From Escherichia coli (GTDB lineage Bacteria > Pseudomonadota > Gammaproteobacteria > Enterobacterales > Enterobacteriaceae), in the NCBI RefSeq assembly GCF_051903065.1, contig NZ_CP178440.1: a stretch of DNA of 64,000 bases. One strand, written 5' to 3'. Shown here piece by piece: positions 1 to 64,000 of this stretch. The translations under genes and the position numbers were made by a program. How positions within the stretch are numbered: the first letter of the stretch is position 1; each line of letters begins with the position of its first letter. The notes under the pieces are model-generated. The model was not told the origin of the DNA. It did not search any database and saw only the letters and a list, made by a program, of their open reading frames with translations.

Positions 1-119
1 AGAACCAGGAACCACGGAGCTTATGGCCTGGTATGCGCAAGCGCAGGTGGGCGACAGCACTTTTGCCGTCTAAGGCGATAAACAAAAACGGAATGAGTTT
101 CCCCATTCCGTTTCCGCTA

Positions 120-1049
<930 letters not shown>

Positions 1050-1122
1050 TTACCTGAAGCGAGCCACAACGCGTCCGATTTTATGCTTCCGAAAGGCAAA
1101 TACGGACGTCGCCAGAATGAAA

Positions 1123-1364
1123 CCTAAATTCCACGTGTGTTTTTTATTAGCTTCAAAAATCACTATTTCACGAAGAATTTAGACTGCTTCTCACACATTG
1201 TAACATTATTTACAACCACCTTTCAATCATTTTTGATAAATCATTGATTTCATCTTTGCTGCAATGATACTTAATAAACTCTGCAAGTTATCCACAGAGC
1301 AACACTCAATTTTATTGATGATATTCTTATTATACCAGACATTTTTCATACACTCCCTTGTACG
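1123..1364 (-). mobile_element. Truncated ISEcp1 right end (IRR cctaaattccacgt at 1123-1136) supplying the outward promoter for bla; 127-bp spacer (996-1122) to the bla start; cut at 1364/1365 by IS26
   Basis: IRR motif read directly; spacer length counted from coordinates; 127-bp spacer is a known CTX-M-3/55 configuration. Confidence 0.75.
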
Positions 1365-2184
1365 GGCACTGTTGCAAAGTTAGCGATGAGGCAGCCTTTT
1401 GTCTTATTCAAAGGCCTTACATTTCAAAAACTCTGCTTACCAGGCGCATTTCGCCCAGGGGATCACCATAATAAAATGCTGAGGCCTGGCCTTTGCGTAG
1501 TGCACGCATCACCTCAATACCTTTGATGGTGGCGTAAGCCGTCTTCATGGATTTAAATCCCAGCGTGGCGTTGATTATCCGTTTCAGTTTGCCATGATCG
1601 CATTCAATCACGTTGTTCCGGTACTTAATCTGTCGGTGTTCAACGTCAGACGGGCACCGGCCTTCGCGTTTGAGCAGAGCAAGCGCGCGACCATAGGCGG
1701 GCGCTTTATCCGTGTTGATGAATCGCGGGATCTGCCACTTCTTCACGTTGTTGAGGATTTTACCCAGAAACCGGTATGCAGCTTTGCTGTTACGACGGGA
1801 GGAGAGATAAAAATCGACAGTGCGGCCCCGGCTGTCGACGGCCCGGTACAGATACGCCCAGCGGCCATTGACCTTCACGTAGGTTTCATCCATGTGCCAC
1901 GGGCAAAGATCGGAAGGGTTACGCCAGTACCAGCGCAGCCGTTTTTCCATTTCAGGCGCATAACGCTGAACCCAGCGGTAAATCGTGGAGTGATCGACAT
2001 TCACTCCGCGTTCAGCCAGCATCTCCTGCAGCTCACGGTAACTGATGCCGTATTTGCAGTACCAGCGTACGGCCCACAGAATGATGTCACGCTGAAAATG
2101 CCGGCCTTTGAATGGGTTCATGTGCAGCTCCATCAGCAAAAGGGGATGATAAGTTTATCACCACCGACTATTTGCAACAGTGCC
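1365..2184 (-). mobile_element. IS26 copy 1 (820 bp), 14-bp terminal inverted repeats ggcactgttgcaaa / tttgcaacagtgcc
   Basis: Exact terminal repeats at both ends; internal ORF is Tnp26; flanking 8-mers cttgtacg and tctcaaaa differ, so no target site duplication. Confidence 0.95.
1417..2121 (-). CDS. tnpA: IS26 transposase (DDE, IS6 family)
   Basis: ORF translation [31 protein letters not shown]... identical in all three IS26 copies; ORF-track start lies 6 codons upstream of the usual Met. Confidence 0.95.
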
Positions 2185-2252
2185 TCTCAAAATCGGTGGA
2201 GCTGCATGACAAAGTCATCGGGCATTATCTGAACATAAAACACTATCAATAA

Positions 2253-2765
2253 GTTGGAGTCATTACCAAACAGGGATTATTTATTCTCTCAGGCGAGAAT
2301 AAAATAGACGAAGAATGTTTCATTAATATAGTCCAAACGGCTGTCGCCATAAATAACATCGGTAGAGAATCTAATGGTTATATTTTAGTTGGTGTTTCCG
2401 ATACCAAAGCTACGGCAGACAGAGTTAAGACTTTATATGGTGTTACCCCTATTGAGTGCAATGGCTATTATATCAATGGAATTGATCATGAAGCTGTAAT
2501 TCAATCAAAAAACATAGATAATTACTTTCTGTTCATAAAACAAAAAATAGAATCATTTAATTTTAATGAGGCTTTGAAACAACAAATACTAAAAGATATT
2601 TCATTATGTTCATATGAAGGACTGCATGTTTTAAAAATCGAAATAAAAAGTGTCGGAGAAGTCTGTCATTTTGAAAATAGGTATTATATAAGACAAGGAA
2701 CAGCTACGCATTTAATCACTGACGGTGAAGCAATTAGTAGTTTACACAGATTATATTACTCATAA
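2253..2765 (+). CDS. Hypothetical protein with an AlbA_2/Schlafen-like motif pattern (FINIVQTAVAINNIGRESNGYILVGVSD); no in-frame ATG at the 5' end, possibly non-canonical start or 5'-truncated
   Basis: Open frame from stop at 2250-2252 to stop at 2763-2765, translated by hand; AT-rich codon usage unlike the backbone. Confidence 0.3.
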   Translation, partial: VGVITKQGLFILSGENKIDEECFINIVQTAVAINNIGRESNGYILVGVSDTKATADRVKTLYGVTPIECNGYYINGIDHEAVIQSKNIDNYFLFIKQKIESFNFNEALKQQILKDISLCSYEGLHVLKIEIKSVGEVCHFENRYYIRQGTATHLITDGEAISSLHRLYYS

Positions 2766-4062
2766 TTACTTAAGCACTATGAAGGTATCATACACCTTCA
2801 TAGTGTACTTTTTTACTGCGCTTTGGGGCTAAATTGTTTTTGTGAATAGCCAGAATATCGTGGCTACGGCGGCAATGGAAATATATGATCTCTGCTGCCA
2901 GAGACTGGAGATGTAATTGGGGGCAGTTTGGATATCGAAAATTATTGTACTATAAGGGGTCCGCTTGAGGGGGCCGCTTGGAAAACGGAAATTTTCCCAC
3001 GCTAAGAGAATTGAGTTGAACGAGTGGTTACATCTAGGCCAGCTAACTCACTGAACGTAAAGGCTGTACGAAATGTTCCGACCGTCCGATAACCATTTGG
3101 CTTACTTCCGTACATTTCCTTGCGTAGATGTACAGAATTGTACGATTTCGGACACCAAAACTGCTGTTGTCCCGGTGCATGAAGCTACTTTCCGGGTTGG
3201 TGGTACTGACTTTGGTGTTCTTAACGACGACGTTTTCAACTCTGAAAATCGCCTCTCTGCACGGGGATTTTTACCCCCCCATAGAGCCGTCATATAAATT
3301 CAAATTATTAACTTTGATGGTAGAATTATCTTAGGTTTGATAAAATTTTGAGCCGTCGCCGTTTACTTCACAGGATTCAATATAATGGCTAAATATACAG
3401 TTTGTGATTACCAATAAACTATTAGAAATAATGGGAATGGTTGTGCCAATCTCTATCTGGAGGTCTTATTGCAGGGAACATCCACCCCATCGTTACACCA
3501 ATACAGAATTGCCCCCGATACAAGACATCCAGACATTAACCTAATAAAAGCGCACCTTGACGAGGGCTTTCAGCAGGCAAAGTCTGAGGGATTAAAAGTA
3601 GAGATTTCAGATTATAAAGAACGTCTTTACCTGTACATTAGAACACCTGGTAATAACCTAATGCAATATTCTGGTTGCAGAGAAAAATAATACAGTCGCG
3701 CTGGATACTCTGACATTGACGCAGTTATATGATTTTCTGGCGTTGGTCAGTAAACCAGCTGCAGCCAGAACGGTGTAGTCCCTGACACAGGCGCCGGTCA
3801 TTCTGTTAACTCATCCACGTATGGGATGAACAGTTGTTTCAGTTTGAAACCAGGGATGCCAGACGGATTTTTGCTGGCGAGTACGAAATCCGTTACGAAC
3901 TTAATGGCCAGACTATTTATGTATTGCGCCTGTGACACACACGAGAAAACAGGTAGATTGTGTGTGAGGGCAACTTTAACATAGCCTGCAGGTGTTAATT
4001 CAGGAGCATTGTTATCAGACCAAATATTTTTCATTCCATTAAATAGTCTTGTAGGGGATAAA

Positions 4063-4344
4063 ATGAATTACGATGAAATAACGAAAATCACTGCAGAACG
4101 TATTAGCGACTACATGACTGAAGCGGTTAATACAGACTCTAAATCTGTTGCGGAAATGTTTCATAACGCTGCATGGGGAGTGCTATCATTGTGGTTTGAA
4201 CTCGTCACAAAAATAGATCTGGATATACATAAAAAGAACAGGTATGCAAGTTATGATTTTAGAAGAAAAATCGAAATGCAGCATGAAGAGTTTCAGAAAA
4301 TGACAGAGCGTGAGCAAGTGCCTTTATTGAAATTGCCTGAATAA
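4063..4344 (+). CDS. Hypothetical protein (93 aa), convergent with parR
   Basis: ORF with ATG at 4063; no family recognised. Confidence 0.4.
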
Positions 4345-4466
4345 CAGAGACAGTGCAAACGATTATTTCATAATAACGATTATGTAATGACTGGTAAGAA
4401 AATAACTTGATTGAGTTCCCTTTATCCAGCCTGATAGTGGATAAAGGGAACTCAATAATAATTGAA

Positions 4467-4820
4467 TTAATTTATTAGCTTCATCGCATTTTTTTTGGTC
4501 TCTTCATCACTTTTTTGCTCTTGTTGTGAAGAGGATTGAGTAACTATTGAAGAATTAAAATCGGCCATCTCTTTTGGAAATAGCGATCTCAATATATTCA
4601 CGATATCTGAAAATGTGGTTTCTTTCGTCAGCAGCTCACATAAAAGGAAAGGGGTCCGGGGATCTTGTCTGTATAAGGCCAGACCTGCCGTCAGTGCGGC
4701 CCGGTTAAGGCGGCTTCGTTCCCCTTGCGGGATACTGTCCAGTGTATCACAAACAATTTTATCTGTTTGATTTACATCTGGATTTAGTTTGAAGGCAATG
4801 GTTCTGCGCTTGTCCATCAT
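4467..4820 (-). CDS. parR: Plasmid partition adaptor ParR (StbB), type II partition system
   Basis: 117-aa ORF immediately downstream of and overlapping parM; matches R1/R100 ParR from memory. Confidence 0.8.
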   Translation of the reverse strand: MMDKRRTIAFKLNPDVNQTDKIVCDTLDSIPQGERSRLNRAALTAGLALYRQDPRTPFLLCELLTKETTFSDIVNILRSLFPKEMADFNSSIVTQSSSQQEQKSDEETKKNAMKLIN

Positions 4821-5782
4821 TAATTACCTATGAGATACATACCGTTAACTAAATCATATTGAGAGTTATTGGTTTTGAAAAAACGTTCATCACGAATCTG
4901 TGTGTGTTTTTTTACTGCATCGCATATTAATTCTGCGCCACCGCCTATAACCATAACATGAGTATAACCAGAAAATTCATTGAGCGTATTTAATACACGT
5001 TGCTCAAGTTTACGAAGTGCGTCATTCATTGCTTCGGTGACTATTGATATTTTGTTCTCATCATTAATTCGTTGCTTCAGATAGTTGTTGTCTTTTCTGT
5101 GAATAATTATATCGTCAGCAAGATAGCTACTTCCTTTTGTTCTCGCAAGAGAAAGTGCATCTTTTACTGCAGATGTGACCAGAGATACACCAAGAGATGA
5201 GTCTCCGTATATTTTACTGATCCCCGATAATTTCCCCATTACCTGAGAAATATCTAATGTGGTGCCCCCGAGATCTATAATTAATAAAGAATCTAACTCA
5301 TCCAGTTCTTGTAGAACTTCATAACCTGCCGGTATAGATTCAGGCATGACTTTTACATCTTTTATTGTGAATGTATCCCCACCATTTAATGTAATTTTTT
5401 TCCGGAAGTTTGCTTTCTTACGCTCAATATTTTCCGTATTGGGTTGGTTATTTCTGTCGTAATACTCTGTCAGAGGAAGTGTGCAAACAATATCCACTTC
5501 GCTTACCGGCAGACCACTGGTCAGTAAGGCGTGGTGCACCGCAACGACATTAACGTCGCTGTATTGCCATGCGATATTGGTTGTGACTACAGCATCCGGG
5601 CTGATTGGATCAAATGAATACTGTTCGCCGTTCAGTGTGTAGTTAAAGACCTTTTTATCACCAAAAGAGACTGCCCACTCGCGTTTGAAGCTGTTCGGGC
5701 TAATGTGCTGTTTAATTGTTCCGTCGTTTTCCTGCCACTGTAGTTTGATGTTTGTTGAACCGTCATCAATGAATACCAACAT
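4820..5782 (-). CDS. parM: Actin-like segregation ATPase ParM (StbA)
   Basis: 320-aa [20 protein letters not shown]... with DLGGTTLD phosphate-binding motif; near-identical to R1 ParM as recalled. Confidence 0.9.
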
Positions 5783-5960
5783 TTATAAAACTCCTTATGG
5801 TGTTTTTTTGGTGTGTGTTTGGGTATGTTTTGGGTTTTAAGTGGGTTTATTTGTCAAGTTTACCCCATTTTAACCATCAATCAATGATTATTTGTCTTGT
5901 TTTGGTGTTTTATTGGGTTGGGTGTGGGTTGTTTTTGGGTTTTGTTTGGCGGGTAACAAA
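5783..5960. promoter_or_regulatory. parC-like centromere/promoter region upstream of parM (GT-rich short direct repeats)
   Basis: Repeated ttttgg / gggtt(t) units on both sides of the presumed promoter, position relative to parM. Confidence 0.5.
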
Positions 5961-6295
5961 AGATGTCGCCGGGCTCCTCTTTTTACTGCGCCGGCTGACG
6001 CGGCGCGGCAGGAACGCTGCCTGTGGTCAGTGTCCCGCGTCCGGCGGGCACGGGACGGGCGCTTTTACCGCTCCCGGCTGGCGTCAGTGACAGTGTACGC
6101 CAGCCAGTCGCCCTTTCTGATGAACGCCCTTCAAGCCGCTTTCGCGGCATAGCCTTGCCGTCAAACAGACGACGGCTGCGGTATTCCACGGTCGGCCTGA
6201 CCCGTTACCGGACGCGGTGAACAGCCCACAGGCAGCGGGGAACGGGCACCACAGGGGTGCCCTCCCGGTGCCCTCTGTAAGAGAAGGAGGCTTTT

Positions 6296-6979
6296 ATGTC
6301 CCGTTTTATCCTGGGTGACTGCGTGCGAGTTATGGCCACGTTTCCGGACAATGCTGTCGATTTCATCCTCACCGACCCGCCGTATCTCGTCGGTTTCCGT
6401 GACCGTTCCGGGCGCACCATTGCCGGTGACGTTAACGATGACTGGCTGCAACCTGCCAGTAATGAGATGTACCGCGTACTCAAAAAAGACGCGCTGATGG
6501 TGAGTTTCTATGGCTGGAACCGTATTGACCGCTTTATGGCAGCCTGGAAACGCGCCGGATTCAGCGTTGTAGGGCATCTCGTCTTCACCAAAAACTACAC
6601 ATCGAAGGCCGCATATGTGGGCTATCGCCACGAATGCGCCTATATCCTGGCAAAAGGCCGTCCACGTCTGCCACAAAACCCGCTGCCGGACGTGCTGGGC
6701 TGGAAATATTCAGGCAACCGCCATCACCCGACGGAAAAGCCTGTTACCAGCCTGCAACCACTGATTGAGAGCTTCACACACCCGAACGCGATTGTGCTGG
6801 ACCCGTTTGCAGGCAGCGGCTCAACCTGCGTCGCCGCCCTTCAGTCCGGACGCCGGTATATCGGTATCGAGCTGCTTGAACAGTATCACCGTGCCGGACA
6901 GCAACGACTGGCCGCCGTGCAACGGGCCATGCAGCAGGGGGCCGCGAATGATAACTGGTTTGAACCGGAGGCTGCGTAA
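6296..6979 (+). CDS. Orphan DNA methyltransferase, beta-class (DPPY motif near N-terminus, FAGSGST AdoMet motif near C-terminus), N6-adenine or N4-cytosine
   Basis: Motif order IV then I read in translation; no adjacent restriction endonuclease gene. Confidence 0.75.
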   Translation: MSRFILGDCVRVMATFPDNAVDFILTDPPYLVGFRDRSGRTIAGDVNDDWLQPASNEMYRVLKKDALMVSFYGWNRIDRFMAAWKRAGFSVVGHLVFTKNYTSKAAYVGYRHECAYILAKGRPRLPQNPLPDVLGWKYSGNRHHPTEKPVTSLQPLIESFTHPNAIVLDPFAGSGSTCVAALQSGRRYIGIELLEQYHRAGQQRLAAVQRAMQQGAANDNWFEPEAA

Positions 6980-7201
6980 ATGAACTATGCCGGACACGAA
7001 AAACTTCGCGCCGACGTGGCGGAGGTGGCCAACACCATGTGTGACCTTCGGGCCAGGCTGAACGATATGGAGCATCGCTGTCGCTTTGATTCCGATGTGC
7101 TTGTTGAACGCCTGACACGCCAGACGCTGTATCGCGCCAATCGCCTGTTTATGGAGGCGTATACCGAAATTCTGGAACTGGATTCCTGCTTCAAAGATTG
7201 A
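6980..7201 (+). CDS. Hypothetical small protein (73 aa), start overlaps methyltransferase stop (taaATG)
   Basis: ORF; translational coupling geometry. Confidence 0.4.
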   Translation: MNYAGHEKLRADVAEVANTMCDLRARLNDMEHRCRFDSDVLVERLTRQTLYRANRLFMEAYTEILELDSCFKD

Positions 7202-7214
7202 GAAGGAGACGAGA

Positions 7215-7649
7215 ATGTACGGAACATGCGAAACGCTCTGCCGGGAGCTGGCAGCGCAGTATCCGGGAGACGCGCCGCTGATGCTGGTTGTCTGGTCCCC
7301 GGAAGAGATCCAGGCCCTCGCTGACGGAATGGATATTTCCCTGTCCGATCATGAAATCAGGACCGTCCTGGCGCGCCTGGAGGACATCCCGGAAGACCAG
7401 CGAATTGAGTCCGGTATTTCTTCCGCCGCGGCGATGGAGATTATCAGCAACGTGAGCGAAAACCGCCAGGTGACCGTTCCGGCTGAACTGCTGGCGTCCC
7501 TGATTCAGACCGCTGAACAGGCATTGTGGAAACGTGAATGGGCCGCCCGGGATCATGGCCTCGCCGTCCCGGAATGCGTCACCCGCCGTCAGGCGGTGGT
7601 TAATCAGGCCCGCACCCTGCTGAAAAACAACACACGCGAAAACGACTGA
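7215..7649 (+). CDS. Hypothetical leading-region protein (144 aa)
   Basis: ORF with RBS gaaggagacgagaATG; conserved-hypothetical of IncF leading regions as far as I recall. Confidence 0.5.
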   Translation: MYGTCETLCRELAAQYPGDAPLMLVVWSPEEIQALADGMDISLSDHEIRTVLARLEDIPEDQRIESGISSAAAMEIISNVSENRQVTVPAELLASLIQTAEQALWKREWAARDHGLAVPECVTRRQAVVNQARTLLKNNTREND

Positions 7650-7693
7650 TGTTATCGCCGCCTGCGGGCGGCGATTCAGGGAGACCATGAATC

Positions 7694-8464
7694 ATGAACG
7701 AAACGCTGAATGCACTGATTTGTCGCCACGCCCGTAACCTGCTGCTGGCGCAGGGCTGGCCGGAAGAGACGGATGTTGACCAGCGAAATCCGAACCATCC
7801 GGGCTGGATCAGCATTTACGTGCGGCTGGATGCGCCCCGGCTGGCGACATTACTCGTTAACCGCCACGATGGCGTGCTGCCGCCGCACCTGGCCTCCGCC
7901 ATTCAGAAACTGACCGGAACCGGGGCGGAGCTGGTACTGTCCGGCAGTCAGTGGCAGTCGCTGCCGGTACTTCCGGCAGACGGAACGCAGGTGTCTTTCC
8001 CGTATGCCGGTGAGTGGCTGGCAGAGGACGAAATCAGGGCAGTTCTTGATGCGGTACGCGATGCAGTACGCTGTGTCAGTTACCAGGTGGCAGAAGATAC
8101 GCGGCGTATCCGGGCGGCGCTGACCACAACCGGTCAGACGTTACTGACCCGCCAGACGCGCCGCTTTCGCCTGGTTGTGAAGGAAAGCGATCACCCCTGC
8201 TGGCTCGATGAGGACGACGAAAACCTGCCCGTGGTGCTCGATGCCATCCTGAACCGGGGCGCACGTTTTTCGTCGGTGGAAATGTATCTGGTCAGTGAGT
8301 GTATTGAGCATATCCTGTCCAGTGGGCTGGCCTGCGATGTGCTGCGTATACCGGATGAACCGCCCCGCCGCTGGTTTGACCGTGGTGTTCTGCGGGAGGT
8401 GGTCCGGGAAGCCCGGACCGAAATCCGCAGCATGGCGGATGCCCTGGCAAAAATCCGGAAATGA
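7694..8464 (+). CDS. Hypothetical leading-region protein (256 aa)
   Basis: ORF; no recognised motif. Confidence 0.5.
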
Positions 8465-8879
8465 TGACACTGGCGGGGTAAATCCCCGCCTTTTTCCTGC
8501 CGGTCCCCGGACAGAGCACAAAGGAAGTCGCCGCCGGCTCCGCTTTACCCGGCCATGCAGAGCATGGCCTTGTGGTTTTTCAGTTATGTGGCCTCAGCGT
8601 CGTGTGCGGGCTGTGCCGTGCCTCCATCTTAGCCGGGCTGGCGTTGATGCAAGGGTACGCTTCGCCGCTGCGGTCACCCGGTCCCTCCTTCCCGTCTGCC
8701 GTGATTTTCCGGTCGTTCGCCCGCTCAGGTTTCGCGGCCTCACCCTGCAACTCCCGCCAGCCGTGTGCGTCAGGCTGCGGCTTCCCTTGCGCCCCTGCAT
8801 CCCCGCCTTATCGCCCGGCTTTTATGGAGGCACGGCACCGCCCGGTGTCGCGGAATATGTGAACAACGGAGGAAATCCC

Positions 8880-9305
8880 ATGCAGTATGCGAAACCTGTC
8901 ACTCTGAACGTTGAAGAGTGCGACCGTCTCTCCTTTCTGCCTTACCTGTTTGGCAACGATTTTCTGTATGCCGAGGCGTATGTGTACGCGCTGGCGCAAA
9001 AAATGATGCCGGAATATCAGGGCGGCTTCTGGCACTTCATCCGCCTGCCGGACGGTGGCGGTTACATGATGCCGGATGGCGACCGTTTCCACATGGTGAA
9101 CGGTGCAAACTGGTTTGACCGTACCGTGAGTGCTGATGCCGCAGGCATCATCCTGACCTCCCTTGTGATTAACCGCCAGTTGTGGCTGTACCACGACAGC
9201 GGGGATGCAGGACTGACCCAGCTTTACCGGATGCGCGATGCGCAGTTGTGGCGTCACATCGAATTTCACCCCGAATGCAACGCGATTTACGCGGCTCTGG
9301 ACTGA
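8880..9305 (+). CDS. Antirestriction protein, KlcA/ArdB family
   Basis: 141-aa protein from ATG 8880 (RBS aacggagg); DRLSFLP and [15 protein letters not shown] segments resemble KlcA; the 336-aa ORF-track version is an N-terminal over-extension through GC-rich non-coding DNA. Confidence 0.7.
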
Positions 9306-9351
9306 TTAACGGACGGGGCGGCAATGCCGCCCCTGTAAAGGAGACGAGAAC

Positions 9352-9774
9352 ATGTACTGTACTGTTAAAGAAATCATCCGCGATGTACTGGATACAGACG
9401 TGCCGGACAGTGAATGTGTTTTTGCCGTGGTGCTGACCCGTGGGGATGTGCGTCACATAGCCCAGGACTGGAACCTGTCAGACGATGAGCTGGAAACCGT
9501 CATGCAGCGGCTGGACGATGCCTTTGAGCATGGTGCGGATGTCAGCGTTGTTCACGACGTTGTTCGTGAACTGATGGAAGAAAAGCGCGCCAGCCGTCAT
9601 GTGACAGTCCCGGCGGTGATGCTGGAAAAAGTGATGGCGCTGGCAGGCAGTGAAATGAAGCGCCTGTATGCCGTCGGGAGTGAGAACGGGGGCGACGGTG
9701 ACGCATTCGTCAGGGAGGAACGCGAAGCAATGGACGTTGTGTTACAGGCGCTGGACGGGGAGACGATGTCATGA
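9352..9774 (+). CDS. Hypothetical leading-region protein (140 aa), acidic C-terminus
   Basis: ORF with RBS aaaggagacgagaacATG. Confidence 0.5.
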   Translation: MYCTVKEIIRDVLDTDVPDSECVFAVVLTRGDVRHIAQDWNLSDDELETVMQRLDDAFEHGADVSVVHDVVRELMEEKRASRHVTVPAVMLEKVMALAGSEMKRLYAVGSENGGDGDAFVREEREAMDVVLQALDGETMS

Positions 9775-9962
9775 ATATCAGCACAGAAACCCGCGAAATT
9801 CTGCGTAATTACAGGGCCGTGATTAATGCGCGGCGTCGTGAAATGGGGCAGAAACCGCTCACCACCGCGCAGATTGTTGATGAAATCTGCGATTTTGTGG
9901 CGAATCAGCAGGCGGTTTTCCTGGGCGGTCACTACATCTTACAGGGCAGCAGAAACAGGTGA
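9771..9962 (+). CDS. Hypothetical small protein (63 aa), start overlaps upstream stop
   Basis: ORF; ATGA overlap with preceding gene. Confidence 0.4.
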   Translation: MNISTETREILRNYRAVINARRREMGQKPLTTAQIVDEICDFVANQQAVFLGGHYILQGSRNR

Positions 9963-10155
9963 TACAGGGGCAGGCGGTGGAGGCCGCCTGTCAGCCCGCG
10001 CGAAAACCCCTGGCAGGCTGACGCCTGCCGGAAGGGAAGCGGGCCACGCTGGCGCGTCGCCCGTTACCCTTCCCGTCTGTGATGTGTCTGACTCAGGAGT
10101 GTTTCTTTCTTATGTTGCGGAACTGTTCCTGATGTTGTTGTTGTTCCTTTATCTG

Positions 10156-10763
10156 CTGCTCTGATTCTGACTACTGCAGTGTTGTTCTGTCTGCCGGGCG
10201 CACCTTCGGCTCCCGGCTGCCTGGCGGCATCCGGTCGTCAGGCCCGACTCCGACAGGCAGCTGCTGGCGCACCTGCCAGTCTCCGCCGAACCCGCTGGCG
10301 CGGCTTCGGGCTGCCGCTACGGTCCGATGCGTGAAAACCCCGGGCTTGCAGCGACCGTTCCGGTCGCGCCGCCTCTGTCGCGCCGTGGCCTGCGCTCCTG
10401 GCATCCCGGCAAAAGGCCGCCGGGATGTAAGGGGCAACGCCGTTTCGCGCACGCGCTCTCCGTCGTTGCGGCGGGTCCCTGCTCATTGCCTGCCGGGTGC
10501 CACACACCCGTATGAGTCCCTGTCGCCGGGGGCTGATACAGCCACAACCTGCCGCACTGACTGTCCAGGGTAAATGAACAGCCCACAAAATTTTTTACCC
10601 AAAACCCGGTAAAAAATTTTGCGTTCTGCCCAGGACAGGTGCGTCAGGCCGTGGCAGTGATGCCCCTTGCGGCGAAGGTTCTCAAACGGGTGAAGTTCAT
10701 ACCACAGGGAATACAGCAGCAGGTTCCCGCGAAACGTCAAAACCGCGGCTCCCGAAACTCAAC
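10156..10763 (+). promoter_or_regulatory. Frpo/ssi-like structured repeat, copy A (candidate single-strand promoter / priming element)
   Basis: About 608 bp sharing long identical blocks with copies B and C; contains a 14-bp perfect inverted repeat at 10585-10598 / 10608-10621; ORFs called inside on both strands are artefacts. Confidence 0.65.
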
Positions 10764-11003
10764 GGGTGATGTTCTTTAAAAATCAGGATTTATTTCAGGC
10801 TCCGGCAATACGCATTTATTTGTTCTGTCAGTCATCCGGCTGGCAGGTAATGAGAACGCAGGAACAGAAGGAGGAAAACACCGTAGAACGTCAGACGCAG
10901 ATATGAAAAAAGCAGGTCAGGGACCTGCTTAATCCACGCCGTAAGAATTGCGCAACCAATTTTGACGGCATTGTTAACCAATTTGTCATAAGGAGTTTCA
11001 TTT

Positions 11004-11234
11004 ATGACAGTAAGTATTGTTTCACCTTCCGCAGCGGCTGTAAAGCCCCGCCGTCATCCCCGTTTCAGACGCGAAGACATCCCCGCGCCGGAAATTGACC
11101 CCGTGCTGAAAGCCTTCGGGCGACACATTGCCCGGAGTTTTCACCGGGGGCGTGGTGTACACATCCCCGCCATGAAAAACACGGCCTTCGGGCAGGTGCT
11201 CCGCACACTCGAACTGAAACGCGCTTTTAACTGA
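11004..11234 (+). CDS. Hypothetical small basic protein (76 aa) first gene after repeat copy A
   Basis: ORF with RBS aaggag 9 nt upstream of ATG. Confidence 0.4.
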   Translation: MTVSIVSPSAAAVKPRRHPRFRREDIPAPEIDPVLKAFGRHIARSFHRGRGVHIPAMKNTAFGQVLRTLELKRAFN

Positions 11235-11285
11235 TGAGGTGAGCCGCCCCGCGAGGGGCGGCAACAGACGGAAGGAGAACATTTT

Positions 11286-12647
11286 ATGACATTAGCAGCC
11301 ATCACCATGACCGCCCCGGAAGCCGCCAGCCCTGTGCAGATGTACCGCGCGACCTACTCACCGGATGACAACAAACTGCGCCTGTATGCCGCGTCACGCC
11401 TCGACCCGGAGACGTATAAAAAAGTGCATGATGCTGGTTTTCGCTGGGCACCCAAACAGGCGCTGTTTGTCGCGCCGGCCTGGACACCGGGCCGGGAAGA
11501 CGTGCTCCTCTCACTTGCCGGAGAGATTGAGGATGAAGACAGCACGCTCGCTGAACGTCAGGAAGCACGGGCGGAGCGGTTTACCGGATACAGCGGAAAG
11601 CGGGCCAGTGAATCCGCACAGGCACTTGATGAAGTGGAAAGACTGGCCGCGATGATCCCGCCCGGTCAGCCCATTCTTGTGGGGCATCACAGCGAACGCC
11701 GCGCCCGTCGTGATGCGCAGCGTATTGAAAACGGCATGAAACGTGCCGTGATGCTCTTTGAACGTGCGGAATACTGGGAAGAACGCGCGCGGTCGGCACT
11801 GCTTCACGCGAAGTATAAAGAACGTCCGGACGTTCGCTGGCGTCGTATCAAAAAAATCGAAGCTGATTTGCGCAAGGCTGAAAAGACCATTGCACAGTCG
11901 CAGAAATATCTGACGATGTGGCGGGCTGAATCGCTGGATCTGAATATGGCAAAACTCATCAGCAGTCATGACCATATCAGCGCCTGTTTCCCGCTGGATA
12001 CGTATCCGCGCCCGGCAGAAAAAAGCCAGTATGAAGGAAGTCGATCGTTATGGTCGGCCCTGGATGATGACATCATCACCACGGAGCAGGCCCGCGAAAT
12101 TGCGATCCGCTGTCATGAACGGCAGATCCAGCGTCAGCAACGCTGGGTTAACCACTATCAGAACCGCCTGATCTATGAGCGTGCCATGCTGGACGAAAGC
12201 GGCGGCGTGGTTACCCGGACACAGGATTTTGAGCCGGGCGGACAGGTTTTCAGCCGGGGCGAGTGGCTGACCATCATCCGTGTGAACAAAAGCAACGGGG
12301 CGGTGAGTTCAGTCACAACGCCAAATTACAGTTTTCTCGGGTACAGCGGCACGATGAAAGTGACGCCCGATCGCATCACGGACTACAAAGCACCATCGGC
12401 AGAAGAGGCTGCCGTCGCCAGTCAGGCCGCGAAGCGTCCGCCGGTAGTCAACTATCCGGGGGAAGGTTTCCGGGAAATGACAAAGGCACAGTGGGCCGCC
12501 CTGCCCCGGGACTGTAAGGCCGTGCGCAGTGTGGCAGAAGCAGAAGACCACGGGGCATACCGCTACCGCCGCACAATGGACAATAATTTCCGCCTGGTGA
12601 ATGTGTATATCACCGACATGAAAATCACGGAAATTCCACAGAAATAA
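11286..12647 (+). CDS. Hypothetical large leading-region protein (453 aa)
   Basis: ORF with RBS ggaaggagaacattttATG; conserved in IncF leading regions as far as I recall; function unknown. Confidence 0.6.
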   Translation: MTLAAITMTAPEAASPVQMYRATYSPDDNKLRLYAASRLDPETYKKVHDAGFRWAPKQALFVAPAWTPGREDVLLSLAGEIEDEDSTLAERQEARAERFTGYSGKRASESAQALDEVERLAAMIPPGQPILVGHHSERRARRDAQRIENGMKRAVMLFERAEYWEERARSALLHAKYKERPDVRWRRIKKIEADLRKAEKTIAQSQKYLTMWRAESLDLNMAKLISSHDHISACFPLDTYPRPAEKSQYEGSRSLWSALDDDIITTEQAREIAIRCHERQIQRQQRWVNHYQNRLIYERAMLDESGGVVTRTQDFEPGGQVFSRGEWLTIIRVNKSNGAVSSVTTPNYSFLGYSGTMKVTPDRITDYKAPSAEEAAVASQAAKRPPVVNYPGEGFREMTKAQWAALPRDCKAVRSVAEAEDHGAYRYRRTMDNNFRLVNVYITDMKITEIPQK

Positions 12648-12694
12648 GGTATATCCCCCCGGGAAAATCCCCGGGGGATGACGGAGATAATGAC

Positions 12695-13258
12695 ATGCAC
12701 AGTCAGTTAAGAGAACGTATCCGGCTGATGCGCGCAAGGCTGGATAACGCCGCGCCGGTTGCTGAAATCCGGGCTGAATCTCAGCTTTTTGTGACTCCTG
12801 CCCCGGTCTGTGATCGCCTGGTGATGCTGGCGGAGATCAGCAACCGTGATCACATTCTGGAACCCTCTGCCGGCACCGGGGCCATACTGCGGGCGATTCG
12901 GGATACCGCGCCGGGGGCCATGTGTGATGCGGTGGAAATCAACAGCGGGCTGGTCCGGTATCTGCGGGAAAATTTTAACGGTGTCAGGGTTCAGTGTGGC
13001 GACTTCATGGAATGGCAGCCGGCGCAGTATTACAGCCGGGTTATCATGAATCCGCCGTTCAGCCACGGGCAGGATATCCGGCATATCCTGCGGGCCTTTT
13101 CCCTGTTGCGTCCGGGTGGCGTGCTGGTCGCCGTCTGTCTCAACGGACCACGCCAGCAGGAGAAGCTGTTACCGTTTTCTGACGTCCGCGAGGAGCTGCC
13201 GCGCGGCACGTTTGCTTATACCGATGTCCCGACGATGATTATTCGTCTGCGTGCCTGA
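12695..13258 (+). CDS. Small putative AdoMet-dependent methyltransferase (187 aa), gamma-like motif order (EPSAGTG then NPPF)
   Basis: Motifs read in translation; too short to include an obvious target-recognition domain. Confidence 0.6.
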   Translation: MHSQLRERIRLMRARLDNAAPVAEIRAESQLFVTPAPVCDRLVMLAEISNRDHILEPSAGTGAILRAIRDTAPGAMCDAVEINSGLVRYLRENFNGVRVQCGDFMEWQPAQYYSRVIMNPPFSHGQDIRHILRAFSLLRPGGVLVAVCLNGPRQQEKLLPFSDVREELPRGTFAYTDVPTMIIRLRA

Positions 13259-13464
13259 AGACGCCGGGCAGGCGGGAGGATAAATGCCCGTCTGCCCGCG
13301 CCGGGAAAAGACCGCGCGCCGGTGGCGCTGAAAGGGGCCGCGCTCACGCGCCGCCCCTTTCATTACGCGGACGTTCTGATGGGGGCTTCTGTTTCTTCAT
13401 GCCTGTCATTTGTCTGTTACTGATGTTGTTGTTCCTGCTACTGCTACTGTTCTTCTTTTTCCTG

Positions 13465-14074
13465 CTGCTCTGATTCTGACTACTGCAGTGTTGTCCCGTC
13501 TGCCGGGCGCACCTTCGGCTCCCGGCTGCCTGGCGGCATCCGGTCGTCAGGCCCGACTCCGACAGGCAGCTGCTGGCGCACCTGCCAGTCTCCGCCGAAC
13601 CCGCTGGCGCGGTTTCGGGCTGTCGCTACGGTCCGATGCGTGAAAACCCCGGGCTTGCAGCGACCGTTCCGGTCGCGCCGCCTCTGTCGCGCCGTGGCCT
13701 GCGCTCCTGGCATCCCGGCAAAAGGCCGCCGGGATGTAAGGCGCAACGCCGTTTCGCAAACCGCGCTTCACGTCGTTGCGGCGGGTCCCTGCCCGTTGTT
13801 GTGTCCGGTGCCATTCACCTGTTTAAGCCCCTGTCGCCGGGGGCATAGACAGCCACAACCGTCTCCGCCAGTCCAGGGGTGAAATGCACATCCCGCAAAA
13901 CTTTTTGCCCGGAAGCAGGCAAAAACTTTTGCGGTCTGCCCCCGGACAGTCGTTTCCGGCCGTGGCAGTGATGCCCCTTGCGGCGAAGGTTCTCAAACAG
14001 GTGATGGTGAATACCGGAGGGAACAAAGAGCAGGTCCCCGCAAAACGTCAAAACCGCGGCTCCCGAAACTCAAC
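13465..14074 (+). promoter_or_regulatory. Frpo/ssi-like structured repeat, copy B, immediately upstream of ssb
   Basis: 610 bp, nearly identical to copy C (a few mismatches), more diverged from copy A; inverted repeat cgcaaaactttttgcc / ggcaaaaacttttgcg. Confidence 0.65.
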
Positions 14075-14115
14075 AGATGATGGGGGCTGAAAACATCAAC
14101 AGAAGGAGACACATC

Positions 14116-14951
<836 letters not shown>

Positions 14952-15016
14952 GAGAGGTGCCGGACGGGGACACGTCCGGCAGACAATCATTATTACCGTT
15001 TTGGGAGGTACTAACT

Positions 15017-15591
15017 ATGTCAGTTACAGAGTCTAAGGCAAAAACGGAGCGTAAATCCAGCCGTAAACCTGCAAAAACGCAGGAAACAGTCCTGTCTGCC
15101 CTGCTGGCGGAGACGGCTGAAGTGAGCGTGCCGCTGGCCTCGCTGATTAAGTCACCGCTGAATGTGCGCACGGTGCCGTATTCTGCGGAGTCCGTCAGCG
15201 AACTGGCAGAGTCCATTAAAGGTGTCGGCCTGCTGCAGAATCTGGTTGTCCATGCCCTGCCTGGTGACCGTTACGGTGTCGCCGCAGGTGGTCGCAGGCT
15301 GGCGGCACTCAATATGCTGGCAGAGCGTGGCATCCTTCCGGCTGACTGGCCTGTCCGCGTGAAGGTCATCCCGCAGGAACTGGCGACGGCGGCATCGATG
15401 ACCGAGAACGGTCATCGTCGGGATATGCACCCTGCCGAACAGATTTCCGGATTCCGTGCAATGGCGCAGGAAGGCAAAACACCTGCACAAATCGGTGATT
15501 TGCTGGGCTATTCACCCCGCCATGTCCAGCGAATGCTGAAACTGGCAGACCTTGCGCCTGTCATCCTCGATGCGCTGGCAGAAGACCGCAT
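15017..15591 (+). pseudogene. ParB-like leading-region gene, N-terminal fragment interrupted by IS26 copy 2
   Basis: ORF runs without a stop into the IS26 left inverted repeat at 15592; remainder resumes in frame at 20742. Confidence 0.6.
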
Positions 15592-16411
15592 GGCACTGTT
15601 GCAAATAGTCGGTGGTGATAAACTTATCATCCCCTTTTGCTGATGGAGCTGCACATGAACCCATTCAAAGGCCGGCATTTTCAGCGTGACATCATTCTGT
15701 GGGCCGTACGCTGGTACTGCAAATACGGCATCAGTTACCGTGAGCTGCAGGAGATGCTGGCTGAACGCGGAGTGAATGTCGATCACTCCACGATTTACCG
15801 CTGGGTTCAGCGTTATGCGCCTGAAATGGAAAAACGGCTGCGCTGGTACTGGCGTAACCCTTCCGATCTTTGCCCGTGGCACATGGATGAAACCTACGTG
15901 AAGGTCAATGGCCGCTGGGCGTATCTGTACCGGGCCGTCGACAGCCGGGGCCGCACTGTCGATTTTTATCTCTCCTCCCGTCGTAACAGCAAAGCTGCAT
16001 ACCGGTTTCTGGGTAAAATCCTCAACAACGTGAAGAAGTGGCAGATCCCGCGATTCATCAACACGGATAAAGCGCCCGCCTATGGTCGCGCGCTTGCTCT
16101 GCTCAAACGCGAAGGCCGGTGCCCGTCTGACGTTGAACACCGACAGATTAAGTACCGGAACAACGTGATTGAATGCGATCATGGCAAACTGAAACGGATA
16201 ATCAACGCCACGCTGGGATTTAAATCCATGAAGACGGCTTACGCCACCATCAAAGGTATTGAGGTGATGCGTGCACTACGCAAAGGCCAGGCCTCAGCAT
16301 TTTATTATGGTGATCCCCTGGGCGAAATGCGCCTGGTAAGCAGAGTTTTTGAAATGTAAGGCCTTTGAATAAGACAAAAGGCTGCCTCATCGCTAACTTT
16401 GCAACAGTGCC
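15592..16411 (+). mobile_element. IS26 copy 2 (820 bp)
   Basis: Exact 14-bp terminal inverted repeats; flanking 8-mers gaccgcat and ttgtgaac. Confidence 0.95.
15655..16359 (+). CDS. tnpA: IS26 transposase
   Basis: Identical translation to the other copies. Confidence 0.95.
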   Translation: MNPFKGRHFQRDIILWAVRWYCKYGISYRELQEMLAERGVNVDHSTIYRWVQRYAPEMEKRLRWYWRNPSDLCPWHMDETYVKVNGRWAYLYRAVDSRGRTVDFYLSSRRNSKAAYRFLGKILNNVKKWQIPRFINTDKAPAYGRALALLKREGRCPSDVEHRQIKYRNNVIECDHGKLKRIINATLGFKSMKTAYATIKGIEVMRALRKGQASAFYYGDPLGEMRLVSRVFEM

Positions 16412-16907
16412 TTGTGAACCTTATTGATGATCGTACCGATGATATTTTGTATGGAAGGCCATGGTACAAAAAATGGACGATGGGGAGAATGATCTCATTT
16501 AACACATCTTCGCCTTACGCCAATGCTAATGGAAGATTAAGAAAGTGGGCAAAAAATAATAATATCAGTTTAAAGTAAGCATCAGAATGAAATTATATGG
16601 ACGAAAAATTTCTCTATTAACTGCACCATGGCTGGTAAAATCTCTTACCCTTGATGAAAATACAGGTTCCGTTACTGTTACGGTCGGAATCGCTGAAAAT
16701 ACCTATAACCATCGTAAATGGTTCCACTTTGATACCTGCCTGTTCATTACCCAGTGCGCCGTAAAGCCCCGTCCTTCAGGGCGTGGAGGATGTCAAATTA
16801 GTAGAAGCCGATGCTGGGAGCAATGTTCCACTACGGGAAGCTGAATATGGCGTTCTGAGCCTTCCTACAATTATCGGGGAAGCCCCATCTGCGTACTCCG
16901 GATTTTT

Positions 16908-17035
16908 GTTTATATGATCATGGGATTATATGATTATATCATTTTGTAACTATTTGATTATGTAATTTTATGATTGCATAATTTTATGAATATGAGATTA
17001 TTTGAATACTTGGCAGAGGTACTATTTGAACAAAG
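16908..17035. promoter_or_regulatory. Array of about 7 degenerate AT-rich direct repeats (TT(A/T)TGA(T/A)T) upstream of parA; candidate centromere/operator
   Basis: ttatatgatca, ttatatgattat, tttgattatgt, ttttatgattg, ttttatgaata, ttatttgaata, tatttgaaca read at roughly 11-12 bp spacing. Confidence 0.5.
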
Positions 17036-17046
17036 GGGAGAGGTGA

Positions 17047-17670
17047 ATGCCTAACGTGATAGCATTTTTAAATGGTAAGGGGGGGGTGTCTAAGACAACC
17101 TCGGCAGTTAATATTGCTACTGCTCTTGCTCGTAAGGGTTACAAAGTTGTTGTTGTGGATACCGATCCCCAGGGAAGTGTTAGTAACTGGTATGATGACA
17201 GTAAGTGTGTTTTTGATGTAGCGGAAGCTACGGCAGAAAAAGAAATTTACCGTTTGCGGAAGGCGCTTCCTTTGCACGATTTTATCATTATTGATGGTGC
17301 TGCTGCGATTTCGGCGATATCGGCGGCTGCTGTTATGGTTTCTGATCTTGTTATTATTCCAGTTACTCCTTCGCCGCTTGATTTTGCTGCGTGTGGCGCG
17401 ATATTGGCAGTGATAGAAGCTCGTCAGGATTTACGCCCGGTGATTGCTCGCTTTTTGATTACTAAAAAAGTACAGCAAACGCATATGTTATCTTTGCTGA
17501 AAGAATCTATTGCAGAAACAAGCATACCAGCATTAAAAACAGGAACGTCGTACAGGCAGTCATATATAAGATCTATGCTGGATGGTGGTACTATATTTGA
17601 TACAAAAGATAGTGCTGCTAAAGGTGAAATATCAGTTATTACAGAAGAAATACTTGGACTATTAAAATGA
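17047..17670 (+). CDS. ParA-family partition ATPase (small, type Ib-like)
   Basis: Deviant Walker [11 protein letters not shown] at N-terminus, 207 aa. Confidence 0.85.
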
Positions 17671-17873
17671 GTAAAATGAAACTTGGGAATCATAAGGCAA
17701 CAAACACTGCTCTGGATGCACTGAAGAAACCTGCGGGAGCAACCAGAAAGTTACAAATGAATATTCCAGAAGAGTTACATCTTGCATTTAAATTAGCTTG
17801 TGTGGAAGATGGCATTGATATGACACAGGTAAATATAGAACTCATTCAAAACTGGTTAAAGAGTCGTAACTGA
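17667..17873 (+). CDS. Small partition partner protein (ParG-like, probable ribbon-helix-helix centromere binder)
   Basis: 68-aa ORF overlapping parA stop; basic N-terminal tail then short structured domain. Confidence 0.5.
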
Positions 17874-18182
17874 TAGTGTTTCAGCCAGTCGTAATCTGCG
17901 ACGCAAACAAAAAGCGCTGTCCCGCAAGCTCAATGCGGCACTCAACATCCGGCAAAAAGGAATACAGGAACTACAGGCGACGGGACTCGTCGTCACTGCC
18001 CATGGAGACCAGCGTAAATCCGTCGTACAGAAGAGGATAAAATGGGAGAGCAGTTATCGATTCCCTATCCGGGCAGCCCGTTTACGGGCCGTAAGTAACG
18101 AAGTTGGATGCAAATGTCAGATCGTGTGCGCCTGTTAGGGCGCGGCTGGTAAGAGAGCCTTATAGGCGCATTTGAAAAACCT

Positions 18183-18206
18183 CCGGCTATGCCGGAGGAT
18201 ATTTAT
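18183..18206. terminator. Bidirectional rho-independent terminator hairpin (cctccggc ... gccggagg) flanked by A/T runs
   Basis: Perfect stem with T-run on the minus strand about 80 nt downstream of the adhesin stop. Confidence 0.5.
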
Positions 18207-18284
18207 TTATCGAGTTCGGTGACCGCCTGGACGGTCACTTCTGAGACAAGGCATTTACACAGAATCTTAAACAGGCTCGCTAAT

Positions 18285-19775
18285 TTACCACCCAATGGCA
18301 AAACCAGCTCCTAAGTTTGTATCACCACCATTGTTCCATGATGTGTTGACTCGTATGTTAGCATTCTGGCTCACTTTATATTGAACTCCGGCTGCGATTG
18401 CTTGAGCATCACGATAATGCCCCACGCCCATACCAAATGAAAAGCGCTCATTATTAACATAAGGAATTGATGAAATAGCGGTAACTCCGGCAATACCCGC
18501 ATTAGCACGCTTTTCGACTCTATCTATTTTTTTATTCATTTGTGAGAATCTTTGCTCATTTTTCTGCTGTAAATCATTTAATGTTTTATTGAAGTTTTTA
18601 CCTAATGTATCAACGCTAGATGCAGTATATTTGTTTGCCATTTCTAGAGTGTTTAAATCACCTTGTTCACGGAGTCTTTTCTCTTCATTGATTGCACTTG
18701 TTCTGGCTTTTTTTTCTTCATTTATTCTTGCAACTACTGATTTGCTGGGGTCTTTTTCTATATTTTTAATTTCATCTTCACTCATGCCTATAGCTTTAGT
18801 GACAACATCTAATTGGGACATATTCACAGCATCTGTAGGATTTACGCCCCCGGCAAGATTCGTGATTCTTCTGTTTATCATGGGCTCTGTCGTTGTTGCT
18901 TCCCTTCCTAAAGATACAACACCATTCTTACTATCTGTGTTCTCTACAGCGGTATATTTAGATACAGTATCATCATATTGATTATGCGTTTTCGATCTTG
19001 CCCCAAGAGCAATACTGCCTTTTGAATTAGACTCAGATAAATATCCAATGGAAACAGAATCAGTTTCCTGAGAGGCTGAATATGATCCTAATGCAATACT
19101 ATTTTTACCAATGGAATGAGACTCTAATCCTATGGCAGAACTGCCAGAGCCAATTGATAATGATTGACTACCCAATGCTGTACCAAATTCACCAACCACC
19201 GTCGAAAAGGAACCTACTGCCGTTCCTTCAATATTGTGGGAACTTGATTTATATCCCATTACAGATGACGCATATTGATTCCCATATTTCTCCTTAGCAT
19301 GAGGATCAACAGATGAGTCAACAGAAATATGTCCATCAGCGGATACTGTTATTTTTTTACCACTCACATCTAAGGATGAATTATTTTCAGGCAATTTAGT
19401 TACTGAAGCTTTGTTACCGATTAAAGTTGAATAGTTTCCTTCTGAATCAATTTTCGATCTGGATCCAACTATAGTCGAAAAAGTCCCTGCTTCTGTTGCA
19501 GAATCGTATCCTATTACTACTGATGCTCCTGCTCCTCCTTTTTCTGGTATATTCAAAGACTTAGAATTTGGACCTATTACTACTGAGAAATTTTGTTCTG
19601 ATCTTGTAGCATCACCAATTCCCTTACCAATAGCGATACTGCCAATACCTGAAGATTCTGTATTATCCGCACCAATAGCTATAGATGAGTAGCCTTTAGG
19701 ATTAGCAGCAAAAGAACAAAGGCTAACACCAGATAATGTTAATAGTATAGATGATAAAATTAATTTATTATTCAT
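18285..19775 (-). CDS. Trimeric autotransporter adhesin (YadA-like head repeats, coiled-coil stalk, C-terminal beta-barrel anchor)
   Basis: Signal peptide MNNKLILSSILLTLSGVSLCSFA, repetitive SIAIG/SxGxxS head motifs, heptad-rich stalk, C-terminal anchor ending GAGFAIGW. Confidence 0.8.
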   Translation of the reverse strand: MNNKLILSSILLTLSGVSLCSFAANPKGYSSIAIGADNTESSGIGSIAIGKGIGDATRSEQNFSVVIGPNSKSLNIPEKGGAGASVVIGYDSATEAGTFSTIVGSRSKIDSEGNYSTLIGNKASVTKLPENNSSLDVSGKKITVSADGHISVDSSVDPHAKEKYGNQYASSVMGYKSSSHNIEGTAVGSFSTVVGEFGTALGSQSLSIGSGSSAIGLESHSIGKNSIALGSYSASQETDSVSIGYLSESNSKGSIALGARSKTHNQYDDTVSKYTAVENTDSKNGVVSLGREATTTEPMINRRITNLAGGVNPTDAVNMSQLDVVTKAIGMSEDEIKNIEKDPSKSVVARINEEKKARTSAINEEKRLREQGDLNTLEMANKYTASSVDTLGKNFNKTLNDLQQKNEQRFSQMNKKIDRVEKRANAGIAGVTAISSIPYVNNERFSFGMGVGHYRDAQAIAAGVQYKVSQNANIRVNTSWNNGGDTNLGAGFAIGW

Positions 19776-19921
19776 AGCAACATATCCCACCAAAGTAGAT
19801 AGATTATCGTTATTCCTCGATAAATAAATTGCAATGTAAGATACATTAATCTTAACAATGTGTTAACATAAGAGGCTGTTAACACATTTAGTTTATAACA
19901 TAAAACATCATAAATATTAAG

Positions 19922-20741
19922 GGCACTGTTGCAAATAGTCGGTGGTGATAAACTTATCATCCCCTTTTGCTGATGGAGCTGCACATGAACCCATTCAAAG
20001 GCCGGCATTTTCAGCGTGACATCATTCTGTGGGCCGTACGCTGGTACTGCAAATACGGCATCAGTTACCGTGAGCTGCAGGAGATGCTGGCTGAACGCGG
20101 AGTGAATGTCGATCACTCCACGATTTACCGCTGGGTTCAGCGTTATGCGCCTGAAATGGAAAAACGGCTGCGCTGGTACTGGCGTAACCCTTCCGATCTT
20201 TGCCCGTGGCACATGGATGAAACCTACGTGAAGGTCAATGGCCGCTGGGCGTATCTGTACCGGGCCGTCGACAGCCGGGGCCGCACTGTCGATTTTTATC
20301 TCTCCTCCCGTCGTAACAGCAAAGCTGCATACCGGTTTCTGGGTAAAATCCTCAACAACGTGAAGAAGTGGCAGATCCCGCGATTCATCAACACGGATAA
20401 AGCGCCCGCCTATGGTCGCGCGCTTGCTCTGCTCAAACGCGAAGGCCGGTGCCCGTCTGACGTTGAACACCGACAGATTAAGTACCGGAACAACGTGATT
20501 GAATGCGATCATGGCAAACTGAAACGGATAATCAACGCCACGCTGGGATTTAAATCCATGAAGACGGCTTACGCCACCATCAAAGGTATTGAGGTGATGC
20601 GTGCACTACGCAAAGGCCAGGCCTCAGCATTTTATTATGGTGATCCCCTGGGCGAAATGCGCCTGGTAAGCAGAGTTTTTGAAATGTAAGGCCTTTGAAT
20701 AAGACAAAAGGCTGCCTCATCGCTAACTTTGCAACAGTGCC
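19922..20741 (+). mobile_element. IS26 copy 3 (820 bp), same orientation as copy 2
   Basis: Exact terminal inverted repeats; flanking 8-mers atattaag and accggaag. Confidence 0.95.
19985..20689 (+). CDS. tnpA: IS26 transposase
   Basis: Identical translation to the other copies. Confidence 0.95.
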   Translation: MNPFKGRHFQRDIILWAVRWYCKYGISYRELQEMLAERGVNVDHSTIYRWVQRYAPEMEKRLRWYWRNPSDLCPWHMDETYVKVNGRWAYLYRAVDSRGRTVDFYLSSRRNSKAAYRFLGKILNNVKKWQIPRFINTDKAPAYGRALALLKREGRCPSDVEHRQIKYRNNVIECDHGKLKRIINATLGFKSMKTAYATIKGIEVMRALRKGQASAFYYGDPLGEMRLVSRVFEM

Positions 20742-22029
20742 ACCGGAAGTACAGACCATTCGTCGTCTGGTGACCGAAAGTGAAGTGGCGGTGGCGGGGA
20801 ACAGTAAATTCCGCTTCGTGGGGGCTGATGCCTTCTCGCCAGACGAACTGCGCACCGATTTGTTCAGCGATGACGGGGACGGTTATGTCGACCGCGTGGC
20901 GCTCGATGCTGCCCTGCTGGAAAAACTCCAGGCTGTCGCAGAGTTCCTTCGGGAAGCCGAGGGCTGGGGATGGTGCGCCGGACGCATGGAGCCTGTCGGT
21001 GAATGCCGTGAAGATGCCCGGGCATACCGCAACCTGCCGGAGCCGGAAGCGGTGCTGACGGAGGCGGAAGAAGAACACCTGAACGAACTGATGGCACGTT
21101 ACGACGCGCTGGAAAACCAGTGTGAGGAATCTGACCTGCTGGCAGCAGAAATGAAGCTGATTGACTGCATGGCGAAGGTCAGGGCGTGGACGCCGGAGAT
21201 GCGTGCCGGAAGTGGCGTGGTGGTGTCCTGGCGTTACGGTAATGTGTGTATCCAGCGTGGTGTGCAGTTGCGCAGTGAGGATGATGTGGCTGACGACGCT
21301 GACCGCACGGAACAGGGGCTGGAGAGCGCGTCAGTGGAGGAAATCAGTCTGCCGTTGCTGACTAAACTGACCTCAGAGCGCACGCTGGCAGTCCAGGCAG
21401 CACTGATGCAGCAACCGGACAAATCCCTGGCACTGCTGGCATGGACGCTCTGCCTGAATGTGTTTGACAGCAAAGCGCACTGTAGTCCCGCCAGAATTCG
21501 CCTGGCATGTGAGCATTATGCGCTGACCAGCGATGCACCGTCGGGGAAGGAAGGTGCCGCATTCATGGCGCTGATGGCAGAACACTCTCGTTTTGCTGCC
21601 CTGCTGCCGGAAGGATGGGAACGGGATATGACGACGTTCCTGTCACTCAGCCAGGAGGTGCTGTTATCCCTGCTCAGCTTCTGTACCGCGTGCAGTCTTA
21701 ACGGTGTCCAGACCCGAGAGTGTGGTCACACGTCACGCAGTCCGCTTGACTCGCTGGAAACCGCCATCGGCTTTCACATGCGCGACTGGTGGCAGCCGAC
21801 AAAAGCAAACTTCTTCGGACACCTGAAAAAGCCGCAGATTATCGCAGCTCTGAATGAGGCAGGACTGTCCGGTGCCGCACGGGACGCGGAGAAGATGAAG
21901 AAAGGCGATGCGGCTGAACATGCAGAGTTCCATATGAAAGACAACCGCTGGGTGCCTGGCTGGATGTGTGCACCACGTCCACAGACGGATACCACTGAAC
22001 GCACCGATAACCTGGCTGATGCCGCCTGA
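20742..22029 (+). pseudogene. ParB-like leading-region gene, C-terminal fragment (continues the frame interrupted at 15591)
   Basis: Open frame begins exactly at the IS26 boundary; joining 15591 to 20742 gives codon ata and an uninterrupted frame. Confidence 0.6.
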
Positions 22030-22083
22030 TGAACAACCACACCGCCCCGCCGGAGACGGGGCGGCAGCAAGGGAGATACCGTG

Positions 22084-22518
22084 ATGAAAACTGAACTGAC
22101 CCTGAATGTATTACAGACCATGAGTGCACAGGAATATGAAGATATCCGGGCTGCCGGAAGTGATGAACGCCGTGAGCTGACACACGCCGTGATGCGGGAA
22201 CTGGATGCGCCGGACAACTGGACGATGAATGGCGAGTACGGCAGCGAGTTCGGCGGCTTTTTCCCCGTCCAGGTCCGTTTCACGCCTGCCCACGAACGTT
22301 TTCACCTGGCGTTATGTTCACCGGGCGATGTCTCTCAGGTCTGGGTGCTGGTTCTGGTGAATGCCGGTGGTGAGCCGTTTGCGGTGGTTCAGGTGCAGCG
22401 GCGGTTTGCACCGGAAGCTGTCAGCCATTCACTGGCACTGGCGGCGTCACTGGATGCGCAGGGGTACAGCGTTAACGACATCATTCATATCCTGATGGCG
22501 GAAGGAGGTCAGGCATGA
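22084..22518 (+). CDS. psiB: Plasmid SOS inhibition protein PsiB
   Basis: [32 protein letters not shown]... matches PsiB as recalled. Confidence 0.9.
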
Positions 22519-23234
22519 GCGCACGTTCACAGGCACTGGTTCCTCTCAGCACAGAGCAACAGGCCGCATGGCGGGCGGTGGCGGAGACCGAAAAACGCCG
22601 CCATCAGGGTAACACGCTGGCTGAATATCCGTATGCGGGTGCGTTTTTCCGCTGTCTGAACGGAAGCCGCAGGATATCGCTGTCTGACCTGCGATTTTTC
22701 ATGCCGTCCCTGACCGCAGAAGAACTGCACGGCAACCGTCTTCAGTGGCTGTATGCCATCGATGTGCTGATTGAAACACAGGGCGAGGTCTGCCTCCTTC
22801 CCCTTCCCGGCGATGCAGCAGAGCGCTTGTTCCCGTCGGTGCGGTTTCGTGTCAGGGAACGCAGTCGCCATAAATCCGCGCTGGTCATGCAGAAGTACAG
22901 CCGCCAGCAAGCGAGGGAGGCAGAGCAGAAAGCCCGTGCGTACCAGGTGCTGGTTGCTCAGGCTGAAATCGAACTGGCATTTCATTCACCGGAAACAGTC
23001 GGAAGCTGGCATGCACGCTGGAGTGACCGGGTGGCAGAGCATGACCTGGAACCCCTGTTCTGGCAGTGGGGCGAGCGTTTTCCGTCACTGGCCGGAATGG
23101 AACGCTGGCAGTGGCAGGATATGCCATTCTGGCAGGTTATCGCGGAAGCCAGTCTGGCAGCCAGAGAGGCCGGTCATGCTGTCCGTGAGATGGAGCGGTG
23201 GATGGTGCCGAACAAACTCCGGGAGGCAGCGTGA
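22515..23234 (+). CDS. psiA: PsiA
   Basis: 239-aa ORF overlapping psiB stop, conserved psiB-psiA arrangement. Confidence 0.85.
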
Positions 23235-23455
23235 TGCGGCAATAATCACACGGATTACCCGTGAACTGGTTGAACGACCAGATTATTTTCAGGGAAAGTG
23301 AGTGTGGTCAGCGTGCAGGGATATGAGCTATGATGTGCCCGGCGCTTGAGGCTTTCTGCCTCATGACGTGAAGGTGGTTTGTTGCCGTGTTGTGTGGCAG
23401 AAAGAAGATAGCCCCGTAGTAAGTTAATTTTCATTAACCACCACGAGGCATCCCT

Positions 23456-23668
23456 ATGTCTAGTCCACATCAGGATAGCCTCTTACCGCGCTTTGCGCAA
23501 GGAGAAGAAGGCCATGAAACTACCACGAAGTTCCCTTGTCTGGTGTGTGTTGATCGTGTGTCTCACACTGTTGATATTCACTTATCTGACACGAAAATCG
23601 CTGTGCGAGATTCGTTACAGAGACGGACACAGGGAGGTGGCGGCTTTCATGGCTTACGAATCCGGTAA
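23456..23668 (+). CDS. mok: Mok (modulation of killing) reading frame overlapping hok
   Basis: 70-aa ORF in alternate frame spanning hok. Confidence 0.55.
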
Positions 23669-23672
23669 GTAG
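23514..23672 (+). CDS. hok: Hok toxin (52 aa), host-killing membrane peptide of the hok/sok post-segregational killing locus
   Basis: Hand translation [52 protein letters not shown]; absent from ORF track because under 60 aa; the antisense Sok RNA should lie on the minus strand just upstream but was not mapped. Confidence 0.85.
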
Positions 23673-23943
23673 CAACCTGGAGGCGGGCGCAGGCCCGCCT
23701 TTTCAGGACTGATGCTGGTCTGACTACTGAAGCGCCTTTATAAAGGGGCTGCTGGTTCGCCGGTAGCCCCTTTCTCCTTGCTGATGTTGTACGGGCATGA
23801 ACAACCTGACTTCAGGAAGGTCGTTTCCCTTCAGGAACGGGGATGAACGCGCGCCTGCGGCGCCCGTTCTTTTCCCCCGCCTTCTCTGGTTATGGCCTGT
23901 CAAAAATCACATCACCTTCCCTGTGATTATTCTCTTTTTCTTC

Positions 23944-24553
23944 CTGCTCTGATTCTGACTACTGCAGTGTTGTCCTGTCTGCCGGGCGCACCTTCGGCTC
24001 CCGGCTGCCTGGCGGCATCCGGTCGTCAGGCCCGACTCCGACTGGCAGCTGCTGGCGCACCTGCCAGTCTCCGCCGAACCCGCTGGCGCGGTTTCGGGCT
24101 GTCGCTACGGTCCGATGCGTGAAAACCCCGGGCTTGCAGCGACCGTTCCGGTCGCGCCGCCTCTGTCGCGCCGTGGCCTGCGCTCCTGGCATCCCGGCAA
24201 AAGGCCGCCGGGATGTAAGGCGCAACGCCGTTTCGCAAACCGCGCTTCACGTCGTTGCGGCGGGTCCCTGCCCGTTGTTGTGTCCGGTGCCATTCACCTG
24301 TTTAAGCCCCTGTCGCCGGGGGCATAGACAGCCACAACCGTCTCCGCCAGTCCAGGGGTGAAATGCACATCCCGCAAAACTTTTTGCCCGGAAGCAGGCA
24401 AAAACTTTTGCGGTCTGCCCCCGGACAGTCGTTTCCGGCCGTGGCAGTGATGCCCCTTGCGGCGAAGGTTCTCAAACAGGTGATGGTGAATACCGGAGGG
24501 AACAAAGAGCAGGTCCCCGCAAAACGTCAAAACCGCGGCTCCCGAAACTCAAC
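23944..24553 (+). promoter_or_regulatory. Frpo/ssi-like structured repeat, copy C
   Basis: 610 bp nearly identical to copy B (offset 10479 bp); followed by an RBS and an ORF. Confidence 0.65.
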
Positions 24554-24593
24554 AGATGATGGGGGCTGAAAACCAGAGAGAGGAGAAAGCAGG

Positions 24594-24881
24594 ATGAGTA
24601 CCCGAAATATCCACGTTAACACCGCGTCGTACACGCTTCTTGTTGCCGGGAAGAAAAAAAACACCGGGGAAGAGTGGGACGTCCTGGAATTCAGCAGCCT
24701 GACTGAGCTGAAAAAATATCGCAAAAGCCACCCGGAAAAGATGGCCTTCAGTTATAGCTACGCGCTCAGTCAGGGTGTGGATAAGCAGTTCCGCCATATC
24801 AACATTGCGGAAGCCGATCACTTCAAACAGTTCCTGCGTCAGATTAAGCGTGCCGGCCTCGATATCCGGGCGATCTGCTGA
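24594..24881 (+). CDS. Hypothetical protein (95 aa), first gene after repeat copy C
   Basis: ORF with RBS gagaggagaaagcaggATG. Confidence 0.45.
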   Translation: MSTRNIHVNTASYTLLVAGKKKNTGEEWDVLEFSSLTELKKYRKSHPEKMAFSYSYALSQGVDKQFRHINIAEADHFKQFLRQIKRAGLDIRAIC

Positions 24882-24998
24882 CCGGATGTGATGAATATCC
24901 CTCCTGATTGTTGCAATCTTGTTAATGGTGGCCGGGAGGGATGATATTAAGCGGAAAATTTTTTATTAAATTTATTCTTTCATAAAGGAGTAGCTGTT

Positions 24999-25820
24999 AT
25001 GCGATTAGCTTCCCGTTTTGGTCGGTATAATTCCATCCGCCGTGAACGTCCTTTAACGGATGATGAATTAATGCAGTTCGTGCCTTCGGTATTTTCCGGT
25101 GATAAACATGAGTCCCGGAGTGAACGTTATACGTATATTCCAACAATCAATATCATCAATAAGTTACGTGATGAAGGTTTCCAGCCATTCTTTGCCTGTC
25201 AGAGTCGGGTTCGTGATTTGGGACGTCGCGAATACAGTAAACATATGTTACGTCTTCGCAGGGAAGGGCATATTAACGGGCAGGAAGTTCCTGAAATTAT
25301 CCTGCTTAATTCACATGATGGTTCATCCAGTTATCAGATGATCCCCGGAATTTTTCGTTTTGTCTGCACAAATGGCCTGGTGTGCGGAAATAATTTTGGC
25401 GAAATCCGCGTTCCACATAAAGGTGATATTGTCGGGCAGGTTATCGAGGGAGCGTATGAAGTGCTCGGTGTCTTTGATAAGGTCACTGATAATATGGAGG
25501 CGATGAAAGAAATTCATCTTAACAGTGACGAGCAACATTTATTTGGCAGAGCTGCACTGATGGTCAGGTATGAAGATGAAAATAAAACGCCAGTGACACC
25601 TGAACAGATAATTACTCCCCGTCGTCGGGAAGACAAACAGAACGATCTCTGGACAACCTGGCAGCGGGTTCAGGAGAATATGATAAAAGGTGGATTATCG
25701 GGGCGAAGTGCCTCCGGGAAAAATACCAGGACAAGAGCCATTACAGGTATTGATGGTGATATAAGAATCAACAAGGCGTTATGGGTGATTGCCGAACAGT
25801 TCAGAAAGTGGAAGTCATGA
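24999..25820 (+). CDS. Hypothetical leading-region protein (273 aa)
   Basis: ORF with RBS aaaggag; conserved near oriT in F-like plasmids as far as I recall. Confidence 0.55.
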   Translation: MRLASRFGRYNSIRRERPLTDDELMQFVPSVFSGDKHESRSERYTYIPTINIINKLRDEGFQPFFACQSRVRDLGRREYSKHMLRLRREGHINGQEVPEIILLNSHDGSSSYQMIPGIFRFVCTNGLVCGNNFGEIRVPHKGDIVGQVIEGAYEVLGVFDKVTDNMEAMKEIHLNSDEQHLFGRAALMVRYEDENKTPVTPEQIITPRRREDKQNDLWTTWQRVQENMIKGGLSGRSASGKNTRTRAITGIDGDIRINKALWVIAEQFRKWKS

Positions 25821-25830
25821 TAATATAAGT

Positions 25831-25858
25831 AAAGCCCCGAAAAAATTTTCGGGGCTTT
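25831..25858. terminator. Rho-independent terminator hairpin aagccccgaaaa / ttttcggggctt
   Basis: Perfect 12-bp stem directly after the 24999-25820 gene stop. Confidence 0.6.
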
Positions 25859-26116
25859 ACTTATATTATCATTTTTCGGCATTGCTGTGTCGTCTGATAT
25901 ACCTCAATTTCATCAACCGGCTTTCCGGTTGTCTGTAAATATTGTGCCCGCGAAAAATGGTCTGGCAGGAGGCTGCGCAGTTACCGGGTATATATAAGAT
26001 GGGTTCCCGCTTCGCGGGGCTTCGGCCAGTCAGTATTGTCACTCATATGATATTTTTGTGTGTGGCCTTCCATGCCGCTTTTGCGGCATAACCGGTATCT
26101 GACAATGTCTGTAAGA

Positions 26117-26626
26117 TTAATTGTTCTGCACGCTGTTAATTTCCGGAAGTGATTTCTTCGTGGCCGGAAGCCGGATACCTTTACTGCTTTTTATCCCGGT
26201 ATAAATCCGGTAAACCTCTGATGCGTAGGCAAGACGTCTCTGGTTCTGGCGTTCGGATTTCCTGAATCCTGCATTGTATGCACCAACGGCCTCCCAGGTG
26301 ACGCCCCATTTTTTAAATGCTATTGCCAGATAATAAGCACCGGTATAAATGTTCATGCAGGGATCTGTTGTCAGATGTTCCGGCTTAATTCCGTAGCGGG
26401 CCAGTTCGTTAAAATGCTGGGAATCTACCTGCATCAGTCCGCTGCCATATCCCGTTACCGGATTAATACCGATGGCATTAACCCGGTAACGGGATTCTTT
26501 CCATGATATTGCTCTCAGTAAATCAGGATCTATTTTGTAATCCCGGCCTGCAAGATCAAAGCAATCAGTGGCATGGCAGATCTCATTTATAAACATCAGG
26601 CAGATGGCTAACATCCATTTTTTCAT
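26117..26626 (-). CDS. Lytic transglycosylase (F gene X / orf169 homologue), signal peptide plus SLT domain
   Basis: 169 aa from [11 protein letters not shown] with RBS gaggtgg; SLT-type motifs in translation; ORF-track 215-aa version over-extends across oriT. Confidence 0.8.
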
Positions 26627-27040
26627 TTTTCCACCTCTGGTGACTTTATCCGTAAATAATTTAACCCACTCCACAAAAAGGCTCAACAGGTTGGTGGTTC
26701 TCACCACCAAAAGCACCACACCCCACGCAAAAACAAGTTTTTGCTGATTTGCTTTTTGAATCATTAGCTTATGTTTTAAATAATGTATTTTAATTTATTT
26801 TACATTATTAAATAGGGGCGTTGACGACCCTATGGCGACCCTATGGCGACCCTTGTTAGGGTCAGTACTGACAAATTTTATGAAAAACATTTGGATATAT
26901 TAGGGCCGCCCCTAGCAGCGCCGTGCGTTTTTTTATAGTATGCCCCTAGGGGCGCTGCTAGGGGTGCTCTTCTTTTTTCAGACCAAACTATGAGTAAATG
27001 AAATAAAACACTTGTTTCAGAATATAAAAGGTACTGTCTT
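26627..27040. other. Origin of transfer (oriT) region between gene X and traM, with direct repeats cgaccctatgg x2 and inverted repeats (ctagcagcgcc / ggcgctgctag)
   Basis: Position, nic 22-mer, repeat architecture typical of relaxosome accessory-protein binding sites. Confidence 0.8.
26710..26731 (-). other. oriT nic region, minus-strand 5'-tttgcgtggggtgt/ggtgcttt-3'; predicted nick between 26718 and 26717
   Basis: Exact match to the F TraI ssDNA recognition 22-mer as I recall it; the 5' end at the nick leads into the leading region. Confidence 0.7.
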
Positions 27041-27424
27041 ATGGCCAGAGTAAATCTGTATATCAGTAATGAGGTTCATGAAAAAATTAACATGATTGTT
27101 GAAAAGCGTCGTCAGGAGGGAGCAAGAGATAAAGATATAAGCCTTTCAGGAACTGCTTCAATGCTTCTTGAATTGGGGCTTCGCGTATATGATGCACAGA
27201 TGGAGCGTAAAGAGTCTGCGTTTAACCAGACAGAGTTTAATAAACTTCTTCTTGAATGTGTTGTAAAAACACAGTCAACGGTGGCAAAGATTTTAGGTAT
27301 TGAGTCTCTCAGTCCTCATGTCTCCGGAAACCCGAAGTTTGAATATGCCAGTATGGTTGACGATATCAGAGAGAAAGTGTCTGTTGAGATGGACCGGTTT
27401 TTTCCAAAAAATGATGATGAATAA
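27041..27424 (+). CDS. traM: Relaxosome accessory protein TraM
   Basis: 127-aa ORF MARVNLYISNEVHEKINMIVEKRRQEGA...; first gene after oriT. Confidence 0.9.
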   Translation: MARVNLYISNEVHEKINMIVEKRRQEGARDKDISLSGTASMLLELGLRVYDAQMERKESAFNQTEFNKLLLECVVKTQSTVAKILGIESLSPHVSGNPKFEYASMVDDIREKVSVEMDRFFPKNDDE

Positions 27425-27539
27425 ATGAAAATGAAGTTTGAGTTGGTTCAAATATAAGAATTTTTATGATTCAAAAAGATGACAATACGTCAGATAATTA
27501 GTATATTAATTACGTGGTTAATGCCACGTTAAAAATTGA

Positions 27540-27615
27540 AACTGAAAATCGCCGATGCAGGGAGGTCTGAACTCCCTGCATCGACTGTCCATAGAATCCT
27601 TAACGGAGGTTCCTA
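27540..27615 (-). ncRNA. finP: FinP antisense RNA (approximate), complementary to the traJ leader and RBS
   Basis: Stem-loop gatgcagggag-gtctgaact-ccctgcatc at about 27555-27583 in the traJ 5' leader; ends not determined. Confidence 0.4.
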
Positions 27616-28301
27616 TGTGTGCGCTGGATCGTAGAGAAAGGCCACTTAACAGTCAATCTGTAAATAAGTACATCCTTAACGTTCAGAATATCTACAGAAA
27701 TTCTCCCGTTCCGGTTTGTGTCCGTAACAAAAACCGGAAAATCCTTTATGCCAATGGGGCTTTTATTGAACTCTTTTCCAGAGAAGATAAACCCTTATCC
27801 GGAGAGAGTTATATACGTCTGCAGGTTGAAATTTTTCTTTCATCACTTGAATTGGAATGCCAGGCTCTTGGACATGGCTCTGCATTTTGTCGTCGTTTTA
27901 ATTTTCATGGCGAAATCTATCAGATAAGGATGGAGAATGTTTCTTTTTATAATGACGAATCTGTTGTTTTATGGCAAATTAATCCGTTTCCTGATTATCC
28001 ATTTTTTGCGTTAAGTCAGAGTGGAAGTAATACAAATACTTCTGATAAATTAACGATATGGAATGATCTTTCCCCCGGGACATTGCTTGTTTTCTCTTTT
28101 TATATGCTGGGTGTTGGTCATGCAACAATTGCCAGAGAATTGGGTATTACAGACAGAGCATCTGAGGATCGAATTAAACCAGTTAAACGGAAAATAAAAG
28201 AATTTTTTGAACACTTTGATTTATTCAGAGTGTCATGTATCTATAAAGGGAAAATAGATTTGCTATTAAATATAATTCGTGAATTTTATAGCGTTAAGTA
28301 A
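27615..28301 (+). CDS. traJ: Transfer operon activator TraJ
   Basis: ORF from ATG after RBS ggagg; position between traM and traY; ORF-track start is 20 codons upstream. Confidence 0.8.
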
Positions 28302-28394
28302 ATGTTAAATAAGGCACGCCAATTTTGGCGTGTTTTTTTTCGTCGGTTTCTGTGCAATCATAATTTTATTAGTCGGGAAACAGAGGTGAATTGA

Positions 28395-28622
28395 GTGAGG
28401 AGGCGTAACGCGAGAGGCGGTATAAGCAGAACAGTCTCGGTGTATCTCGATGAAGATACAAATAACCGACTTATTAAGGCCAAAGATCGTAGTGGAAGAA
28501 GTAAAACGATAGAAGTCCAGATCCGTCTCAGAGATCATCTGAAACGATTTCCTGATTTCTATAACGAAGAAATATTCAGGGAGGTGACCGAAGAGAGCGA
28601 GTCAACATTTAAAGAACTTTAG
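28395..28622 (+). CDS. traY: TraY, oriT-binding ribbon-helix-helix protein (GTG start)
   Basis: 75-aa ORF, position before traA. Confidence 0.75.
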   Translation: MRRRNARGGISRTVSVYLDEDTNNRLIKAKDRSGRSKTIEVQIRLRDHLKRFPDFYNEEIFREVTEESESTFKEL

Positions 28623-28655
28623 TTTTTATCTATCAATATTAAACAGAGGAATCAT

Positions 28656-29021
28656 ATGGACGCCGTTTTAAGTGTTCAGGGTGCTTCTGCGCCCGTCAAA
28701 AAGAAGTCGTTTTTTTCCAAATTCACTCGTCTGAATATGCTTCGCCTGGCTCGCGCTGTGATCCCGGCTGCTGTTCTGATGATGTTCTTCCCGCAACTGG
28801 CGATGGCCGCTAGCAGCAGTGGTCAGGACCTGATGGCAAGTGGTAACAACACGGTTAAGGCGACCTTCGGTAAGGACTCCAGTATTGTTAAATGGGTTGT
28901 TCTGGCTGAAGTTCTGGTCGGTGCGGTCATGTACATGATGACCAAAAACGTCAAGTTCCTGGCCGGTTTCGCCATCATCTCTGTATTTATTGCTGTGGGT
29001 ATGGCCGTCGTTGGCCTCTGA
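28656..29021 (+). CDS. traA: Propilin TraA
   Basis: 121 aa, long leader then hydrophobic mature pilin; near-identical to F pilin with substitutions in the mature N-terminal region. Confidence 0.95.
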
Positions 29022-29035
29022 CAGGAAATAAAACG

Positions 29036-29347
29036 ATGTCGGGAGACGAGAATAAACTTAAGAAATATCGTTTCCCGGAAACACTGACCAACCAGAGCCG
29101 CTGGTTTGGCCTGCCACTGGATGAACTGATCCCCGCAGCAATCTGTATTGGCTGGGGTATCACAACATCGAAATATCTGTTCGGTATTGGTGCAGCGGTT
29201 CTGGTTTATTTCGGGATTAAAAAACTGAAAAAAGGGCGGGGCAGTTCCTGGTTACGTGACCTGATTTACTGGTATATGCCAACAGCCCTGCTGCGCGGTA
29301 TTTTTCATAATGTTCCCGATTCGTGTTTCCGGCAGTGGATTAAATAG
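29036..29347 (+). CDS. traL: TraL pilus assembly protein
   Basis: ORF and gene order. Confidence 0.85.
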
Positions 29348-29368
29348 AACTGATACCAGGATTGTTAT

Positions 29369-29935
29369 ATGGAACACGGTGCCCGTTTAAGTACCAGTCG
29401 TGTAATGGCCATCGCCTTTATATTTATGTCAGTGCTTATTGTTCTCAGCCTCTCTGTTAACGTCATTCAGGGGGTGAATAACTACCGTCTTCAGAATGAG
29501 CAACGCACTGCCGTGACGCCAATGGCATTTAATGCCCCCTTTGCCGTGTCACAGAACAGTGCCGACGCCTCTTATTTACAGCAGATGGCGCTGTCATTTA
29601 TTGCCCTCCGTCTGAATGTTTCATCAGAAACCGTCGACGCCTCACATCAGGCGCTTCTGCAATATATCCGCCCGGGCGCACAGAACCAGATGAAAGTTAT
29701 TCTGGCTGAAGAAGCGAAGCGTATTAAAACCGATAACGTGAACTCAGCCTTTTTCCAGACCAGTGTTCGTGTCTGGCCTCAGTATGGCCGTGTGGAAATT
29801 CGTGGTGTGCTTAAAACCTGGATTGGTGATTCAAAACCTTTCACTGATATCAAACATTACATCCTTATTCTGAAGCGGGAAAACGGGGTGACCTGGCTGG
29901 ATAATTTCGGGGAAACAGACGATGAGAAAAAATAA
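29369..29935 (+). CDS. traE: TraE pilus assembly protein
   Basis: ORF and gene order. Confidence 0.85.
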
Positions 29936-30650
29936 TACGGCAATAATATTCGGCAGCCTGTTTTTTTCCTGCAGCGTGATGGCCGCAAACGGTACGCTGG
30001 CCCCCACCGTGGTGCCAATGGTGAACGGTGGTCAGGCCAGTATTGCCATCAGCAATACCAGCCCGAATCTGTTTACCGTTCCCGGTGACCGGATTATCGC
30101 CGTGAACAGTCTGGATGGTGCCCTGACCAATAATGAGCAGACCGCCTCCGGCGGTGTGGTGGTGGCCACCGTCAACAAAAAGCCCTTTACGTTCATTCTG
30201 GAAACAGAACGTGGTCTGAATCTTTCCATTCAGGCCGTTCCCCGTGAAGGCGCGGGGCGTACCATTCAGCTGGTCAGTGACCTGCGCGGAACCGGAGAAG
30301 AAGCCGGTGCGTGGGAAACGTCCACGCCTTACGAATCCCTGCTTGTGACCATCAGCCAGGCCGTCCGTGGCGGAAAATTACCCGCAGGCTGGTATCAGGT
30401 CCCGGTGACAAAGGAAACCCTGCAGGCCCCGGCGGGGCTGTCTTCAGTGGCAGATGCCGTATGGACGGGGAATCACCTGAAGATGGTCCGCTTTGCCGTG
30501 GAAAATAAAACGCTGTCTGCCCTGAATATCCGGGAAAGTGATTTCTGGCAGCCGGGAACCCGTGCCGTGATGTTCAGCCAGCCTGCCAGCCAGTTACTGG
30601 CAGGTGCGCGCATGGATGTGTATGTCATCCGTGACGGGGAGGGCAACTGA
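29922..30650 (+). CDS. traK: TraK secretin-like pilus assembly protein
   Basis: ORF and gene order. Confidence 0.85.
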
Positions 30651-32077
30651 TGGCCAGTATCAATACCATTGTGAAACGCAAGCAGTACCTGTGGCTGGGG
30701 ATTGTGGTTGTCGGTGCAGCCTCCGCGATTGGTGGTGCACTGTATCTGTCTGATGTGGACATGTCCGGTAACGGTGAGGCCGTGGCTGAACAGGAACCCG
30801 TGCCGGATATGACCGGTGTGGTGGATACGACCTTTGATGACAAGGTGCGTCAGCATGCCACCACAGAGATGCAGGTGACGGCAGCGCAGATGCAGAAGCA
30901 GTATGAGGAAATCCGTCGCGAGCTGGATGTCCTGAACAAACAGCGCGGTGATGACCAGCGTCGTATTGAAAAGCTGGGACAGGATAATGCCGCCCTGGCA
31001 GAGCAGGTGAAAGCCCTGGGTGCTAATCCCGTCACGGCGACCGGTGAGCCTGTACCGCAGATGCCTGCCTCACCGCCCGGCCCGGAAGGCGAACCACAGC
31101 CAGGAAACACCCCCGTATCCTTCCCGCCGCAGGGCAGCGTTGCTGTTCCACCGCCGACGGCGTTTTATCCCGGGAATGGTGTCACGCCACCACCACAGGT
31201 GACGTACCAGTCTGTGCCGGTGCCTAACCGGATACAGCGTAAGGTGTTTACCCGTAATGAGGGAAAACAGGGACCATCACTGCCGTACATTCCGTCAGGA
31301 AGTTTTGCGAAAGCCATGCTGATTGAAGGGGCGGATGCCAATGCGTCAGTCACCGGTAATGAATCCACGGTGCCGATGCAGCTGCGTATCACCGGTCTGG
31401 TGGAAATGCCGAACAGCAAAACGTATGACGCAACGGGATGTTTTGTGGGGCTGGAAGCCTGGGGGGATGTGTCCAGTGAACGTGCCATTGTACGCACCCG
31501 CAATATCAGCTGCCTGAAGGACGGCAAAACCATTGATATGCCGATTAAGGGGCATGTCAGCTTCCGGGGTAAAAACGGTATCAAGGGCGAAGTGGTGATG
31601 CGTAACGGCAAAATCCTCGGCTGGGCATGGGGCGCGGGATTTGTTGACGGTATCGGTCAGGGAATGGAGCGCGCCTCCCAGCCGGCTGTCGGGCTGGGTG
31701 CCACAGCCGCTTACGGGGCTGGTGATGTCCTGAAAATGGGTATCGGTGGCGGCGCATCGAAAGCCGCACAGACGCTCAGTGACTACTACATCAAACGTGC
31801 CGAACAGTATCACCCGGTGATACCGATTGGTGCGGGCAACGAAGTGACCGTGGTGTTCCAGGACGGCTTCCAGCTGAAAACCGTGGAAGAGATGGCGCTG
31901 GAACGCACGCAGAGCAGAGCGGAAGAAGAGAATCAGGAAAGTCCGGTTCCTGTTCCGCCATCGGCTGAAAGTCATCTTAACGGCTTTAATACTGACCAGA
32001 TGCTGAAGCAGCTGGGCAACCTGAATCCGCAGCAGTTTATGTCCGGCAGCCAGGGAGGGGGCAACGATGGCAAATAA
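30650..32077 (+). CDS. traB: TraB (VirB10-like)
   Basis: 475-aa ORF with Pro-rich region; gene order. Confidence 0.9.
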   Translation: MASINTIVKRKQYLWLGIVVVGAASAIGGALYLSDVDMSGNGEAVAEQEPVPDMTGVVDTTFDDKVRQHATTEMQVTAAQMQKQYEEIRRELDVLNKQRGDDQRRIEKLGQDNAALAEQVKALGANPVTATGEPVPQMPASPPGPEGEPQPGNTPVSFPPQGSVAVPPPTAFYPGNGVTPPPQVTYQSVPVPNRIQRKVFTRNEGKQGPSLPYIPSGSFAKAMLIEGADANASVTGNESTVPMQLRITGLVEMPNSKTYDATGCFVGLEAWGDVSSERAIVRTRNISCLKDGKTIDMPIKGHVSFRGKNGIKGEVVMRNGKILGWAWGAGFVDGIGQGMERASQPAVGLGATAAYGAGDVLKMGIGGGASKAAQTLSDYYIKRAEQYHPVIPIGAGNEVTVVFQDGFQLKTVEEMALERTQSRAEEENQESPVPVPPSAESHLNGFNTDQMLKQLGNLNPQQFMSGSQGGGNDGK

Positions 32078-32657
32078 TATGTCGTCCCGTCAGGCGTGCC
32101 ATGCCGCCCGGTATGTTGTCGCCCGGGTTCTGCGAGGACTGTTCTGGTGTCTGAAGTACATCGTCATTCTGCCACTGGCCACAATGGCCCTGATGGCTCT
32201 GTTTGTTTTATGGAAGGACAACACCACGCCGGGGAAATTACTGGTTAAGGAGATTAACTTCGTAAGACAAACAGCACCTGCCGGACAGTTCCCGGTCAGT
32301 GAATGCTGGTTTTCTTCCTCTGATTCTTCAGGCAGATCAGAAATACAGGATATCTGCCATTACCGCGCGGCTGATGCTGCAGATTATGTCAGGGAGACTG
32401 ACCGGTCACTGATGCAACTGGTCACCGCATTATGGGCAACACTGGCACTGATGTATGTCTCGCTGGCAGCGATCACCGGGAAATATCCGGTGCTGCCCGG
32501 AAAAATGAAATGTATCCGGGTGGTAACCGCAGATGAATATCTGAAGGACGTTTATACGGAAGACGCTTCCCTGCCGGGAAAAATCAGGAAATGCCCTGTT
32601 TATCTTCCTGATGACAGAACAAACAGAAACAACGGAGATAAAAATGAACATGCGTAA
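32067..32657 (+). CDS. traP: TraP
   Basis: ORF and gene order. Confidence 0.75.
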   Translation: MANNMSSRQACHAARYVVARVLRGLFWCLKYIVILPLATMALMALFVLWKDNTTPGKLLVKEINFVRQTAPAGQFPVSECWFSSSDSSGRSEIQDICHYRAADAADYVRETDRSLMQLVTALWATLALMYVSLAAITGKYPVLPGKMKCIRVVTADEYLKDVYTEDASLPGKIRKCPVYLPDDRTNRNNGDKNEHA

Positions 32658-32841
32658 TATTAATGTTATTACAGCCCTCTCTGTGCCGGGTAAAACCGTG
32701 TCAGATGATTTTATGCATGCTGTTCTCAGTAACTGCGCCACAAGAATCGTACTTCCTGCACCGGAGAAATTCGGTTCTGAGTCATTGCCGGACAATTTTA
32801 ATATGACTGCTGTCGGTGTGATGAAGAATTCAGAAATATAA
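32644..32841 (+). CDS. trbD: TrbD
   Basis: 65 aa from MNMRNINV; gene order. Confidence 0.65.
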   Translation: MNMRNINVITALSVPGKTVSDDFMHAVLSNCATRIVLPAPEKFGSESLPDNFNMTAVGVMKNSEI

Positions 32842-32852
32842 GGAACCCTTCG

Positions 32853-33104
32853 ATGAATAAGCTGGTTTCTGATGGCAGCGTCAAAAAAATAAATTATCCG
32901 GTGCTGTATGAGTCCGGAATAACACCTCCGTTATGTGAAGTCAGTGCACCAGAGCCTGATGCGGGTGGGAAACGCATTGTGGCATATGTTTATAAATCAT
33001 CACGGAATACGGTTTTTGAAAATCCTGACATTGTAAAAACCTGTACGGTCAGGGATTTGAAGAATGATTTTGTGAACTGCGATGAGAAAGGTGAGGGACA
33101 GTGA
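32853..33104 (+). CDS. trbG: TrbG
   Basis: ORF and gene order. Confidence 0.65.
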   Translation: MNKLVSDGSVKKINYPVLYESGITPPLCEVSAPEPDAGGKRIVAYVYKSSRNTVFENPDIVKTCTVRDLKNDFVNCDEKGEGQ

Positions 33105-33616
33105 AACAGATTTCTTTATTTATTCCTCTGCTGGGGACCTTATTACTTTCCGGCTGTGCCGGAACCAGTACGGAATTTGAGTGTAACGCCACCACATCCG
33201 ATACCTGTATGACGATGGAGCAGGCCAATGAGAAGGCCAAAAAACTGGAGCAGTCCTCAGAAGCAAAGCCGGTTGCGGCATCACTGCCGCGCCTGGCTGA
33301 AGGGAACTTCCGGACAATGCCGGTGCAGACCGTCACCGCGACCACTCCGTCCGGCAGCAGACCTGCGGTGACAGCACATCCGGAGCAGAAACTGCTGGCA
33401 CCACGCCCGCTGTTTACCGCTGCCCGGGAAGTGAAAACGATTGTTCCGGTCAGTTCAGTTGCGCCGGTAACACCTCCCCGTCCGCTAAGAACGGGTGAGC
33501 AGACGGCTGCATTATGGATAGCGCCTTATATTGATAATCAGGATGTTTATCATCAGCCATCCAGCGTGTTTTTTGTTATTAAACCGTCTGCGTGGGGAAA
33601 ACCACGTATTAATTAA
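33101..33616 (+). CDS. traV: TraV outer-membrane lipoprotein
   Basis: Lipobox LLSGC; gene order. Confidence 0.85.
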   Translation: MKQISLFIPLLGTLLLSGCAGTSTEFECNATTSDTCMTMEQANEKAKKLEQSSEAKPVAASLPRLAEGNFRTMPVQTVTATTPSGSRPAVTAHPEQKLLAPRPLFTAAREVKTIVPVSSVAPVTPPRPLRTGEQTAALWIAPYIDNQDVYHQPSSVFFVIKPSAWGKPRIN

Positions 33617-33750
33617 CTGGCCCTGAAGTTGTATATCAGCCGGCAATGCCGGCGGGCTTTCTGTATTCAAAATCTGCCTGTAAAACGAGTGCCCTGTGCG
33701 TGAAAAGGGATGGGCGGTAGCGTGTCAGAACATGTCGGGAGGAATATTCC

Positions 33751-33972
33751 GTGAGTGATGAAGCCGATGAAGCATATTCAGTGACAGAACAACTGACCAT
33801 GACAGGAATAAACCGGATACGCCAGAAAATAAATGCTCATGGTATTCCTGTTTATCTCTGTGAAGCATGCGGAAATCCTGTTCCGGAAGCCCGGCGGAAA
33901 ATATTTCCCGGTGTGACGTTGTGCGTTGAATGTCAGGCGTATCAGGAAAGACAGAGAAAACATTATGCATAA
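33751..33972 (+). CDS. traR: TraR (DksA/TraR C4 zinc-finger family)
   Basis: CEACGNP ... CVEC motif. Confidence 0.85.
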   Translation: MSDEADEAYSVTEQLTMTGINRIRQKINAHGIPVYLCEACGNPVPEARRKIFPGVTLCVECQAYQERQRKHYA

Positions 33973-34131
33973 GTCAGTCGCAGAACATAGTGATTTAACT
34001 CCGGATGAACATGAGTGGATATTCAGAAAACAGAAATCTTTGTATATGCGCCGGGAAATGGCGCGTTAATTACAGGTATTCCCTTCATGGCTACCGCATT
34101 TCTCGCTTTATTTTTCAACTAAGGAATTCAT

Positions 34132-36759
34132 GTGAATAACCCACTTGAGGCCGTCACTCAGGCGGTTAACTCCCTCGTCACAGCACTGAAACTGCCTGAC
34201 GAATCCGCAAAGGCCAATGAAGTTCTGGGCGAAATGAGCTTCCCGCAGTTCAGCCGTCTGCTGCCGTACCGTGATTACAACCAGGAATCCGGTCTGTTCA
34301 TGAATGACACCACGATGGGCTTTATGCTGGAAGCCATTCCCATCAATGGGGCGAATGAGTCCATTGTGGAGGCGCTCGACCACATGCTGCGCACCAAACT
34401 GCCGCGCGGAGTGCCGTTCTGCATCCATCTGATGTCCAGTCAGCTTGTTGGTGACAGGATTGAATACGGGCTGCGTGAGTTCTCCTGGTCAGGTGAACAG
34501 GCTGAACGGTTTAACGCCATTACCCGTGCCTATTATATGAACGCGGCAGCGACACAGTTTCCGCTGCCGGAGGGGATGAATCTGCCCCTGACCCTGCGCC
34601 ATTACCGGGTATTCTTCTCGTACTGTTCTCCCTCGAAGAAAAAAAGCCGGGCTGACATTCTGGAAATGGAAAACCTGGTGAAAATCATCCGGGCGTCGTT
34701 ACAGGGGGCCAGTATCACCACACAGGCGGTGGATGCACAGGCCTTTATCGATATTGTCGGGGAGATGATTAACCATAACCCGGACTCCCTGTACCCGAAA
34801 AGACGTCAGCTGGACCCGTATTCTGATCTGAATTATCAGTGTGTGGAGGACAGTTTTGATCTGAAGGTCCGGGCGGATTACCTGACGCTGGGGCTGCGTG
34901 AGAACGGCAGGAACAGCACAGCCCGTATCCTGAATTTCCATCTGGCCCGTAACCCGGAAATCGCCTTCCTGTGGAACATGGCCGATAACTACAGCAATCT
35001 GCTGAACCCGGAAATGTCCATTTCCTGCCCGTTCATCCTGACGCTGACACTGGTGGTGGAAGATCAGGTGAAAACCCACAGTGAAGCCAACCTGAAGTAC
35101 ATGGACCTGGAGAAAAAGTCGAAGACCTCCTATGCCAAATGGTTTCCGTCCGTGGAGAAAGAAGCTAAGGAGTGGGGGGAACTGCGCCAGCGGCTGGGCT
35201 CCGGTCAGTCTTCTGTCGTGTCCTACTTCCTTAACATCACAGCATTCTGCAAGGATAACAATGAAACGGCTCTGGAAGTGGAGCAGGACATTCTGAACAG
35301 CTTTCGTAAAAACGGTTTTGAGCTGATTTCACCGCGCTTTAACCACATGCGCAATTTCCTGACCTGCCTGCCCTTTATGGCCGGGAAAGGGCTGTTTAAA
35401 CAGCTGAAAGAGGCCGGTGTGGTTCAGCGCGCAGAGAGCTTTAATGTGGCCAACCTGATGCCGTTAGTGGCGGATAACCCCCTGACACCGGCAGGCCTGC
35501 TGGCACCCACCTACCGTAACCAGCTGGCGTTTATCGATATCTTCTTTAAGGGGATGAATAACACCAACTACAACATGGCGGTCTGTGGAACATCCGGGGC
35601 CGGTAAAACCGGGTTGATACAGCCACTTATCCGCAGCGTGCTGGACTCCGGGGGCTTTGCCGTGGTGTTCGACATGGGGGATGGCTACAAGTCTTTGTGT
35701 GAGAACATGGGGGGCGTATATCTGGACGGTGAAACCCTGCGCTTTAACCCGTTTGCGAACATCACTGATATTGACCAGTCAGCGGAGCGTGTCCGTGACC
35801 AGTTGTCGGTGATGGCCAGCCCCAACGGTAACCTGGATGAAGTGCATGAAGGTCTGTTGCTGCAGGCGGTCAGAGCCTCCTGGCTGGCTAAAAAGAAGCA
35901 GGCGCGCATTGATGATGTGGTGGATTTCCTGAAAAACGCCCGTGATAACGACCAGTATGTCGAGTCACCGACCATCCGCAGCCGTCTGGACGAAATGATT
36001 GTGCTGCTTGACCAGTACACTGCCAACGGCACTTACGGCCGGTATTTTAACTCTGATGAACCGTCCCTGCGGGATGATGCCAGAATGGTGGTGCTGGAGC
36101 TGGGTGGGCTGGAAGACCGTCCGTCACTGCTGGTTGCGGTGATGTTCAGCCTTATCATTTACATCGAGAACCGGATGTACCGCACGCCGCGTAACCTCAA
36201 GAAACTGAACGTCATTGATGAAGGCTGGCGTCTGCTGGACTTCAAAAATCGTAAAGTTGGTGAGTTTATTCAAAAAGGTTACCGCACCTGTCGCCGTCAT
36301 ACCGGTGCCTATATCACCATCACACAGAACATCGTCGACTTTGACTCTGACAAGGCATCCAGCGCAGCCCGCGCGGCATGGGGTAACTCCTCCTACAAAA
36401 TTATCCTCAAACAGAGTGCGAAGGAGTTCGCGAAATACAACCAGCTGTATCCGGACCAGTTCCTGCCACTGCAGCGCGACATGATTGGTAAGTTTGGTGC
36501 GGCCAAAGACCAGTGGTTCAGTTCCTTCCTGCTGCAGGTGGAGAACCACTCCTCCTGGCACCGTCTGTTTGTGGACCCGTTAAGCCGCGCCATGTACAGC
36601 TCTGACGGCCCGGATTTTGAGTTTGTGCAGCAGAAGCGTAAAGAGGGGCTGAGTATTCATGAGGCGGTGTGGCAGCTGGCGTGGAAGAAGTCAGGGCCGG
36701 AGATGGCTTCGCTGGAAGCCTGGCTGGAAGAACATGAGAAATACAGGAGTGTTGCATGA
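34132..36759 (+). CDS. traC: TraC (VirB4-like type IV secretion ATPase)
   Basis: 875-aa ORF with Walker A GTSGAGKTG. Confidence 0.95.
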   Translation: MNNPLEAVTQAVNSLVTALKLPDESAKANEVLGEMSFPQFSRLLPYRDYNQESGLFMNDTTMGFMLEAIPINGANESIVEALDHMLRTKLPRGVPFCIHLMSSQLVGDRIEYGLREFSWSGEQAERFNAITRAYYMNAAATQFPLPEGMNLPLTLRHYRVFFSYCSPSKKKSRADILEMENLVKIIRASLQGASITTQAVDAQAFIDIVGEMINHNPDSLYPKRRQLDPYSDLNYQCVEDSFDLKVRADYLTLGLRENGRNSTARILNFHLARNPEIAFLWNMADNYSNLLNPEMSISCPFILTLTLVVEDQVKTHSEANLKYMDLEKKSKTSYAKWFPSVEKEAKEWGELRQRLGSGQSSVVSYFLNITAFCKDNNETALEVEQDILNSFRKNGFELISPRFNHMRNFLTCLPFMAGKGLFKQLKEAGVVQRAESFNVANLMPLVADNPLTPAGLLAPTYRNQLAFIDIFFKGMNNTNYNMAVCGTSGAGKTGLIQPLIRSVLDSGGFAVVFDMGDGYKSLCENMGGVYLDGETLRFNPFANITDIDQSAERVRDQLSVMASPNGNLDEVHEGLLLQAVRASWLAKKKQARIDDVVDFLKNARDNDQYVESPTIRSRLDEMIVLLDQYTANGTYGRYFNSDEPSLRDDARMVVLELGGLEDRPSLLVAVMFSLIIYIENRMYRTPRNLKKLNVIDEGWRLLDFKNRKVGEFIQKGYRTCRRHTGAYITITQNIVDFDSDKASSAARAAWGNSSYKIILKQSAKEFAKYNQLYPDQFLPLQRDMIGKFGAAKDQWFSSFLLQVENHSSWHRLFVDPLSRAMYSSDGPDFEFVQQKRKEGLSIHEAVWQLAWKKSGPEMASLEAWLEEHEKYRSVA

Positions 36760-37142
36760 CCACAACGCAAAAAACGACTGATGTTACAGCCCGTCGATGC
36801 AGCCACTGGTGGTGGACGGTGCCGGGATGCCTGGCAATGGTGTTACTGAACGCAGCCGTCAGTTACGGCATTGTCAGACTGAACGCACCGGTGACTGTCG
36901 CCTTCAACATGAAGCAGACCGTGGATGCGTTTTTTGACAGCGCCAGTCAGAAACAACTGTCAGAAGCACAGTCAAAAGCCCTTTCAGCGCGTTTTAATAC
37001 GGCACTGGAAGCCAGCCTGCAGGCGTGGCAGCAGAAACACCACGCGGTCATTCTGGTGTCGCCTGCCGTGGTACAGGGGGCACCGGATATCACCCGGGAA
37101 ATCCAGCAGGATATCGCCCGGCGAATGAGGGCGGAACCATGA
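36756..37142 (+). CDS. trbI: TrbI
   Basis: ORF and gene order. Confidence 0.8.
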   Translation: MTTTQKTTDVTARRCSHWWWTVPGCLAMVLLNAAVSYGIVRLNAPVTVAFNMKQTVDAFFDSASQKQLSEAQSKALSARFNTALEASLQAWQQKHHAVILVSPAVVQGAPDITREIQQDIARRMRAEP

Positions 37143-37771
37143 GATGCCGGGGGCTGATTGCCCTGCTGATATGGGGGCAGAGTGTGACCGCCGCCGATCT
37201 TGGTACCTGGGGCGATCTGTGGCCGGTAAAGGAGCCGGACATGCTGACGGTGATCATGCAGCGCCTGACGGCACTGGAGCAGTCCGGTGAGATGGGCCGG
37301 AAAATGGATGCCTTTAAGGAGCGGGTGATCCGCAACAGTCTGCGGCCCCCTGCCGTGCCCGGTATCGGACGCACGGAGAAATACGGCAGCCGGTTGTTTG
37401 ACCCGTCCGTCAGACTGGCTGCGGATATCCGGGATAACGAAGGGCGGGTGTTTGCCCGTCAGGGTGAAGTGATGAATCCGCTGCAGTATGTTCCTTTTAA
37501 CCAGACGCTGTATTTCATCAATGGCGATGATCCGGCGCAGGTGGCCTGGATGAAACGCCAGACGCCGCCCACACTGGAGAGCAAAATTATCCTCGTGCAG
37601 GGCAGTATCCCGGAGATGCAGAAGTCTCTGGACAGCCGTGTTTACTTTGACCAGAACGGTGTGCTCTGCCAGCGCCTCGGCATTGATCAGGTCCCGGCAC
37701 GGGTGAGCGCCGTTCCCGGCGATCGCTTCCTGAAGGTGGAATTTATTCCGGCAGAGGAGGGCAGAAAATGA
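37139..37771 (+). CDS. traW: TraW
   Basis: Start ATG overlaps trbI stop (ATGA); ORF-track version over-extended upstream. Confidence 0.85.
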   Translation: MRCRGLIALLIWGQSVTAADLGTWGDLWPVKEPDMLTVIMQRLTALEQSGEMGRKMDAFKERVIRNSLRPPAVPGIGRTEKYGSRLFDPSVRLAADIRDNEGRVFARQGEVMNPLQYVPFNQTLYFINGDDPAQVAWMKRQTPPTLESKIILVQGSIPEMQKSLDSRVYFDQNGVLCQRLGIDQVPARVSAVPGDRFLKVEFIPAEEGRK

Positions 37772-38760
37772 AGCGAAGCCTGTGGCTGCTGATGTTATTC
37801 CTTCTCGCCGGTCATGTCCCTGCAGCGTCTGCGGATTCTGCCTGTGAAGGGCGTTTTGTAAACCCGATCACGGATATCTGCTGGAGCTGTATTTTCCCGC
37901 TCTCGCTGGGCAGTATCAAAGTCAGTCAGGGTAAGGTCCCCGACACGGCGAACCCGTCGATGCCCATTCAGATTTGTCCGGCACCGCCGCCGCTGTTCAG
38001 GCGTATCGGGCTGGCCATTGGTTACTGGGAGCCGATGGCGCTGACGGATGTCACCCGGTCACCGGGATGCATGGTGAACCTGGGCTTCAGCCTGCCAGCT
38101 TTTGGTAAAACGGCACAGGGAACGGCGAAAAAGGATGAGAAGCAGGTGAACGGGGCGTTCTATCACGTTCACTGGTACAAATACCCGCTGACGTACTGGC
38201 TGAACATCATCACATCGCTGGGCTGTCTGGAAGGTGGTGACCTGGATATCGCTTATCTTTCTGAAATTGACCCCACCTGGACGGACAGCAGCCTGACCAC
38301 CATTCTCAATCCGGAAGCTGTCATCTTTGCCAATCCGATAGCACAGGGGGCCTGTGCAGCAGATGCCATTGCCAGCGCCTTTAATATGCCTCTCGATGTT
38401 CTGTTCTGGTGTGCCGGTTCGCAGGGCAGCATGTACCCGTTCAATGGCTGGGTGAGTAATGAGTCCAGTCCGTTGCAGTCCTCCCTGCTGGTCAGTGAAC
38501 GCATGGCGTTCAAGCTGCACCGTCAGGGCATGATTATGGAAACCATCGGGAAAAATAACGCCGTCTGTAATGAATATCCGTCCCCAATCCTGCCCAAAGA
38601 ACGCTGGCGTTATCAGATGGTGAATATGTATCCGGACAGCGGACAGTGCCACCCGTTCGGGCGCAGTGTGATGCGCTGGGAGACGGGAAAAAATCCGCCC
38701 AACACAAAGAAAAACTTCGGCTACCTGATGTGGCGTAAACGTAACTGTGTATTTCTGTAA
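37768..38760 (+). CDS. traU: TraU
   Basis: 330-aa ORF with signal peptide; gene order. Confidence 0.9.
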   Translation: MKRSLWLLMLFLLAGHVPAASADSACEGRFVNPITDICWSCIFPLSLGSIKVSQGKVPDTANPSMPIQICPAPPPLFRRIGLAIGYWEPMALTDVTRSPGCMVNLGFSLPAFGKTAQGTAKKDEKQVNGAFYHVHWYKYPLTYWLNIITSLGCLEGGDLDIAYLSEIDPTWTDSSLTTILNPEAVIFANPIAQGACAADAIASAFNMPLDVLFWCAGSQGSMYPFNGWVSNESSPLQSSLLVSERMAFKLHRQGMIMETIGKNNAVCNEYPSPILPKERWRYQMVNMYPDSGQCHPFGRSVMRWETGKNPPNTKKNFGYLMWRKRNCVFL

Positions 38761-38786
38761 CTTAAACAAAAAGAGGAATATTTTAA

Positions 38787-39095
38787 ATGGAAAAGAAATT
38801 AAGCAGTAAATACATTCATATGTATATGAGTATATCCCGAGTGTTCATTCGTTTGACAGGAAATGTATTAAAACTGTTTCCTTTTGCTATGGTGATATGC
38901 CCTGTGGTGTGGTTTTATCTTTGCCCTGAACATATTATCTCAGACATTGTTAACGACTGGCAGGATGCAGATACACTGGAAAAAATACTGCTTGTCAAAC
39001 TGTATCTGAAGACGGTTCTTATTCTGACAGTGGTAAGCGTTGTTGTCTTGTATCTTTCGTCAGATAAGTTTATGCCTGTTAAACGCAGGAAATGA
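38787..39095 (+). CDS. Hypothetical small membrane protein (two predicted hydrophobic helices), AT-rich
   Basis: ORF; hydrophobic stretches LKLFPFAMVICPVVWFYL and LKTVLILTVVSVVVLYL. Confidence 0.5.
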   Translation: MEKKLSSKYIHMYMSISRVFIRLTGNVLKLFPFAMVICPVVWFYLCPEHIISDIVNDWQDADTLEKILLVKLYLKTVLILTVVSVVVLYLSSDKFMPVKRRK

Positions 39096-39157
39096 GTCTG
39101 GTGGTTCTCATAAATATAACTGTGTGTGCATGTGTACAATATAAGTAAAGGTGCGTT

Positions 39158-39679
39158 ATGGGATTTTTCTCGTTTTTACGAAAGATAAGTAATAAAGAAA
39201 AAGGGGTGGTTATCTATGAGAAGCAGTGGTTCTCACTGCTGGAAAAGGTGAGTGCTTTTGATGAGGTCAGACAATGGGCTGAAAGTAATGGTGGAGCATA
39301 TTATCCTCTGCTGGAGTGTCGTCGGCTTACAGACAGTGAAAATGTCAGGAAATCAGAGGATATACTGAACCGACTGGAGTTTATTGACAGAAGATTTCGG
39401 GAATTCATCAGCATTATGTCTGAACATATTAATAATGATAAAACTAAATCCATGTGGGAGAGGGAATTGTCTGAATATCCACCGGAAAAAATATACCAGG
39501 TCCGGAGAGAGGGAGAACATCTGTCATTAAAAAATTATGGTGATGATATTACTCTGAACAGAGATACCGCCGTGGCTACGGTGCAGATTACTGTCAGCAG
39601 AAAATGCATTACTCAGGAAGAAATGGATGAATTATATGCATTGTCTGAGAGACTGAAAGAAAAGTGCGCCGGTAATTAA
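39158..39679 (+). CDS. Hypothetical soluble protein (173 aa), AT-rich
   Basis: ORF; no recognised motif. Confidence 0.5.
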   Translation: MGFFSFLRKISNKEKGVVIYEKQWFSLLEKVSAFDEVRQWAESNGGAYYPLLECRRLTDSENVRKSEDILNRLEFIDRRFREFISIMSEHINNDKTKSMWERELSEYPPEKIYQVRREGEHLSLKNYGDDITLNRDTAVATVQITVSRKCITQEEMDELYALSERLKEKCAGN

Positions 39680-39690
39680 ATTATATCACT

Positions 39691-40344
39691 GTGCCGGGAG
39701 ATGATATGAGCCGGAAAATATTTGAACTTTTTGCCCTGACAGCAGGACTGTTTATTTCTGCCCACGCTTCGGAAAATGTGAATACACCCGAAAACCGCCA
39801 GTTCCTGAAGCAGCAGGAAACACTGAGTCAGCAGTTACGTGAAAAACCGGACACACAGCTGCAGGCATGGGCAGAACAGCAGGTCAGGGCGAATCCCCTT
39901 CAGCATTCCGATAACCAGTTTCTCGATGAACTGGTCCGTAAACAGCAGGCTGCTCAGAAGGATAAACCACAGCAGGGTGCCGTGTATTTTGTGTCGTTTT
40001 CCATACCCGAAGAGGGGCTGAAACGGATGCTGGGAGAAACCCGGCACTACGGTATTCCGGCCACACTGCGGGGTATGGTGAACAACGACCTGAAAGCCAC
40101 GGCTGAAGCAGTGCTGTCTCTGGTGAAAGACGGTGCGACCGATGGTGTTCAGATTGACCCGACGCTGTTTTCACAGTACGGCATTCGCAGCGTGCCGGCT
40201 CTGGTGGTGTTCTGCAGCCAGGGGCACGACATCATCCGGGGAAATCTGCGCGTCAGACAGGCGCTGGAGAAAGTGGCCGCCACAGGAGACTGCCGGCAGG
40301 TGGCTCAGGGACTGCTGGACGGCACCGGGGATAAGTCGCAATGA
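39691..40344 (+). CDS. trbC: TrbC
   Basis: ORF with signal peptide; gene order. Confidence 0.8.
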   Translation: MPGDDMSRKIFELFALTAGLFISAHASENVNTPENRQFLKQQETLSQQLREKPDTQLQAWAEQQVRANPLQHSDNQFLDELVRKQQAAQKDKPQQGAVYFVSFSIPEEGLKRMLGETRHYGIPATLRGMVNNDLKATAEAVLSLVKDGATDGVQIDPTLFSQYGIRSVPALVVFCSQGHDIIRGNLRVRQALEKVAATGDCRQVAQGLLDGTGDKSQ

Positions 40345-40712
40345 GTTTACCTGCAGGCTATTACCGGATTGACCCGGACATCCGTGCACTGGTGGCCGCG
40401 ATGAACGTTCACGGATTTCGTACATATGCGTCCTGTCAGGGGCATGGTTTCCCTGTTACAAAGCTGCCGCCTTATATCGCCTTTGCCTGTCCGGTAAAAA
40501 TGGCTGCCCTTCTGGAGCAGCGACTGCGGCAGGATGCTGAATCAGCAATACCACGTCTGACATGGGGATGGTCGGTGAAGGGGACTTTTAACAGTGATTT
40601 TCAGCTTTGCTTCCGGCTTCAGCCTGAAGGCCCTCATCACTGGTATCACCGGTACTGTCGCCGCTCACTGCGTGCAGACTTCAGGACGCTGGTCCGATTA
40701 GTGAATCCGTAA
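40341..40712 (+). CDS. Hypothetical protein (123 aa) between trbC and traN
   Basis: ORF, translationally coupled to trbC. Confidence 0.5.
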   Translation: MSLPAGYYRIDPDIRALVAAMNVHGFRTYASCQGHGFPVTKLPPYIAFACPVKMAALLEQRLRQDAESAIPRLTWGWSVKGTFNSDFQLCFRLQPEGPHHWYHRYCRRSLRADFRTLVRLVNP

Positions 40713-40734
40713 ATCTGTTCCCGTTAAGGAGGCA

Positions 40735-41160
40735 TTGATGGCGCTGACAAAGAAACAGCGGGAAAAACTGCGTATGAAATTCGGTGGCCGTTGTGCGTAC
40801 TGCGGCTGTGAACTGCCGGAGAAAGGATGGCATGCCGACCATGTTCAGGCGGTGCTCCGCAAGTCAGAGCAGTGCATGAAGGCTGCAGAAAAGCGCATTT
40901 TCAGGCTGAAATCCACCGGTGATGTTTTCAGACCGGAGGCCGACTGTCCGGAAAACCTCGTCCCGGCCTGTGCGCCGTGCAACCTGCTGAAAACAACATA
41001 TTCGCTGGAGATGTTCAGAACGCAGGTGTCCCTGCAGGTTGAACGGGGGCGAAGAAGCAGCGTGAATTTCAGGACCGCAGAACGGTTCGGGCTGATTCAG
41101 GTGGTGAACAAACCAGTCGTGTTCTGGTTTGAGCAATATCAGAGGGAGAGTGAGGTATGA
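40735..41160 (+). CDS. HNH endonuclease-family protein
   Basis: CAYCGC ... HADH ... CAPCN zinc/HNH motif pattern. Confidence 0.7.
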   Translation: MMALTKKQREKLRMKFGGRCAYCGCELPEKGWHADHVQAVLRKSEQCMKAAEKRIFRLKSTGDVFRPEADCPENLVPACAPCNLLKTTYSLEMFRTQVSLQVERGRRSSVNFRTAERFGLIQVVNKPVVFWFEQYQRESEV

Positions 41161-43007
41161 AACGTCTTCTGCCATTGCTGCTGGGGCTGGCAGTCAGTGT
41201 GGCACAGGCTGACAGCAACAGTGATTACCGGGCGGGTTCTGATTTTGCCCGTCAGATTCAGGGGCAGGGTACAGGCAGTATTCAGGGCTTTAAGCCACAG
41301 GAGAGTATCCCCGGCTATAACGCTAATCCGGACGAGACAAAATATTACGGTGGTGTGACTGCTGGCGGGGATGGCGGCCTGAAAAATGACGGCACCACGG
41401 AATGGGCGACCGGTGAAACCGGAAAAACTATCACAGAGTCATTCATGAACAAGCCGAAAGACATTCTGTCACCGGATGCACCGTTCATTCAGACCGGCAG
41501 GGATGTGGTGAACAGGGCTGACAGCATTGTAGGAAACACAGGCCAGCAGTGTAGTGCACAGCAGATAAACCGCAGTGAATTTACAAACTATACCTGTGAA
41601 CGGGACACGATGGTGGAGGAGTTCTGCACACGGACTGCCAGGATCACCGGAGACTGGAAATACACGGATGAATATCGTGAGGTGACGATACCGCACTCAC
41701 AGTTCCGGTTCAGTATGAACGGGCTGAAACTGGTGTTCAGTGTCACGGCTCCGGTAACCGGTACAGTGGAAAGTGCATCATTGTCTGTATACGCCGCTTT
41801 TTTCTTCCTGAATTCTCGTTATACCTTCATGAATTCAACGTTCAATGTTGGCCTGGTAAACGGGCAGTCGGGTACTTTCCCCTTGTCCGGGGCGACAGGT
41901 TTGCAGGTGACACAGGGGCAGGTACTGACCGGCAGTGGCTGTACTGCTAACGGTAACTGTCTTTCTGGCGGGAACGGTGACCGACAGGTTTATGAGAAAC
42001 TAGCCAGCGGCGCGTCCACCTTTACGCTGAAACTCAGGATGAAGGTCCGTGATAAAGAATGGGTTCCACGGGTGGAGTGGGTGGAGAGTTGTCCGTTTAA
42101 TAAAGCGGATGGCGTGCTGAAAGGTACTGAGTGTTCAGAGCCGGGTGGTACGAAAACCGGAGTGATGGAAGGTAAACCCTGGAGCATCACACAGGCATGC
42201 TGGGCATACCGGGATAAATATGTCACTCAGTCCGCAGATAACGGCACCTGTCAGAAATATGTCGATAATCCGGCCTGTACGCTGGCCTCACGTCAGTGCG
42301 CGTTTTATTCCGATGAGGGAACCTGTCTGCATGAGTATGCCACGTATTCCTGCGAGTCAAAAACATCAGGAAAAGTGATGGTCTGTGGTGGTGATGTCTT
42401 CTGCCTTGACGGTGAATGCGATAAGGCACAGAGCGGAAAAAGCAGTGATTTTGGTGAGGCAGTATCACAGCTGGCTGCGCTTGCCGCCGCAGGTAAGGAT
42501 GTTGCCGCCCTGAATGGTGTGGATGTCAGGGCTTTCACGGGCGAGGCGAAATTCTGCCGTAAGGCCGCAGCCGGCTTCAGTAACTGCTGTAAGGATGGTG
42601 GCTGGGGTCAGGATGTGGGGCTGGCGAAGTGCAACAGTGAAGAAAAGGCACTGGGAAAGGCAAAGGACAACAAACTGACGGTGAGTGTGGGCGAGTTCTG
42701 TTCGAAAAAGGTGCTGGGCGTCTGCCTGCAGAAAAAGCGCAGCTACTGCCAGTTTGATTCGAAGCTGGCGCAGATAGTCCAGCAGCAGGGGCGTAACGGG
42801 CAGTTGCGTATCGGGTTTGGCAGCGCCAAAAGTCCTGACTGTCGGGGGATTACGGTTGATGAGCTGCAGAAAATTCAGTTCGACAGACTGGATTTCACTA
42901 ACTTCTACGAAGACCTGATGAATAACCAGAAAATCCCGGACAGTGGCGTTCTGACGCAGAAAGTGAAAGAGCAGATTGCTGACCAGCTGAAACAGGCAGG
43001 GCAGTAA
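41157..43007 (+). CDS. traN: TraN mating-pair stabilisation outer-membrane protein
   Basis: 616-aa Cys-rich ORF with signal peptide. Confidence 0.9.
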   Translation: MKRLLPLLLGLAVSVAQADSNSDYRAGSDFARQIQGQGTGSIQGFKPQESIPGYNANPDETKYYGGVTAGGDGGLKNDGTTEWATGETGKTITESFMNKPKDILSPDAPFIQTGRDVVNRADSIVGNTGQQCSAQQINRSEFTNYTCERDTMVEEFCTRTARITGDWKYTDEYREVTIPHSQFRFSMNGLKLVFSVTAPVTGTVESASLSVYAAFFFLNSRYTFMNSTFNVGLVNGQSGTFPLSGATGLQVTQGQVLTGSGCTANGNCLSGGNGDRQVYEKLASGASTFTLKLRMKVRDKEWVPRVEWVESCPFNKADGVLKGTECSEPGGTKTGVMEGKPWSITQACWAYRDKYVTQSADNGTCQKYVDNPACTLASRQCAFYSDEGTCLHEYATYSCESKTSGKVMVCGGDVFCLDGECDKAQSGKSSDFGEAVSQLAALAAAGKDVAALNGVDVRAFTGEAKFCRKAAAGFSNCCKDGGWGQDVGLAKCNSEEKALGKAKDNKLTVSVGEFCSKKVLGVCLQKKRSYCQFDSKLAQIVQQQGRNGQLRIGFGSAKSPDCRGITVDELQKIQFDRLDFTNFYEDLMNNQKIPDSGVLTQKVKEQIADQLKQAGQ

Positions 43008-43030
43008 GGTATGGGAAACAACCGGGGGAA

Positions 43031-43291
43031 ATGATGAAGGTCATATTCACGTCGAACCGTTTTATTGATTTTCTTATCCGGCTTTTGATTACAGCGATTG
43101 TCATTTCCCCGGTAATTATCTGGTCGTGGGATACGGTAAAAGAAACCACGGCAAACGGGATGCTTGCCGCTGCTTTCGTTATCCTTTACTCCGGTGTGCT
43201 CCTGTTTATTCTGTATTTTTGTTTTTCTGCCCTGACTGACCTGCAGAAACCTGATGAAAGAAAAAATGATGAAAGGAATGAAGATGAATAA
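43031..43291 (+). CDS. trbE: TrbE
   Basis: ORF and gene order. Confidence 0.7.
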   Translation: MMKVIFTSNRFIDFLIRLLITAIVISPVIIWSWDTVKETTANGMLAAAFVILYSGVLLFILYFCFSALTDLQKPDERKNDERNEDE

Positions 43292-44027
43292 AGCATTACT
43301 GCCACTGTTACTCTGCTGCTTTATTTTTCCGGCGTCAGGGAAAGATGCAGGCTGGCAGTGGTATAACGAGAAAATAAATCCGAAGGAAAAAGAAAATAAA
43401 CCTGTACCTGCAGCCCCCCGTCAGGAGCCGGATATTATGCAGAAACTGGCCGCGCTGCAGACGGCAACAAAGCGGGCGCTGTACGAAGCCATTCTGTATC
43501 CCGGTGTGGATAATTTTGTGAAATATTTCCGGCTGCAGAATTACTGGACTCAGCAGGCCGGGCTTTTCACCATGAGTGCTAAAAAGGCCATGCTGGCACA
43601 TCCCGAACTGGACTATAACCTGCAGTACAGCCATTACAACGGCACGGTACGGAACCAGCTGGCAGCAGACCAGGCGCAGCAGCGACAGGCGATTGCCAGA
43701 CTGGCAGAGCATTACGGCATTATGTTTTTTTACCGGGGGCAGGAACCCATCGACGGGCAGCTGGCGCAGGTCATTAATGGCTTCAGGGATACCTATGGTC
43801 TGAGTGTTATTCCCGTTTCCGTGGATGGCGTGATTAATCCGCTGTTGCCGGATTCCCGGACTGACCAGGGGCAGGCGCAGCGCCTCGGCGTGAAATATTT
43901 CCCGGCCATGATGCTGGTTGACCCGAAACAGGGCAGTGTTCGTCCGTTATCATACGGTTTTATTTCGCAGGACGACCTGGCAAAACAGTTCCTGAACGTT
44001 TCTGAAGATTTTAAACCGAACTTCTGA
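43284..44027 (+). CDS. traF: TraF (thioredoxin-fold pilus assembly protein)
   Basis: 247 aa from MNKALLPLLLCC, matches F TraF as recalled. Confidence 0.9.
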   Translation: MNKALLPLLLCCFIFPASGKDAGWQWYNEKINPKEKENKPVPAAPRQEPDIMQKLAALQTATKRALYEAILYPGVDNFVKYFRLQNYWTQQAGLFTMSAKKAMLAHPELDYNLQYSHYNGTVRNQLAADQAQQRQAIARLAEHYGIMFFYRGQEPIDGQLAQVINGFRDTYGLSVIPVSVDGVINPLLPDSRTDQGQAQRLGVKYFPAMMLVDPKQGSVRPLSYGFISQDDLAKQFLNVSEDFKPNF

Positions 44028-44142
44028 ATTACGGATATTTTCCGTTCGTCAGTAAATTCCATTAATTCTGAACCTGGTAATAATTCACCATTTATTCCGG
44101 TAGTCCCTTATTTAATTCTCTGTATGACAGGAGAGTTTTACT

Positions 44143-44424
44143 GTGCATAAATATAAATTCTCTTTACCCCGGCTTGATATTACGGGAATGTGGGTATTTT
44201 CCCTGGGTGTCTGGTTTCATATCGTCGCCCGTCTTGTTTACAGCAAACCCTGGATGGCTTTTTTTCTGGCGGAGTTGATTGCGGCCATCCTTGTGCTGTT
44301 CGGCGCATACCAGGTGCTGGATGCATGGATTGCCCGTGTCAGCCGGGAAGAGCGTGAGGCACTGGAAGCCAGGCAACAGGCCATGATGGCAGAGCAGCAG
44401 GAGGGCGGACATGTCTCTCACTAA
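44143..44424 (+). CDS. traQ: TraQ pilin chaperone (small inner-membrane protein); trbA appears absent
   Basis: 93-aa ORF with hydrophobic helices directly before trbB. Confidence 0.6.
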   Translation: MHKYKFSLPRLDITGMWVFSLGVWFHIVARLVYSKPWMAFFLAELIAAILVLFGAYQVLDAWIARVSREEREALEARQQAMMAEQQEGGHVSH

Positions 44425-44956
44425 ATTACTGCCGGTCATTTTGTTGATGATGGCCACAGGTGTGCAGGCCTCCACCCGGGATGAAATTGAACGACTCTGG
44501 AATCCGCAGGGTATGGCCGCGCAGCCTGCACAACCGGCAGCAGACACGTCAGCCAGGACAGAAAAGCCGGCTCCCCGCTGGTTCCGCCTCAGCAACGGCA
44601 GGCAGGTTAACCTGGCCGACTGGAAGGTGGTGCTGTTTATGCAGGGGCATTGCCCTTACTGCCACCAGTTTGACCCGGTACTGAAGCAGTTGGCACAGCA
44701 GTACGGCTTTTCCGTTTTTCCCTACACCCTGGATGGTCAGGGGGATACCGCCTTTCCGGAAGCATTACCGGTGCCACCGGACGTGATGCAGACCTTCTTC
44801 CCGAATATCCCGGTGGCCACACCGACCACCTTCCTGGTCAACGTCAACACGCTTGAGGCATTACCGCTTTTACAGGGGGCAACGGATGCCGCCGGTTTTA
44901 TGGCGCGGATGGATACCGTTCTGCAGATGTACGGAGGAAAAAAAGGTGCGAAATAA
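44411..44956 (+). CDS. trbB: TrbB thioredoxin-like disulfide isomerase
   Basis: CPYC motif, signal peptide. Confidence 0.85.
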   Translation: MSLTKLLPVILLMMATGVQASTRDEIERLWNPQGMAAQPAQPAADTSARTEKPAPRWFRLSNGRQVNLADWKVVLFMQGHCPYCHQFDPVLKQLAQQYGFSVFPYTLDGQGDTAFPEALPVPPDVMQTFFPNIPVATPTTFLVNVNTLEALPLLQGATDAAGFMARMDTVLQMYGGKKGAK

Positions 44957-45260
44957 GCAGGTGGTGTTACTCATTGCCGGAATATCCGGCATCGCGACGG
45001 GAATAATCGTCAGCCTGAATATCCCCTTTATCCGTCAGGGGCTTTTTTATCCCGCCAGCCCTGTAGAAATAGTCGTTTCGCTGTGTCTTACCTTTTCTGT
45101 TTCTGTTGTGTTTTTTGTGGGGGCAATTGTGGGATGGATTTTGGTGTCTGAAATATATTACAGCCGCATGACCGGTCTGAATGAATCATCAGTAATATCA
45201 GAGGAAACTTATAATGACAGCAAACAAAAAGAATCAGGAATTCAAAATCAGAAAAATTAG
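44946..45260 (+). CDS. trbJ: TrbJ (GTG start)
   Basis: In-frame GTG within ORF 44853-45260; hydrophobic small protein; start not certain. Confidence 0.5.
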   Translation: MRNKQVVLLIAGISGIATGIIVSLNIPFIRQGLFYPASPVEIVVSLCLTFSVSVVFFVGAIVGWILVSEIYYSRMTGLNESSVISEETYNDSKQKESGIQNQKN

Positions 45261-45606
45261 ACGGAATATTGAGTATAGTTTCAGGGATTCTGACAGATAT
45301 TTTGATTTGTTTATTGTTTTCCTTGTTGCCGGAATTGTTTTATGGGCAGTTATGCACGTTATTTTCGATGTCTGTATTGATTCATGGATGGCCGACCCGA
45401 AATTACTTAATTTCCAGTATATGTGGAATGTTCTGATGAAAGTCATTCCGTTTACGTTATGGGCGCTGGCAGCAGGGTTTCTTGTTACATTTTTTCTGTC
45501 CCCAATGTGCGAATTAATATTCGGAAATATCATGATATTCCTGCTGAAACGCCGTATGCGCCGGGAGAACACATTAAGGGAGGGCAGCAATAATGCTTCG
45601 CATTAA
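45214..45606 (+). CDS. trbF: TrbF
   Basis: ORF and gene order. Confidence 0.7.
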   Translation: MTANKKNQEFKIRKIRRNIEYSFRDSDRYFDLFIVFLVAGIVLWAVMHVIFDVCIDSWMADPKLLNFQYMWNVLMKVIPFTLWALAAGFLVTFFLSPMCELIFGNIMIFLLKRRMRRENTLREGSNNASH

Positions 45607-46966
45607 GCCTCTTTTTATTCTTTGTGCCGCCTTACTGACGGTGACGCCTGCAGCGTCAGCGGATGTGAACAGCGACATGAATCAGTTCTTTAACAAGCTG
45701 GGCTTCGCCTCCAATACCACACAGTCGGGCGTCTGGCAGGGGCAGGCTGCCGGCTATGCTTACGGCGGCTCCCTGTATGCCCGTACTCAGGTCAAAAATG
45801 TTCAGCTGATTTCCATGACGCTGCCGGATATCAATGCCGGATGTGGCGGCATCGATGCCTACCTCGGTTCGTTCAGTTTTATTAATGGCGAGCAGCTGCA
45901 GCGTTTTGTTAAGCAGATTATGAGCAATGCTGCCGGTTACTTTTTTGACCTTGCCCTGCAGACAACGGTGCCGGAAATCAAAACCGCAAAAGACTTCCTG
46001 CAGAAAATGGCAAGCGACATTAACAGTATGAACCTCAGTTCCTGCCAGGCGGCGCAGGGGATTATTGGCGGGCTTTTCCCCCGGACGCAGGTGTCCCAGC
46101 AAAAAGTCTGTCAGGACATTGCCGGTGAGAGCAATATTTTTGCTGACTGGGCGGCTTCCCGGCAGGGATGTACCGTTGGCGGGAAATCTGACAGTGTCAG
46201 GGATAAAGCCAGCGACAAGGATAAGGAGCGGGTGACCAAAAACATCAACATCATGTGGAATGCGCTTTCCAAAAACAGAATGTTTGACGGCAACAAAGAG
46301 CTGAAAGAGTTTGTGATGACGCTGACCGGCTCACTGGTGTTTGGTCCCAACGGCGAAATCACACCGCTGTCAGCCAGAACCACTGACCGCTCAATTATCC
46401 GGGCCATGATGGAAGGCGGCACAGCAAAAATTTATCACTGCAACGATTCTGATAAATGCCTGAAAGTGGTGGCAGACACACCGGTGACCATCAGCCGGGA
46501 TAATGCACTGAAGTCTCAGATTACTAAACTTCTGGCCAGCATTCAGAACAAGGCGGTCAGTGACACGCCTCTGGATGACAAGGAAAAAGGCTTTATTTCC
46601 AGTACCACCATCCCCGTCTTCAAATACCTGGTTGACCCGCAGATGCTCGGAGTTTCCAACAGCATGATTTACCAGCTGACGGACTATATCGGTTACGACA
46701 TCCTGCTGCAGTACATTCAGGAGCTGATACAGCAGGCCCGGGCGATGGTGGCCACAGGAAATTATGACGAAGCAGTTATCGAACATATTAACGACAACAT
46801 GAATGATGCCACCCGGCAGATTGCGGCGTTTCAGTCACAGGTGCAGGTACAGCAGGATGCGCTGCTGGTTGTCGATCGTCAGATGAGCTACATGCGTCAG
46901 CAGCTTTCCGCCCGCATGCTCAGTCGTTACCAGAACAACTATCACTTCGGAGGGAGCACGCTGTGA
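45593..46966 (+). CDS. traH: TraH
   Basis: 457-aa ORF with signal peptide. Confidence 0.9.
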   Translation: MLRIKPLFILCAALLTVTPAASADVNSDMNQFFNKLGFASNTTQSGVWQGQAAGYAYGGSLYARTQVKNVQLISMTLPDINAGCGGIDAYLGSFSFINGEQLQRFVKQIMSNAAGYFFDLALQTTVPEIKTAKDFLQKMASDINSMNLSSCQAAQGIIGGLFPRTQVSQQKVCQDIAGESNIFADWAASRQGCTVGGKSDSVRDKASDKDKERVTKNINIMWNALSKNRMFDGNKELKEFVMTLTGSLVFGPNGEITPLSARTTDRSIIRAMMEGGTAKIYHCNDSDKCLKVVADTPVTISRDNALKSQITKLLASIQNKAVSDTPLDDKEKGFISSTTIPVFKYLVDPQMLGVSNSMIYQLTDYIGYDILLQYIQELIQQARAMVATGNYDEAVIEHINDNMNDATRQIAAFQSQVQVQQDALLVVDRQMSYMRQQLSARMLSRYQNNYHFGGSTL

Positions 46967-49779
46967 ATGAAGTTTATGTGATTGCCGGTGGTGAGTGGTT
47001 GCGGAATAACCTGAACGCCATTGCCGCCTTTATGGGAACCAGGACGTGGGATTCCATTGAAAAAATTGCGCTCACATTGTCTGTTCTCGCGGTGGCCGTG
47101 ATGTGGGTACAGCGGCACAACGTGATGGATTTGCTGGGCTGGGTGGCCGTGTTTGTGCTTATCAGCCTGCTGGTTAATGTCCGCACATCGGTGCAGATTA
47201 TTGATAACAGTGACCTGGTCAAAGTTCACCGGGTGGATAATGTACCGGTCGGACTGGCGATGCCACTTTCACTGACGACCCGTATCGGGCATGCGATGGT
47301 GGCAGGTTATGAGATGGTGTTCGCTCAGCCTGACAGCGCCACCTACAGCAAGACAGGCATGCTGTTCGGGGCGAACCTGATTGTGAAAAGCACCGATTTC
47401 CTGTCCCGGAATCCGGAAATCATCAATCTGTTTCAGGACTACGTCCAGAACTGCGTGCTGGGTGATATTTACCTGAACCACAAATACACGCTGGAAGACC
47501 TGATGGCCTCCGGTGACCCCTACACGCTGATTTTTTCCCGGCCCAGCCCGCTACGGGGCGTTTATGACAGCAATAATAATTTCATAACCTGTAAAGATGC
47601 GTCGGTCACGCTGAAAGACAGGCTGAATCTCGATACAAAGACGGGAGGCAAGACCTGGCATTATTATGTGCAGCAGATATTTGGCGGCAGGCCGGACCCT
47701 GACCTGTTATTCAGACAACTGGTGAGTGACAGTTACAGTTATTTCTACGGCTCCAGCCAGTCTGCCAGCCAGATTATGCGCCAGAACGTCACCATGAATG
47801 CCCTGAAAGAGGGTATCACCAGTAATGCGGCCCGTAACGGTGATACCGCCAGCCTGGTCAGTCTGGCCACGACTTCGTCGATGGAGAAACAGCGTCTGGC
47901 ACATGTCTCCATTGGTCATGTGCTGATGCGAAACCTGCCGATGGTGCAGACCATTCTGGTGGGCATTACCATTGGTATCTTCCCGCTCCTGGTACTGGCG
48001 GCTGTCTTCAACAGACTGACGCTGTCTGTTCTGAGAGGCTATGTGTTTGCTCTGATGTGGTTCCAGACCTGGCCGTTGCTGTATGCCATTCTGAACAGTG
48101 CCATGACATTCTATGCAAAGCAGAATGGTGCACCGGTCGTGCTCTCTGAACTCTCTCAGATACAGCTGAAATACTCCGACCTGGCGTCCACTGCCGGATA
48201 TATATCTGTCATGATACCCCCGTTGTCATGGATGATGGTAAAAGGCCTTGGCGCAGGTTTTTCCAGCGTGTACAGCCATTTCGCTTCCTCTGCTATCAGT
48301 CCAACTGCCAGTGCGGCAGGTAGTGTGGTTGACGGTAATTACTCCTACGGCAACATGCAGACGGAAAACGTGAACGGCTTCAGCTGGAGCACCAACAGCA
48401 CCACGTCGTTTGGTCAGATGATGTACCAGACCGGCAGTGGCGCAACCGCCACACAGACCCGTGACGGTAATATGGTGATGGATGCAAGCGGAGCTATGTC
48501 CCGGTTACCGGTCGGCATCAATGCAACGCGTCAGATTGCGGCAGCACAACAGGAAATGTCCCGGGAAGCATCGAACAGAGCAGAAAGTGCCCTGCATGGG
48601 TTCAGCAGCAGTATTGCCAGTGCCTGGAACACGCTCAGTCAGTTTGGTTCTAACCGGGGGAGCAGTGATTCTGTCACAGGTGGTGCTGACAGCACCATGA
48701 GCGCACAGGACTCCATGATGGCCAGCCGTATGCGCAGTGCAGTGGAAAGCTATGCGAAGGCGCATAATATCAGTAATGAGCAGGCGACAAGAGAACTGGC
48801 ATCGAGAAGTACAAATGCGTCGCTTGGCCTTTACGGTGATGCTTATGCTAAAGGGCATTTAGGCATAAGTGTATTGGGTAACGGTGGAGGGGTTGGTCTC
48901 CAGGCCGGAGCTAAGGCAAGCATTGATGGCAGTGATCTTGACTCACATGAAGCCAGTAGTGGTTCACGGGCCAGCCATGATGCTCGTCATGATATCGATG
49001 CCAGAGCTACACAAGACTTTAAAGAGGCCAGCGATTACTTTACCAGCCGCAAAGTCAGTGAATCCGGCAGCCATACTGACAATAATGCCGATTCCCGCGT
49101 GGACCAGCTGTCTGCAGCCCTGAACTCAGCGAAACAGAGTTACGACCAGTACACGACGAATATGACCCGCAGCCATGAATATGCTGAAATGGCATCCCGT
49201 ACTGAAAGCATGAGTGGGCAGATGAGTGAAGATCTGTCGCAACAGTTTGCACAGTATGTGATGAAACACGCACCGCAGGATGCCGAAGCTATTCTGACAA
49301 ACACCAGTTCACCGGAGATTGCAGAACGCCGCCGGGCGATGGCGTGGTCTTTTGTGCAGGAACAGGTGCAGCCTGGTGTTGATAATGCCTGGCGTGAATC
49401 CCGTGGCGATATTGGTAAAGGAATGGAGAGCGTACCTTCGGGTGGTGGCAGCCAGGATATTATTGCTGACCATCAGGGGCATCAGGCCATTATTGATCAA
49501 AGAACGCAGGACAGTAATATCCGGAATGATGTAAAACATCAGGTTGATAATATGGTCACAGAATATAAAGGGAATATAGGTGATACTCAGAACAGTATCC
49601 GTGGCGAGGAAAATATTGTAAGAGGGCAGTATTCTGAACTACAAAATCATCATAAAACAGAAGCATTAACTCAGAATAATAAATATAATGAAGAAAAGCT
49701 GGCTCAGGAAAGAATACCTGGTGCTGATAGTCCGAAAGAGCTTTTAGAGAAAGCAAAGAGTTACCAGCATAAAGAATAA
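46963..49779 (+). CDS. traG: TraG (mating-pair stabilisation / entry-exclusion determinant)
   Basis: 938-aa ORF, N-terminal membrane domain. Confidence 0.9.
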   Translation: MNEVYVIAGGEWLRNNLNAIAAFMGTRTWDSIEKIALTLSVLAVAVMWVQRHNVMDLLGWVAVFVLISLLVNVRTSVQIIDNSDLVKVHRVDNVPVGLAMPLSLTTRIGHAMVAGYEMVFAQPDSATYSKTGMLFGANLIVKSTDFLSRNPEIINLFQDYVQNCVLGDIYLNHKYTLEDLMASGDPYTLIFSRPSPLRGVYDSNNNFITCKDASVTLKDRLNLDTKTGGKTWHYYVQQIFGGRPDPDLLFRQLVSDSYSYFYGSSQSASQIMRQNVTMNALKEGITSNAARNGDTASLVSLATTSSMEKQRLAHVSIGHVLMRNLPMVQTILVGITIGIFPLLVLAAVFNRLTLSVLRGYVFALMWFQTWPLLYAILNSAMTFYAKQNGAPVVLSELSQIQLKYSDLASTAGYISVMIPPLSWMMVKGLGAGFSSVYSHFASSAISPTASAAGSVVDGNYSYGNMQTENVNGFSWSTNSTTSFGQMMYQTGSGATATQTRDGNMVMDASGAMSRLPVGINATRQIAAAQQEMSREASNRAESALHGFSSSIASAWNTLSQFGSNRGSSDSVTGGADSTMSAQDSMMASRMRSAVESYAKAHNISNEQATRELASRSTNASLGLYGDAYAKGHLGISVLGNGGGVGLQAGAKASIDGSDLDSHEASSGSRASHDARHDIDARATQDFKEASDYFTSRKVSESGSHTDNNADSRVDQLSAALNSAKQSYDQYTTNMTRSHEYAEMASRTESMSGQMSEDLSQQFAQYVMKHAPQDAEAILTNTSSPEIAERRRAMAWSFVQEQVQPGVDNAWRESRGDIGKGMESVPSGGGSQDIIADHQGHQAIIDQRTQDSNIRNDVKHQVDNMVTEYKGNIGDTQNSIRGEENIVRGQYSELQNHHKTEALTQNNKYNEEKLAQERIPGADSPKELLEKAKSYQHKE

Positions 49780-49811
49780 TCGTAACATGTTGGGTAGGGT
49801 ATGGAGAGGCC

Positions 49812-50333
49812 ATGATTACACAACAAATTATCAGTAGTGAGTTGGAAGTTTTAAAGAAACATATTGACTCAGGAGATATTAGAATTCCGTCACTATGGCA
49901 GGGATTAAAACCCGGGTTTATAATCATGGGATGGATGATTTTTTGTCCCTTACTAATGTCATTTCTAATAACACAAAAGACAAGTGAAACACTCACTGCT
50001 GTGTTAGCCGGAGGATGGCTTGGACTTATTATTCTGTTTATTGTGGCAAGGATTAGAATGTTATATTTCTCTCTGCCGGAAGAATTCCTAAAGACATCAT
50101 CCGTAATGAGGATTATATCATCAAAACTGAAAGTGTATTTCATTGTGTATATGGGAATTATATTTTTATGGTCTTTTTTAGGTGGAGGGATTATATACGG
50201 TTTTGGTGCAATTTTAGTGACGGTTATTATGGCGTTCTTGATTCAATTAGATATCGGTAGATATCAATTTGTTGGTGTTATTGATGCAATCAATAGTTAC
50301 GTCAAAAACAAGAAGTTATCAAGAGTAAAATAA
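49812..50333 (+). CDS. traS: TraS entry exclusion inner-membrane protein
   Basis: Hydrophobic 173-aa ORF, AT-rich, between traG and traT. Confidence 0.75.
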   Translation: MITQQIISSELEVLKKHIDSGDIRIPSLWQGLKPGFIIMGWMIFCPLLMSFLITQKTSETLTAVLAGGWLGLIILFIVARIRMLYFSLPEEFLKTSSVMRIISSKLKVYFIVYMGIIFLWSFLGGGIIYGFGAILVTVIMAFLIQLDIGRYQFVGVIDAINSYVKNKKLSRVK

Positions 50334-50354
50334 AAGATATTAGAGAGTAAATAT

Positions 50355-51089
50355 ATGATGAAAACAAAAAAACTAATGATGGTTGCACTGGTCAGTTCCA
50401 CTCTGGTCCTTTCAGGGTGTGGTGCGATGAGCACAGCAATCAAGAAGCGTAACCTTGAGGTGAAGACTCAGATGAGTGAGACCATCTGGCTTGAACCCGC
50501 CAGCGAACGCACGGTATTTCTGCAGATCAAAAACACGTCTGATAAAGACATGAGTGGGCTGCAGGGCAAAATTGCTGATGCTGTGAAAGCAAAAGGATAT
50601 CAGGTGGTGACTTCTCCGGATAAAGCCTACTACTGGATTCAGGCGAATGTGCTGAAGGCCGATAAGATGGATCTGCGGGAATCTCAGGGATGGCTGAACC
50701 GTGGTTATGAAGGCGCAGCAGTTGGTGCAGCGTTAGGTGCCGGTATCACCGGATATAATTCCAGTTCTGCCGGTGCCACACTCGGTGTGGGCCTTGCTGC
50801 CGGTCTGGTGGGTATGGCTGCAGATGCGATGGTGGAAGATGTGAACTATACCATGATCACGGATGTGCAGATTGCAGAGCGTACTAAGGCAACGGTGACA
50901 ACGGATAATGTTGCCGCCCTGCGTCAGGGCACATCAGGTGCGAAAATTCAGACCAGTACTGAAACAGGTAACCAGCATAAATACCAGACCCGTGTGGTCT
51001 CAAATGCGAACAAGGTTAACCTGAAATTTGAAGAGGCGAAGCCTGTTCTCGAAGACCAGCTGGCCAAATCAATCGCAAATATTCTCTGA
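50355..51089 (+). CDS. traT: TraT surface exclusion / serum-resistance lipoprotein
   Basis: Lipobox LSGC; near-identical to F TraT as recalled. Confidence 0.95.
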
Positions 51090-51291
51090 ACCTCGTCAGG
51101 AGGCTGGTCTGACCGGCCTCCTTGCTGACGCCTCGCGTTGCTCGTTGTCCAACCCCGGGACGTAACAAAATAAATTTTGTCACTTCCCGACGTTTCCGAA
51201 ATAAATATGAAAACACTGAGCGGTTGTGCAAATTCTTTGTGCGACCGTGAAGTGTTGCCGGCGAAGCCGGGATCTTCCGGAGAAAGTCATT

Positions 51292-52029
51292 ATGACATCA
51301 GACAATATCGCTGAATATGTTGGTGAGAATAATCAATTTACTGAGAAGCCTGTAACTGAATACCCCCCGGTGATACAGAATAATACAGTGACCACTAAAG
51401 ACTATCTGTACAGCAATAATATTGATACTGACCTTTTAGTGGTTATCGGAGGGCTTATTGTTATATTGTTTCTCATGATGCTTATCATGTACTTTATTAA
51501 TTCTCTCAGGCATAAGGAATTAACTGAAATACTGACAAAAATATCTTTTCCTGAAAAATCCGGGAGCAATTCGCTTAAACCGGAAGCGGTCAGCTGTAAT
51601 TTGTTGTCCCTGTGTGTGCTGGCACCGGTATTCTTTACACCCAGAAAGCTGGCTGAAGTTTCCAGGGAGATCATCGTGGCGAGTGCGCAGGAAATTGCAT
51701 GGACGCCGGGGAGCAGTCGTATTGATGGCCACCAGGCGGAGAATATCACCTGGGCGATTTCATCGCAGTCTCCTGCCGATAAGTATGATCTCATCAATAA
51801 AACGTCCCGTGTTTCTCCTGACAGTGGCCGTTTTTATGAACCGGACACAGTTCTGGATCACCGTGAGCGGGTACGCCTTTTTGTTCAGATCCAGTTTCCG
51901 CATGGGAGTGACTGGTCTGAAGTATTGCGCCTGACTGACATTGTTACAGAGAAGGTCTCTTCCGGCAGGGCTGCAGGCGGGTATCACCACCGGCATACAG
52001 GGTACACCTGGTCTGTTTCTGTGAATTAA
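51292..52029 (+). CDS. Hypothetical protein (about 245 aa, one predicted transmembrane helix) between traT and traD
   Basis: ORF from ATG 51292; not part of the core F tra gene set as I recall. Confidence 0.5.
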
Positions 52030-52079
52030 CCCCACATCATCCTTTTCTGCCCTGTTCCAGATTTTCCCGGAGTTTCATC

Positions 52080-54341
52080 ATGAGTTTTAACGCAAAGGAT
52101 ATGACCCAGGGCGGTCAGATTGCGTCCATGCGTATCCGCATGTTCAGCCAGATCGCCAATATCATGCTTTACTGCCTGTTTATTTTTTTCTGGATACTCG
52201 TTGGTCTGGTTTTATGGGTAAAAATAAGCTGGCAGACGTTTGTGAACGGCTGTATTTACTGGTGGTGTACCACGCTGGAAGGCATGCGGGATTTAATCAA
52301 GTCCCAGCCGGTCTATGAGATCCAGTATTACGGCAAAACCTTCCGGATGAATGCTGCTCAGGTACTGCATGATAAATATATGATCTGGTGCGGAGAGCAG
52401 CTATGGTCCGCATTCGTTCTGGCCACAGTTGTGGCACTGGTTATTTGCCTGATTACCTTCTTTGTTGTCTCCTGGATTCTGGGGCGTCAGGGTAAACAAC
52501 AGAGCGAAAATGAAGTCACAGGTGGTCGTCAGCTGACAGACAATCCGAAAGACGTTGCCCGGATGCTGAAAAAAGACGGCAAGGACTCCGATATCCGGAT
52601 TGGCGACCTGCCGATTATCCGGGATTCTGAAATCCAGAACTTCTGTCTGCACGGCACGGTCGGGGCCGGTAAGTCGGAAGTTATCCGTCGTCTGGCCAAC
52701 TACGCCCGTCAGCGCGGTGATATGGTGGTGATTTATGACCGTTCAGGGGAATTTGTTAAAAGTTACTATGATCCCTCCATCGATAAGATCCTGAATCCGC
52801 TGGATGCCCGCTGTGCCGCCTGGGATTTATGGAAGGAGTGTCTGACACAGCCGGATTTTGATAATACGGCAAATACCCTGATCCCGATGGGCACAAAAGA
52901 GGACCCGTTCTGGCAGGGTTCAGGACGTACCATTTTTGCGGAAGCGGCGTACCTGATGCGTAATGACCCCAACCGCAGCTACAGCAAACTGGTGGACACA
53001 CTGCTTTCCATCAAAATCGAAAAACTGCGTACCTTCCTGCGTAATTCACCGGCGGCCAACCTGGTGGAAGAGAAAATTGAGAAAACGGCGATTTCCATCC
53101 GTGCTGTGCTGACCAACTACGTGAAAGCCATCCGTTACCTGCAGGGGATTGAGCATAACGGTGAGTCTTTTACCATCCGTGACTGGATGCGGGGTGTCCG
53201 GGAAGATCAGAAAAACGGCTGGCTGTTTATCTCGTCGAATGCCGACACCCATGCCTCCCTGAAGCCGGTGATCTCCATGTGGCTGTCCATTGCCATTCGT
53301 GGTCTGCTGGCAATGGGAGAAAACCGTAACCGTCGTGTGTGGTTTTTCTGTGATGAGCTACCCACGTTACACAAACTGCCGGACCTGGTGGAGATCCTGC
53401 CGGAAGCCCGTAAGTTCGGTGGCTGTTATGTGTTTGGTATCCAGTCCTATGCCCAGCTGGAAGATATCTACGGTGAGAAAGCGGCTGCCACGCTGTTTGA
53501 CGTCATGAACACCCGTGCCTTTTTCCGTTCTCCCAGCCATAAGATTGCAGAGTTCGCTGCCGGTGAGATTGGTGAGAAAGAGCACCTGAAAGCCAGCGAG
53601 CAGTACTCCTACGGTGCTGATCCGGTACGTGACGGGGTATCGACCGGTAAGGATATGGAGCGCCAGACGCTGGTCAGTTATTCCGACATTCAGTCTCTGC
53701 CGGATTTGACCTGTTATGTCACCCTGCCCGGACCGTATCCGGCAGTAAAACTCTCACTGAAATATCAGGCACGTCCGAAGGTTGCCCCTGAGTTTATTCC
53801 GCGTGACATCAACCCGGAAATGGAGAACCGCCTGAGCGCCGTACTTGCCGCAAGGGAAGCAGAAGGTCGTCAGATGGCCAGCCTCTTCGAACCGGATGTG
53901 CCGGAAGTTGTTTCCGGAGAAGACGTGACTCAGGCTGAACAGCCGCAACAGCCGCAACAGCCGCAACAGCCGCAACAGCCGCAACAGCCGCAACAGCCGC
54001 AACAGCCGCAACAGCCGCAACAGCCGCAACAGCCGCAACAGCCGCAACAGCCGCAACAGCCGGTGTCTCCCGCCATCAACGATAAGAAGTCAGATTCAGG
54101 TGTGAATGTTCCGGCAGGGGGGATCGAGCAGGAGCTGAAAATGAAACCGGAAGAAGAGATGGAACAGCAACTGCCACCCGGGATCAGTGAATCCGGTGAA
54201 GTGGTGGATATGGCCGCTTATGAGGCATGGCAACAGGAAAATCATCCGGACATCCAGCAGCAGATGCAGCGTCGTGAAGAGGTGAACATTAATGTGCACC
54301 GGGAGCGCGGGGAGGATGTTGAGCCGGGAGATGATTTCTGA
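52080..54341 (+). CDS. traD: TraD type IV coupling protein
   Basis: 753-aa ORF, Walker [10 protein letters not shown]-terminal QPQ repeat and acidic tail. Confidence 0.95.
53940..54062 (+). repeat. Tandem 9-bp repeat cagccgcaa, about 13.7 copies, in-frame within traD (QPQ repeats)
   Basis: Counted directly in sequence. Confidence 0.95.
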
Positions 54342-57300
54342 TGATGAGTATCGCGCAGGTCAGATCGGCCGGAAGTGCCGGTAACTATTATACCGACAAG
54401 GATAATTACTATGTGCTGGGCAGCATGGGAGAACGCTGGGCCGGCAGGGGGGCTGAACAGCTGGGACTGCAGGGCAGTGTCGATAAGGATGTTTTTACCC
54501 GTCTTCTGGAGGGAAGGCTGCCGGACGGAGCGGATCTAAGCCGCATGCAGGATGGCAGTAACAGGCATCGTCCCGGCTACGACCTGACCTTCTCCGCCCC
54601 CAAAAGTGTCTCCATGATGGCCATGTTAGGTGGCGATAAGCGCCTGATTGATGCACATAACCAGGCCGTGGACTTTGCTGTTCGTCAGGTGGAGGCGCTG
54701 GCCTCCACACGGGTGATGACGGACGGACAGTCAGAAACGGTGCTGACCGGTAATCTGGTGATGGCACTGTTTAACCACGACACTAGTCGCGATCAGGAAC
54801 CACAGTTACACACGCATGCGGTGGTGGCTAATGTCACGCAGCATAACGGTGAGTGGAAGACACTGAGCAGTGACAAAGTGGGGAAAACGGGGTTCATTGA
54901 GAATGTGTACGCTAATCAGATTGCCTTTGGCAGGCTCTATCGGGAAAAACTGAAAGAGCAGGTTGAGGCGCTGGGCTATGAAACCGAAGTGGTGGGTAAG
55001 CACGGTATGTGGGAGATGCCGGGCGTACCGGTGGAGGCCTTTTCCGGACGCTCACAGGCTATCCGAGAGGCCGTCGGGGAAGATGCCTCGCTAAAATCCC
55101 GGGATGTGGCGGCACTGGATACGCGAAAATCCAAACAGCACGTCGATCCTGAAGTCAGAATGGCTGAATGGATGCAGACGCTGAAGGAAACCGGGTTCGA
55201 CATCCGGGCATATCGTGACGCGGCGGATCAGCGTGCGGAGACCCGCACGCAGGCGCCCGGGGCTGTTTCACAGGAGGGGCCGGATGTGCAGCAGGCGGTG
55301 ACACAGGCGATTGCCGGATTAAGTGAACGAAAAGTGCAGTTTACGTACACGGACGTGCTGGCCAGAACAGTCGGCATACTGCCGCCGGAAAATGGTGTGA
55401 TTGAACGGGCACGCGCCGGTATCGATGAGACCATCAGCCGTGAGCAACTCATCCCCCTTGACCGTGAGAAGGGGCTGTTCACGTCCGGGATTCATGTGCT
55501 CGATGAACTGTCAGTCCGGGCACTCAGTCGCGATATCATGAAACAGAACCGGGTGACCGTACATCCGGAGAAAAGTGTCCCCCGGACGGCCGGCTACAGT
55601 GATGCCGTCAGTGTTCTGGCACAGGACCGTCCGTCGCTGGCCATTGTGTCCGGGCAGGGCGGTGCAGCCGGGCAGCGTGAGCGGGTGGCTGAACTGGTCA
55701 TGATGGCCCGGGAGCAGGGGCGGGAGGTGCAGATTATCGCTGCTGACCGTCGCTCGCAGATGAACCTGAAGCAGGATGAACGGCTGTCCGGTGAGCTGAT
55801 AACCGGACGTCGTCAGCTGCCGGAAGGCATGGCCTTCACGCCGGGCAGTACTGTTATCGTTGACCAGGGCGAAAAACTCTCCCTGAAAGAGACGTTAACC
55901 CTGCTAGACGGTGCCGCACGTCATAACGTACAGGTCCTGATAACCGACAGCGGGCAGCGAACCGGTACAGGCAGTGCGCTGATGGCCATGAAGGATGCCG
56001 GGGTTAACATATATCGCTGGCAGGGCGGAGAGCAACGACCGGCAACCATCATCAGTGAACCGGACCGTAATGTCCGCTATGCCCGGCTGGCCGGGGACTT
56101 TGCGGCCAGCGTGAAAGCCGGAGAAGAGAGCGTGGCACAGGTCAGCGGGGTACGGGAACAGGCCATACTGACACAGGCCATTCGCAGTGAGCTGAAAACA
56201 CAGGGCGTGCTCGGACACCCGGAGGTAACCATGACCGCCCTGTCACCGGTCTGGCTGGACAGCCGGAGCCGTTATCTGCGGGATATGTACCGCCCGGGAA
56301 TGGTGATGGAGCAGTGGAACCCGGAGACACGCAGTCATGACCGCTATGTTATCGACCGGGTGACGGCGCAGAGTCACAGCCTGACCCTGCGGGATGTGCA
56401 GGGCGAAACGCAGGTGGTGCGTATTTCCTCCCTGGACAGCAGCTGGTCGCTGTTCCGGCCGGAAAAAATGCCGGTGGCAGACGGCGAGCGACTGAGGGTG
56501 ACCGGGAAAATTCCCGGACTCCGAGTCTCCGGCGGTGACCGCCTGCAGGTGGCATCCGTCAGTGAAGATGTGATGACGGTTGTTGTGCCGGGGCGGGCTG
56601 AACCGGCCTCCCTGCCTGTGAGCGATTCACCGTTCACGGCACTGAAGCTGGAGAATGGCTGGGTGGAAACGCCCGGGCATTCCGTCAGCGACAGTGCGAA
56701 GGTTTTTGCCTCCGTCACACAGATGGCAATGGACAAGGCCACCCTGAACGGTCTGGCCCGCAGCGGTCGTGATGTCCGGCTGTATTCCTCACTGGATGAA
56801 ACCCGTACTGCGGAAAAACTTGCCCGCCATCCGTCCTTTACGGTGGTTTCTGAGCAGATAAAGGCGCGGGCCGGTGAGACATCGCTGGAAACGGCTATCA
56901 GTCATCAGAAGTCCGCACTTAACACGCCGGCACAGCAGGCCATTCATCTTGCCCTTCCGGTGGTGGAAAGTAAAAACCTGGCCTTCAGCCATGTGGACCT
57001 GCTGACAGAGGCAAAGTCGTTTGCTGCAGAAGGAACCAGTTTTGCTGACCTGGGGCGGGAAATCGATGCGCAGATAAAACGGGGCGATTTACTGCATGTG
57101 GATGTGGCAAAAGGTTATGGCACAGACCTGCTGGTTTCCCGTGCGTCGTATGAGGCTGAAAAAAGCATTCTTCGCCATATTCTCGAAGGTAAGGAGGCGG
57201 TCACGCCGCTGATGGAGAGAGTACCTGGCGAACTCATGGAGAAACTGACATCAGGACAGCGCGCCGCCACCCGCATGATACTGGAAACGCCCGACCGTTT

Positions 57301-59611
57301 CACGGTGGTGCAGGGCTATGCCGGTGTGGGTAAGACCACACAGTTCCGGGCGGTGATGTCAGCCGTGAACATGCTGCCGGAGAGTGAGCGTCCCCGTGTC
57401 GTTGGGCTGGGCCCCACGCACCGTGCGGTCGGGGAGATGCGCAGCGCCGGCGTGGATGCACAGACACTGGCGTCCTTTCTGCATGACACGCAACTGCAGC
57501 AGCGCAGCGGAGAAACGCCGGATTTCAGCAACACGCTGTTCCTGCTCGATGAGAGCTCAATGGTGGGCAATACCGACATGGCACGGGCATACGCCCTGAT
57601 TGCGGCCGGTGGTGGTCGTGCCGTGGCCAGCGGTGACACGGACCAGCTGCAGGCCATCGCGCCCGGTCAGCCTTTCCGTCTCCAGCAGACGCGCAGTGCT
57701 GCCGATGTGGCCATCATGAAGGAGATTGTGCGTCAGACGCCGGAACTGCGGGAGGCGGTATACAGCCTGATTAACCGGGATGTGGAAAGGGCACTGTCCG
57801 GGCTTGAGAGTGTGAAACCGTCTCAGGTGCCACGTCAGGAGGGCGCATGGGCACCGGAGCACTCCGTGACGGAGTTCAGTCACAGCCAGGAAGCAAAACT
57901 GGCAGAAGCGCAGCAGAAGGCGATGCTGAAAGGCGAGGCTTTCCCGGATGTCCCCATGACACTGTATGAAGCCATTGTCCGCGACTATACCGGCAGGACA
58001 CCGGAAGCACGGGAGCAGACGCTGATTGTCACGCACCTGAATGAGGACCGGCGCGTGCTGAACAGCATGATTCATGATGCACGGGAAAAGGCCGGTGAGC
58101 TGGGAAAAGAGCAGGTCATGGTGCCTGTCCTGAACACAGCGAATATACGTGACGGAGAACTGCGTCGTCTTTCCACCTGGGAGACACATCGGGACGCACT
58201 TGCCCTGGTGGATAATGTGTATCACCGGATTGCCGGTATCAGCAGGGATGACGGGCTGATAACCCTGCAGGATGCGGAAGGTAACACGCGGCTGATTTCG
58301 CCCCGGGAGGCGGTGGCTGAAGGTGTCACACTGTACACCCCGGACAAAATCCGGGTGGGGACCGGTGACCGGATGCGCTTCACGAAGAGTGACCGGGAGC
58401 GTGGTTATGTGGCCAACAGCGTCTGGACGGTGACAGCGGTATCCGGTGACAGTGTCACGCTGTCGGACGGACAGCAGACCCGGGTGATTCGCCCCGCCCA
58501 GGAGCAGGCAGAGCAACATATTGACCTGGCCTATGCCATCACCGCCCACGGTGCGCAGGGTGCGAGTGAAACCTTTGCCATTGCGCTTGAAGGCACGGAA
58601 GGTAACCGGAAACTGATGGCCGGCTTTGAGTCAGCCTACGTGGCCCTGTCGCGTATGAAGCAGCATGTGCAGGTGTACACCGATAACCGTCAGGGCTGGA
58701 CGGATGCCATTAACAATGCCGTACAGAAAGGAACTGCCCACGATGTGCTGGAGCCGAAACCGGACCGGGAGGTCATGAATGCAGAGCGGCTGTTCAGTAC
58801 GGCGCGGGAGCTGCGGGACGTGGCGGCAGGGCGTGCCGTTCTTCGTCAGGCGGGGCTTGCCGGGGGAGACAGTCCTGCACGGTTTATTGCACCGGGGCGT
58901 AAATATCCACAGCCGTATGTGGCACTGCCGGCGTTTGACCGTAACGGCAAATCAGCCGGTATCTGGCTGAACCCGCTGACCTCGGATGATGGAAACGGGC
59001 TGCGGGGATTCAGTGGTGAAGGCCGTGTGAAAGGCAGCGGGGATGCGCAGTTCGTGGCCCTGCAGGGCAGCCGTAACGGAGAAAGCCTGCTGGCTGATAA
59101 TATGCAGGATGGTGTCCGGATTGCCCGTGATAATCCTGACAGTGGTGTGGTGGTAAGAATCGCCGGTGAAGGCCGTCCGTGGAATCCCGGTGCCATCACC
59201 GGTGGCCGCGTGTGGGGGGATATCCCGGACAACAGCGTCCAGCCGGGAGCCGGAAATGGCGAGCCGGTCACGGCAGAGGTACTGGCACAGCGGCAGGCTG
59301 AAGAGGCCATCCGCCGTGAAACGGAACGCCGTGCGGATGAAATTGTCCGTAAAATGGCAGAGAACAAACCTGACCTGCCGGATGGCAAAACAGAGCAGGC
59401 TGTCAGGGAGATTGCCGGGCAGGTGCGTGAGCGGGCTGCCATAACTGAACGGGAAACTGCGCTGCCGGAGAGTGTGCTGCGTGAACCACAACGGGAGCGG
59501 GAAGCGGTCCGGGAGGTTGCCCGGGAAAATCTGCTGCAGGAGCGTCTGCAGCAGATGGAGCGGGATATGGTCCGTGACCTGCAGAAAGAGAAAACCCTGG
59601 GCGGAGACTGA
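54341..59611 (+). CDS. traI: TraI relaxase-helicase
   Basis: 1756-aa ORF; start overlaps traD stop. Confidence 0.95.
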   Translation: MMSIAQVRSAGSAGNYYTDKDNYYVLGSMGERWAGRGAEQLGLQGSVDKDVFTRLLEGRLPDGADLSRMQDGSNRHRPGYDLTFSAPKSVSMMAMLGGDKRLIDAHNQAVDFAVRQVEALASTRVMTDGQSETVLTGNLVMALFNHDTSRDQEPQLHTHAVVANVTQHNGEWKTLSSDKVGKTGFIENVYANQIAFGRLYREKLKEQVEALGYETEVVGKHGMWEMPGVPVEAFSGRSQAIREAVGEDASLKSRDVAALDTRKSKQHVDPEVRMAEWMQTLKETGFDIRAYRDAADQRAETRTQAPGAVSQEGPDVQQAVTQAIAGLSERKVQFTYTDVLARTVGILPPENGVIERARAGIDETISREQLIPLDREKGLFTSGIHVLDELSVRALSRDIMKQNRVTVHPEKSVPRTAGYSDAVSVLAQDRPSLAIVSGQGGAAGQRERVAELVMMAREQGREVQIIAADRRSQMNLKQDERLSGELITGRRQLPEGMAFTPGSTVIVDQGEKLSLKETLTLLDGAARHNVQVLITDSGQRTGTGSALMAMKDAGVNIYRWQGGEQRPATIISEPDRNVRYARLAGDFAASVKAGEESVAQVSGVREQAILTQAIRSELKTQGVLGHPEVTMTALSPVWLDSRSRYLRDMYRPGMVMEQWNPETRSHDRYVIDRVTAQSHSLTLRDVQGETQVVRISSLDSSWSLFRPEKMPVADGERLRVTGKIPGLRVSGGDRLQVASVSEDVMTVVVPGRAEPASLPVSDSPFTALKLENGWVETPGHSVSDSAKVFASVTQMAMDKATLNGLARSGRDVRLYSSLDETRTAEKLARHPSFTVVSEQIKARAGETSLETAISHQKSALNTPAQQAIHLALPVVESKNLAFSHVDLLTEAKSFAAEGTSFADLGREIDAQIKRGDLLHVDVAKGYGTDLLVSRASYEAEKSILRHILEGKEAVTPLMERVPGELMEKLTSGQRAATRMILETPDRFTVVQGYAGVGKTTQFRAVMSAVNMLPESERPRVVGLGPTHRAVGEMRSAGVDAQTLASFLHDTQLQQRSGETPDFSNTLFLLDESSMVGNTDMARAYALIAAGGGRAVASGDTDQLQAIAPGQPFRLQQTRSAADVAIMKEIVRQTPELREAVYSLINRDVERALSGLESVKPSQVPRQEGAWAPEHSVTEFSHSQEAKLAEAQQKAMLKGEAFPDVPMTLYEAIVRDYTGRTPEAREQTLIVTHLNEDRRVLNSMIHDAREKAGELGKEQVMVPVLNTANIRDGELRRLSTWETHRDALALVDNVYHRIAGISRDDGLITLQDAEGNTRLISPREAVAEGVTLYTPDKIRVGTGDRMRFTKSDRERGYVANSVWTVTAVSGDSVTLSDGQQTRVIRPAQEQAEQHIDLAYAITAHGAQGASETFAIALEGTEGNRKLMAGFESAYVALSRMKQHVQVYTDNRQGWTDAINNAVQKGTAHDVLEPKPDREVMNAERLFSTARELRDVAAGRAVLRQAGLAGGDSPARFIAPGRKYPQPYVALPAFDRNGKSAGIWLNPLTSDDGNGLRGFSGEGRVKGSGDAQFVALQGSRNGESLLADNMQDGVRIARDNPDSGVVVRIAGEGRPWNPGAITGGRVWGDIPDNSVQPGAGNGEPVTAEVLAQRQAEEAIRRETERRADEIVRKMAENKPDLPDGKTEQAVREIAGQVRERAAITERETALPESVLREPQREREAVREVARENLLQERLQQMERDMVRDLQKEKTLGGD

Positions 59612-59630
59612 TACAGGAAGGCAAACGCTG

Positions 59631-60377
59631 ATGACAACGGATAACACGAACACGACACGTAACGATTCACTGGCTGCCCGGACCGATACCTGGTTGCAGT
59701 CGTTGCTGGTCTGGTCACCCGGACAGCGGGATATCATCAAAACGGTGGCACTGGTGCTGATGGTACTGGACCACATCAATCTGATATTCCAGCTGAAGCA
59801 GGAATGGATGTTTCTGGCCGGGCGTGGAGCCTTTCCGCTGTTTGCCCTGGTGTGGGGGCTGAATCTGTCCCGTCATGCGCATATCCGGCAACCGGCCATT
59901 AACCGGCTGTGGGGATGGGGGATTATTGCCCAGTTCGCATATTATCTGGCAGGCTTTCCCTGGTATGAGGGGAATATCCTGTTTGCCTTTGCAGTGGCGG
60001 CACAGGTGCTGACGTGGTGTGAAACGCGCAGTGGGTGGCGTACAGCAGCGGCCATTCTTCTGATGGCGCTGTGGGGGCCTTTGTCCGGCACCAGTTACGG
60101 CATTGCCGGGCTGCTGATGCTGGCAGTCAGCCACCGGCTGTACCGGGCGGAAGACAGAGCGGAACGTCTGGCGCTGGTCGCCTGCCTGCTGGCTGTTATT
60201 CCGGCGCTTAACCTTGCCACCAGTGATGCAGCGGCGGTGGCCGGTCTTGTGATGACGGTGCTGACCGTTGGTCTGGTGTCGTGTGCAGGAAAATCATTAC
60301 CCCGTTTCTGGCCCGGGGATTTTTTCCCGGTATTCTACGCCTGTCATCTGGCTGTGCTGGGCGTTCTGGCGCTGTGA
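59631..60377 (+). CDS. traX: TraX pilin N-acetylase (membrane protein)
   Basis: 248 aa from ATG 59631; ORF-track version over-extended. Confidence 0.85.
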   Translation: MTTDNTNTTRNDSLAARTDTWLQSLLVWSPGQRDIIKTVALVLMVLDHINLIFQLKQEWMFLAGRGAFPLFALVWGLNLSRHAHIRQPAINRLWGWGIIAQFAYYLAGFPWYEGNILFAFAVAAQVLTWCETRSGWRTAAAILLMALWGPLSGTSYGIAGLLMLAVSHRLYRAEDRAERLALVACLLAVIPALNLATSDAAAVAGLVMTVLTVGLVSCAGKSLPRFWPGDFFPVFYACHLAVLGVLAL

Positions 60378-60431
60378 CGGGTGTGGTATCTTTGACCGCA
60401 AGAGGATGATTCGTCAGAGGCAGAACACAGC

Positions 60432-60992
60432 ATGACAGAGCAGAAGCGACCGGTACTGACACTGAAGCGGAAAACGGAAGGGGAGACGCCTGTCCGCAGG
60501 CGGAAAACCATCATCAATGTCACCACGCCACCAAAGTGGAAGGTGAAAAAGCAGAAGCTGGCCGAGAAAGCAGCCCGGGAAGCAGAGCTGGCGGCAAAAA
60601 AAGCGCAGGCCAGACAGGCACTGTCCATTTATCTGAATCTGCCCACGCTGGATGAGGCCGTGAATACCCTGAAACCCTGGTGGCCGGGATTGTTTGACGG
60701 TGACACGCCCCGGCTTCTGGCCTGCGGTATCCGGGACGTGTTACTGGAAGACGTGGCGCAGCGGAATATCCCGCTCTCGCATAAAAAACTGCGCAGGGCG
60801 CTGAAGGCCATCACCCGTTCAGAAAGCTATCTGTGTGCCATGAAAGCCGGTGCCTGCCGGTATGACACGGAAGGGTATGTGACGGAGCATATTTCTCAGG
60901 AGGAGGAAGCGTATGCGGCAGCGCGTCTGGATAAAATCCGCCGCCAGAACCGGATAAAGGCAGAACTTCAGGCCGTGCTTGATGAGAAATAA
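60432..60992 (+). CDS. finO: FinO fertility inhibition RNA chaperone
   Basis: 186-aa basic ORF after traX. Confidence 0.9.
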
Positions 60993-61123
60993 AAAAAAGC
61001 CTCCATCAGAGAGGAGGCAGGGAAATAAGGCTTAAAAGGAAATAACTTCCGTACCCGAAAGGAAGCCAATTCAGTAGATTATTTAACACCATAATACTGA
61101 CGGGTTAAAGAGGAGTGATAAAG

Positions 61124-61324
61124 ATGAATGGATTCAGAAACAGTTCACGGAACGGTCAGGTCTGGCGCTGGCAGCGTGCCGGAAGCCGTGCCGTCAGCCT
61201 GGAGGTCAGGGGATTCCGGAAGGAGGCCGCTGAAGCGTGGCTCCTGGCTGCCCGTGTTGCTCCCCGTACAGACTGGCAGCAGTTTGCACGGCAGAGAGCC
61301 GAACGCTGTCAGCGACGGAGATAA
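61124..61324 (+). CDS. Hypothetical small basic protein
   Basis: ORF with RBS aagaggag. Confidence 0.35.
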   Translation: MNGFRNSSRNGQVWRWQRAGSRAVSLEVRGFRKEAAEAWLLAARVAPRTDWQQFARQRAERCQRRR

Positions 61325-61709
61325 TGAAAAAAAACGGCAAAAAAAAGACTTCCCCTGAGCAAAGGAGGCCAAAAATCATTCATAGCGTATTACTGACATT
61401 GAATGAATGCTCTGTACATCAACCCTGTGAAGCTACCACCGGTTAATGCCGGGAGGTTGCGGGAAGAAAGATAATACACAGTCATTACGTGGTTAATATC
61501 TGTCAGAATGTTTTTTGTGACCATAAACTGTCAGATGGATAAAAAAGACCGTCATGTGACGGTCAGTGTTGTCCTGTCAGGGACAAATGCATTCAGTAAG
61601 GAGAGCAAAATAATAACATCACGTTGCCCGGCTGTTAATATCAGGCGATGTTAAGTGTTATTTATGACTCTTTTATCTGGTTGTGAAGTCTGTTAATCAG
61701 GAAGAGAAA

Positions 61710-62309
61710 ATGGCGACCGGAAAATCAGAGAAGCAACAGGTGATTGCCTTTATCGATTACGAGAACTGCAGTAACCTGACAGAAATTTCCTTAAATATAT
61801 ATACGGAGTTAATTATATTCGCGGGTGCGAAACAGAATAATGTGGCACTGCCAGTAAACGCTTTCCCTGAAGCAGTAAAAATCACACTCCGGCATGTCAG
61901 TGAAGTCTCCCGGAACAATGTTGATTTTCATCTGGTGCTGGAGCTGGGGCAGTGTGTATGCCACTACGGGCCGGAGAAGGAATACCATATTGTTTCCGCT
62001 GACAAGGGATATGACGGTATTGTCCGGACACTGCAGGCGCGCGGGATTCGCTGCCGTCGCGTCTCCCCGGATAAGGCGTCATCAGTAAAGATGGCTGCAC
62101 CCGACATGGATATCGTTATCCGGTGGGCAAACAAAATTCAACAGGCAGCGCGGGAGGTTCGTAATATGCCGGTAACAGAAAAGACATTTAATAATTATTT
62201 AAAATCACAGATGCGCGGTGAATGGCGTGATGTCCTGACCAGAGGTATCCGGGATGAACTGGTCCGTCGCGGGGTAATGAAAATTCAGGGGAATAAAATC
62301 ATCTGGTAA
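61710..62309 (+). CDS. Hypothetical protein with NYN/PIN-like nuclease motif pattern (VIAFIDYENC ... IVSADKGYDGIV)
   Basis: Motif pattern in translation; start chosen at ATG with RBS ggaagag. Confidence 0.5.
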   Translation: MATGKSEKQQVIAFIDYENCSNLTEISLNIYTELIIFAGAKQNNVALPVNAFPEAVKITLRHVSEVSRNNVDFHLVLELGQCVCHYGPEKEYHIVSADKGYDGIVRTLQARGIRCRRVSPDKASSVKMAAPDMDIVIRWANKIQQAAREVRNMPVTEKTFNNYLKSQMRGEWRDVLTRGIRDELVRRGVMKIQGNKIIW

Positions 62310-62370
62310 GACTGCCAGAATAAAATGATATTTATTTTATTTATAAAAACAGAAAGGTCGAAAATCAATA

Positions 62371-62703
62371 ATGGCATTTATTTCCATGACAAGACAGAAA
62401 GCGCCGTACAGATATGCAAGCAAGACCCGGTTATCGATAAGACGAACAGACTCAGGCTCTGCCGGGTGTTATGTGACGGTTGCCGTTCGGGGGAAGCAGG
62501 AATTTATTATTGCTGAACTTGATTCAGAAATCCGGAAAATCAGGCTGAAACTGACGGACTCCTATGAAGAAGGGGTAAGGCTGTCTTCGGGCACGTTTAC
62601 GCTTCCGGCCAGATTCTGCCGGGAAATACTGCCGGACGACGTCAGGAGTATCACCATTATTCTGGAAAAAAGCGACGATGAGTGGTGGTACGGGAGTTAC
62701 TGA
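62371..62703 (+). CDS. Hypothetical protein (110 aa)
   Basis: ORF only. Confidence 0.4.
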   Translation: MAFISMTRQKAPYRYASKTRLSIRRTDSGSAGCYVTVAVRGKQEFIIAELDSEIRKIRLKLTDSYEEGVRLSSGTFTLPARFCREILPDDVRSITIILEKSDDEWWYGSY

Positions 62704-62952
62704 TATGTGGCAGAACTCCGGACACTGACGCCTTCGCGTTGCTCAGTTGTCCAACCCCGGAAACGGGAAAAAGCAAGTTTTCCCCGCTCCCGGCGTTTCT
62801 GCAATAAAAAGCAGGGGCATGGAGGTCGTCGTAACCAGACAGGAATGTGGTATTATCGCGGCGGGTGTCTGAGCCTTTCTGGTTCAGGCAAGACGCAGGT
62901 ACCAGAAATGCGAAGACCCCACTCGTTAATCCATTAACTCGTGAGGTCTGCA

Positions 62953-63012
62953 TGAAGTACTTAGCACTACTGATTGTAGCCTCTTCTTTGCAGAGAGGTC
63001 AAAGTTTATGAC
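62953..63012 (+). CDS. Leader reading frame (19 aa) translationally coupled to the hok-family toxin (mok/pndC-like)
   Basis: ATG 62953, stop overlaps toxin start as ATGA. Confidence 0.4.
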
Positions 63013-63158
63013 GAAATATGCCCTTATCGGGTTGCTCGCCGTGTGTGCCACGGTATTGTGTTTTTCACTGATATTCAGGGAACGGTTATGTGAACTGAAT
63101 ATTCACAGGGGAAATACAGTGGTGCAGGTAACTCTGGCCTACGAAGCACGGAAGTAAG
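63009..63158 (+). CDS. Hok-family toxin, SrnB/PndA type (49 aa)
   Basis: Hand translation MTKYALIGLLAVCATVLCFSLIFRERLCELNIHRGNTVVQVTLAYEARK; not in ORF track (under 60 aa). Confidence 0.75.
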
Positions 63159-63440
63159 CTGCCGGGCGGGGACGGAAGTCCCCGCTTTCCGGAAGTGTGA
63201 GGTATTTCAGGGGCAGACACCCGACATGCCAGAAACAGCCGGTCCCGCCCGGGGCCGGCATCCAGGTTAAGGCATTTCCTGTTTTTCAGTCATTTCATCA
63301 TCAAAATCACATTAAACGGTCGTAATCAGACATGATTTGTGCGCCAACACAGATCATCATCACAACTTTCAAGTCGCTGATTTCAAAAAACTGTAGTATC
63401 CTCTGCGAAACGATCCCTGTTTGAGAATTGAGGAGGCGAG

Positions 63441-63689
63441 ATGTCGCAGACAGAAAATGCAGTGACTTCCTCATCAGGTACAAAGCGAGCATACCGAAAA
63501 GGTAATCCTCTGACGCTTGCAGAACGTCAGCAGGCATCTCTGGCAAGAAAACGTGCCACACATAAAGAACTCAGAGTGTTCATTCCTGCTGCGTTAAAAG
63601 CGCAATTACAGGAGATGTGTGACGCTGAAGGTGTTACTCAGGCTGAGATGATTGCTGAACTGATAAAGCAGAAGAGTGCTTTCAGCTAA
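63441..63689 (+). CDS. copB: CopB (RepA2) transcriptional repressor of the FII replicon
   Basis: 82-aa [27 protein letters not shown]... resembles R1/R100 CopB. Confidence 0.85.
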
Positions 63690-63933
63690 CTAAAATGTAG
63701 CGACATCACATTCTTGCCTGTTTGTGGTGTGCGTGATAGATTGCTGATCGTTTAAGGAATTTTGTGGCTGGCCACGCCATAAGGTGGCAGGGAACTGGTT
63801 CTGATGTGGATGTACAGGAGCCAGAAAAGCGAAAACCCCGATAATCTTCTTTAACTTTGGCGAGTCAGAAAGATTACCGGGGCTAACAAGAAACTGCATA
63901 GAAGCTGTTGCTCTATGCGGGGAGTATAGTTAT

Positions 63934-64000
63934 ATGCCCGGAAAAGTTCAAGACTTCTTTCTGTGCTCACTCCTTCTGTGCAACATAAGTGCAGGATGGT
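63934..64000 (+). CDS. Start of repA leader peptide (tap), truncated by window end; the antisense CopA RNA region would lie just upstream on the minus strand
   Basis: [22 protein letters not shown] read from ATG 63934. Confidence 0.4.

Follow-up and report, generated by a model that had tools for sequence, protein, structure and literature searches.

The leading-region, ParB-like gene yubM (parB2) of a conjugative, IncF-type plasmid carrying blaCTX-M-55 is interrupted by a 5150-bp unit, which consists of one IS26, a 3510-bp passenger (16412-19921) and a second IS26 in direct orientation, i.e. by an IS26 pseudo-compound transposon. We consider it probable (about 0.8) that this locus arose from at least three IS26 events including an adjacent deletion, and that the passenger is derived from an island. 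The transposon is new and its mechanism is already known; the behaviour of IS26 is routine and the cargo is unusual. The features are outlined in Table 1, whose positions refer to the window, the whole 64-kb stretch of DNA that was analysed.

Table 1 Features of the interrupted yubM locus and of the third IS26 copy in the window
Feature	Position	Strand	Description
IS26 copy 3	1365-2184	-	beside blaCTX-M-55; reverse complement identical to copies 1 and 2
yubM/parB2 5' fragment	15017-15591	+	codons 1-191 plus 2 nt
IS26 copy 1	15592-16411	+	820 bp; tnp26 15655-16359; G184N (IS26-v1 type)
ClbS/DfsB-family (DUF1706) 3' stub	16412-16578	+	about 55 codons, cut by IS26
AT-rich iterated repeats	16910-17005	+	period of ~16 bp, ~5 copies, just upstream of parA
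parA	17047-17670	+	predicted small Walker-type partition ATPase, 207 aa
parG	17667-17873	+	predicted ribbon-helix-helix partition protein, 68 aa
IS200/IS605 remnants (tnpB and tnpA fragments)	17923-18098	+	PGAP pseudogenes in pM172-1.1 (4773-4948), mapped via 99.9% alignment
Candidate bidirectional terminator	18180-18198		GC-rich hairpin, with T-runs after it on either strand (consensus scan)
YadA-like trimeric autotransporter adhesin gene	18285-19775	-	496 aa from ATG
Candidate hybrid promoter	19907-19934	-	aimed at adhesin gene; 9/12 consensus matches (consensus scan)
IS26 copy 2	19922-20741	+	820 bp; tnp26 19985-20689; G184N
yubM/parB2 3' fragment	20742-22029	+	third base of codon 224 to stop

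The two bounding IS26 copies share 100% identity at a spacing of 4330 bp and are no chance repeat. The IS26 copies end in perfect terminal inverted repeats (14-bp ends GGCACTGTTGCAAA/TTTGCAACAGTGCC) and each contains a single transposase gene, tnp26 (705 bp, 234 aa), which starts at IS position 64. Compared with the IS26 of NZ_CP082958.1, the window IS26 is 2 nt apart, and in all three copies a change from GG to AA at IS positions 613-614 results in G184N in Tnp26. G184N marks the IS26-v1 variant, for which a third nucleotide difference is also mentioned; the variant has been described before (PMC9412624) and an enhanced activity was reported for it (PMC12540391). The position of the third copy is collinear with NZ_CP082958.1; it belongs to the resident IS26 population of the plasmid, and further copies are probably present beyond the window.

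The translocatable unit (TU) implied by this architecture, one IS26 plus passenger, measures 4330 bp. In analogy to known IS26 pseudo-compound transposons such as Tn4352 and Tn6020, the passenger is bracketed by two direct IS26; in contrast to these, it carries a parA-parG cassette and a YadA-like adhesin gene instead of a resistance gene, there is no flanking 8-bp duplication and the target has lost 96 bp. While a GGG gave high-frequency excision in Tn4352B, a single G adjoins the left end of IS26 copy 2 here. The outer 8-mers of the unit are unlike each other (GACCGCAT versus ACCGGAAG), which bears out the view of the earlier note that this IS26-made structure is no simple transposition with an 8-bp duplication; when the 8-mers on either side of all three IS26 copies in the window are compared, no two of the six match, either directly or as reverse complement. 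IS26 is often found without the duplication after later deletions or exchanges, and its lack is therefore no argument against the IS26 identity.

The interrupted ParB/RepB/Spo0J-family gene lies between ssb/DUF905 and psiB. Comparison with the intact homologue in LC763833.1, which is annotated as yubM, confirmed that it is this gene which is split exactly at 15591/20742. Intact yubM comprises 1959 bp, of which the window lacks nt 576-671, i.e. 96 bp or 32 codons (residues 193-224). Apart from this gap the flanks agree fully with the LC763833.1 allele, with no mismatch over 575 bp on the left and none over the first 1143 bp on the right, and the two halves therefore stem from one gene. The alignment which the earlier note had proposed thus united the fragments in a single gene but did not make them contiguous, and the adjacent deletion, then only suggested, proved to be real. 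Within the 64-kb window no copy of the missing 96 bp was found. A joined-flank query reached a coverage of at least 80% in at least 4410 PLSDB records, and among the 30 best of them there was no natural 96-bp-deleted yubM allele, all matching in two pieces with a span of 234 bp (138 + 96). From 21885 onward, at 1.1 kb from the break, the backbone has a mosaic structure.

The intact homologue displays ParB_N (residues 43-131) followed by HTH_ParB (136-222) and reaches 65 bits against TIGR00180 (cutoff 58.45). The deletion takes out the C-terminal part of HTH_ParB, and in the window this domain is broken at residue 191/192. What remains are two chimeric ORFs: the frame of the 5' fragment continues for 52 nt into IS26 and ends at 15643 as a 208-aa ORF containing a 191-residue stub with ParB_N, whereas an ORF from a GTG within IS26 (20737) leads into the 3' fragment, giving a 430-aa product with the 428-residue C-terminal part. 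Joining the flanks does yield an open frame, as had been noticed before, and it spans 620 codons, yet this is not the intact gene. That the joined frame stays open is owed solely to the deletion length, 96 being divisible by three, a 1-in-3 outcome and hence a coincidence. A restorable yubM frame was rejected: after loss of a TU one IS26 stays in place (PMC4676283), so that none of the known IS26 reactions brings the flanks together again, and the 32 codons inside HTH_ParB are lost. The inactivation of yubM is thus irreversible, and, as a practical correction, reading frames that join up over an IS26 structure are no sign of an intact target.

The structure, the 96-bp loss, the source of the cargo and, from independent assemblies, both outer junctions are established. 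With respect to the history of the locus, we infer the types of the reactions and their order, assuming that the reaction chemistry equals that in PMC4196232, PMC4894685 and PMC9602291. At least three IS26 events would be needed, for which several orders fit. An IS26 would have entered yubM via a cointegrate-type reaction; the passenger would have arrived as a TU, or as part of a larger cointegrate that was trimmed later; and one of the IS26 copies would have made an adjacent deletion by intramolecular copy-in, thereby taking one copy of the 8-bp duplication together with 96 bp of yubM (104 bp). In experiments on TU incorporation at a resident IS26, the original 8-bp repeats came to enclose the complete structure (PMC4894685); copy-in incorporation likewise makes an 8-bp duplication, and in adjacent deletions the duplication is divided between the two products (PMC9602291). 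Because TU targeting would have kept the duplication, an additional adjacent deletion is required, and the 96-bp loss fits it. The signature is that of known IS26 adjacent deletions, in which target DNA beside an IS26 end is lost along with the flanking duplication (PMC9602291), although the deletion here, of 96 bp together with one 8-bp repeat, would be very short and either copy could have made it. RecA-dependent exchange between IS26 copies and Tnp26 reactions are indistinguishable from sequence alone. Neither of the expected precursors, a single IS26 in yubM with an 8-bp duplication or the transposon without the 96-bp deletion, was present in PLSDB, in 5,426 complete E. coli genomes or in exact-product look-ups.

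The complete 3510-bp passenger is contiguous in CP189772.1 and CP186539.1 with 99.97% identity, where IS26 is absent from either passenger boundary. The passenger is a contiguous slice, cut by IS26 at each end, of a low-GC island that is also present in chromosomes of ~4.1-4.2 Mb. The island-bearing chromosomes are probably those of Proteus mirabilis, and near-identical YadA proteins are labelled with this species. The GC content of the cargo is 0.34-0.48 against 0.54-0.60 in the flanks. No donor was found in which IS26 adjoins either boundary of the cargo. The mode of arrival is the only point on which a possible, though doubtful, alternative departs from the preferred history: an IS26-bearing donor replicon or ICE-derived circle would have fused at yubM, and successive adjacent deletions would have left 3.5 kb while removing 96 bp of yubM. 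IS26 always forms cointegrates (PMC9602291), the cargo ends are arbitrary cuts, one inside clbS/dfsB and the other intergenic, and parA-parG are backbone-type genes of ~30-kb plasmids (95% identity), which gives the cargo the appearance of a replicon or island remnant. However, this route needs more deletion events than the capture of a TU, and a search for an intermediate with more donor DNA returned none.

Quite unlikely, in our view, is a recombinant of two plasmids: one parent would have had its IS26 at yubM nt 575 and the other at nt 672, both insertions being flanked by a duplication of their own, and homologous recombination between the IS26 copies would have linked the left flank from one to the right flank from the other. 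The mosaic backbone would be in line with such an exchange, and contigs of five other assemblies end in yubM at nt 573-575, which, if these ends are IS junctions, hints at repeated interruption there. These contigs, however, carry a different allele, for which an IS26-tailed product is absent from the record; two independent insertions in the same orientation only 96 bp apart would be needed; over 575 bp on the left and 1143 bp on the right the flanks are those of a single allele, the mosaic boundary lying 1.1 kb off and not at IS26; and no such parent was found in PLSDB or the complete E. coli genomes. The proposal of the earlier note that a TU targeted a pre-existing IS26, which alone would explain the missing duplication and leave a frame restorable by loss of the module, accounts for the direct IS26 copies, the differing outer 8-mers and the in-frame flanks, but it is very improbable given that the 8-bp repeats of the resident IS26 would persist on both sides of the complete structure (PMC4894685) or a duplication would be created (PMC9602291), that 96 bp of yubM are gone and that TU excision leaves one IS26.

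Both outer junctions were absent from PLSDB and the 5,426 complete E. coli genomes. The left one was found in three draft assemblies, for which the 208-aa chimeric product is recorded, and the right one in one of these three; GCA_050025895.1 features the 430-aa product and a 2464-bp contig which is 100% identical to 20666-23129. These independent short-read contigs extend 76-77 nt into IS26. IS26 repeats are notorious for misleading assemblies, and at least three identical copies are present on the plasmid. A contig misjoined across them, with the module not truly inside yubM, is nevertheless very unlikely because both junctions recur in independent drafts. Although these drafts alone are no proof that it is between these two IS26 that the cargo sits, the 96-bp loss and the same-allele flanks point to a single locus.

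The claim that the two IS26 flank a ParA/RHH pair and a trimeric autotransporter adhesin held, on the basis of the identical copies, the PF09274 match and the YadA domains. The passenger opens with the clbS/dfsB stub, which shares 98.3% identity with the 3' terminus of a pMS20659 ClbS/DfsB gene; in the chromosomal island the gene is of full length (172 aa, PF08020). For the predicted ParA a KGGVSKT motif is visible, NCBIfam NF041546 (ParA_partition) is matched at 6.8e-51 with 172.7 bits, just below the cutoff of 180, and the homologue in pM172-1.1 is annotated as ParA family. The directly downstream parG overlaps the parA stop by 4 nt, and its product matches Pfam PF09274 (1.9e-11) as well as RHH_10. 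Tandem Repeats Finder reported an array with a 16-bp period at 16924-17005 (only 66% matches); the AT-rich repeats are a candidate partition site or operator. With a predicted small Walker-type ParA, a ribbon-helix-helix ParG and upstream iterated repeats the cassette presumably resembles the ParF/ParG-type (type Ib) system of TP228. It differs from such systems in that ParA falls just under the NCBIfam cutoff, the upstream repeats are a candidate centromere, and the cassette is cargo inside an IncF plasmid which already has parM/stbA-type partition genes.

The adhesin shares with the YadA family a C-terminal YadA-type anchor (YadA_anchor, 2.2e-12), a coiled stalk (YadA_stalk, 4.1e-08) and head repeats (weak YadA_head matches, 0.007-0.014), but at 496 aa it is short, and with each of the named NCBIfam adhesin models it stays far under the cutoff. 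Its N-terminus looks like a Sec signal, and the exact protein is on record as 'MULTISPECIES: YadA-like family protein [Enterobacterales]'. The candidate promoter combines a -35 element (TTGCAA) in the left inverted repeat of IS26 copy 2 with a 16-nt spacer and a -10 element (TATGAT) in the cargo; promoter-like sites occur at chance level, and we regard this one as a lead only. Terminator-like sites also match chance expectation in number, the sole argument for the candidate being its position, with the parG side to one side of it and the adhesin gene, by its 3' terminus, to the other.

From its gene content, the plasmid would gain a second partition cassette, of ParA/ParG type, as well as an adhesin gene. 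Transcription running from ssb into psiB-psiA must now traverse 5.15 kb of foreign DNA, which makes some polarity likely, and a polar effect on psiB/psiA is possible. IS26 is able to shuttle stability and adhesion genes, beyond resistance genes, between a chromosomal island (probably of Proteus mirabilis) and E. coli-type plasmids. A broader scenario, which we consider unlikely as a whole, would have a hyperactive G184N IS26 move a working partition cassette and adhesin out of a Proteus-type chromosomal island and into that part of an epidemic-type CTX-M-55 IncF plasmid which is transferred first; the hybrid promoter at the IS26 end would drive the adhesin, and the module would be retained for plasmid stability or host colonisation, the loss of yubM and a weaker early psiB/psiA expression being cheap.

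Although a conserved leading-region ParB-like gene is destroyed, the plasmid turns up in several isolates; neither this nor the shuttling alters the current understanding. For comparison, parB2 of pED208 (ssb-parB2-psiB-psiA cluster) occupies the same position between ssb/DUF905 and psiB and has the same ParB_N plus HTH_ParB N-terminus, whereas yubM is split here and devoid of residues 193-224. The earlier suggestion that the disruption may affect establishment finds little support, as a clean deletion of parB2 left both transfer and the mating-induced SOS response of pED208 unchanged (PMC8406263), with which the tolerated loss of yubM agrees.

Alignment of the two fragments of the interrupted gene to an intact homologue confirmed that an IS26-bounded module of 5150 bp (15592–20741) splits a single gene, as the earlier note had stated, and unveiled that bases are missing at the junction. 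The intact homologue is a 1959-bp CDS (652 aa) in LC763833.1 and NZ_CP060746.1, annotated as yubM or "ParB/RepB/Spo0J family partition protein", and its Pfam domains are ParB_N (residues 43–131) and HTH_ParB (136–222). The left fragment aligned over 575 bp with 0 mismatches and the right fragment begins at gene nt 672, leaving out the 96 nt between the break points (yubM nt 576–671, CACCACCG...GGCGGTAA), which were also absent from the rest of the 64-kb window. The first 1143 bp of the right flank are identical to the same allele as the left flank and differences appear from 21885 on; the two halves thus derive from one gene copy and the mosaic boundary does not lie at IS26. Substitutions relative to LC763833.1 and NZ_CP060746.1 cluster densely at 21885–23326, from the yubM 3′ end through psiA. 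Position 21885 is thus a boundary of backbone recombination that has no connection with IS26.

The joined flanks form an open frame of 620 codons, solely because 96 equals 32 × 3. This frame lacks residues 193–224, which form the C-terminal portion of HTH_ParB. Of the interpretation in the earlier note, the making of the structure by IS26 and the adjacent deletion were borne out, whereas the restorable frame turned out to be a coincidence of the deletion length. A yubM allele naturally lacking the 96 bp was considered as well. The 138-nt joined-flank query matched at least 4410 PLSDB records at ≥80% coverage; the 30 best matches were all in two pieces spanning 234 bp, so these records contain the 96 bp and the deleted allele was not among them.

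The plasmid is of IncF type (MOBF/MPF_F) with CTX-M-55, and the window covers its leading region in the order parM/stbA, antirestriction genes, ssb, DUF905, the interrupted gene, psiB, psiA, hok and tra genes. Within the conserved cluster ssb-parB2-psiB-psiA (PMC8406263), the interrupted gene is parB2.

Coordinates of the IS26 copies, the cargo and neighbouring features in the window
Feature	Position	Strand or orientation	Remarks
blaCTX-M-55	120-995	minus	~370 bp left of inverted IS26
Third IS26	1365-2184	inverted	identical to copies 1 and 2; adjoins blaCTX-M-55
ssb	14077-14655		between antirestriction genes and DUF905
IS26 copy 1	15592-16411	direct	820 bp; every base identical to copy 2
ClbS/DfsB-family gene, last ~55 codons	16412-16578
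AT-rich iterated array	16924-17005
parA	17047-17670		NF041546, 172.7 bits, slightly under cutoff 180
parG	17667-17873		PF09274
IS200/IS605 remnants	about 17923-18098
Hairpin, terminator-like	18180-18198		T-runs on both strands
YadA-like trimeric autotransporter gene	18285-19775	minus
IS26 copy 2	19922-20741	direct	820 bp; every base identical to copy 1
psiB	22081-		next after interrupted gene, before psiA

The 820-bp repeats are IS26, given their 14-bp terminal inverted repeats (GGCACTGTTGCAAA/TTTGCAACAGTGCC) and the transposase gene of 234 codons; copies 1 and 2 lie 4330 bp apart from start to start. All three IS26 copies in the window carry GG->AA at IS positions 613–614 compared with the IS26 of NZ_CP082958.1, a closely related plasmid whose collinear IS26 is of the standard G184 type, and hence encode Tnp26 G184N. 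This substitution was described for IS26-v1 (PMC9412624) and is reported to raise IS26 activity, IS26-v1/v3 being the more active variants (PMC12540391). The inverted IS26 is flanked by CTTGTACG and TCTCAAAA, without duplication, and to its right the plasmid backbone runs on uninterrupted and collinear with NZ_CP082958.1. The window begins within the resistance region, so that more IS26 copies are probably present beyond it.

GC content is 0.34–0.48 in the cargo (16412–19921, 3510 bp) and 0.54–0.60 in the flanks. Across PLSDB (72,556 plasmids) and the complete E. coli genomes (5,426), pM172-1.1 (NZ_CP058715.1) was the only record with most of it, matching 16651–19921 at 99.9%, and the adhesin half occurred in one Taiwanese plasmid. 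The IS26 of pM172-1.1 also encodes G184N, with one synonymous difference. An IS91-family element sits in pM172-1.1 exactly where the cargo homology starts (16650/16651; about 9000/3500 in L003/L004, the pM172-1.1 side), indicating that, from one plasmid to another, separate kinds of mobile element have hit the island independently. The whole 3510 bp was found contiguous at 99.97% (one mismatch) in the chromosomes CP189772.1 (4.09 Mb; L014) and CP186539.1 (4.24 Mb; L015), where the sequence runs on past both cargo ends without IS26. There, the cargo belongs to an island of ~14 kb between two IS4-family transposase genes, next to genes for a 3′-5′ exonuclease, for UmuD/UmuC-type proteins and for a MobI-domain protein. 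This context (721–17273 of L014; also L015) looks like the variable region of an integrative conjugative element of SXT/R391 type. The island also carries DUF5397, a VapD-like gene, a lolC-like gene and a toxin-antitoxin-like pair (HTH/Gp49). In the assembly collection, 253 blocks record the exact adhesin protein, and 25 of these include contigs >1 Mb. Adhesins near-identical to that of the cargo are labelled Proteus mirabilis, and these protein names, together with the fitting size of the 4.1–4.2 Mb chromosomes and their GC, suggest that this species is probably the host of the source island. In the one-genome-per-species GTDB contigs, no match was found to an exact 38-mer spanning the clbS site in its uninterrupted form.

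IS26 makes only cointegrates. When a translocatable unit (TU, one IS26 plus passenger) enters by copy-in, the resulting pseudo-compound transposon has an 8-bp duplication on its two sides; an IS26 adjacent deletion loses this duplication by splitting it between the circle that is removed and the DNA left behind (PMC9602291). When a TU targets a resident IS26, the duplication of the resident ends up around the whole structure, as was shown experimentally (PMC4894685). The lack of a duplication together with the 96 bp missing beside an IS26 end is what would be expected if IS26 and cargo had entered and one adjacent deletion, of 8 + 96 bp, had occurred. The first insertion may have been at nt 575, in which case GACCGCAT was duplicated, or at nt 672, with duplication of ACCGGAAG, and the deletion may have happened before or after arrival of the cargo; the sequence fits both sites and both orders. 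In a relative, TTTGCAACAGTGCC followed by GACCGCATCACCAC would mean an original left-site insertion with a later rightward deletion, and GGCGGTAAACCGGAAG followed by GGCACTGTTGCAAA an original right-site insertion. It is also conceivable, if rather unlikely, that a cointegrate was formed and then trimmed, as parA-parG relatives with 95% identity belong to the backbone of E. coli plasmids of ~30 kb. RecA-mediated exchange between two plasmids interrupted at different sites seems improbable. An inversion or exchange partner was not visible within the 64 kb, where no two of the six IS26-flanking 8-mers matched, either directly or as reverse complement. The idea that diverged plasmids had recombined at IS26 was rejected, both flanks matching one allele perfectly and divergence starting 1.1 kb off. 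In this unit, a new pseudo-compound transposon of IS26, the cargo is unusual and of non-resistance type, and the adjacent deletion is short; its mechanism and element type are already well known.

Queries of 120 bp across the outer junctions revealed neither the structure nor a precursor, with no match at ≥80% coverage in the PLSDB plasmids or the complete E. coli genomes, and the inner-left junction was likewise absent from PLSDB. Exact product look-up, by contrast, retrieved the 208-aa chimera of YubM residues 1–191 and 17 IS26-encoded residues in three NCBI draft assemblies (GCA_050025895.1, GCA_050025295.1 and GCA_050025155.1), whose contigs extend 76–77 nt into IS26. The 430-aa product, whose GTG start codon lies inside IS26 and whose frame continues into the 3′ part of yubM, was found on a 2464-bp contig of GCA_050025895.1 that is 100% identical to 20666–23129 of the window. 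A small lineage carries both outer junctions, and misassembly is very unlikely given these independent draft contigs. The same exact look-ups gave no record for the clbS stubs of 59 and 54 aa, the 444-aa product with a TTG start, the 443-aa product that a precursor without the deletion would encode or an IS26-tailed product on the Salmonella allele. Five contigs from five other draft assemblies (among L017–L027) stop at yubM nt 573–575, exactly the left IS26 junction (window ~15589–15591); they carry a different allele, its product a 191-aa 'partial' protein of Salmonella enterica. Thirteen further contigs stop at nt 581–584, and no IS26 bases were visible at either set of ends, which could reflect recurrent insertion at the site or assembly breaks where co-resident alleles diverge.

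Inactivation of yubM should be permanent, because loss of the TU, which leaves one IS26 (PMC4676283), or IS26-IS26 recombination would retain one IS26 and the 96-bp deletion. In pED208, transfer and the SOS response induced by mating were both unchanged when parB2 was deleted, whereas deletions of psiB and of ssb gave a stronger SOS response (PMC8406263); by analogy, loss of YubM is probably tolerated. Polarity on psiB/psiA would be a more plausible cost, since both lie downstream of 5.15 kb with a convergent gene and the terminator-like hairpin. Possible gains for the plasmid would be a second partition cassette and the adhesin. For the latter, a candidate hybrid promoter (minus strand, 19934–19907) has its −35 TTGCAA within the left end of IS26 copy 2 and, after 16 nt, TATGAT in cargo DNA, and faces the adhesin gene ~130 nt upstream of its start codon; it is a possible lead, the site count in the scan equalling chance expectation. 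The scan gave no hybrid promoter site from copy 2 into the yubM 3′ fragment.

A ~640-bp repeat occurs three times in the leading region (10139–10771, 13448–14082 and 23927–24573; 88–99% mutual identity), one copy directly upstream of ssb; they probably correspond to the Frpo/ssi repeats, the single-strand promoters of F-like plasmids. Within ssb, 87 bp of the C-terminal low-complexity part (14507–14593) are present in LC763833.1 and missing in NZ_CP060746.1, where the gene is annotated as two CDSs.

Follow-up and report, generated by a model that had tools for sequence, protein, structure and literature searches.

Does a plasmid that already possesses a type II ParMR system carry a second, imported partition system, and if so, to which family does it belong? 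The question is raised by a cassette within a stretch of 64,000 nucleotides of Escherichia coli DNA (hereafter, the window), for which the initial annotation had reported a small ParA, a 68-aa partner and an AT-rich array; all three elements are indeed found in the places assigned to them. An ORF scan together with inspection of the sequence gives the gene order as repeat array, parF-like gene, parG-like gene. With a probability that we put at roughly 0.87, as judged from sequence comparisons, this cassette is a complete type Ib (ParF/ParG-type) plasmid partition system with its own centromere-like array. The locus is real but ordinary, the ParF/ParG kind being well studied. Its homology, fold, gene order, array architecture, cross-genus box conservation, purifying selection and IS26 context are shown here.

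The cassette encodes a small ATPase of the ParF family

The parF-like gene (17047..17670, + strand) encodes a small type Ib ParA ATPase of 207 aa. This protein matches TP228 ParF in full length (PDB 4dzz, E=3.7e-70, residues 3-205 against 2-204; 5u1g likewise at ~4e-70), which bears out the earlier assignment of the ORF to the small type I ParAs. Its identity to the TP228-type ParF of E. coli and IncX1 plasmids amounts to 54%, without gaps. A deviant Walker A motif, KGGVSKT, occupies residues 11-17 (K11, K16), and the alignments show conservation of the A' motif (DTDPQ) and of the B motif (hydrophobic residues, then D). The Pfam matches of the protein are to the P-loop families AAA_31 and CbiA. 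At 207 aa it is devoid of an N-terminal DNA-binding extension, and type Ia ParA/SopA proteins match it via the P-loop region only. The NCBIfam model NF041546, 'ParA family partition ATPase', aligns over its full length (E=7e-51) with 172.7 bits and so narrowly misses its cut-off of 180; accordingly, the RefSeq name of the identical 207-aa protein is simply 'ParA family protein' (WP_060555116.1). A purine-rich, Shine-Dalgarno-like element, GGGGAGAGG (17035..17043, + strand), can be read from the sequence and ends 3 nt before the parF ATG.

The 68-aa partner is a predicted ribbon-helix-helix protein of the ParG type

The parG-like gene (17667..17873, + strand) has the same orientation as parF, and its start overlaps the parF end by 4 bp (ATGA). 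Its product is a predicted ribbon-helix-helix centromere-binding protein of 68 aa. It scores 44.5 bits (E=1.8e-11) on the Pfam ParG family, PF09274, whose cut-off is 21.4, the match covering profile positions 12-74 of 76, and a sequence search retrieved the ParG NMR structure, PDB 1p94, with E=4e-7. No NCBIfam model matches the 68-aa protein; the identical protein in RefSeq is named 'plasmid partition protein ParG' (WP_060555117.1).

Modelling with AlphaFold2 from 12 aligned sequences gave an extended stretch at residues 26-33 followed by helices 35-48 and 52-67, with pLDDT ~90; the strand is not assigned as such in this monomer model, and the N-terminal tail (residues 1-25) is of low confidence. 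When the PDB was searched with the model by Foldseek, 1p94 ParG came out on top (probability 0.97), followed by CopG, MatP, VapB and other ribbon-helix-helix chains at weak E-values. The predicted ribbon of the window's ParG is R27-KLQMNIP-34. The Pfam match, the 1p94 match and the model thus agree with the proposal in the initial annotation of a ribbon-helix-helix-like partner. The same annotation considered that neither the repeats nor the partner belonged to a nameable family, which does not hold: the family is the ParF/ParG family of TP228, and the array has the build of parH/OF.

Both genes are under purifying selection relative to their copies on ~30-kb E. coli plasmids, with a dN/dS of 0.055 for parF and of 0.019 for parG against one such plasmid copy.

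A phased 8-bp array precedes parF

The region upstream of parFG in TP228 contains 20 degenerate 5'-ACTC-3' boxes with constant 4-bp AT-rich spacers; twelve of them form the parH centromere and eight the OF operator, and parH and OF are separable sub-sites (PMC3130281). Each box is bound by one ParG dimer, a centromere requires ~8 boxes to function efficiently, and OF by itself can also serve as one (PMC3130281).

In the window, the core of the parH/operator-like array (16911..17006, + strand) comprises twelve 8-bp units of consensus TATaTGAT. In 8-bp register from 16911, it reads TATATGAT CATGGGAT TATATGAT TATATCAT TTTGTAAC TATTTGAT TATGTAAT TTTATGAT TGCATAAT TTTATGAA TATGAGAT TATTTGAA. Each unit is made up of a 4-bp box, (T/G)(G/A)AT, and a 4-bp AT-rich spacer, the boxes of this 8-bp layout being TGAT, GGAT, TAAT and similar. 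Degenerate units flank the core on both sides. The proximal degenerate end (17007..17030, + strand) reads TACTTGGC AGAGGTAC TATTTGAA, the last of these units (17023-17030) being a good match. A repeat search recovered the TATTTGAA-type family at both 16999 and 17023, as well as ten in-register copies at 8-bp spacing. With twelve core units and one to three flanking ones, the box count lies above the ~8 needed in TP228.

The periodicity of the array is strong. Autocorrelation over 16900-17046 reaches 0.52 at lag 8, 0.54 at lag 16 and 0.59 at lag 24, while all other lags up to 24 give values of 0.26-0.38. In composition-preserving shuffles the lag-8 value is 0.32 +/- 0.037, and the observed one was reached in 0 of 5000, which confirms that an AT-rich direct-repeat array lies upstream of the genes. 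Tandem Repeats Finder assigns 16924-17005 a period of 16 bp and 5.1 copies. The TGAT boxes take turns with weaker TAAT/TAAC boxes, giving the array a super-period of 16 bp. In the alignment with two ~30-kb plasmids (L002/L003), a 16-bp, that is two-unit, indel is found at 16935-16960 (alignment columns 195-210). This suggests that such arrays grow and shrink by unit pairs, in line with the 16-bp super-period. The array had earlier been called an 'iteron array'; the array itself stands, but the term is loose, as its unit of 8 bp (16 bp as a pair) is not a replication iteron.

Collectively, the repeat pattern designates 16911-17006 as the predicted ParG binding site, acting as centromere and operator. 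The boxes are not the ACTC boxes that mark the TP228 specificity group. Since the box differs and the architecture is the same, the array would fall in another specificity group than TP228, and the two should not be cross-recognised.

The array contains a 10-nt inverted repeat at 16957-16982, ATTATGTAAT / ATTGCATAAT, with a 6-nt gap. On the minus strand, a scan with the position matrix described below also scores well on the array itself, which reflects its partial dyad symmetry. Given the inverted repeat and the minus-strand score, some of the boxes may be recognised in the opposite orientation, as happens in the TP228 operator.

No promoter could be placed confidently. The sole 9-of-12 match, a sigma-70-like candidate (16954..16982, + strand; TTGATT, 17 nt, CATAAT) identified by its consensus only, falls within the array. 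Its -35 element is not conserved in the ~30-kb plasmids, and the consensus scan yielded 4 matches against 4.7 in shuffles. A confident promoter placement was consequently dropped, matches being no commoner than in shuffles and the -35 of the in-array candidate not being conserved. If this promoter is real, binding of ParG would repress parFG; since it is not confidently placed, autoregulation is extrapolated here from TP228. A search of 16380-19960 for structured RNA gave no Rfam match at E<=0.1.

Related loci of other genera point to the array as the cognate site

Homologues of the window's ParF were found by tblastn on 780 plasmids. Ten loci fetched from this set and three close relatives from a DNA search, thirteen records in all, were compared. 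A lag-8 excess in the 200 bp upstream of parF is present in 12 of the 12 further loci, with z = 2.4 to 10.6. One locus (L011) serves as a positive control: its ParG ribbon is KRVNVNFD, its ParG matches that of PDB 1p94 over the aligned stretch, and its upstream region carries ACTC boxes in an 8-bp register.

The window's ParG falls in a subclade in which ParG is short (66-70 aa) and carries the ribbon KKLQ(M/T/I)NI, and in which parF overlaps parG. The remaining members, found in Serratia, Pantoea, Arsenophonus, Rahnella and Erwinia pyrifoliae, have ParF proteins 65-72% identical to that of the window. The arrays of this subclade are composed of (G/T)GATTA(C/T)A units, such as GGATTACA, TGATTACA and TGATTATA, and the core of these units is that of TGATTATA in the window. 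On a Pantoea agglomerans plasmid (L007), eight consecutive perfect GATTACAG units lie ~100-30 bp upstream of parF. On a Serratia nevei plasmid (L004), the region upstream of parF holds several GGATTACA runs, broken by a GC-rich GGAGGGCA block, with the same 8-bp period. The N-terminal tail of TP228 ParG contains an arginine-finger residue (PMC7308502). K10 of the window's ParG aligns with this residue; elsewhere in the subclade the position holds K or, as in Rahnella and E. pyrifoliae, R.

A position matrix was derived from the other-genus loci only (five genera) and scanned over the 64 kb as six phased units. Its best score in the window is 29.2, at 16923, whereas no score elsewhere exceeds -1.3 on the + strand or 4.2 on the - strand, over a background of -54.5 +/- 13.7. 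Because a matrix from other genera alone picks out the window's array, the evidence is non-circular, and the array is by this sequence criterion the predicted cognate site type of the window's ParG subclade. The matrix scans detected no second phased box cluster in the 64-kb window on either strand, including the region downstream of parG.

Outside one near-identical record, the closest copies of the cassette are on the ~30-kb E. coli plasmids, at ~95% nucleotide identity. The window's ParG is 99% identical to the protein of these plasmids, and the boxes are common to both arrays. In the ~30-kb plasmids, the array is likewise situated directly upstream of parF and is collinear with that of the window. 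Apart from the indel, the two upstream regions align through the array to ~16885, ~25 bp 5' of it.

The cassette lies between two IS26 copies within yubM of an F-type plasmid

The window belongs to an F-type plasmid, with a transfer region that includes finO and a leading region with ssb, psiA, an antirestriction gene and a methylase. The resident type II partition genes (4467-5782, - strand) are parM (4820-5782) and parR (4467-4820), with the domains StbA_N (E=4e-81), ParM C-terminal domain (E=9e-72) and Plasmid_stab_B (E=3e-30). The cassette is located between a left IS26 (15592..16411, + strand, 820 bp) and a right IS26 (19922..20741, + strand), which is identical to the left copy and has the same orientation, tnpA being on the + strand in both. 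The view of a second, imported system beside parMR is thereby upheld. The left IS26 end lies ~500 bp upstream of the array, so that the array is not truncated by IS26.

The IS26-bounded segment (16412..19921, 3510 bp) sits inside yubM, a leading-region gene with a ParB N-domain, and is a mosaic of a truncated ClbS/DfsB fragment, the par cassette, IS200/IS605 remnants and a YadA-like adhesin gene. No 8-bp target-site duplication surrounds the IS26 unit, whose flanks are GACCGCAT (15584-15591) and ACCGGAAG (20742-20749). The joined flanks measure 800 bp here against 896 bp in intact plasmids, hence 96 bp of yubM are missing; the reading frame nevertheless continues from one yubM half into the other, giving an ORF of 640 aa when they are joined. 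A simple one-step insertion of an IS26 compound transposon is not supported, given the missing duplication and the 96-bp loss, and these two features together suggest IS26-associated deletion or recombination instead. Three identical IS26 copies are present in the window, the third (1365-2184) being inverted relative to the other two. It adjoins blaCTX-M (120-995, - strand; NCBIfam 626.8 bits against a cut-off of 570). The plasmid carries several IS26-associated modules.

The only other complete record with the parFG-adhesin block is pM172-1.1 (IncFIA), at 99.9%, where the block is not flanked by this IS26 pair. The YadA-like trimeric autotransporter adhesin gene (18285-19793, - strand) encodes 502 aa, in which head repeats as well as stalk and anchor domains are recognised. 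Few complete E. coli genomes contain it: there are two records at 99.9% and a few at ~92% that are annotated as hypothetical. Since the right IS26 starts only 128 bp upstream of the adhesin gene start, the native promoter region of this gene may be cut by it. A G+C-rich, bidirectional terminator-like hairpin lies at 18180-18198. In the interval between parG and the adhesin gene, at ~17923-18098, partial TnpB/InsQ and IS200/IS605 transposase pseudogenes are found (RefSeq annotation of pM172-1.1). At the other end of the segment, the ClbS/DfsB (DUF1706) fragment (16399-16578) is the C-terminal part of a four-helix-bundle protein that the left IS26 has truncated. The DNA at 16412-16702 is 90.6% identical to a ClbS-ISEc53 junction that is common on F-type plasmids and chromosomes. 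An 85-aa ORF at 16587-16844 was discarded as a gene: it has no family match and spans the start (~16651) of the sequence common to pM172-1.1.

Alternative readings of the locus

Could the repeats have nothing to do with ParG? The 200 bp upstream of parF have an AT content of 66%, and AT-rich DNA gives spurious short repeats, so the array might be chance low-complexity DNA; it might also consist of replication iterons unrelated to ParG. However, the periodicity is confined to lags 8, 16 and 24 and is unmatched in the shuffles, and parF homologues in five other genera are preceded by the same unit. Moreover, no rep gene adjoins the array, and replication iterons are typically much longer than 8 bp. 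The periodicity and the recurrence upstream of parF homologues lead us to reject both ideas, to which we give almost no weight. It is very unlikely, though less extremely so, that the array is the parFG operator only and that the true centromere was left behind at IS26 capture, which would leave a cassette unable to partition. Such a loss could be imagined from the separable parH and OF sub-sites of TP228, and some type Ib loci, for example par2 of pB171, have centromere sites on both sides of the genes. Yet the 12-13 units of the array exceed the number of boxes sufficient in TP228, where OF alone can act as a centromere, and the 64 kb hold no second phased box cluster on either strand. The collinearity of the array with that of the ~30-kb plasmids, also placed directly upstream of parF, likewise speaks against a lost centromere.

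A different doubt bears on what an intact cassette contributes. It could be only a passenger, carried as IS26 cargo with no measurable stability gain beside parMR, and its main effect would then be partition incompatibility with any ~30-kb plasmids residing in the same cell. Several observations fit: the segment is a mosaic with truncated genes (ClbS fragment, TnpB/IS200 remnants), the parFG-adhesin block occurs at 99.9% in a single other complete record, and parMR is present and intact, a contribution to stability not being needed to explain why the cassette is there. The incompatibility part agrees with the near identity of the ParG proteins and with the boxes shared with the ~30-kb plasmids. 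On the other hand, nothing is missing from the two ORFs, the ribosome-binding site or the array, ~500 bp of native DNA separate the array from the IS26 upstream of it, and pairs of type I ribbon-helix-helix and type II systems are frequent on enterobacterial plasmids. We regard the absence of any contribution as possible but doubtful. In any event, it is compatible with the main explanation, as it concerns the contribution of the cassette and not its identity.

Proposed mechanism and significance

As a complete ParF/ParG-type system, the cassette is a second partition system, mechanistically independent of parMR, and its mode of action can be outlined after TP228. The cassette arrived on the 3.5-kb segment bounded by two IS26 copies, into yubM of the F-type plasmid, its closest natural homes being the ~30-kb E. 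coli plasmids. As in TP228, the beta-ribbons of ParG dimers would enter the major groove at the boxes of 4 bp, and, also as in TP228, the dimers would bind cooperatively by helix-to-helix contacts across the 4-bp AT-rich spacers, coating the ~100-bp array. The ParG-coated array would constitute the partition complex, and, with the array overlapping or adjoining the promoter, ParG binding would also repress parFG. ATP-bound ParF would assemble on or within the nucleoid and capture the ParG-coated plasmid. The ParG tail would stimulate ATP hydrolysis, and the plasmid copies would be moved apart. We infer the binding of ParG to DNA, autoregulation, stimulation of the ATPase and any stabilising effect on this plasmid from TP228 by analogy.

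The importance of the locus is modest: a resistance plasmid with blaCTX-M and an F-type transfer region gained, via IS26, a mechanistically different second partition system, which could affect plasmid stability as well as compatibility with small plasmids of the same centromere. The cassette does not challenge the current understanding of plasmid partition, and its natural ribbon-box pair (RKLQMNIP with (T/G)(G/A)AT) and its lysine at the arginine-finger position can be compared against the TP228 paradigm. More speculatively, the short-tail ParG subclade may form a functionally orthogonal ParFG specificity group, and IS26 may move the whole self-contained cassette, together with its centromere, from one replicon to another as a portable stability/incompatibility module; we offer this only tentatively and judge it rather unlikely. 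The marks of the group may be a ParG of 66-70 aa, the ribbon xKLQxNIx, (G/T)(G/A)AT boxes and a lysine/arginine 'finger'. If true, the module could displace ~30-kb plasmids dependent on the same centromere, or it could lend stability to the F-type plasmid in hosts in which parMR is inefficient.

Comparison with known partition systems

The ParF-ParG-parH/OF system of TP228 is also found on IncX1 plasmids such as pSE34. The cassette shares with it the array-parF-parG order, a ParF of the same size that aligns without gaps, a ribbon-helix-helix partner with a probably flexible N-terminal tail and a site of 4-bp boxes and 4-bp AT-rich spacers in an 8-bp repeat. By contrast, the ParG proteins are only 39% identical over the folded domain. 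The ribbon is RKLQMNIP here and KRVNVNFD in TP228, and the boxes are (T/G)(G/A)AT and ACTC, respectively, the difference in boxes fitting the difference in ribbons. ParG has 68 aa instead of 76, its tail is ~8-10 residues shorter and K10 stands in place of the arginine finger. Furthermore, parF and parG overlap by 4 bp here, whereas a gap of ~50 bp separates them in the TP228 type, and ~13 units form one block in place of 12 + 8.

Variation of this sort has precedents. Zampini and Hayes (2012) listed >250 ParG homologues with >90 distinct ribbons, in which divergent ribbons go along with divergent tetramer boxes upstream of parF, the 4-bp AT-rich spacing being fixed; sites of this kind can be recognised by inspection of the sequence preceding parF (PMC3413123). 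For instance, the box is GA(C/T)A for ParGYp of Yersinia pseudotuberculosis and CAT(T/G) for ParGAs of Aliivibrio salmonicida (PMC3413123). The box and ribbon of the window differ from both, and the spacing principle is the same. For the short-tail subclade (66-70 aa; E. coli, Serratia, Pantoea, Rahnella, Erwinia pyrifoliae, Arsenophonus), a literature search that was not exhaustive found no binding data. The novelty implied in the initial annotation does not hold, as ParG homologues with their own boxes had already been described (PMC3413123) and the pairing of ribbon-helix-helix type I with type II systems had been counted (PMC13245405). What may be new is limited to the pairing of this ribbon with this box and to lysine as the finger-position residue.

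Pairs of a type I system with a ribbon-helix-helix ParB and a type II ParMR system occur in 971 PLSDB accessions and had also been reported earlier (PMC13245405). The arrangement in the window resembles pB171 (par1 and par2), in that an actin-type and a small-ParA-type system reside on one enterobacterial plasmid. Unlike in pB171-type pairs, the two systems are not adjacent here but 11 kb apart, and the type Ib system is visibly recent, bounded by IS26 and located outside the plasmid backbone.

What the first reader, a model, noticed from the sequence alone, without database searches (positions are those of the whole stretch)
18285..19775. Plasmid-borne trimeric autotransporter adhesin mobilised by IS26
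A YadA-like trimeric autotransporter with signal peptide, repetitive head, coiled-coil stalk and beta-barrel anchor is carried inside the IS26 module, AT-rich relative to the backbone. Adhesins on conjugative resistance plasmids can affect biofilm, colonisation or mating aggregation; this one sits within a translocatable unit and so could spread with it.
Basis: partly seen in the sequence, partly recalled or inferred. Interest (0 to 1): 0.45.

Follow-up and report, generated by a model that had tools for sequence, protein, structure and literature searches.

The report
Proteus adhesin gene captured by IS26
An intact but uncharacterised surface-adhesin gene of the well-known YadA type, copied almost base-for-base from Proteus mirabilis mobile DNA, sits between two IS26 copies on an F-type CTX-M resistance plasmid; it is a tidy example of known biology, not a new kind of system.

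Summary
Window 18285-19775 (- strand) is an intact 496-aa ORF. It has a Sec-type signal peptide, 15 YadA-head-type repeats, the neck motif, a ~110-residue helical stalk and a four-strand YadA anchor ending in Trp. All three Pfam domains score above their cut-offs.

The protein is identical to RefSeq WP_060555118.1 ("YadA-like family protein"). That sequence is on record in 253 collection blocks, 25 of them with contigs of about 4.1-4.2 Mb, most likely Proteus mirabilis chromosomes.

The gene lies in a 3510-bp, 39% GC segment (16412-19921) between two identical, directly oriented IS26 copies. This structure interrupts the yubM leading-region gene of an F-type conjugative blaCTX-M plasmid. The segment is 99.97% identical to contiguous Proteus DNA.

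IS26 cut 146 bp upstream of the ATG. That removed a hypervariable (TTGTTA)n tract found in every native locus and placed the IS26 outward -35 (TTGCAA) 16 bp from a TATGAT.

I found no evidence that this IS26 unit has moved elsewhere. Related E. coli copies are bounded by IS91-family and ISKpn26 elements, and some are truncated. Adhesion, expression and any effect on conjugation remain untested.

Verdict: a new member of a known kind, of modest interest.

The parts
18285..19775 (-). Intact trimeric-autotransporter-adhesin (type Vc) gene, 496 aa, identical to WP_060555118.1; mature protomer 473 aa, 49.6 kDa
   Evidence: ORF; Pfam anchor, head and neck all above cut-off; PDB hits; identity to WP_060555118.1/P0121; mass
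19707..19775 (-). Signal-peptide codons (aa 1-23: MNNK + hydrophobic LILSSILLTLSGVSLC + SFA|A cleavage motif); no lipobox
   Evidence: Sequence inspection and hydropathy; no SignalP-type tool was available
18876..19706 (-). Passenger head (aa 24-300): 15 SxxIG-type YadA head repeats in two blocks (aa 31-120 and 170-258), separated by an insert at aa 121-169
   Evidence: Motif scan; beta-strand ladder in the AF2 model; matches to YadA head 1p9h and SadA 2yo0
18456..18875 (-). Neck (NRRITNLAGGVNPTDAVNMSQL, aa 301-322) and helical stalk (aa ~325-440)
   Evidence: Pfam YadA_stalk 303-330; AF2 helices 319-435; a/d hydrophobic periodicity 0.62-0.88 against 0.34 background in the last ~70 residues; YadA stalk 3h7x E 0.003
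18288..18455 (-). YadA-type membrane anchor (aa 441-496), four beta-strands, C-terminal Trp
   Evidence: Pfam PF03895 E 2e-12; 2lme E 1.8e-9; Foldseek to AtaA, Hia and YadA transmembrane domains, E 6e-5 to 2e-3; strands 445-494
19776..19921 (-). The 146 bp of native upstream DNA that survive. Holds a 12-bp-arm palindrome AATGTGTTAACA/TGTTAACACATT (19857-19888), a promoter-like TTAACA-17-TATCTT (19866-19838) and a GGTGGGA Shine-Dalgarno-like run. Conserved to about -129 in a 92%-identical allele, with one symmetric change that keeps the palindrome
19907..19934 (-). Candidate IS26 hybrid promoter: -35 TTGCAA inside the IS26 terminal repeat, 16-bp spacer, -10 TATGAT in the adjacent Proteus DNA
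   Evidence: Consensus scan (the number of such sites in the region is no higher than in shuffles); the outward -35 of IS26 ends is documented, PMC6807381 and PMC7986276
19922..20741 (+). IS26 copy, 820 bp, intact Tnp26; its left end abuts the adhesin upstream region
15592..16411 (+). IS26 copy, 820 bp, identical to the other and in direct orientation
16412..19921 (.). The 3510-bp cargo segment (GC 0.394), 99.94-99.97% identical to one contiguous stretch of native DNA (L003, L004, L006, L007, L012)
18180..18198 (-). Intrinsic-terminator-like hairpin (CCTCCGGC-ATA-GCCGGAGG + TTTTT), 87 bp after the stop codon
17047..17873 (+). Co-captured ParA(ParF-type)/ParG partition gene pair, convergent with the adhesin gene
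   Evidence: Pfam
16903..17022 (+). Array of about 10-12 repeats with 8-bp period directly upstream of parA; likely the partition site/operator
   Evidence: the function is inferred
16412..16578 (+). 3' remnant of a DUF1706/ClbS-like gene cut by IS26
   Evidence: The native gene is 172 aa (L003 11198-11716); the homology boundary is at 16412
17923..18098 (+). IS200/IS605 TnpB and TnpA remnants between parG and the adhesin terminator
   Evidence: RefSeq annotation of the identical stretch in pM172-1.1, (coordinates transferred by the offset)
14957..15591 (+). 5' part of the F leading-region yubM (ParB-like) gene, interrupted by the IS26 structure
20742..22029 (+). 3' part of yubM; 96 bp of the gene are missing between the two parts and there is no 8-bp target duplication

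Best explanation
The gene encodes a complete, short trimeric autotransporter adhesin (type Vc secretion).

Expected mechanism, inferred from the family:
- Sec export using the 23-residue signal peptide.
- Three protomers each contribute four C-terminal beta-strands to a 12-strand outer-membrane barrel, inserted by BAM.
- The three passengers are threaded out and fold into a lollipop: coiled-coil stalk, neck, then a left-handed beta-roll head built from about 15 SxxIG repeats.
- The exposed head is the sticky part. The most likely activities are binding to host or abiotic surfaces and cell-cell autoaggregation. The ligand is unknown.

History, shown by sequence:
- The gene, a ParA/ParG partition cassette and fragments of neighbouring genes form a 3.5-kb piece of plasmid-like mobile DNA that is most likely Proteus mirabilis DNA.
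- In the about 4.1-4.2 Mb chromosomes that piece sits in an ISVsa5-bounded block. In L022 the block lies next to umuC and a MobI-family gene.
- In the window the piece is bounded by two direct IS26 copies inside yubM of an F-type CTX-M plasmid. This is an IS26 pseudo-compound transposon, which could in principle leave as a translocatable unit.

Consequence for expression, inferred:
- IS26 removed the distal 308 bp of the native 454-bp control region, including a hypervariable (TTGTTA)n tract and a promoter-like site within it.
- It left the conserved proximal 146 bp.
- It added an outward -35 that forms a plausible hybrid promoter.
- The plasmid copy is therefore probably uncoupled from the native repeat-dependent control.
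For: Family membership and intactness:
- establish the domains and an uninterrupted ORF.
- The protein is identical to WP_060555118.1/P0121.
- The clade shows purifying selection: dN/dS 0.22 overall, 0.06-0.13 in the anchor.

Origin:
- The 3510 bp are collinear and 99.94-99.97% identical with native loci.
- The same gene neighbourhood occurs in contigs of 4.09 and 4.24 Mb.
- Sources name the protein as Proteus mirabilis and Enterobacterales.
- The flanking IS in the chromosomal loci is ISVsa5.

IS26 structure:
- define the copies, their orientation and their flanks.
- The backbone lost 96 bp.

Upstream region:
- The native intergenic region is 454 bp with (TTGTTA)n, n = 5-14, among otherwise >=99.9% identical loci.
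- A promoter-like TTGTTA-16-TATGAT, preceded by TG, lies in that tract.
- The window has a hybrid TTGCAA-16-TATGAT.
- The outward -35 of IS26 ends is a documented source of hybrid promoters (PMC6807381, PMC7986276).
- The proximal ~130 bp are conserved in a 92% allele.
Against: - No expression or surface-display data exist.
- Promoter-like sites in the region are no more frequent than in shuffled sequence: 7 found against 7.1 expected. Both the hybrid and the proximal promoter are therefore only consensus matches.
- The AF2 monomer model is poor (mean pLDDT 53), so fold evidence is weak outside the anchor.
- The DNA is 37% GC and would be a typical H-NS target in E. coli (inference), so it may be silent.
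- In other E. coli plasmids the gene or its 92% allele is truncated or fragmented, suggesting weak selection for it in that host.
- The heptad signal is weak in the charged first half of the stalk.
Confidence: 0.75

Rival explanations
1. Silent hitch-hiker. The gene is intact only because the transfer is recent. In E. coli it is not expressed, because of H-NS silencing of AT-rich DNA and/or loss of the distal native promoter. It contributes nothing to the plasmid. The IS26 capture was neutral, or was selected for another reason such as the ParA/ParG partition cassette.
For: - Zero amino-acid changes from the allele in the large chromosomal contigs, and one nucleotide change in 3510 bp, so there has been no time for decay.
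- GC is 0.37.
- A promoter-like site and the repeat tract were deleted.
- Several E. coli contigs break inside the first 20 bp of the gene, or carry a fragmented 92% allele.
Against: - The proximal 130 bp conserved between alleles are retained.
- A plausible IS26 hybrid promoter faces the gene.
- The gene persists intact in at least three different E. coli plasmid contexts (and the window).
Confidence: 0.3
2. Plasmid-beneficial aggregation factor. The adhesin makes donor cells clump or stick to recipients, raising conjugation frequency in liquid or plasmid persistence in biofilms.
For: - It sits on a complete F-type transfer plasmid.
- Autoaggregation is a common property of this adhesin family (general knowledge; reviewed in PMC7568254 and PMC6605025, found but not read in detail).
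Against: - No evidence specific to this protein.
- The insertion site (yubM, leading region) and the co-captured genes give no link to transfer.
- The arrangement is unique among PLSDB plasmids and complete E. coli genomes, so there is no sign of spread.
Confidence: 0.1
3. Serum-resistance or immunoglobulin-binding factor, in the manner of YadA or the prophage-borne Eib proteins, rather than a tissue adhesin.
For: - The closest chromosomal relative, P0004, sits between the lysis cassette and the terminase genes of P. mirabilis prophages. From memory, this is the kind of cargo position where E. coli eib genes lie.
- The size and architecture resemble YadA and Eib.
Against: - EibD structures did not appear among PDB sequence matches at E <= 0.01.
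- The score against the NCBIfam YadA model is 82 bits, against a cut-off of 750.
Confidence: 0.1
4. Pseudogene or truncated remnant.
For: A 92% allele on three other IncF plasmids is split into two small ORFs and lacks the stalk and anchor.
Against: - The window copy is a single 496-aa frame with start codon, signal peptide and complete anchor.
- It is identical to the widespread allele.
Confidence: 0.02

Closest known systems
YadA of Yersinia (pYV plasmid), prototype trimeric autotransporter adhesin
   Same: - Plasmid-borne and of similar size.
- Same order of parts: signal peptide, SxxIG-repeat head, neck, coiled-coil stalk, four-strand anchor.
- Direct sequence matches to the YadA head, stalk and anchor structures.
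   Different: - Only domain-level similarity: 82 bits against the 750-bit cut-off of the NCBIfam YadA model.
- The head is in two blocks with a 49-residue insert.
- Ligand unknown.
Saa, the autoagglutinating adhesin on pO113 of LEE-negative STEC
   Same: A trimeric-autotransporter-type adhesin carried on a large E. coli conjugative plasmid (PMC2681110).
   Different: The window gene derives from Proteus-type DNA and is IS26-bounded.
AipA and TaaP, the two characterised trimeric autotransporters of Proteus mirabilis
   Same: Same genus of origin and same protein class. They mediate adhesion/invasion and autoagglutination (PMC11599158, PMC10469602).
   Different: - AipA and TaaP are core genome; this gene is accessory cargo on mobile DNA.
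- Apart from its own clade (67-84% identity), the nearest Proteus proteins share <=54% identity over only the C-terminal third, or 40% over 61%.
NadA of Neisseria meningitidis, controlled by an upstream TAAA repeat tract
   Same: A trimeric autotransporter whose native locus carries a length-variable short repeat upstream of the promoter (PMC2791445). The native Proteus loci have (TTGTTA)5-14 upstream of this gene.
   Different: - Hexamer rather than tetramer repeat.
- No evidence yet that tract length changes expression.
- The tract is absent from the window copy.
IS26 pseudo-compound transposons / translocatable units (for example Tn4352 with aphA1a)
   Same: Two direct, identical, intact IS26 copies flank a captured segment. 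Lack of a flanking target duplication is common for such structures (PMC7986276).
   Different: - The cargo is an adhesin plus a partition cassette, not a resistance gene.
- Movement of this unit has not been observed.

Membership tests
Trimeric autotransporter adhesins (type Vc secretion) | C-terminal YadA-like anchor: about 70-100 residues, four beta-strands, terminal aromatic residue | tested here: met
   PF03895 E 2e-12 at residues 441-496; 2lme E 1.8e-9; Foldseek to AtaA, Hia and YadA anchors; four strands at 445-494; ends ...GFAIGW
Trimeric autotransporter adhesins (type Vc secretion) | N-terminal Sec signal peptide | tested here: met
   K4, hydrophobic core 5-20, SFA|A at 21-24; judged by inspection only, no dedicated predictor
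Trimeric autotransporter adhesins (type Vc secretion) | Passenger built of head repeats, neck and coiled-coil stalk leading directly into the anchor | tested here: met
   PF05658 and PF05662 above cut-off; 15 SxxIG repeats; neck motif RRITNLAGG..DAVN..QL aligned to SadA and YadA; helix 347-435 running into the anchor
Trimeric autotransporter adhesins (type Vc secretion) | Obligate homotrimer displayed on the cell surface | not testable with these tools
   Only a monomer could be modelled (pLDDT 53); needs SDS-resistant trimer and surface-labelling experiments
YadA proper (NCBIfam NF033478) | Full-length score at or above the curated cut-off (750 bits) | tested here: not met
   82.5 bits, C-terminal 137 residues only; likewise far below the cut-offs for EmaA, BimA and Ata
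IS26 pseudo-compound transposon / potential translocatable unit | Two IS26 copies in direct orientation with intact Tnp26 flanking the segment | tested here: met
   15592-16411 and 19922-20741, both on the + strand, identical, Tnp26 234 aa
IS26 pseudo-compound transposon / potential translocatable unit | 8-bp target-site duplication flanking the whole structure (expected only for a simple copy-in event) | tested here: not met
   GACCGCAT against ACCGGAAG; 96 bp of yubM are missing. This is compatible with conservative or deletion-forming IS26 events, so it does not exclude the family
IS26 pseudo-compound transposon / potential translocatable unit | Same unit, with the same junctions, seen at another location | tested here: not met
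   No other record in PLSDB or in complete E. coli genomes has the segment with these junctions. Scans of metagenome and species-representative genome collections were negative, but those collections lack even the native sequence, so they are uninformative
Repeat-controlled (phase-variable) adhesin locus | Length-variable simple repeat in or next to the promoter | tested here: inconclusive
   Native loci vary from 5 to 14 TTGTTA units, with a promoter-like site at the tract end. The tract is deleted in the window, and no expression data link tract length to output

The most novel reading that the evidence does not exclude
IS26 did more than carry the gene. By cutting 146 bp upstream of the ATG, it removed a contingency-type (TTGTTA)n control tract and supplied its own outward -35. 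A Proteus adhesin that is variably expressed in its native setting would thus become constitutively expressed on an E. coli ESBL conjugative plasmid. This would change how plasmid-bearing cells aggregate, form biofilm or colonise. It would be an example of IS26 rewiring a virulence-type gene rather than a resistance gene.
Probability: 0.1. Interest if true: 0.5.

Novelty: new member of a known kind. Interest (0 to 1): 0.25.

Why it matters
It shows IS26, best known for moving resistance genes, carrying a surface adhesin and a partition cassette from Proteus-type mobile DNA onto an E. coli F-type CTX-M plasmid. If the adhesin is expressed, resistance and a colonisation or aggregation trait would travel together.

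The same small adhesin clade turns up on prophages, plasmids, an ISVsa5-bounded block that in one chromosome lies next to ICE-type genes (umuC, MobI), and IS91- and IS26-bounded units. That makes it a convenient case for studying how adhesin cargo moves between mobile elements and how insertion sequences rewire its control region.

None of this is unexpected for the families involved.

Tried and rejected
- **Structure.** The AlphaFold2 monomer built from a 34-sequence alignment gave mean pLDDT 53. Only the anchor gave meaningful Foldseek matches, and the head fold could not be confirmed structurally. A trimer could not be modelled.
- **IS26 junction scans.** Exact scans of metagenome contigs and genome contigs found nothing. 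The control scan with the native, uninterrupted sequence also found nothing. These collections therefore do not sample the locus, and the negative result carries no weight.
- **Named adhesins.** The NCBIfam models for YadA, EmaA, BimA and Ata all score far below their cut-offs, so the protein was not filed under any named adhesin.
- **AipA/TaaP paper.** The primary paper (PMC2976323) is not held, so no direct comparison was possible.
- **Partner gene.** I looked for a conserved downstream partner of the SadB or TpgA type. The genes downstream of the P0003 and P0004 relatives are unrelated to each other and have no Pfam hit. The window copy has only a terminator and IS200/IS605 remnants downstream.
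- **RNA families.** Rfam found nothing across 15500-20800 at E <= 0.1.
- **Phages.** Sequenced phages share only anchor-level similarity, 25-42% coverage at <40% identity.
- **Pseudogene reading.** Rejected for the window copy; it holds only for the 92% allele on pMS20659-like plasmids.
Full report
**1. What is at the coordinates**

The ORF list shows one long frame on the minus strand, 18285-19793. Counted from the ATG at 19775 it gives 496 aa. Pfam finds the three diagnostic domains of trimeric autotransporter adhesins, all above their gathering cut-offs:
- YadA_anchor at residues 441-496 (E 2e-12).
- YadA_head at residues 209-233.
- YadA_stalk/neck at residues 303-330.

A sequence search of the PDB returns several matches:
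- the YadA membrane anchor (2lme, E 1.8e-9);
- SadA head/neck fragments (2yo0);
- the YadA collagen-binding head (1p9h);
- the AtaA and Hia anchors;
- a YadA stalk fragment (3h7x).

**2. Anatomy of the protein**

- **Signal peptide.** Residues 1-23 have the form of a Sec signal peptide: MNNK, then a hydrophobic core, then SFA|A. There is no lipobox.
- **Head.** Fifteen SxxIG-type head repeats fall in two blocks, at residues 31-120 and 170-258, separated by a 49-residue insert.
- **Neck.** The motif NRRITNLAGGVNPTDAVNMSQL aligns with the necks of SadA and YadA.
- **Stalk.** An AlphaFold2 monomer model is of low confidence (mean pLDDT 53), as expected for an obligate trimer. Its secondary structure is nevertheless the expected one: a beta-strand ladder through the head, one long helix at 347-435, then four strands at 445-494. 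A simple heptad test finds 0.62-0.88 hydrophobic a/d positions over the last ~70 stalk residues, against a 0.34 background. The signal is weaker in the highly charged first half.
- **Anchor.** Foldseek matches the anchor to the AtaA, Hia and YadA transmembrane domains (E 6e-5 to 2e-3). The chain ends in Trp.
- **Size.** The mature protomer is 473 aa, 49.6 kDa.

The protein scores far below the curated cut-offs of the NCBIfam models for YadA, EmaA, BimA and Ata. It is therefore a member of the class but not of any named family.

**3. It is not a pseudogene**

The translation is identical to WP_060555118.1 as encoded on pM172-1.1. It is also identical to database protein P0121, labelled 'MULTISPECIES: YadA-like family protein [Enterobacterales]'. 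P0121 is on record in 253 collection blocks, 25 of which have contigs above 1 Mb.

Three relatives form a small clade with it: P0002 (84% identity), P0003 (80%) and P0004 (67%, BLASTP figures). Nei-Gojobori estimates against P0003 and P0004 give dN/dS 0.22 overall and 0.06-0.13 in the anchor. The clade is a real protein family under constraint.

**4. The IS26 module and the plasmid**

The 14-bp IS26 terminal repeat occurs six times, where none is expected by chance. This defines three 820-bp copies at 1365-2184, 15592-16411 and 19922-20741. The three are identical and each encodes an intact 234-aa Tnp26. The two copies around the adhesin gene are directly oriented and enclose 16412-19921 (3510 bp). 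GC of that segment is 0.394, against 0.515 for the window and 0.55-0.60 in the adjacent backbone.

The window also encodes a CTX-M beta-lactamase (120-995) and F-type TraC, TraG, TraD, TraI, PsiA and FinO. It is a conjugative ESBL plasmid.

The IS26 structure interrupts the leading-region ParB-like gene yubM. The 8-bp flanks differ (GACCGCAT and ACCGGAAG). The joined flanks span 896 bp in intact relatives such as LC763833.1, against 800 bp here. So 96 bp were lost and there is no target duplication. Published accounts of IS26 behaviour allow this (PMC7986276), but it means the history was more than one simple insertion.

**5. Where the cargo came from**

The 3510 bp are collinear with, and 99.94-99.97% identical to, one uninterrupted stretch in several contigs that carry the same or a one-residue-different protein. 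In those native loci the gene order is: higB/higA-like, DUF5397, a VapD/Cas2-like gene, the adhesin gene, then convergent parG-parA and a DUF1706/ClbS-like gene.

One metagenomic contig has an IncFII-type repA and a resolvase next to this block (L005). In two contigs of 4.09 and 4.24 Mb the block lies between two direct copies of ISVsa5. In L022, the 4.09 Mb contig, that block lies next to umuC and a gene with a MobI Pfam hit, which is reminiscent of an SXT/R391-type element; in L023 the far flank differs. That last resemblance comes from memory and was not tested.

Sources name the proteins of this cluster Proteus mirabilis or E. coli, and the GC content fits Proteus. The organism of the large contigs is inferred from those names and from the contig sizes.

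IS26 cut the native DNA inside the DUF1706 gene on one side, leaving the remnant at 16412-16578. On the other side it cut 146 bp upstream of the adhesin ATG.

**6. What the cut did to the control region**

The native intergenic region is 454 bp long. It contains a (TTGTTA)n tract. The longest perfect run is 5, 7, 9, 10, 11, 12 or 14 units in loci that are otherwise at least 99.9% identical, including complete long-read genomes.

A promoter-like site sits at the 3' end of the tract: TTGTTA, 16 bp, TATGAT preceded by TG. Because the -35 is itself a repeat unit, tract length would change what lies upstream of the promoter rather than its spacer. That recalls the TAAA tract of nadA (PMC2791445). 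This is a resemblance only; no expression data exist.

All of this is deleted in the window. What remains is the proximal 146 bp:
- a 12-bp-arm palindrome (19857-19888);
- a promoter-like TTAACA-17-TATCTT (19866-19838);
- a Shine-Dalgarno-like GGTGGGA.

These ~130 bp are conserved in a 92%-identical allele on pMS20659, and homology ends just before the IS26 cut. One symmetric pair of changes preserves the palindrome. This argues that the core promoter/operator is retained.

In addition, the IS26 terminal repeat places its outward TTGCAA 16 bp from a TATGAT in the Proteus DNA (19934-19907). The outward -35 of IS26-family ends is a documented source of hybrid promoters (PMC6807381, PMC7986276).

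One caution applies. The scan found 7 promoter-like sites in the region against 7.1 expected from shuffles, so none of these sites is evidence of function on its own.

**7. Has the IS26 unit spread?**

Only one PLSDB plasmid and one complete E. coli genome record cover at least 80% of the segment, and they are the same plasmid: pM172-1.1, from a pangolin isolate in China. There the left side carries IS26 plus an IS91-family element that replaced 239 bp. The right side keeps the native upstream region with its repeat tract.

A second complete plasmid, from a human blood isolate in Taiwan, has just the gene. It is bounded by an IS91-family element at window-equivalent 18172, and an ISKpn26 copy lies upstream of the gene beyond the native control region, which is retained with its repeat tract.

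Short-read E. coli contigs place the same IS91-family end at window-equivalent 16458 (L013). L015, like pM172-1.1, loses homology at 16651, where an IS91-family element follows. Both contigs break within the first 20 bp of the gene.

The window shares a single upstream SNP (19847 T) with those two E. coli contigs and with no Proteus-type locus. That suggests an E. coli-circulating sub-lineage.

So the gene has clearly been moved repeatedly by insertion sequences. The particular IS26-IS26 arrangement is so far unique, and IS91-family elements are at least as involved. Exact-junction scans of the metagenome and species-representative collections were negative. Those collections also lack the native sequence, so they are uninformative.

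**8. Relatives on other mobile elements**

- P0004 lies in P. mirabilis prophages between the lysis cassette and the terminase genes.
- P0003 lies among IS, anti-restriction and KlcB-type plasmid genes, with a small HTH gene just upstream.
- A 92% allele on three IncF plasmids is fragmented and lacks the stalk and anchor.
- No conserved partner gene accompanies the clade.
- No Rfam family matches the region.

**9. Mechanism, comparison with known systems, and verdict**

*Shown:*
- an intact gene of the type Vc class;
- its near-identity to native DNA that is most likely Proteus;
- the IS26-bounded structure on an F-type CTX-M plasmid;
- the loss of the distal control region.

*Inferred from the family:*
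- Sec export;
- BAM-assisted assembly of a 12-strand barrel from three protomers;
- a head-neck-stalk lollipop;
- adhesive or autoaggregative function.

*Unknown:*
- whether the gene is expressed;
- its ligand;
- any effect on conjugation.

The closest known systems are:
- YadA (pYV);
- Saa (pO113);
- the Proteus AipA and TaaP proteins, which are core genes, whereas this one is accessory;
- the prophage-borne Eib proteins;
- for the carrier, IS26 pseudo-compound transposons.

This is a new, uncharacterised member of well-known kinds. I rate interest at 0.25. The most interesting open possibility is that IS26 rewired expression of the adhesin.

Noticed in passing
L003 7744-7792 and the equivalent positions in L001, L004, L005, L007, L010, L012, L014 (native loci; deleted from the window beyond 19921): A hypervariable (TTGTTA)n tract lies about 210-290 bp upstream of the adhesin ATG. 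The longest perfect run is 5 to 14 units in loci that are otherwise at least 99.9% identical, and a promoter-like site sits at the tract end. It looks like a contingency-type repeat.
   Followed up: partly
L013 3299-3502, L010 ~4150-4204, L001 ~7060-8923, L015 3124-3884: An IS91-family element adjoins the adhesin segment at three different positions in E. coli contigs (window-equivalent 16458, 16651 and 18172). L013 shows the element's end duplicated in tandem. This suggests repeated one-ended, rolling-circle-type mobilisation alongside IS26.
   Followed up: partly
window 19847: A single SNP in the retained upstream region (T on the + strand). It is shared only with two E. coli short-read contigs (L013, L015). 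All Proteus-type loci, pM172-1.1 and the Taiwan plasmid have C.
   Followed up: partly
L016-L018 5001-6650: The closest chromosomal relative (549 aa, about 70% identity) is prophage cargo between the holin/endolysin/spanin genes and the terminase genes in P. mirabilis. A second adhesin gene of the same class (568 aa) lies a few kb away in L016 and L017.
   Followed up: partly
window 16903-17022: An array of about 10-12 degenerate repeats with a strict 8-bp period lies directly upstream of parA. It is probably the centromere/operator of the co-captured ParA/ParG cassette. That cassette gives the F plasmid a second, foreign partition system.
   Followed up: partly
window 14957-15591 and 20742-22029: The F leading-region yubM (ParB-like) gene is split by the IS26 structure. 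96 bp are lost and there is no target-site duplication.
   Followed up: yes
window 19857-19888, compared with L002 about 7130-7165: The upstream palindrome AATGTGTTAACA/TGTTAACACATT is kept in the 92% allele through a symmetric pair of changes (GTTAACA to GTTAATA, and TGTTAAC to TATTAAC). This hints at a dimeric regulator site or a hairpin. In the pMS20659 and P0003 contexts a small HTH gene lies just upstream.
   Followed up: partly
window 17923-18098: Remnants of an IS200/IS605 element (TnpB and TnpA fragments) lie between parG and the adhesin terminator. They are already present in the native Proteus-type loci.
   Followed up: no
L022 721-1929 and 16065-17273; L023 likewise: In contigs of about 4.1-4.2 Mb, a block of about 16.5 kb that holds the adhesin module is bounded by two direct ISVsa5 copies. 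In L022 it lies next to umuD/umuC-like genes and a MobI-family gene, which is reminiscent of an SXT/R391-type element.
   Followed up: partly
window 120-995 and 1365-2184: A blaCTX-M gene lies with a third, inverted IS26 copy 370 bp away. The three identical IS26 copies give scope for further inversion, deletion or unit formation across the 1.4-20.7 kb region.
   Followed up: no
window 16747-16797: A 51-bp stretch recurs at 92% identity elsewhere in the native island (L003 3657-3707, L012 1633-1683). It is an unidentified short repeat.
   Followed up: no

Follow-up and report, generated by a model that had tools for sequence, protein, structure and literature searches.

Two modules of the hok/sok toxin-antitoxin design, hok/mok/sok and srnB/srnC, in a 64-kb stretch of Escherichia coli plasmid DNA

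The window, which here means the whole stretch of DNA analysed, comprises 64,000 nucleotides of Escherichia coli contig NZ_CP178440.1 (RefSeq assembly GCF_051903065.1). Overall, it resembles F33-type IncFII plasmids with CTX-M-55. Two loci of the hok toxin family are located on its plus strand: a hok/mok/sok module at approximately 23305-23738 and an srnB/srnC module at approximately 62848-63225. Upstream of hok lie psiB (22081-22518) and psiA (22515-23234), recognized by the Pfam models PsiB and PsiA. Downstream, a leading-region repeat of approximately 650 nt has its third copy at 23933-24576; the other copies start at 10145 and 13454. The srnB locus is preceded by finO, a PIN7-domain gene, and a 110-codon ORF, and is followed by a CopB-type regulator (63441-63689; PF10723, 116.7 bits) and the CopA RNA (63827-63916). 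An earlier note on this DNA had placed hok between psiA and repeat copy C, and a second toxin just upstream of copB; both placements agree with these coordinates.

The elements of the hok/mok/sok module are as follows.

23305-23334, plus strand: promoter of the hok mRNA, TGGTCA-18-TATGAT, from the consensus scan; it sets +1 at 23341.
23341-23738, plus strand: full-length hok mRNA of 398 nt, ends predicted; MFE -175.9 kcal/mol, z = -8.25; RF01794 match at 23340-23516.
23341-23347, plus strand: tac, the 5'-end element GGCGCUU, paired in the MFE structure with 23730-23736; the complement is anchored at the 5' end.
23412-23415, plus strand: ucb, the anti-Shine-Dalgarno (anti-SD) C-run at mRNA nt 72-75, paired in the MFE structure with the mok SD.
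23445-23448, plus strand: Shine-Dalgarno (SD) sequence of mok, GAGG, read from the sequence; mean P(unpaired) 0.25 in the full-length fold.
23456-23668, plus strand: mok, ATG to TAA, 70 codons, overlapping hok in another frame; exact UniRef "FlmC homolog" sequence.
23514-23672, plus strand: hok, ATG to TAG, 52-aa toxin; exact UniRef HOK_ECOLX sequence.
23682-23703, plus strand: 3' stem-loop and U-run that would end a processed mRNA of approximately 361 nt; the stem is in the MFE structure and the role is taken from PMC9841398.
23730-23736, plus strand: fbi, AAGCGCC, the complement of tac, from the MFE structure and complement controls.
23472-23500, minus strand: predicted Sok promoter, TTGCGC-17-TATCCT, read off the minus strand (scripted pick 7/12); the same hexamers occur in F flm.
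23401-23465, minus strand: Sok antisense RNA of approximately 65 nt, ends predicted, with an 11-nt leader, a hairpin (23453-23406), and a U-rich tail; it covers the SD and AUG of mok.

The 52-aa hok with its overlapping mok, which the earlier note had read at 23456-23672, corresponds to these two frames, and both score above the profile cut-offs. Hok scored 76.5 bits with Pfam HOK_GEF (PF01848; cut-off 22) and 126.4 bits with the NCBIfam Hok model (cut-off 73). Mok scored 151.6 bits with NCBIfam NF010277, named "modulator of post-segregation killing" (cut-off 110), and 140 bits with PF17496. According to the UniRef record, the exact Hok and the exact Mok sequences each occur in at least 1000 contigs. 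With +1 set at 23341, the published R1 positions G4/C5/T6, A70/G71/C72, and A106 (the GAGG of mok) all fall on the right bases (PMC9841398). The Sok promoter was below the threshold of the consensus scan and is weak by consensus (7/12).

The elements of the srnB/srnC module are as follows.

62848-62856, plus strand: promoter of the srnB mRNA with an extended -10, TGgTATTAT, identified by eye; homology to F starts just upstream, at approximately 62841.
62863-63225, plus strand: full-length srnB mRNA of approximately 363 nt, ends predicted; the RF01794 match starts at 62863; MFE -151.2 kcal/mol, z = -7.38.
62863-62871, plus strand: tac, GGGUGUCUG, with a nine-base-pair MFE pairing to 63214-63222.
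62917-62920, plus strand: anti-SD C-run at mRNA nt 55-58, paired in the MFE structure with the leader SD.
62943-62946, plus strand: SD sequence of the leader, GAGG, read from the sequence.
62952-63011, plus strand: leader ORF MKYLALLIVASSLQRGQSL, 19 codons, the analogue of mok; its TGA overlaps the srnB ATG as ATGA at 63008-63011.
63008-63157, plus strand: srnB, ATG to TAA, 49-aa toxin, equal to F plasmid protein WP_001312851.1.
63162-63192, plus strand: 3' stem-loop of the presumed processed mRNA, read from the sequence; the stem is in the MFE structure.
63214-63222, plus strand: fbi, CAGACACCC, the complement of tac, from the MFE structure and complement controls.
62973-63002, minus strand: SrnC promoter, TTGACC-18-TACAAT (10/12), strong in the consensus scan; the same promoter occurs in F.
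62906-62965, minus strand: SrnC antisense RNA of approximately 60 nt, ends predicted, with a 13-nt leader, a hairpin (62952-62909), and a UUU tail; it covers the SD and AUG of the leader ORF.

The promoter of the srnB mRNA was below the threshold of the consensus scan and was not picked up by it. The earlier note had located this toxin and its leader at 62953-63158; toxin and leader are real, but both ends of that interval are one base high (62952-63157). Its description of a second, divergent 49-aa peptide of the hok family with an adjacent 19-codon leader agrees with the profile result and the ATGA overlap: SrnB scored 37.3 bits with HOK_GEF (cut-off 22) and is 39% identical to Hok in a pairwise alignment. 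With the NCBIfam Hok subfamily model it scored 32.9 bits, under the cut-off of 73. In alignments and translations, the Hok, SrnB, and PndA-type peptides share a length of approximately 50 aa, an N-terminal hydrophobic helix, an R..LCE motif, and AYE near the C terminus. The codons of the conserved AYE carry UACG, which was considered as a TadA editing site. The hokB transcript reportedly undergoes A-to-I editing by TadA; the position corresponding to the edited residue of hokB is already Cys in both toxins of the window.

PndA was considered as the identity of the 49-aa toxin and was ruled out, with 48% identity over 44 aa to the IncI-gamma/K peptide. Because the accession is shared with the F gene, the DNA aligns across the module, and the identities to Hok and PndA are only 39% and 48%, "srnB" is the precise label. 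Of the former designation "srnB/pndA-type", the first half therefore stands and the second does not. The pndA/pndB/pndC systems of IncI and IncB/K plasmids (R483, R16) are members of the same superfamily with the same RNA design; tac and fbi are present, RF01794 gives 123-133 bits on pnd loci, and an upstream ORF occurs there too (67 codons, out of frame). They differ in the toxin and in their tac/fbi class, GGGCGC/GCGCCC.

A six-frame HMM scan of the whole 64-kb window detected two frames resembling hok, with E values of 7e-31 and 2e-29, and the hit ranked third had an E value of 0.07. HMM and phmmer scanning of the six frames found no third hok-family peptide in the window. The window therefore contains exactly two hok-family toxins, where at least two modules of the superfamily had been claimed. 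Both loci exceed the gathering score of Rfam RF01794 (59 bits), at 88.9 bits for hok and 90.9 bits for srnB. A check of 18 sampled ORFs, and of the closest plasmid's annotation, revealed no other addiction module. Each locus has matches in thousands of sequenced plasmids of Escherichia, Klebsiella, Salmonella, and Shigella, and in plasmid F the two positions are occupied by the corresponding modules, flm and srnB.

The 5' end of each full-length mRNA folds back onto the 3' end in the MFE structure, nt 1-10 pairing with nt 387-396 in hok and nt 1-9 with nt 352-360 in srnB. The z values given above are relative to dinucleotide shuffles and refer to RNAs with predicted ends, the 3' ends having been picked by the tac/fbi complementarity itself. 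For this reason, shuffle and cross-locus controls were run, in which the 200 nt past each toxin stop were searched for a complement anchored at the first mRNA base. The srnB 5' end has a 9-nt complement after its own toxin stop, a length reached by 25 of 10,000 shuffles. The complement of the hok 5' end is 7 nt long and was reached by 434 of 10,000 shuffles, which is modestly unlikely alone. Neither 5' end has such a complement in the 200 nt past the toxin stop of the other locus.

The comparison was extended to ten loci, namely the two of the window, two of F, and six from Providencia, Aeromonas, IncK, and IncI-gamma plasmids, with 5' ends set by the Rfam match. A complement of tac lies 55-67 nt past the own toxin stop in all ten, and the pairs fall into four covarying classes: GGCGCUU/AAGCGCC, GGGUGUCUG/CAGACACCC, GGGUGCUUGA/UCAAGCACCC, and GGGCGC/GCGCCC. 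The hok and srnB loci of the window belong to different classes and show own-versus-other specificity. Since the complement is found in 10/10 loci at a constant position and in four covarying classes, the fold-back is conserved by compensation. The case for it rests on the 5' anchoring, the constant position, and the covariation, because the 3' ends were self-chosen and the hok 7-mer is only modestly unlikely. Covariation of the 5'/3' fold-back in the hok family was first described by Gultyaev et al. (1997), as cited in PMC9841398.

The SD of the upstream frame is likewise sequestered in the predicted folds, pairing with the C-run at nt 72-75 in hok and nt 55-58 in srnB (P(unpaired) 0.25). In the R1 hok mRNA, the published anti-SD position is the nt 72-75 region matched here (PMC9841398). 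In the MFE structures of the truncated mRNAs, the 5' end (tac) lies in a local hairpin and the SD is still paired. Plain MFE folding, a thermodynamic method applied to a kinetic, processing-driven switch, did not reproduce the published open conformation of the truncated mRNAs; the local 5' hairpin resembles the published metastable structure of the nascent transcript and not the open form.

It is hardly conceivable that the small ORFs are chance frames without function. Small size, and nothing more, speaks for that view, and it is opposed by family scores far over the curated cut-offs, the Rfam match at both loci, peptides identical to the prototype toxins, the retention of each locus in thousands of plasmids, and an RNA structure that covaries.

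Each locus is predicted to carry on its minus strand a promoter followed by a leader of 11-13 nt, a long hairpin, and a U-rich tail. Within the antisense hairpin, the 5' arm includes CCUC, which is complementary to the upstream-frame SD. The predicted folds reached -26.5 kcal/mol for Sok (z = -5.6) and -23.3 kcal/mol for SrnC (z = -4.3). As hairpin lengths differ among loci, antisense RNAs were folded locus by locus and then checked for their architecture; 9/9 loci have the same succession of leader, anti-SD hairpin, and U-tail, and the inner stems differ by compensating changes. The match of RF01794, which is named "sok", lies on the toxin-sense strand in 12/12 loci matched and spans the region from tac to the toxin AUG. 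Because the match is toxin-sense, RF01794 certifies the mRNA leader and not the antisense gene or its strand.

The cognate duplexes, with full complementarity, have energies of -125.6 kcal/mol for Sok and -121.2 kcal/mol for SrnC, against -32.7 and -35.9 kcal/mol for the cross pairs. The longest perfect complement between Sok or SrnC and the mRNA of the other locus is 7 nt. The two modules are considered orthogonal because neither antisense RNA matches the mRNA of the other. At the sequence level, it is supported that each locus has its own antisense RNA, as the earlier note had presumed. Fold prediction, which that note had proposed as a check, found both the fold-back and the antisense structures, the lack of which it had named as grounds for rejection.

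The most conspicuous difference between the window and F concerns the leader of srnB. The upstream ATG of F and related plasmids runs in frame into srnB (68 aa), whereas the window has a 1-nt deletion after 62959 and its upstream frame stops after 19 codons. On this basis, the window srnB might be attenuated or silent, the deletion having uncoupled toxin translation and left hok/sok as the sole working killer. Decayed copies do exist: that of pMNCRE44_6 has neither promoter nor tac, and its toxin is truncated, with a 2-nt deletion. However, the ATGA overlap is the standard arrangement for termination-reinitiation, by analogy with which coupling in the window allele is presumed, and srnB retains a GAGG of its own, 9 nt before the ATG. 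The remaining elements of the module (toxin ORF, tac, fbi, both promoters, and SrnC hairpin) are intact. Plasmids with the 19-codon form are as numerous as those with the F form, approximately 722 window-type against approximately 730 F-type at ≥99% identity over 101 nt around the leader. The 19-codon form occurs in three sequence variants (the window form, MKYV..., and MKYI...), all with 19 codons and the ATGA overlap. Across the family, upstream frames have 19, 44, 67, 68, or 70 codons and end at various points from the start of the toxin to its stop. Because this end point varies so widely, the peptide sequence of the leader is unlikely to matter. Given the frequency of the 19-codon allele and the integrity of every other element, attenuation of srnB is improbable, and the locus is preferably read as an intact module. 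The absence of the 68-aa in-frame form is an allelic difference and does not exclude the locus from the srnB type.

In other respects, the module matches F srnB/srnC closely. The two have in common the 49-aa toxin (WP_001312851.1, 100% identity), the 9-mers of tac and fbi, the promoter and hairpin of SrnC, and the position just upstream of copB/CopA/repA. The differences are the patch with the 1-nt deletion, which also changes nt 2-7 of SrnC, and the sequence upstream of approximately 62841, which is unrelated in the window.

For the first locus, the likeness to R1 hok/mok/sok (parB), judged by peptide entry names and published positions, covers both peptides (HOK_ECOLX and "FlmC homolog"), the mRNA lengths of 398 and 361 nt, tac/fbi, the anti-SD, and the Sok layout. 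The window hok differs from R1 parB in lying in the conjugative leading region after psiA. R1 parB is described near the replication/resistance region. With F flmA/flmB/flmC, the window hok shares the architecture and the leading-region position downstream of psiB-psiA. The designation "classical hok" in the earlier note thus holds for the peptide and not for the genomic position, which is that of F flm. Identity to flm is approximately 97% outside the antisense gene, and residue 39 is H in the window Hok and Y in FlmA.

The differences from flm are unevenly distributed. Of 28 differences over the mRNA, 19 fall in the 66-nt Sok/FlmB gene (Fisher p = 2.9e-10). In a set of seven srnB alleles, the 62-nt SrnC gene contains 7/20 variable columns (p = 0.037), and 4/20, including the frame-changing indel, lie within 6 nt (62959-62964) of the SrnC 5' leader (permutation p = 0.02); the sample of alleles is small (seven srnB, four hok). 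The predicted energy of the window Sok on flm of F is half that of the cognate duplex (-63 vs -122 kcal/mol), with a perfect match of 5 nt instead of 16 nt in the 5' recognition part. SrnC on another srnB allele is predicted at -105 vs -117 kcal/mol. These patterns suggest, tentatively, that the antisense/target segments may be hot spots of allelic diversification. Killer modules of IncF plasmids that are otherwise nearly identical would thereby be divided into specificity classes, or "immunity groups". The loops of CopA, which define incompatibility subgroups of IncFII plasmids, offer a parallel. If so, the srnB leader-frame polymorphism would have arisen as a side effect of changes in the SrnC 5' recognition leader, and ribosome delivery alone would matter, not the leader peptide.

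The same clustering in the antisense genes fits competition between related plasmids, and it raises the question of whether the modules, although functional, have been selected mainly for something other than segregational stability, such as early conjugative establishment (hok), plasmid-plasmid competition, or phage exclusion. The location of hok in the leading region, between psiA and the leading-region repeat, points in this direction, and a preprint that notes hok/Sok loci in leading regions mentions a possible part in early establishment (bioRxiv 10.1101/2025.08.07.668861, citing Samuel et al., 2024). Against this, experiments on hok/sok, flm, srnB, and pnd have established killing of plasmid-free cells, and the stabilisation that results, as their phenotype (bioRxiv 10.1101/2025.08.07.668861; PMC4147584). 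The other roles are compatible with stabilisation, and sequence does not tell them apart. A main role other than stabilisation is therefore regarded as unlikely, though less so than the attenuation of srnB.

Plasmid stabilisation is the preferred reading. The window very probably contains two type I toxin-antitoxin modules of the hok/sok design, independent of each other and intact, which most likely act as plasmid-stabilising post-segregational killers. The ORFs, their family membership, the consensus promoters, the covarying fold-back, the SD sequestration in predicted folds, the antisense architecture, and the sequence orthogonality carry this conclusion. For half-lives, 3' processing, refolding, RNase III cleavage, translational coupling, toxicity, and killing, the modules would be expected to follow the prototypes R1 hok/sok and F srnB.

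By analogy with the mechanism described for hok/sok (PMC9841398; PMC4147584), each toxin mRNA would be stable and made in a closed form, in which the first 7-9 nt pair with the 3' box (tac/fbi). In the closed mRNA, the SD of the upstream frame would be paired with the C-run, and both ribosomes and antisense RNA would be kept out. Slow 3' trimming would then take off the 3' box, and the mRNA would refold. In a plasmid-carrying cell, a short, constitutive, unstable antisense RNA (Sok, 23465-23401; SrnC, 62965-62906; both minus strand) would bind around the start of the upstream frame, which is mok in one module and the 19-codon leader in the other. Translation of that frame and of the coupled toxin would thereby be blocked, and the duplex degraded. 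Once the plasmid is lost, the antisense RNA would decay first, the leftover mRNA would be translated, and the membrane peptide of approximately 50 aa would kill the cell. Studies of R1 hok/sok, F srnB, and R483 pnd, cited in PMC9841398 and PMC4147584, report stable mRNA, unstable antisense RNA, RNase III cleavage, and killing. R1 Hok and Flm are toxic (bioRxiv 10.1101/2025.08.07.668861), and F SrnB is lytic, its lysis being delayed by SrnC (PMC12390103).

Public annotation of these loci is inconsistent. RefSeq has Hok as a 41-codon CDS, srnB is annotated with 49 or 68 aa, and some public records contain a spurious minus-strand "protein sok" CDS.

Both loci are already known in every essential, as their sequences, positions, and design are those of the prototypes, and the established picture is unchanged. 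The practical value of the finding lies in annotation, since ORF-length filters miss both modules. The two modules help explain the persistence of F-type resistance plasmids, such as this one with its CTX-M-55, without selection.

The toxin-sense strand was matched by Rfam family RF01794 ('sok antitoxin') in 12 of 12 loci, which include L003, L004 and L010-L015 from other plasmids and both toxin loci of the window.

23340-23516, plus strand, RF01794 match (Rfam), hok/mok/sok
62863-63020, plus strand, RF01794 match (Rfam), srnB/srnC

Because the match lies on the sense strand and extends from the 5' end of the toxin mRNA to the toxin AUG (157 nt), what RF01794 models is the leader of hok-family mRNAs and not the ~64-nt antisense RNA; a naive reading of the family gets both strand and size wrong. 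Public annotation of these genes also varies. Hok is recorded in RefSeq as a 126-nt CDS (41 codons, internal start), not as the 52-codon ORF.

L001 2798-2923, plus strand, annotated RefSeq Hok CDS
L004 5010-5135, annotated RefSeq Hok CDS
L009 30246-30371, annotated RefSeq Hok CDS

One record carries a spurious minus-strand 'protein sok' CDS (L001 2497-2685), the equivalent of which in the window is the minus-strand ORF 23255-23470. SrnB is 68 aa long in GenBank records versus 49 aa in RefSeq.

The reading frame of the ORF upstream of srnB is polymorphic across IncF plasmids, as compared among the window (62952-63011), L003 (2869-3075), L005-L007, L020 and L021. In the window type, which has three sequence variants, the leader has 19 codons and ends in ATGA, whereas the type in plasmid F is an in-frame 68-aa form; the two are nearly equal in frequency (~720-730 plasmids each at ≥99% identity). 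A decayed srnB copy was found in pMNCRE44_6 (L008, NZ_CP010882.1, 231-500), where unrelated sequence stands in place of the promoter and of ~27 nt at the 5' end of the mRNA, including the 5' pairing box tac, and a 2-nt deletion cuts the toxin to 44 aa. The srnB group at ~95% identity (~400 plasmids) may be in the same decayed state.

Directly downstream of the 3' pairing box (fbi) of each toxin mRNA lies an extra GC-rich hairpin, followed at hok by a U-rich run.

23742-23773, plus strand, hairpin beyond hok fbi
63238-63259, plus strand, hairpin beyond srnB fbi

These hairpins fall outside the published 398-nt full-length hok mRNA and may be the true transcription terminators, from which the mRNA would be rapidly trimmed back to fbi.

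Two genes lie directly upstream of srnB.

61683-62309, PIN7-domain protein, 208 aa
62371-62703, 110-aa ORF with no family match

The homologous PIN-domain gene is annotated in pCTXM55_020023. In plasmid F, the region preceding the srnB promoter is of unrelated sequence.

Downstream of hok lies the third copy of a ~650-nt direct repeat of the leading region, whose segments are 76-99% identical.

10145-10786, repeat copy, upstream of a DUF3560 gene
13454-14097, repeat copy, upstream of a 192-codon ORF located where the closest plasmid has ssb
23933-24576, repeat copy, upstream of the orf95/DUF932 pair

These leading-region repeats are likely of the single-strand promoter/ssi type that F-like plasmids are known to carry.

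Resistance and mobile elements were located as follows.

120-995, minus strand, CTX-M-type beta-lactamase gene
1417-2139, minus strand, IS26
15637-16359, plus strand, IS26
19967-20689, plus strand, IS26
17047-17670, ParA-like ATPase
18285-19793, minus strand, YadA-like trimeric autotransporter adhesin
20695-22029, plus strand, 444-codon ORF with no Pfam match

The ATPase and adhesin genes are carried by the IS26-flanked segment 16359-19967, and this cargo is missing from the closest plasmid match. The third IS26 adjoins the 444-codon ORF, which occupies the place of a 652-aa ParB/Spo0J-like gene in related plasmids, suggesting IS26-mediated truncation.

Further plasmid RNAs were detected by Rfam.

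10907-11009, minus strand, AS-pc01
47682-47767, minus strand, AS-traG
57190-57266, minus strand, AS-traI
27512-27621, traJ 5' UTR with FinP

The original description of the antisense RNAs AS-pc01, AS-traG and AS-traI was on pHK01, and the set fits an IncFII backbone of the pHK01/F33-like kind.

Allelic differences cluster in the antisense genes (23400-23465 and 62906-62967). Between hok of the window and flm of plasmid F, 19 of 28 differences fall inside the antisense gene (p = 3e-10); among seven srnB alleles, a 6-nt hot spot in the SrnC 5' leader (62959-62964) holds 4 of the 20 variable columns (p = 0.02). The clustering may reflect diversification of antitoxin specificity.

What the first reader, a model, noticed from the sequence alone, without database searches (positions are those of the whole stretch)
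26710..26731. oriT nic sequence matches the F-specificity 22-mer although the replicon region is FII-like
The minus strand reads tttgcgtggggtgtggtgcttt, which as I recall is the F TraI recognition sequence; the R100-type relaxase prefers a site differing by two bases near the nick. An F-type nic site on a plasmid with a copB/tap FII replicon indicates a mosaic backbone or informs which relaxase specificity class this TraI belongs to.
Basis: partly seen in the sequence, partly recalled or inferred. Interest (0 to 1): 0.3.

Follow-up and report, generated by a model that had tools for sequence, protein, structure and literature searches.

The report
Ordinary F/R1-type plasmid transfer nick site
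This is the normal cutting site where a common antibiotic-resistance plasmid starts its transfer to another cell; it matches its own cutting enzyme, and the classic plasmid R1 of the same replication type has the same site, so nothing here is unusual.

Summary
Window 26710-26731 (minus strand) reads TTTGCGTGGGGTGTGGTGCTTT, once only, with 0 matches expected by chance.

F carries the identical 22-mer. R100 carries TTTGCGTAGTGTGTGGTGCTTT, which differs at two bases (-5 and -7 from the nick).

The window's relaxase TraI (54341-59611) has the F-class residues M2, E153, Q193 and R201, where R100 has L2, D153, R193 and Q201. Site and enzyme are therefore a matched F-class pair.

The inference that an F-type nick site on an FII replicon signals a mosaic is not supported:
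- R1, the IncFII archetype, has exactly the same 22-mer and the same TraI residues, and a published paper says so.
- The DNA on both sides of the nick is 98-100% R1-like.
- R1 and R100 are both IncFII but belong to different nick classes, so nick class is independent of replicon type.
- In PLSDB about 2,385 plasmids carry the exact F-type 67-mer and about 1,193 the R100-type.

The window is a pHK01-like IncFII blaCTX-M plasmid. Its tra region is mosaic in the way usual for F-like plasmids, for example a non-R1 traM/TraM-site cassette inside an R1-like oriT.

Verdict: already known, low interest.

The parts
26710..26731 (-). 22-nt TraI relaxase recognition sequence around nic, F/R1 class (TTTGCGTGGGGTGT|GGTGCTTT)
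   Evidence: Exact and unique in the window. Identical to F and R1, two differences from R100.
26717..26718 (-). Inferred scissile bond (nic) between T26718 (-1) and G26717 (+1) on the minus (transferred) strand
   Evidence: Placed by identity with the F/R1 site. PMC2504302 puts the scissile phosphate between T141' and G140'. Nicking was not tested here.
26722..26724 (-). The two class-discriminating bases: G at -5 (26722) and G at -7 (26724); R100 has T and A
   Evidence: Alignment of window, F, R1 and R100.
26727..26744 (-). Inverted repeat 5' of nic (GCAAAAA-CTTG-TTTTTGC)
   Evidence: Predicted hairpin in the ssDNA fold. Invariant in F, R1 and R100.
26691..26710 (-). Inverted repeat 3' of nic (TTGGTGGT-GAGA-ACCACCAA), within the region bound by TraI in helicase mode
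   Evidence: Predicted hairpin; invariant in the four plasmids. The role is taken from PMC5422253 and PMC12117103.
26745..26771 (+). IHF-binding site (IHFa-like): TGATTTGCTTTTTGAATCATTAGCTTA
   Evidence: Two substitutions from the R1 IHF sequence quoted in PMC12117103.
26783..26805 (+). TraY-binding subsites of R1 type (ATGT, ATTT ... ACAT), 11 bp from the IHF site
   Evidence: This stretch is identical to R1. The subsites and spacing are as described for R1 in PMC12117103. Binding is inferred.
26813..26968 (.). Putative TraM-binding region (sbm-like repeats GGGTCGCCATA x2-3 and CCCTAGCAGCGCCCCTAGGGG palindromes); not R1-type, closest to R100
   Evidence: 43-55% identical to R1 and 71-81% to R100 in 100-nt bins; alignment. 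Binding is inferred.
27041..27424 (+). traM (127 aa), a distinct allele: 86% to F, 76% to R1, 88% to R100
   Evidence: NCBIfam PRK13713 230 bits and Pfam Tra_M.
27545..27621 (-). FinP antisense RNA, opposite the traJ 5' UTR (27512-27620, plus strand)
   Evidence: Rfam RF00107 91 bits; RF00243 117.8 bits.
27615..28301 (+). traJ, R1 allele (97% to R1; no tblastn match at E<=1e-5 to F or R100 TraJ)
   Evidence: PAS fold.
28395..28622 (+). traY (75 aa, single RHH), R1 allele (96% to R1, about 50% to F and R100)
   Evidence: NCBIfam NF010302 178 bits.
54341..59611 (+). traI relaxase/helicase (1756 aa). Trans-esterase domain is aa 1-~300 (54341-55240). Q193 codon at 54917-54919, R201 codon at 54941-54943.
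   Evidence: NCBIfam TraI equivalogs; Pfam TrwC, TraI_2B and TraI_C. PDB 1p4d, 2a0i and 5n8o at E about 1e-213. Y16/Y17, D81 and H146/H157/H159 are present. Specificity residues.
52080..54341 (+). traD coupling protein (753 aa); the C-terminal tail that TraM binds is identical to F and R1
26117..26626 (-). Gene X / orf169 (R1 gene 19 homologue), the lytic transglycosylase and first leading-region gene after nic
   Evidence: Pfam SLT; 98-99% identical to the F and R1 proteins.
63441..63689 (+). copB (repA2), the IncFII replication control protein; a divergent allele (54% to R1, 64% to R100)
63827..63916 (-). CopA antisense RNA of the IncFII replicon
   Evidence: Rfam RF00042, 88.8 bits.
63935..64000 (+). 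tap leader peptide, cut by the window end; repA1 lies beyond the window
   Evidence: Sequence read. The 701-nt control region is 100% identical to NZ_CP082958.1, whose RepA is 95% identical to R1 and R100 RepA.

Best explanation
The 22-mer is the working nick site (nic) of the oriT of a conjugative pHK01-like IncFII plasmid that carries blaCTX-M. It belongs to the F/R1 recognition class and is paired with a TraI relaxase of the same class. By analogy with F and R1, IHF and TraY bend the DNA next to nic. The TraI trans-esterase domain binds the T-strand 5' of nic as single-stranded DNA, reading the G at -5 and the G at -7 through residues that include Q193 and R201. Y16 cleaves between T(-1) and G(+1) and stays attached to the 5' end. 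A second TraI loads 3' of nic as a helicase, and TraM links the complex to TraD. An F-type nic beside an FII replicon needs no special explanation, because it is the native arrangement of the R1 branch of IncFII plasmids. R100 represents the other branch. Shown here: sequence identity, the matched TraI residues, intact catalytic residues, an intact tra operon, and R1-like flanks. Inferred: actual binding, nicking and transfer.
For: The exact, unique 22-mer lies at the canonical position between gene X and traM. It is identical in F and R1 and differs by two bases in R100. TraI has M2/E153/Q193/R201 as in F and R1, whereas R100 has L2/D153/R193/Q201. In 8 of 8 plasmids examined the nic class matched the TraI class. 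Catalytic Y16/Y17, D81 and H146/H157/H159 are present. The relaxase domain matches solved F and R1 TraI structures at E about 1e-213. The window is 98-100% R1-like from 25600 to 26800, including the IHF and TraY sites, and 93-100% R1-like across traJ and traY. PMC3245843 says the sequences around nic are identical in R1 and F, and that E153D/Q193R/R201Q abolishes function on the R1 nic. PMC7826260 recounts that a double mutant switches F TraI to the R100 target. The exact F-type 67-mer is in about 2,385 PLSDB records and the R100-type in about 1,193. Matching TraI peptide classes number 2,654 and 1,731. The IncFII control elements copB, CopA and tap are present.
Against: No experiment was done here, so nicking and transfer are inferred. 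The TraM/sbm module is not R1-type, so the relaxosome combines parts of different allelic origin, and its efficiency is assumed from how common the arrangement is (758 PLSDB records at >=99% identity over the 1.6-kb oriT-traM-traJ segment). repA lies outside the window, so the FII assignment rests on copB, CopA, tap and a relative that is 100% identical across the 701-nt control region. The PLSDB counts are identity-band counts, not per-record pairings. FinO and FinP are intact, so transfer is probably repressed most of the time.
Confidence: 0.92

Rival explanations
1. One reading: the F-type nic on an FII replicon marks a mosaic in which oriT and traI were acquired from an F (IncFI) plasmid by an FII backbone.
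For: The tra region is mosaic when compared gene by gene: TraS is 98% F-type with no R1 or R100 match, TraN is 96% R100-type, TraA is 97% F-like, and TraM is its own allele. Full-length TraI is marginally closer to F (97.3%) than to R1 (97.0%).
Against: R1, which is itself IncFII, has the same 22-mer and the same TraI residues. On the traM side of nic the window is 98% R1-like but only 73% F-like. TraY and TraJ are R1 alleles. The TraI relaxase domain (aa 1-330) is 97.6% identical to R1 and 97.0% to F. R1 and R100 share a replicon type but differ in nic class, so the nic/replicon combination carries no information about mosaicism.
Confidence: 0.05
2. The site is an inactive relic: an oriT kept in a plasmid that can no longer transfer itself, or a chance match.
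For: None specific. FinO (186 aa) and FinP are intact, so expression of transfer functions is probably repressed.
Against: Chance expectation is 0.00 matches. All tra/trb ORFs from traM to traX are present at full length and collinear with NZ_CP082958.1 (99.25% over 42.8 kb), which PLSDB types as conjugative. The TraI catalytic residues are intact.
Confidence: 0.03
3. The relaxosome has hybrid specificity: the nic/TraI pair is F/R1 class, but because the TraM/sbm cassette is non-R1, the plasmid forms a separate functional specificity group not equivalent to F, R1 or R100.
For: Window 26800-27500 is only 43-87% R1-like and 71-93% R100-like. The TraM beta-ribbon reads MARVN, with R3 as in R100 and N5 as in F. 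PMC3159463 shows that residues 3 and 5 set TraM/sbmA allelic specificity.
Against: This concerns TraM rather than the nic site, so it does not change what the 22-mer is. The TraD tail that TraM contacts is identical to F and R1. The arrangement is very common, and allelic shuffling of traM among F-like plasmids is a long-known theme (PMC3159463).
Confidence: 0.3

Closest known systems
oriT/nic and TraI of plasmid R1 (IncFII archetype; NZ_KY749247)
   Same: The 22-mer is identical, as are the flanking inverted repeats. The IHF site differs at 2 positions and the TraY subsites are identical. The window is 98-100% identical from the leading region to about 100 bp past nic. TraJ is 97% and TraY 96% identical. 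TraI M2/E153/Q193/R201 are identical. The replicon type (IncFII, with copB/CopA/tap) and FinO/FinP are shared.
   Different: The TraM-binding region and traM are a different allele (TraM 76% identical). TraS is F-type and TraN is R100-type. The copB/copA control region is only 77% identical in nucleotides, so it is a different FII copy-control allele.
oriT/nic and TraI of plasmid F (IncFI; NC_002483)
   Same: The 22-mer and both inverted repeats are identical. The TraI specificity and catalytic residues are identical, and TraI is 97.3% identical overall. TraS is 98% and TraA 97% identical.
   Different: The IHF/TraY-site region is only 73% identical. TraY is the two-domain 133-aa form in F (about 50% identity) and TraJ is unrelated. 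F has FIA/FIB replicons and lacks a functional finO.
oriT/nic and TraI of plasmid R100 (IncFII; NC_002134)
   Same: The replicon family is the same. The oriT layout is the same, and the sequence from nic towards gene X is identical. The TraM/sbm region and TraN are the closest matches to the window (88% and 96%).
   Different: The nic site differs at -5 (T) and -7 (A). TraI has L2/D153/R193/Q201 and 13 differences within aa 140-215. The TraJ and TraY alleles are unrelated or about 50% identical.

Membership tests
F-like (MOBF/TrwC-type) oriT, F/R1 nic class | Recognition sequence TTTGCGTGGGGTGT|GGTGCTTT, with G at -5 and G at -7 | tested here: met
   Exact match at 26710-26731 (minus strand), identical to F and R1.
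F-like (MOBF/TrwC-type) oriT, F/R1 nic class | Position between the leading-region gene X/orf169 and traM, with an inverted repeat 5' of nic and IHF and TraY sites towards traM | tested here: met
   Gene order. Hairpins. IHF site with 2 mismatches to the R1 sequence, and R1-identical TraY subsites.
F-like (MOBF/TrwC-type) oriT, F/R1 nic class | Cognate relaxase with a TrwC-type trans-esterase domain, catalytic Tyr16, and a His triad plus Asp81 | tested here: met
   Pfam TrwC 264.9 bits and NCBIfam TraI equivalogs. PDB 1p4d, 2a0i and 5n8o at E about 1e-213. Residues checked.
F/R1 relaxase specificity class (as opposed to R100 class) | TraI residues Q193 and R201 (with E153 and M2); R100 has R193, Q201, D153 and L2 | tested here: met
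   The role of these residues is taken from Harley & Schildbach 2003 as cited in PMC3245843 and PMC7826260; the original paper could not be opened.
F/R1 relaxase specificity class (as opposed to R100 class) | Site-specific binding and cleavage of the F-type but not the R100-type oligonucleotide; mobilisation by F/R1 helpers | not testable with these tools
   This needs biochemistry or mating assays.
R100 nic class | Recognition sequence TTTGCGTAGTGTGT|GGTGCTTT with TraI R193/Q201 | tested here: not met
   The window has G at both positions and Q193/R201.
IncFII replicon | copB (repA2) repressor, CopA antisense RNA and tap leader peptide upstream of repA1 | tested here: met
   copB: NCBIfam PRK13702, 138 bits. 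CopA: RF00042, 88.8 bits. The tap N-terminus was read.
IncFII replicon | RepA1 initiator of the IncFII family | tested here: inconclusive
   repA lies beyond the window end. In NZ_CP082958.1, which is 100% identical over the 701-nt control region, RepA is 285 aa and 95% identical to R1 and R100 RepA.

The most novel reading that the evidence does not exclude
The most novel reading still open does not concern the nic site. It concerns the neighbouring module: the traM gene and its binding sites (about 26813-27424) form a cassette of separate origin set inside an otherwise R1-type oriT-traJ-traY block. Its TraM recognition ribbon (R3, N5) is intermediate between R100 (R3, I5) and F (K3, N5). This could be an experimentally uncharacterised TraM/sbm specificity allele in a very widespread lineage of IncFII CTX-M plasmids, giving a relaxosome with F/R1 relaxase specificity but its own TraM specificity.
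Probability: 0.15. Interest if true: 0.3.

Novelty: already known. Interest (0 to 1): 0.07.

Why it matters
It matters little beyond correct annotation. Knowing the nic/TraI class predicts which helper plasmids can mobilise this oriT: F and R1 relaxases, not the R100 relaxase. It also shows that replicon type (IncFII) does not predict relaxase specificity class. This is relevant to predicting cross-mobilisation among resistance plasmids, but it has been established since the F, R1 and R100 comparisons of the 1990s and 2000s.

Tried and rejected
- I tried to open Harley & Schildbach 2003 (PMC208742) and Fekete & Frost 2000 (PMC94588). Neither is held, so their content is cited only through papers that quote them.
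- Accessions AP001918 and KY749247 were not in the collections. NC_002483 and NZ_KY749247 worked.
- The MOB-suite replicon labels in PLSDB are not usable for this question. They call R1, R100 and the nearest relative all 'IncFIA', so I relied on copB, CopA, tap and RepA instead.
- I considered a per-record cross-tabulation of nic class, TraI class and replicon allele over all of PLSDB. The tools return only band counts and at most 60 rows, so I used band counts plus 8 individually checked plasmids.
- In one search the best identity was 98.7% rather than 100%. I attribute this to the tool translating the first (GTG) codon of the fragment as Met, but I did not verify it.
- I rejected the chance-match and relic-oriT readings.

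Full report
**Observation.** The minus strand of window 26710-26731 reads TTTGCGTGGGGTGTGGTGCTTT. It is the only match in the 64-kb window even when three mismatches are allowed, and none of 100 dinucleotide-preserving shuffles produced one.

**Context.** The window is most of a conjugative F-like plasmid.
- The 22-mer lies between the leading-region lytic transglycosylase gene (gene X/orf169, 26117-26626, minus strand; Pfam SLT) and traM (27041-27424).
- A complete tra operon follows, through traD (52080-54341), traI (54341-59611), traX and finO (60432-60992).
- The nearest PLSDB record is NZ_CP082958.1, a 67.3-kb conjugative blaCTX-M-55 plasmid. It is 99.25% identical over window 21186-64000 and 99.6% over 1-13492.
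- Rfam finds FinP, the traJ 5' UTR, two sok RNAs and CopA, plus the antisense RNA families AS-traI, AS-traG and AS-pc01; Rfam describes AS-pc01 as antisense to pHK01_035.

**Replicon.**
- copB is at 63441-63689 (NCBIfam PRK13702 138 bits; Pfam RepB-RCR_reg).
- CopA is at 63827-63916, minus strand (RF00042, 88.8 bits).
- tap starts at 63935, and the window ends inside it.
- repA is outside the window. The 701-nt control region is 100% identical to NZ_CP082958.1, whose 285-aa RepA is annotated as an IncFII initiator and is 95% identical to the R1 and R100 RepA.
- The control region itself is only about 77% identical in nucleotides to R1 and R100. CopB is 54% identical to the R1 protein and 64% to the R100 protein. 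This is a different FII copy-control allele, found at >=99% identity in about 705 PLSDB records.

**Reference comparison of nic.** I fetched F (NC_002483), R100 (NC_002134) and R1 (NZ_KY749247).
- F and R1 carry exactly the window's 22-mer.
- R100 reads TTTGCGTAGTGTGTGGTGCTTT.
- With the scissile bond taken as GTGT|GG (PMC2504302 places it between T141' and G140'), the two differences are at -5 (G in the window, F and R1; T in R100; window 26722) and at -7 (G versus A; window 26724).

**Relaxase class.**
- The window's TraI (1756 aa) has M2, E153, Q193 and R201, as do F and R1. R100 has L2, D153, R193 and Q201.
- Within aa 140-215 the R100 protein differs from the window's at 13 positions. F and R1 differ at none.
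- PMC3245843 re-created the exchanges E153D/Q193R/R201Q, first characterised in F TraI by Harley & Schildbach 2003, in R1 TraI, which lost function on the R1 nic. [quoted passage not shown]
- PMC7826260 recounts that a double mutant switches F TraI to the R100 target.
- Catalytic Y16/Y17, D81 and H146/H157/H159 are intact.
- The first 330 aa match the solved F and R1 TraI structures (1p4d, 2a0i, 5n8o, 9f0x) at E about 1e-213.
- The site and its enzyme are therefore a matched F/R1-class pair.

**Co-variation and frequency.**
- In 8 of 8 plasmids checked individually, the nic class matched the TraI class. The eight were the window, F, R1, NZ_CP082958.1, R100, LC763831.1, NZ_CP145619.1 and NZ_CP095574.1.
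- In PLSDB the exact F-type 67-mer around nic occurs in about 2,385 records and the exact R100-type 67-mer in about 1,193.
- The F/R1-type TraI peptide 140-215 occurs in about 2,654 records. The band where R100-type peptides fall (80-90% identity) holds about 1,731.
- These are band counts, not per-record pairings. They are consistent with two common, co-varying classes in which the F/R1 class is the majority.

**Is the nic/replicon combination a sign of mosaicism?** No.
- R1 and R100 are both IncFII yet fall in different nic/TraI classes, so replicon type does not predict nic class.
- In 100-nt bins the window is 98-100% identical to R1 from 25600 to 26800, which covers the leading region, nic, the IHF site and the TraY subsites. 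In the 26700-26800 bin it is only 73% identical to F and 78% to R100.
- The IHF site (26745-26771) differs at two positions from the R1 sequence quoted in PMC12117103.
- The R1 TraY subsites ATGT/ATTT/ACAT, with their 11-bp spacing from the IHF site, are identical.
- TraJ (97%) and TraY (96%) are R1 alleles.
- The nic is therefore 'F-type' only in name. In this plasmid it sits in R1-lineage DNA.

**What is mosaic.**
- Between about 26800 and 27500 (the TraM-binding region plus traM) identity to R1 falls to 43-87%, and R100 is the closest at 71-93%.
- TraM is 86% identical to F, 76% to R1 and 88% to R100. Its N-terminal ribbon is MARVN, with R3 as in R100 and N5 as in F.
- Residues 3 and 5 were shown to set TraM/sbmA allelic specificity (PMC3159463).
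- Further along, TraS is F-type (98%) and TraN is R100-type (96%).
- This gene-by-gene shuffling is the familiar pattern for F-like tra regions. The particular arrangement is very common: 758 PLSDB records are >=99% identical over the 1.6-kb oriT-traM-traJ segment.
- The TraD C-terminal tail that TraM binds is identical to that of F and R1.

**Mechanism (inferred from the F and R1 systems).**
- IHF and TraY bend oriT.
- The T-strand between two hairpin-forming repeats (26727-26744 and 26691-26710; DNA fold -13.2 kcal/mol, z = -2.7) is presented as single-stranded DNA.
- The TraI trans-esterase domain binds the sequence 5' of nic and cleaves after T26718.
- A second TraI loads 3' of nic as a helicase (PMC5422253, PMC12117103).
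- TraM bridges the complex to TraD (PMC3159463).
- Because the sequence 3' of nic on the minus strand runs into gene X, the leading region enters the recipient first.
- FinO and FinP are intact, so transfer is probably repressed, as in R1 and R100.

**Verdict.** The biochemical recollection is right, and the relaxase class is F/R1 as the proposed check predicts. The 'mosaic backbone' inference is not supported, because R1 already shows this pairing and the local DNA is R1-like. The finding is already known biology and of low interest.

Noticed in passing
window 26800-27500: Relative to R1, the TraM-binding region and traM form a replaced cassette (43-87% identical to R1, 71-93% to R100) inside otherwise 93-100% R1-like DNA. 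The TraM ribbon MARVN combines R3 (as in R100) with N5 (as in F). The arrangement is very common: 758 PLSDB records are >=99% identical over the surrounding 1.6 kb.
   Followed up: partly
window 15592-20741: An IS26-bounded insert is absent from the nearest plasmid NZ_CP082958.1. It carries a ParA-family ATPase (17047-17670), probably with ParG, and a 502-aa YadA-like trimeric autotransporter adhesin (18285-19793, minus strand). Only one PLSDB record (NZ_CP058715.1, E. coli from Manis javanica) holds nearly the whole inner segment, at 99.9% identity.
   Followed up: partly
window 120-995 (-): A blaCTX-M family extended-spectrum beta-lactamase gene (291 aa; NCBIfam blaCTX-M 626.8 bits). IS26 copies lie nearby at about 1363-2184, and others at 15592-16411 and 19921-20742.
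   Followed up: partly
window 26117-26764 (-): The longest ORF for gene X (215 aa, the start used by RefSeq-style annotation in relatives) begins upstream of nic and runs across it. The classical 169-aa start at 26626 has a GAGGTGG Shine-Dalgarno sequence and a signal-peptide-like N-terminus, so the long call is probably an over-extension.
   Followed up: no
window 63300-64000: The FII copy-control region (copB, CopA, tap) is only about 77% identical to R1 and R100, although RepA in the closest relative is 95% identical to theirs. This is a distinct FII incompatibility/copy-control allele, shared at >=99% identity by about 705 PLSDB records from E. coli, Klebsiella, Proteus and E. albertii.
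   Followed up: partly
window 57190-57266 (-), 47682-47767 (-), 10907-11009 (-): Rfam matches above the gathering score to the antisense RNA families AS-traI, AS-traG and AS-pc01. Rfam describes AS-pc01 as antisense to pHK01_035, which points to a pHK01-like backbone.
   Followed up: no
window 40735-41160 (+) and 38787-40712: Extra small ORFs lie between traU/trbC and traN. One of them is annotated as an HNH endonuclease in the near-identical plasmid NZ_CP082958.1, and there are several hypothetical ORFs. They are absent from the F tra operon at this position.
   Followed up: no
window 23340-23516 (+) and 62863-63020 (+): There are two hok/sok-type toxin-antitoxin loci (Rfam sok, 88.9 and 90.9 bits), one in the leading region and one next to the replicon.
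   Followed up: no
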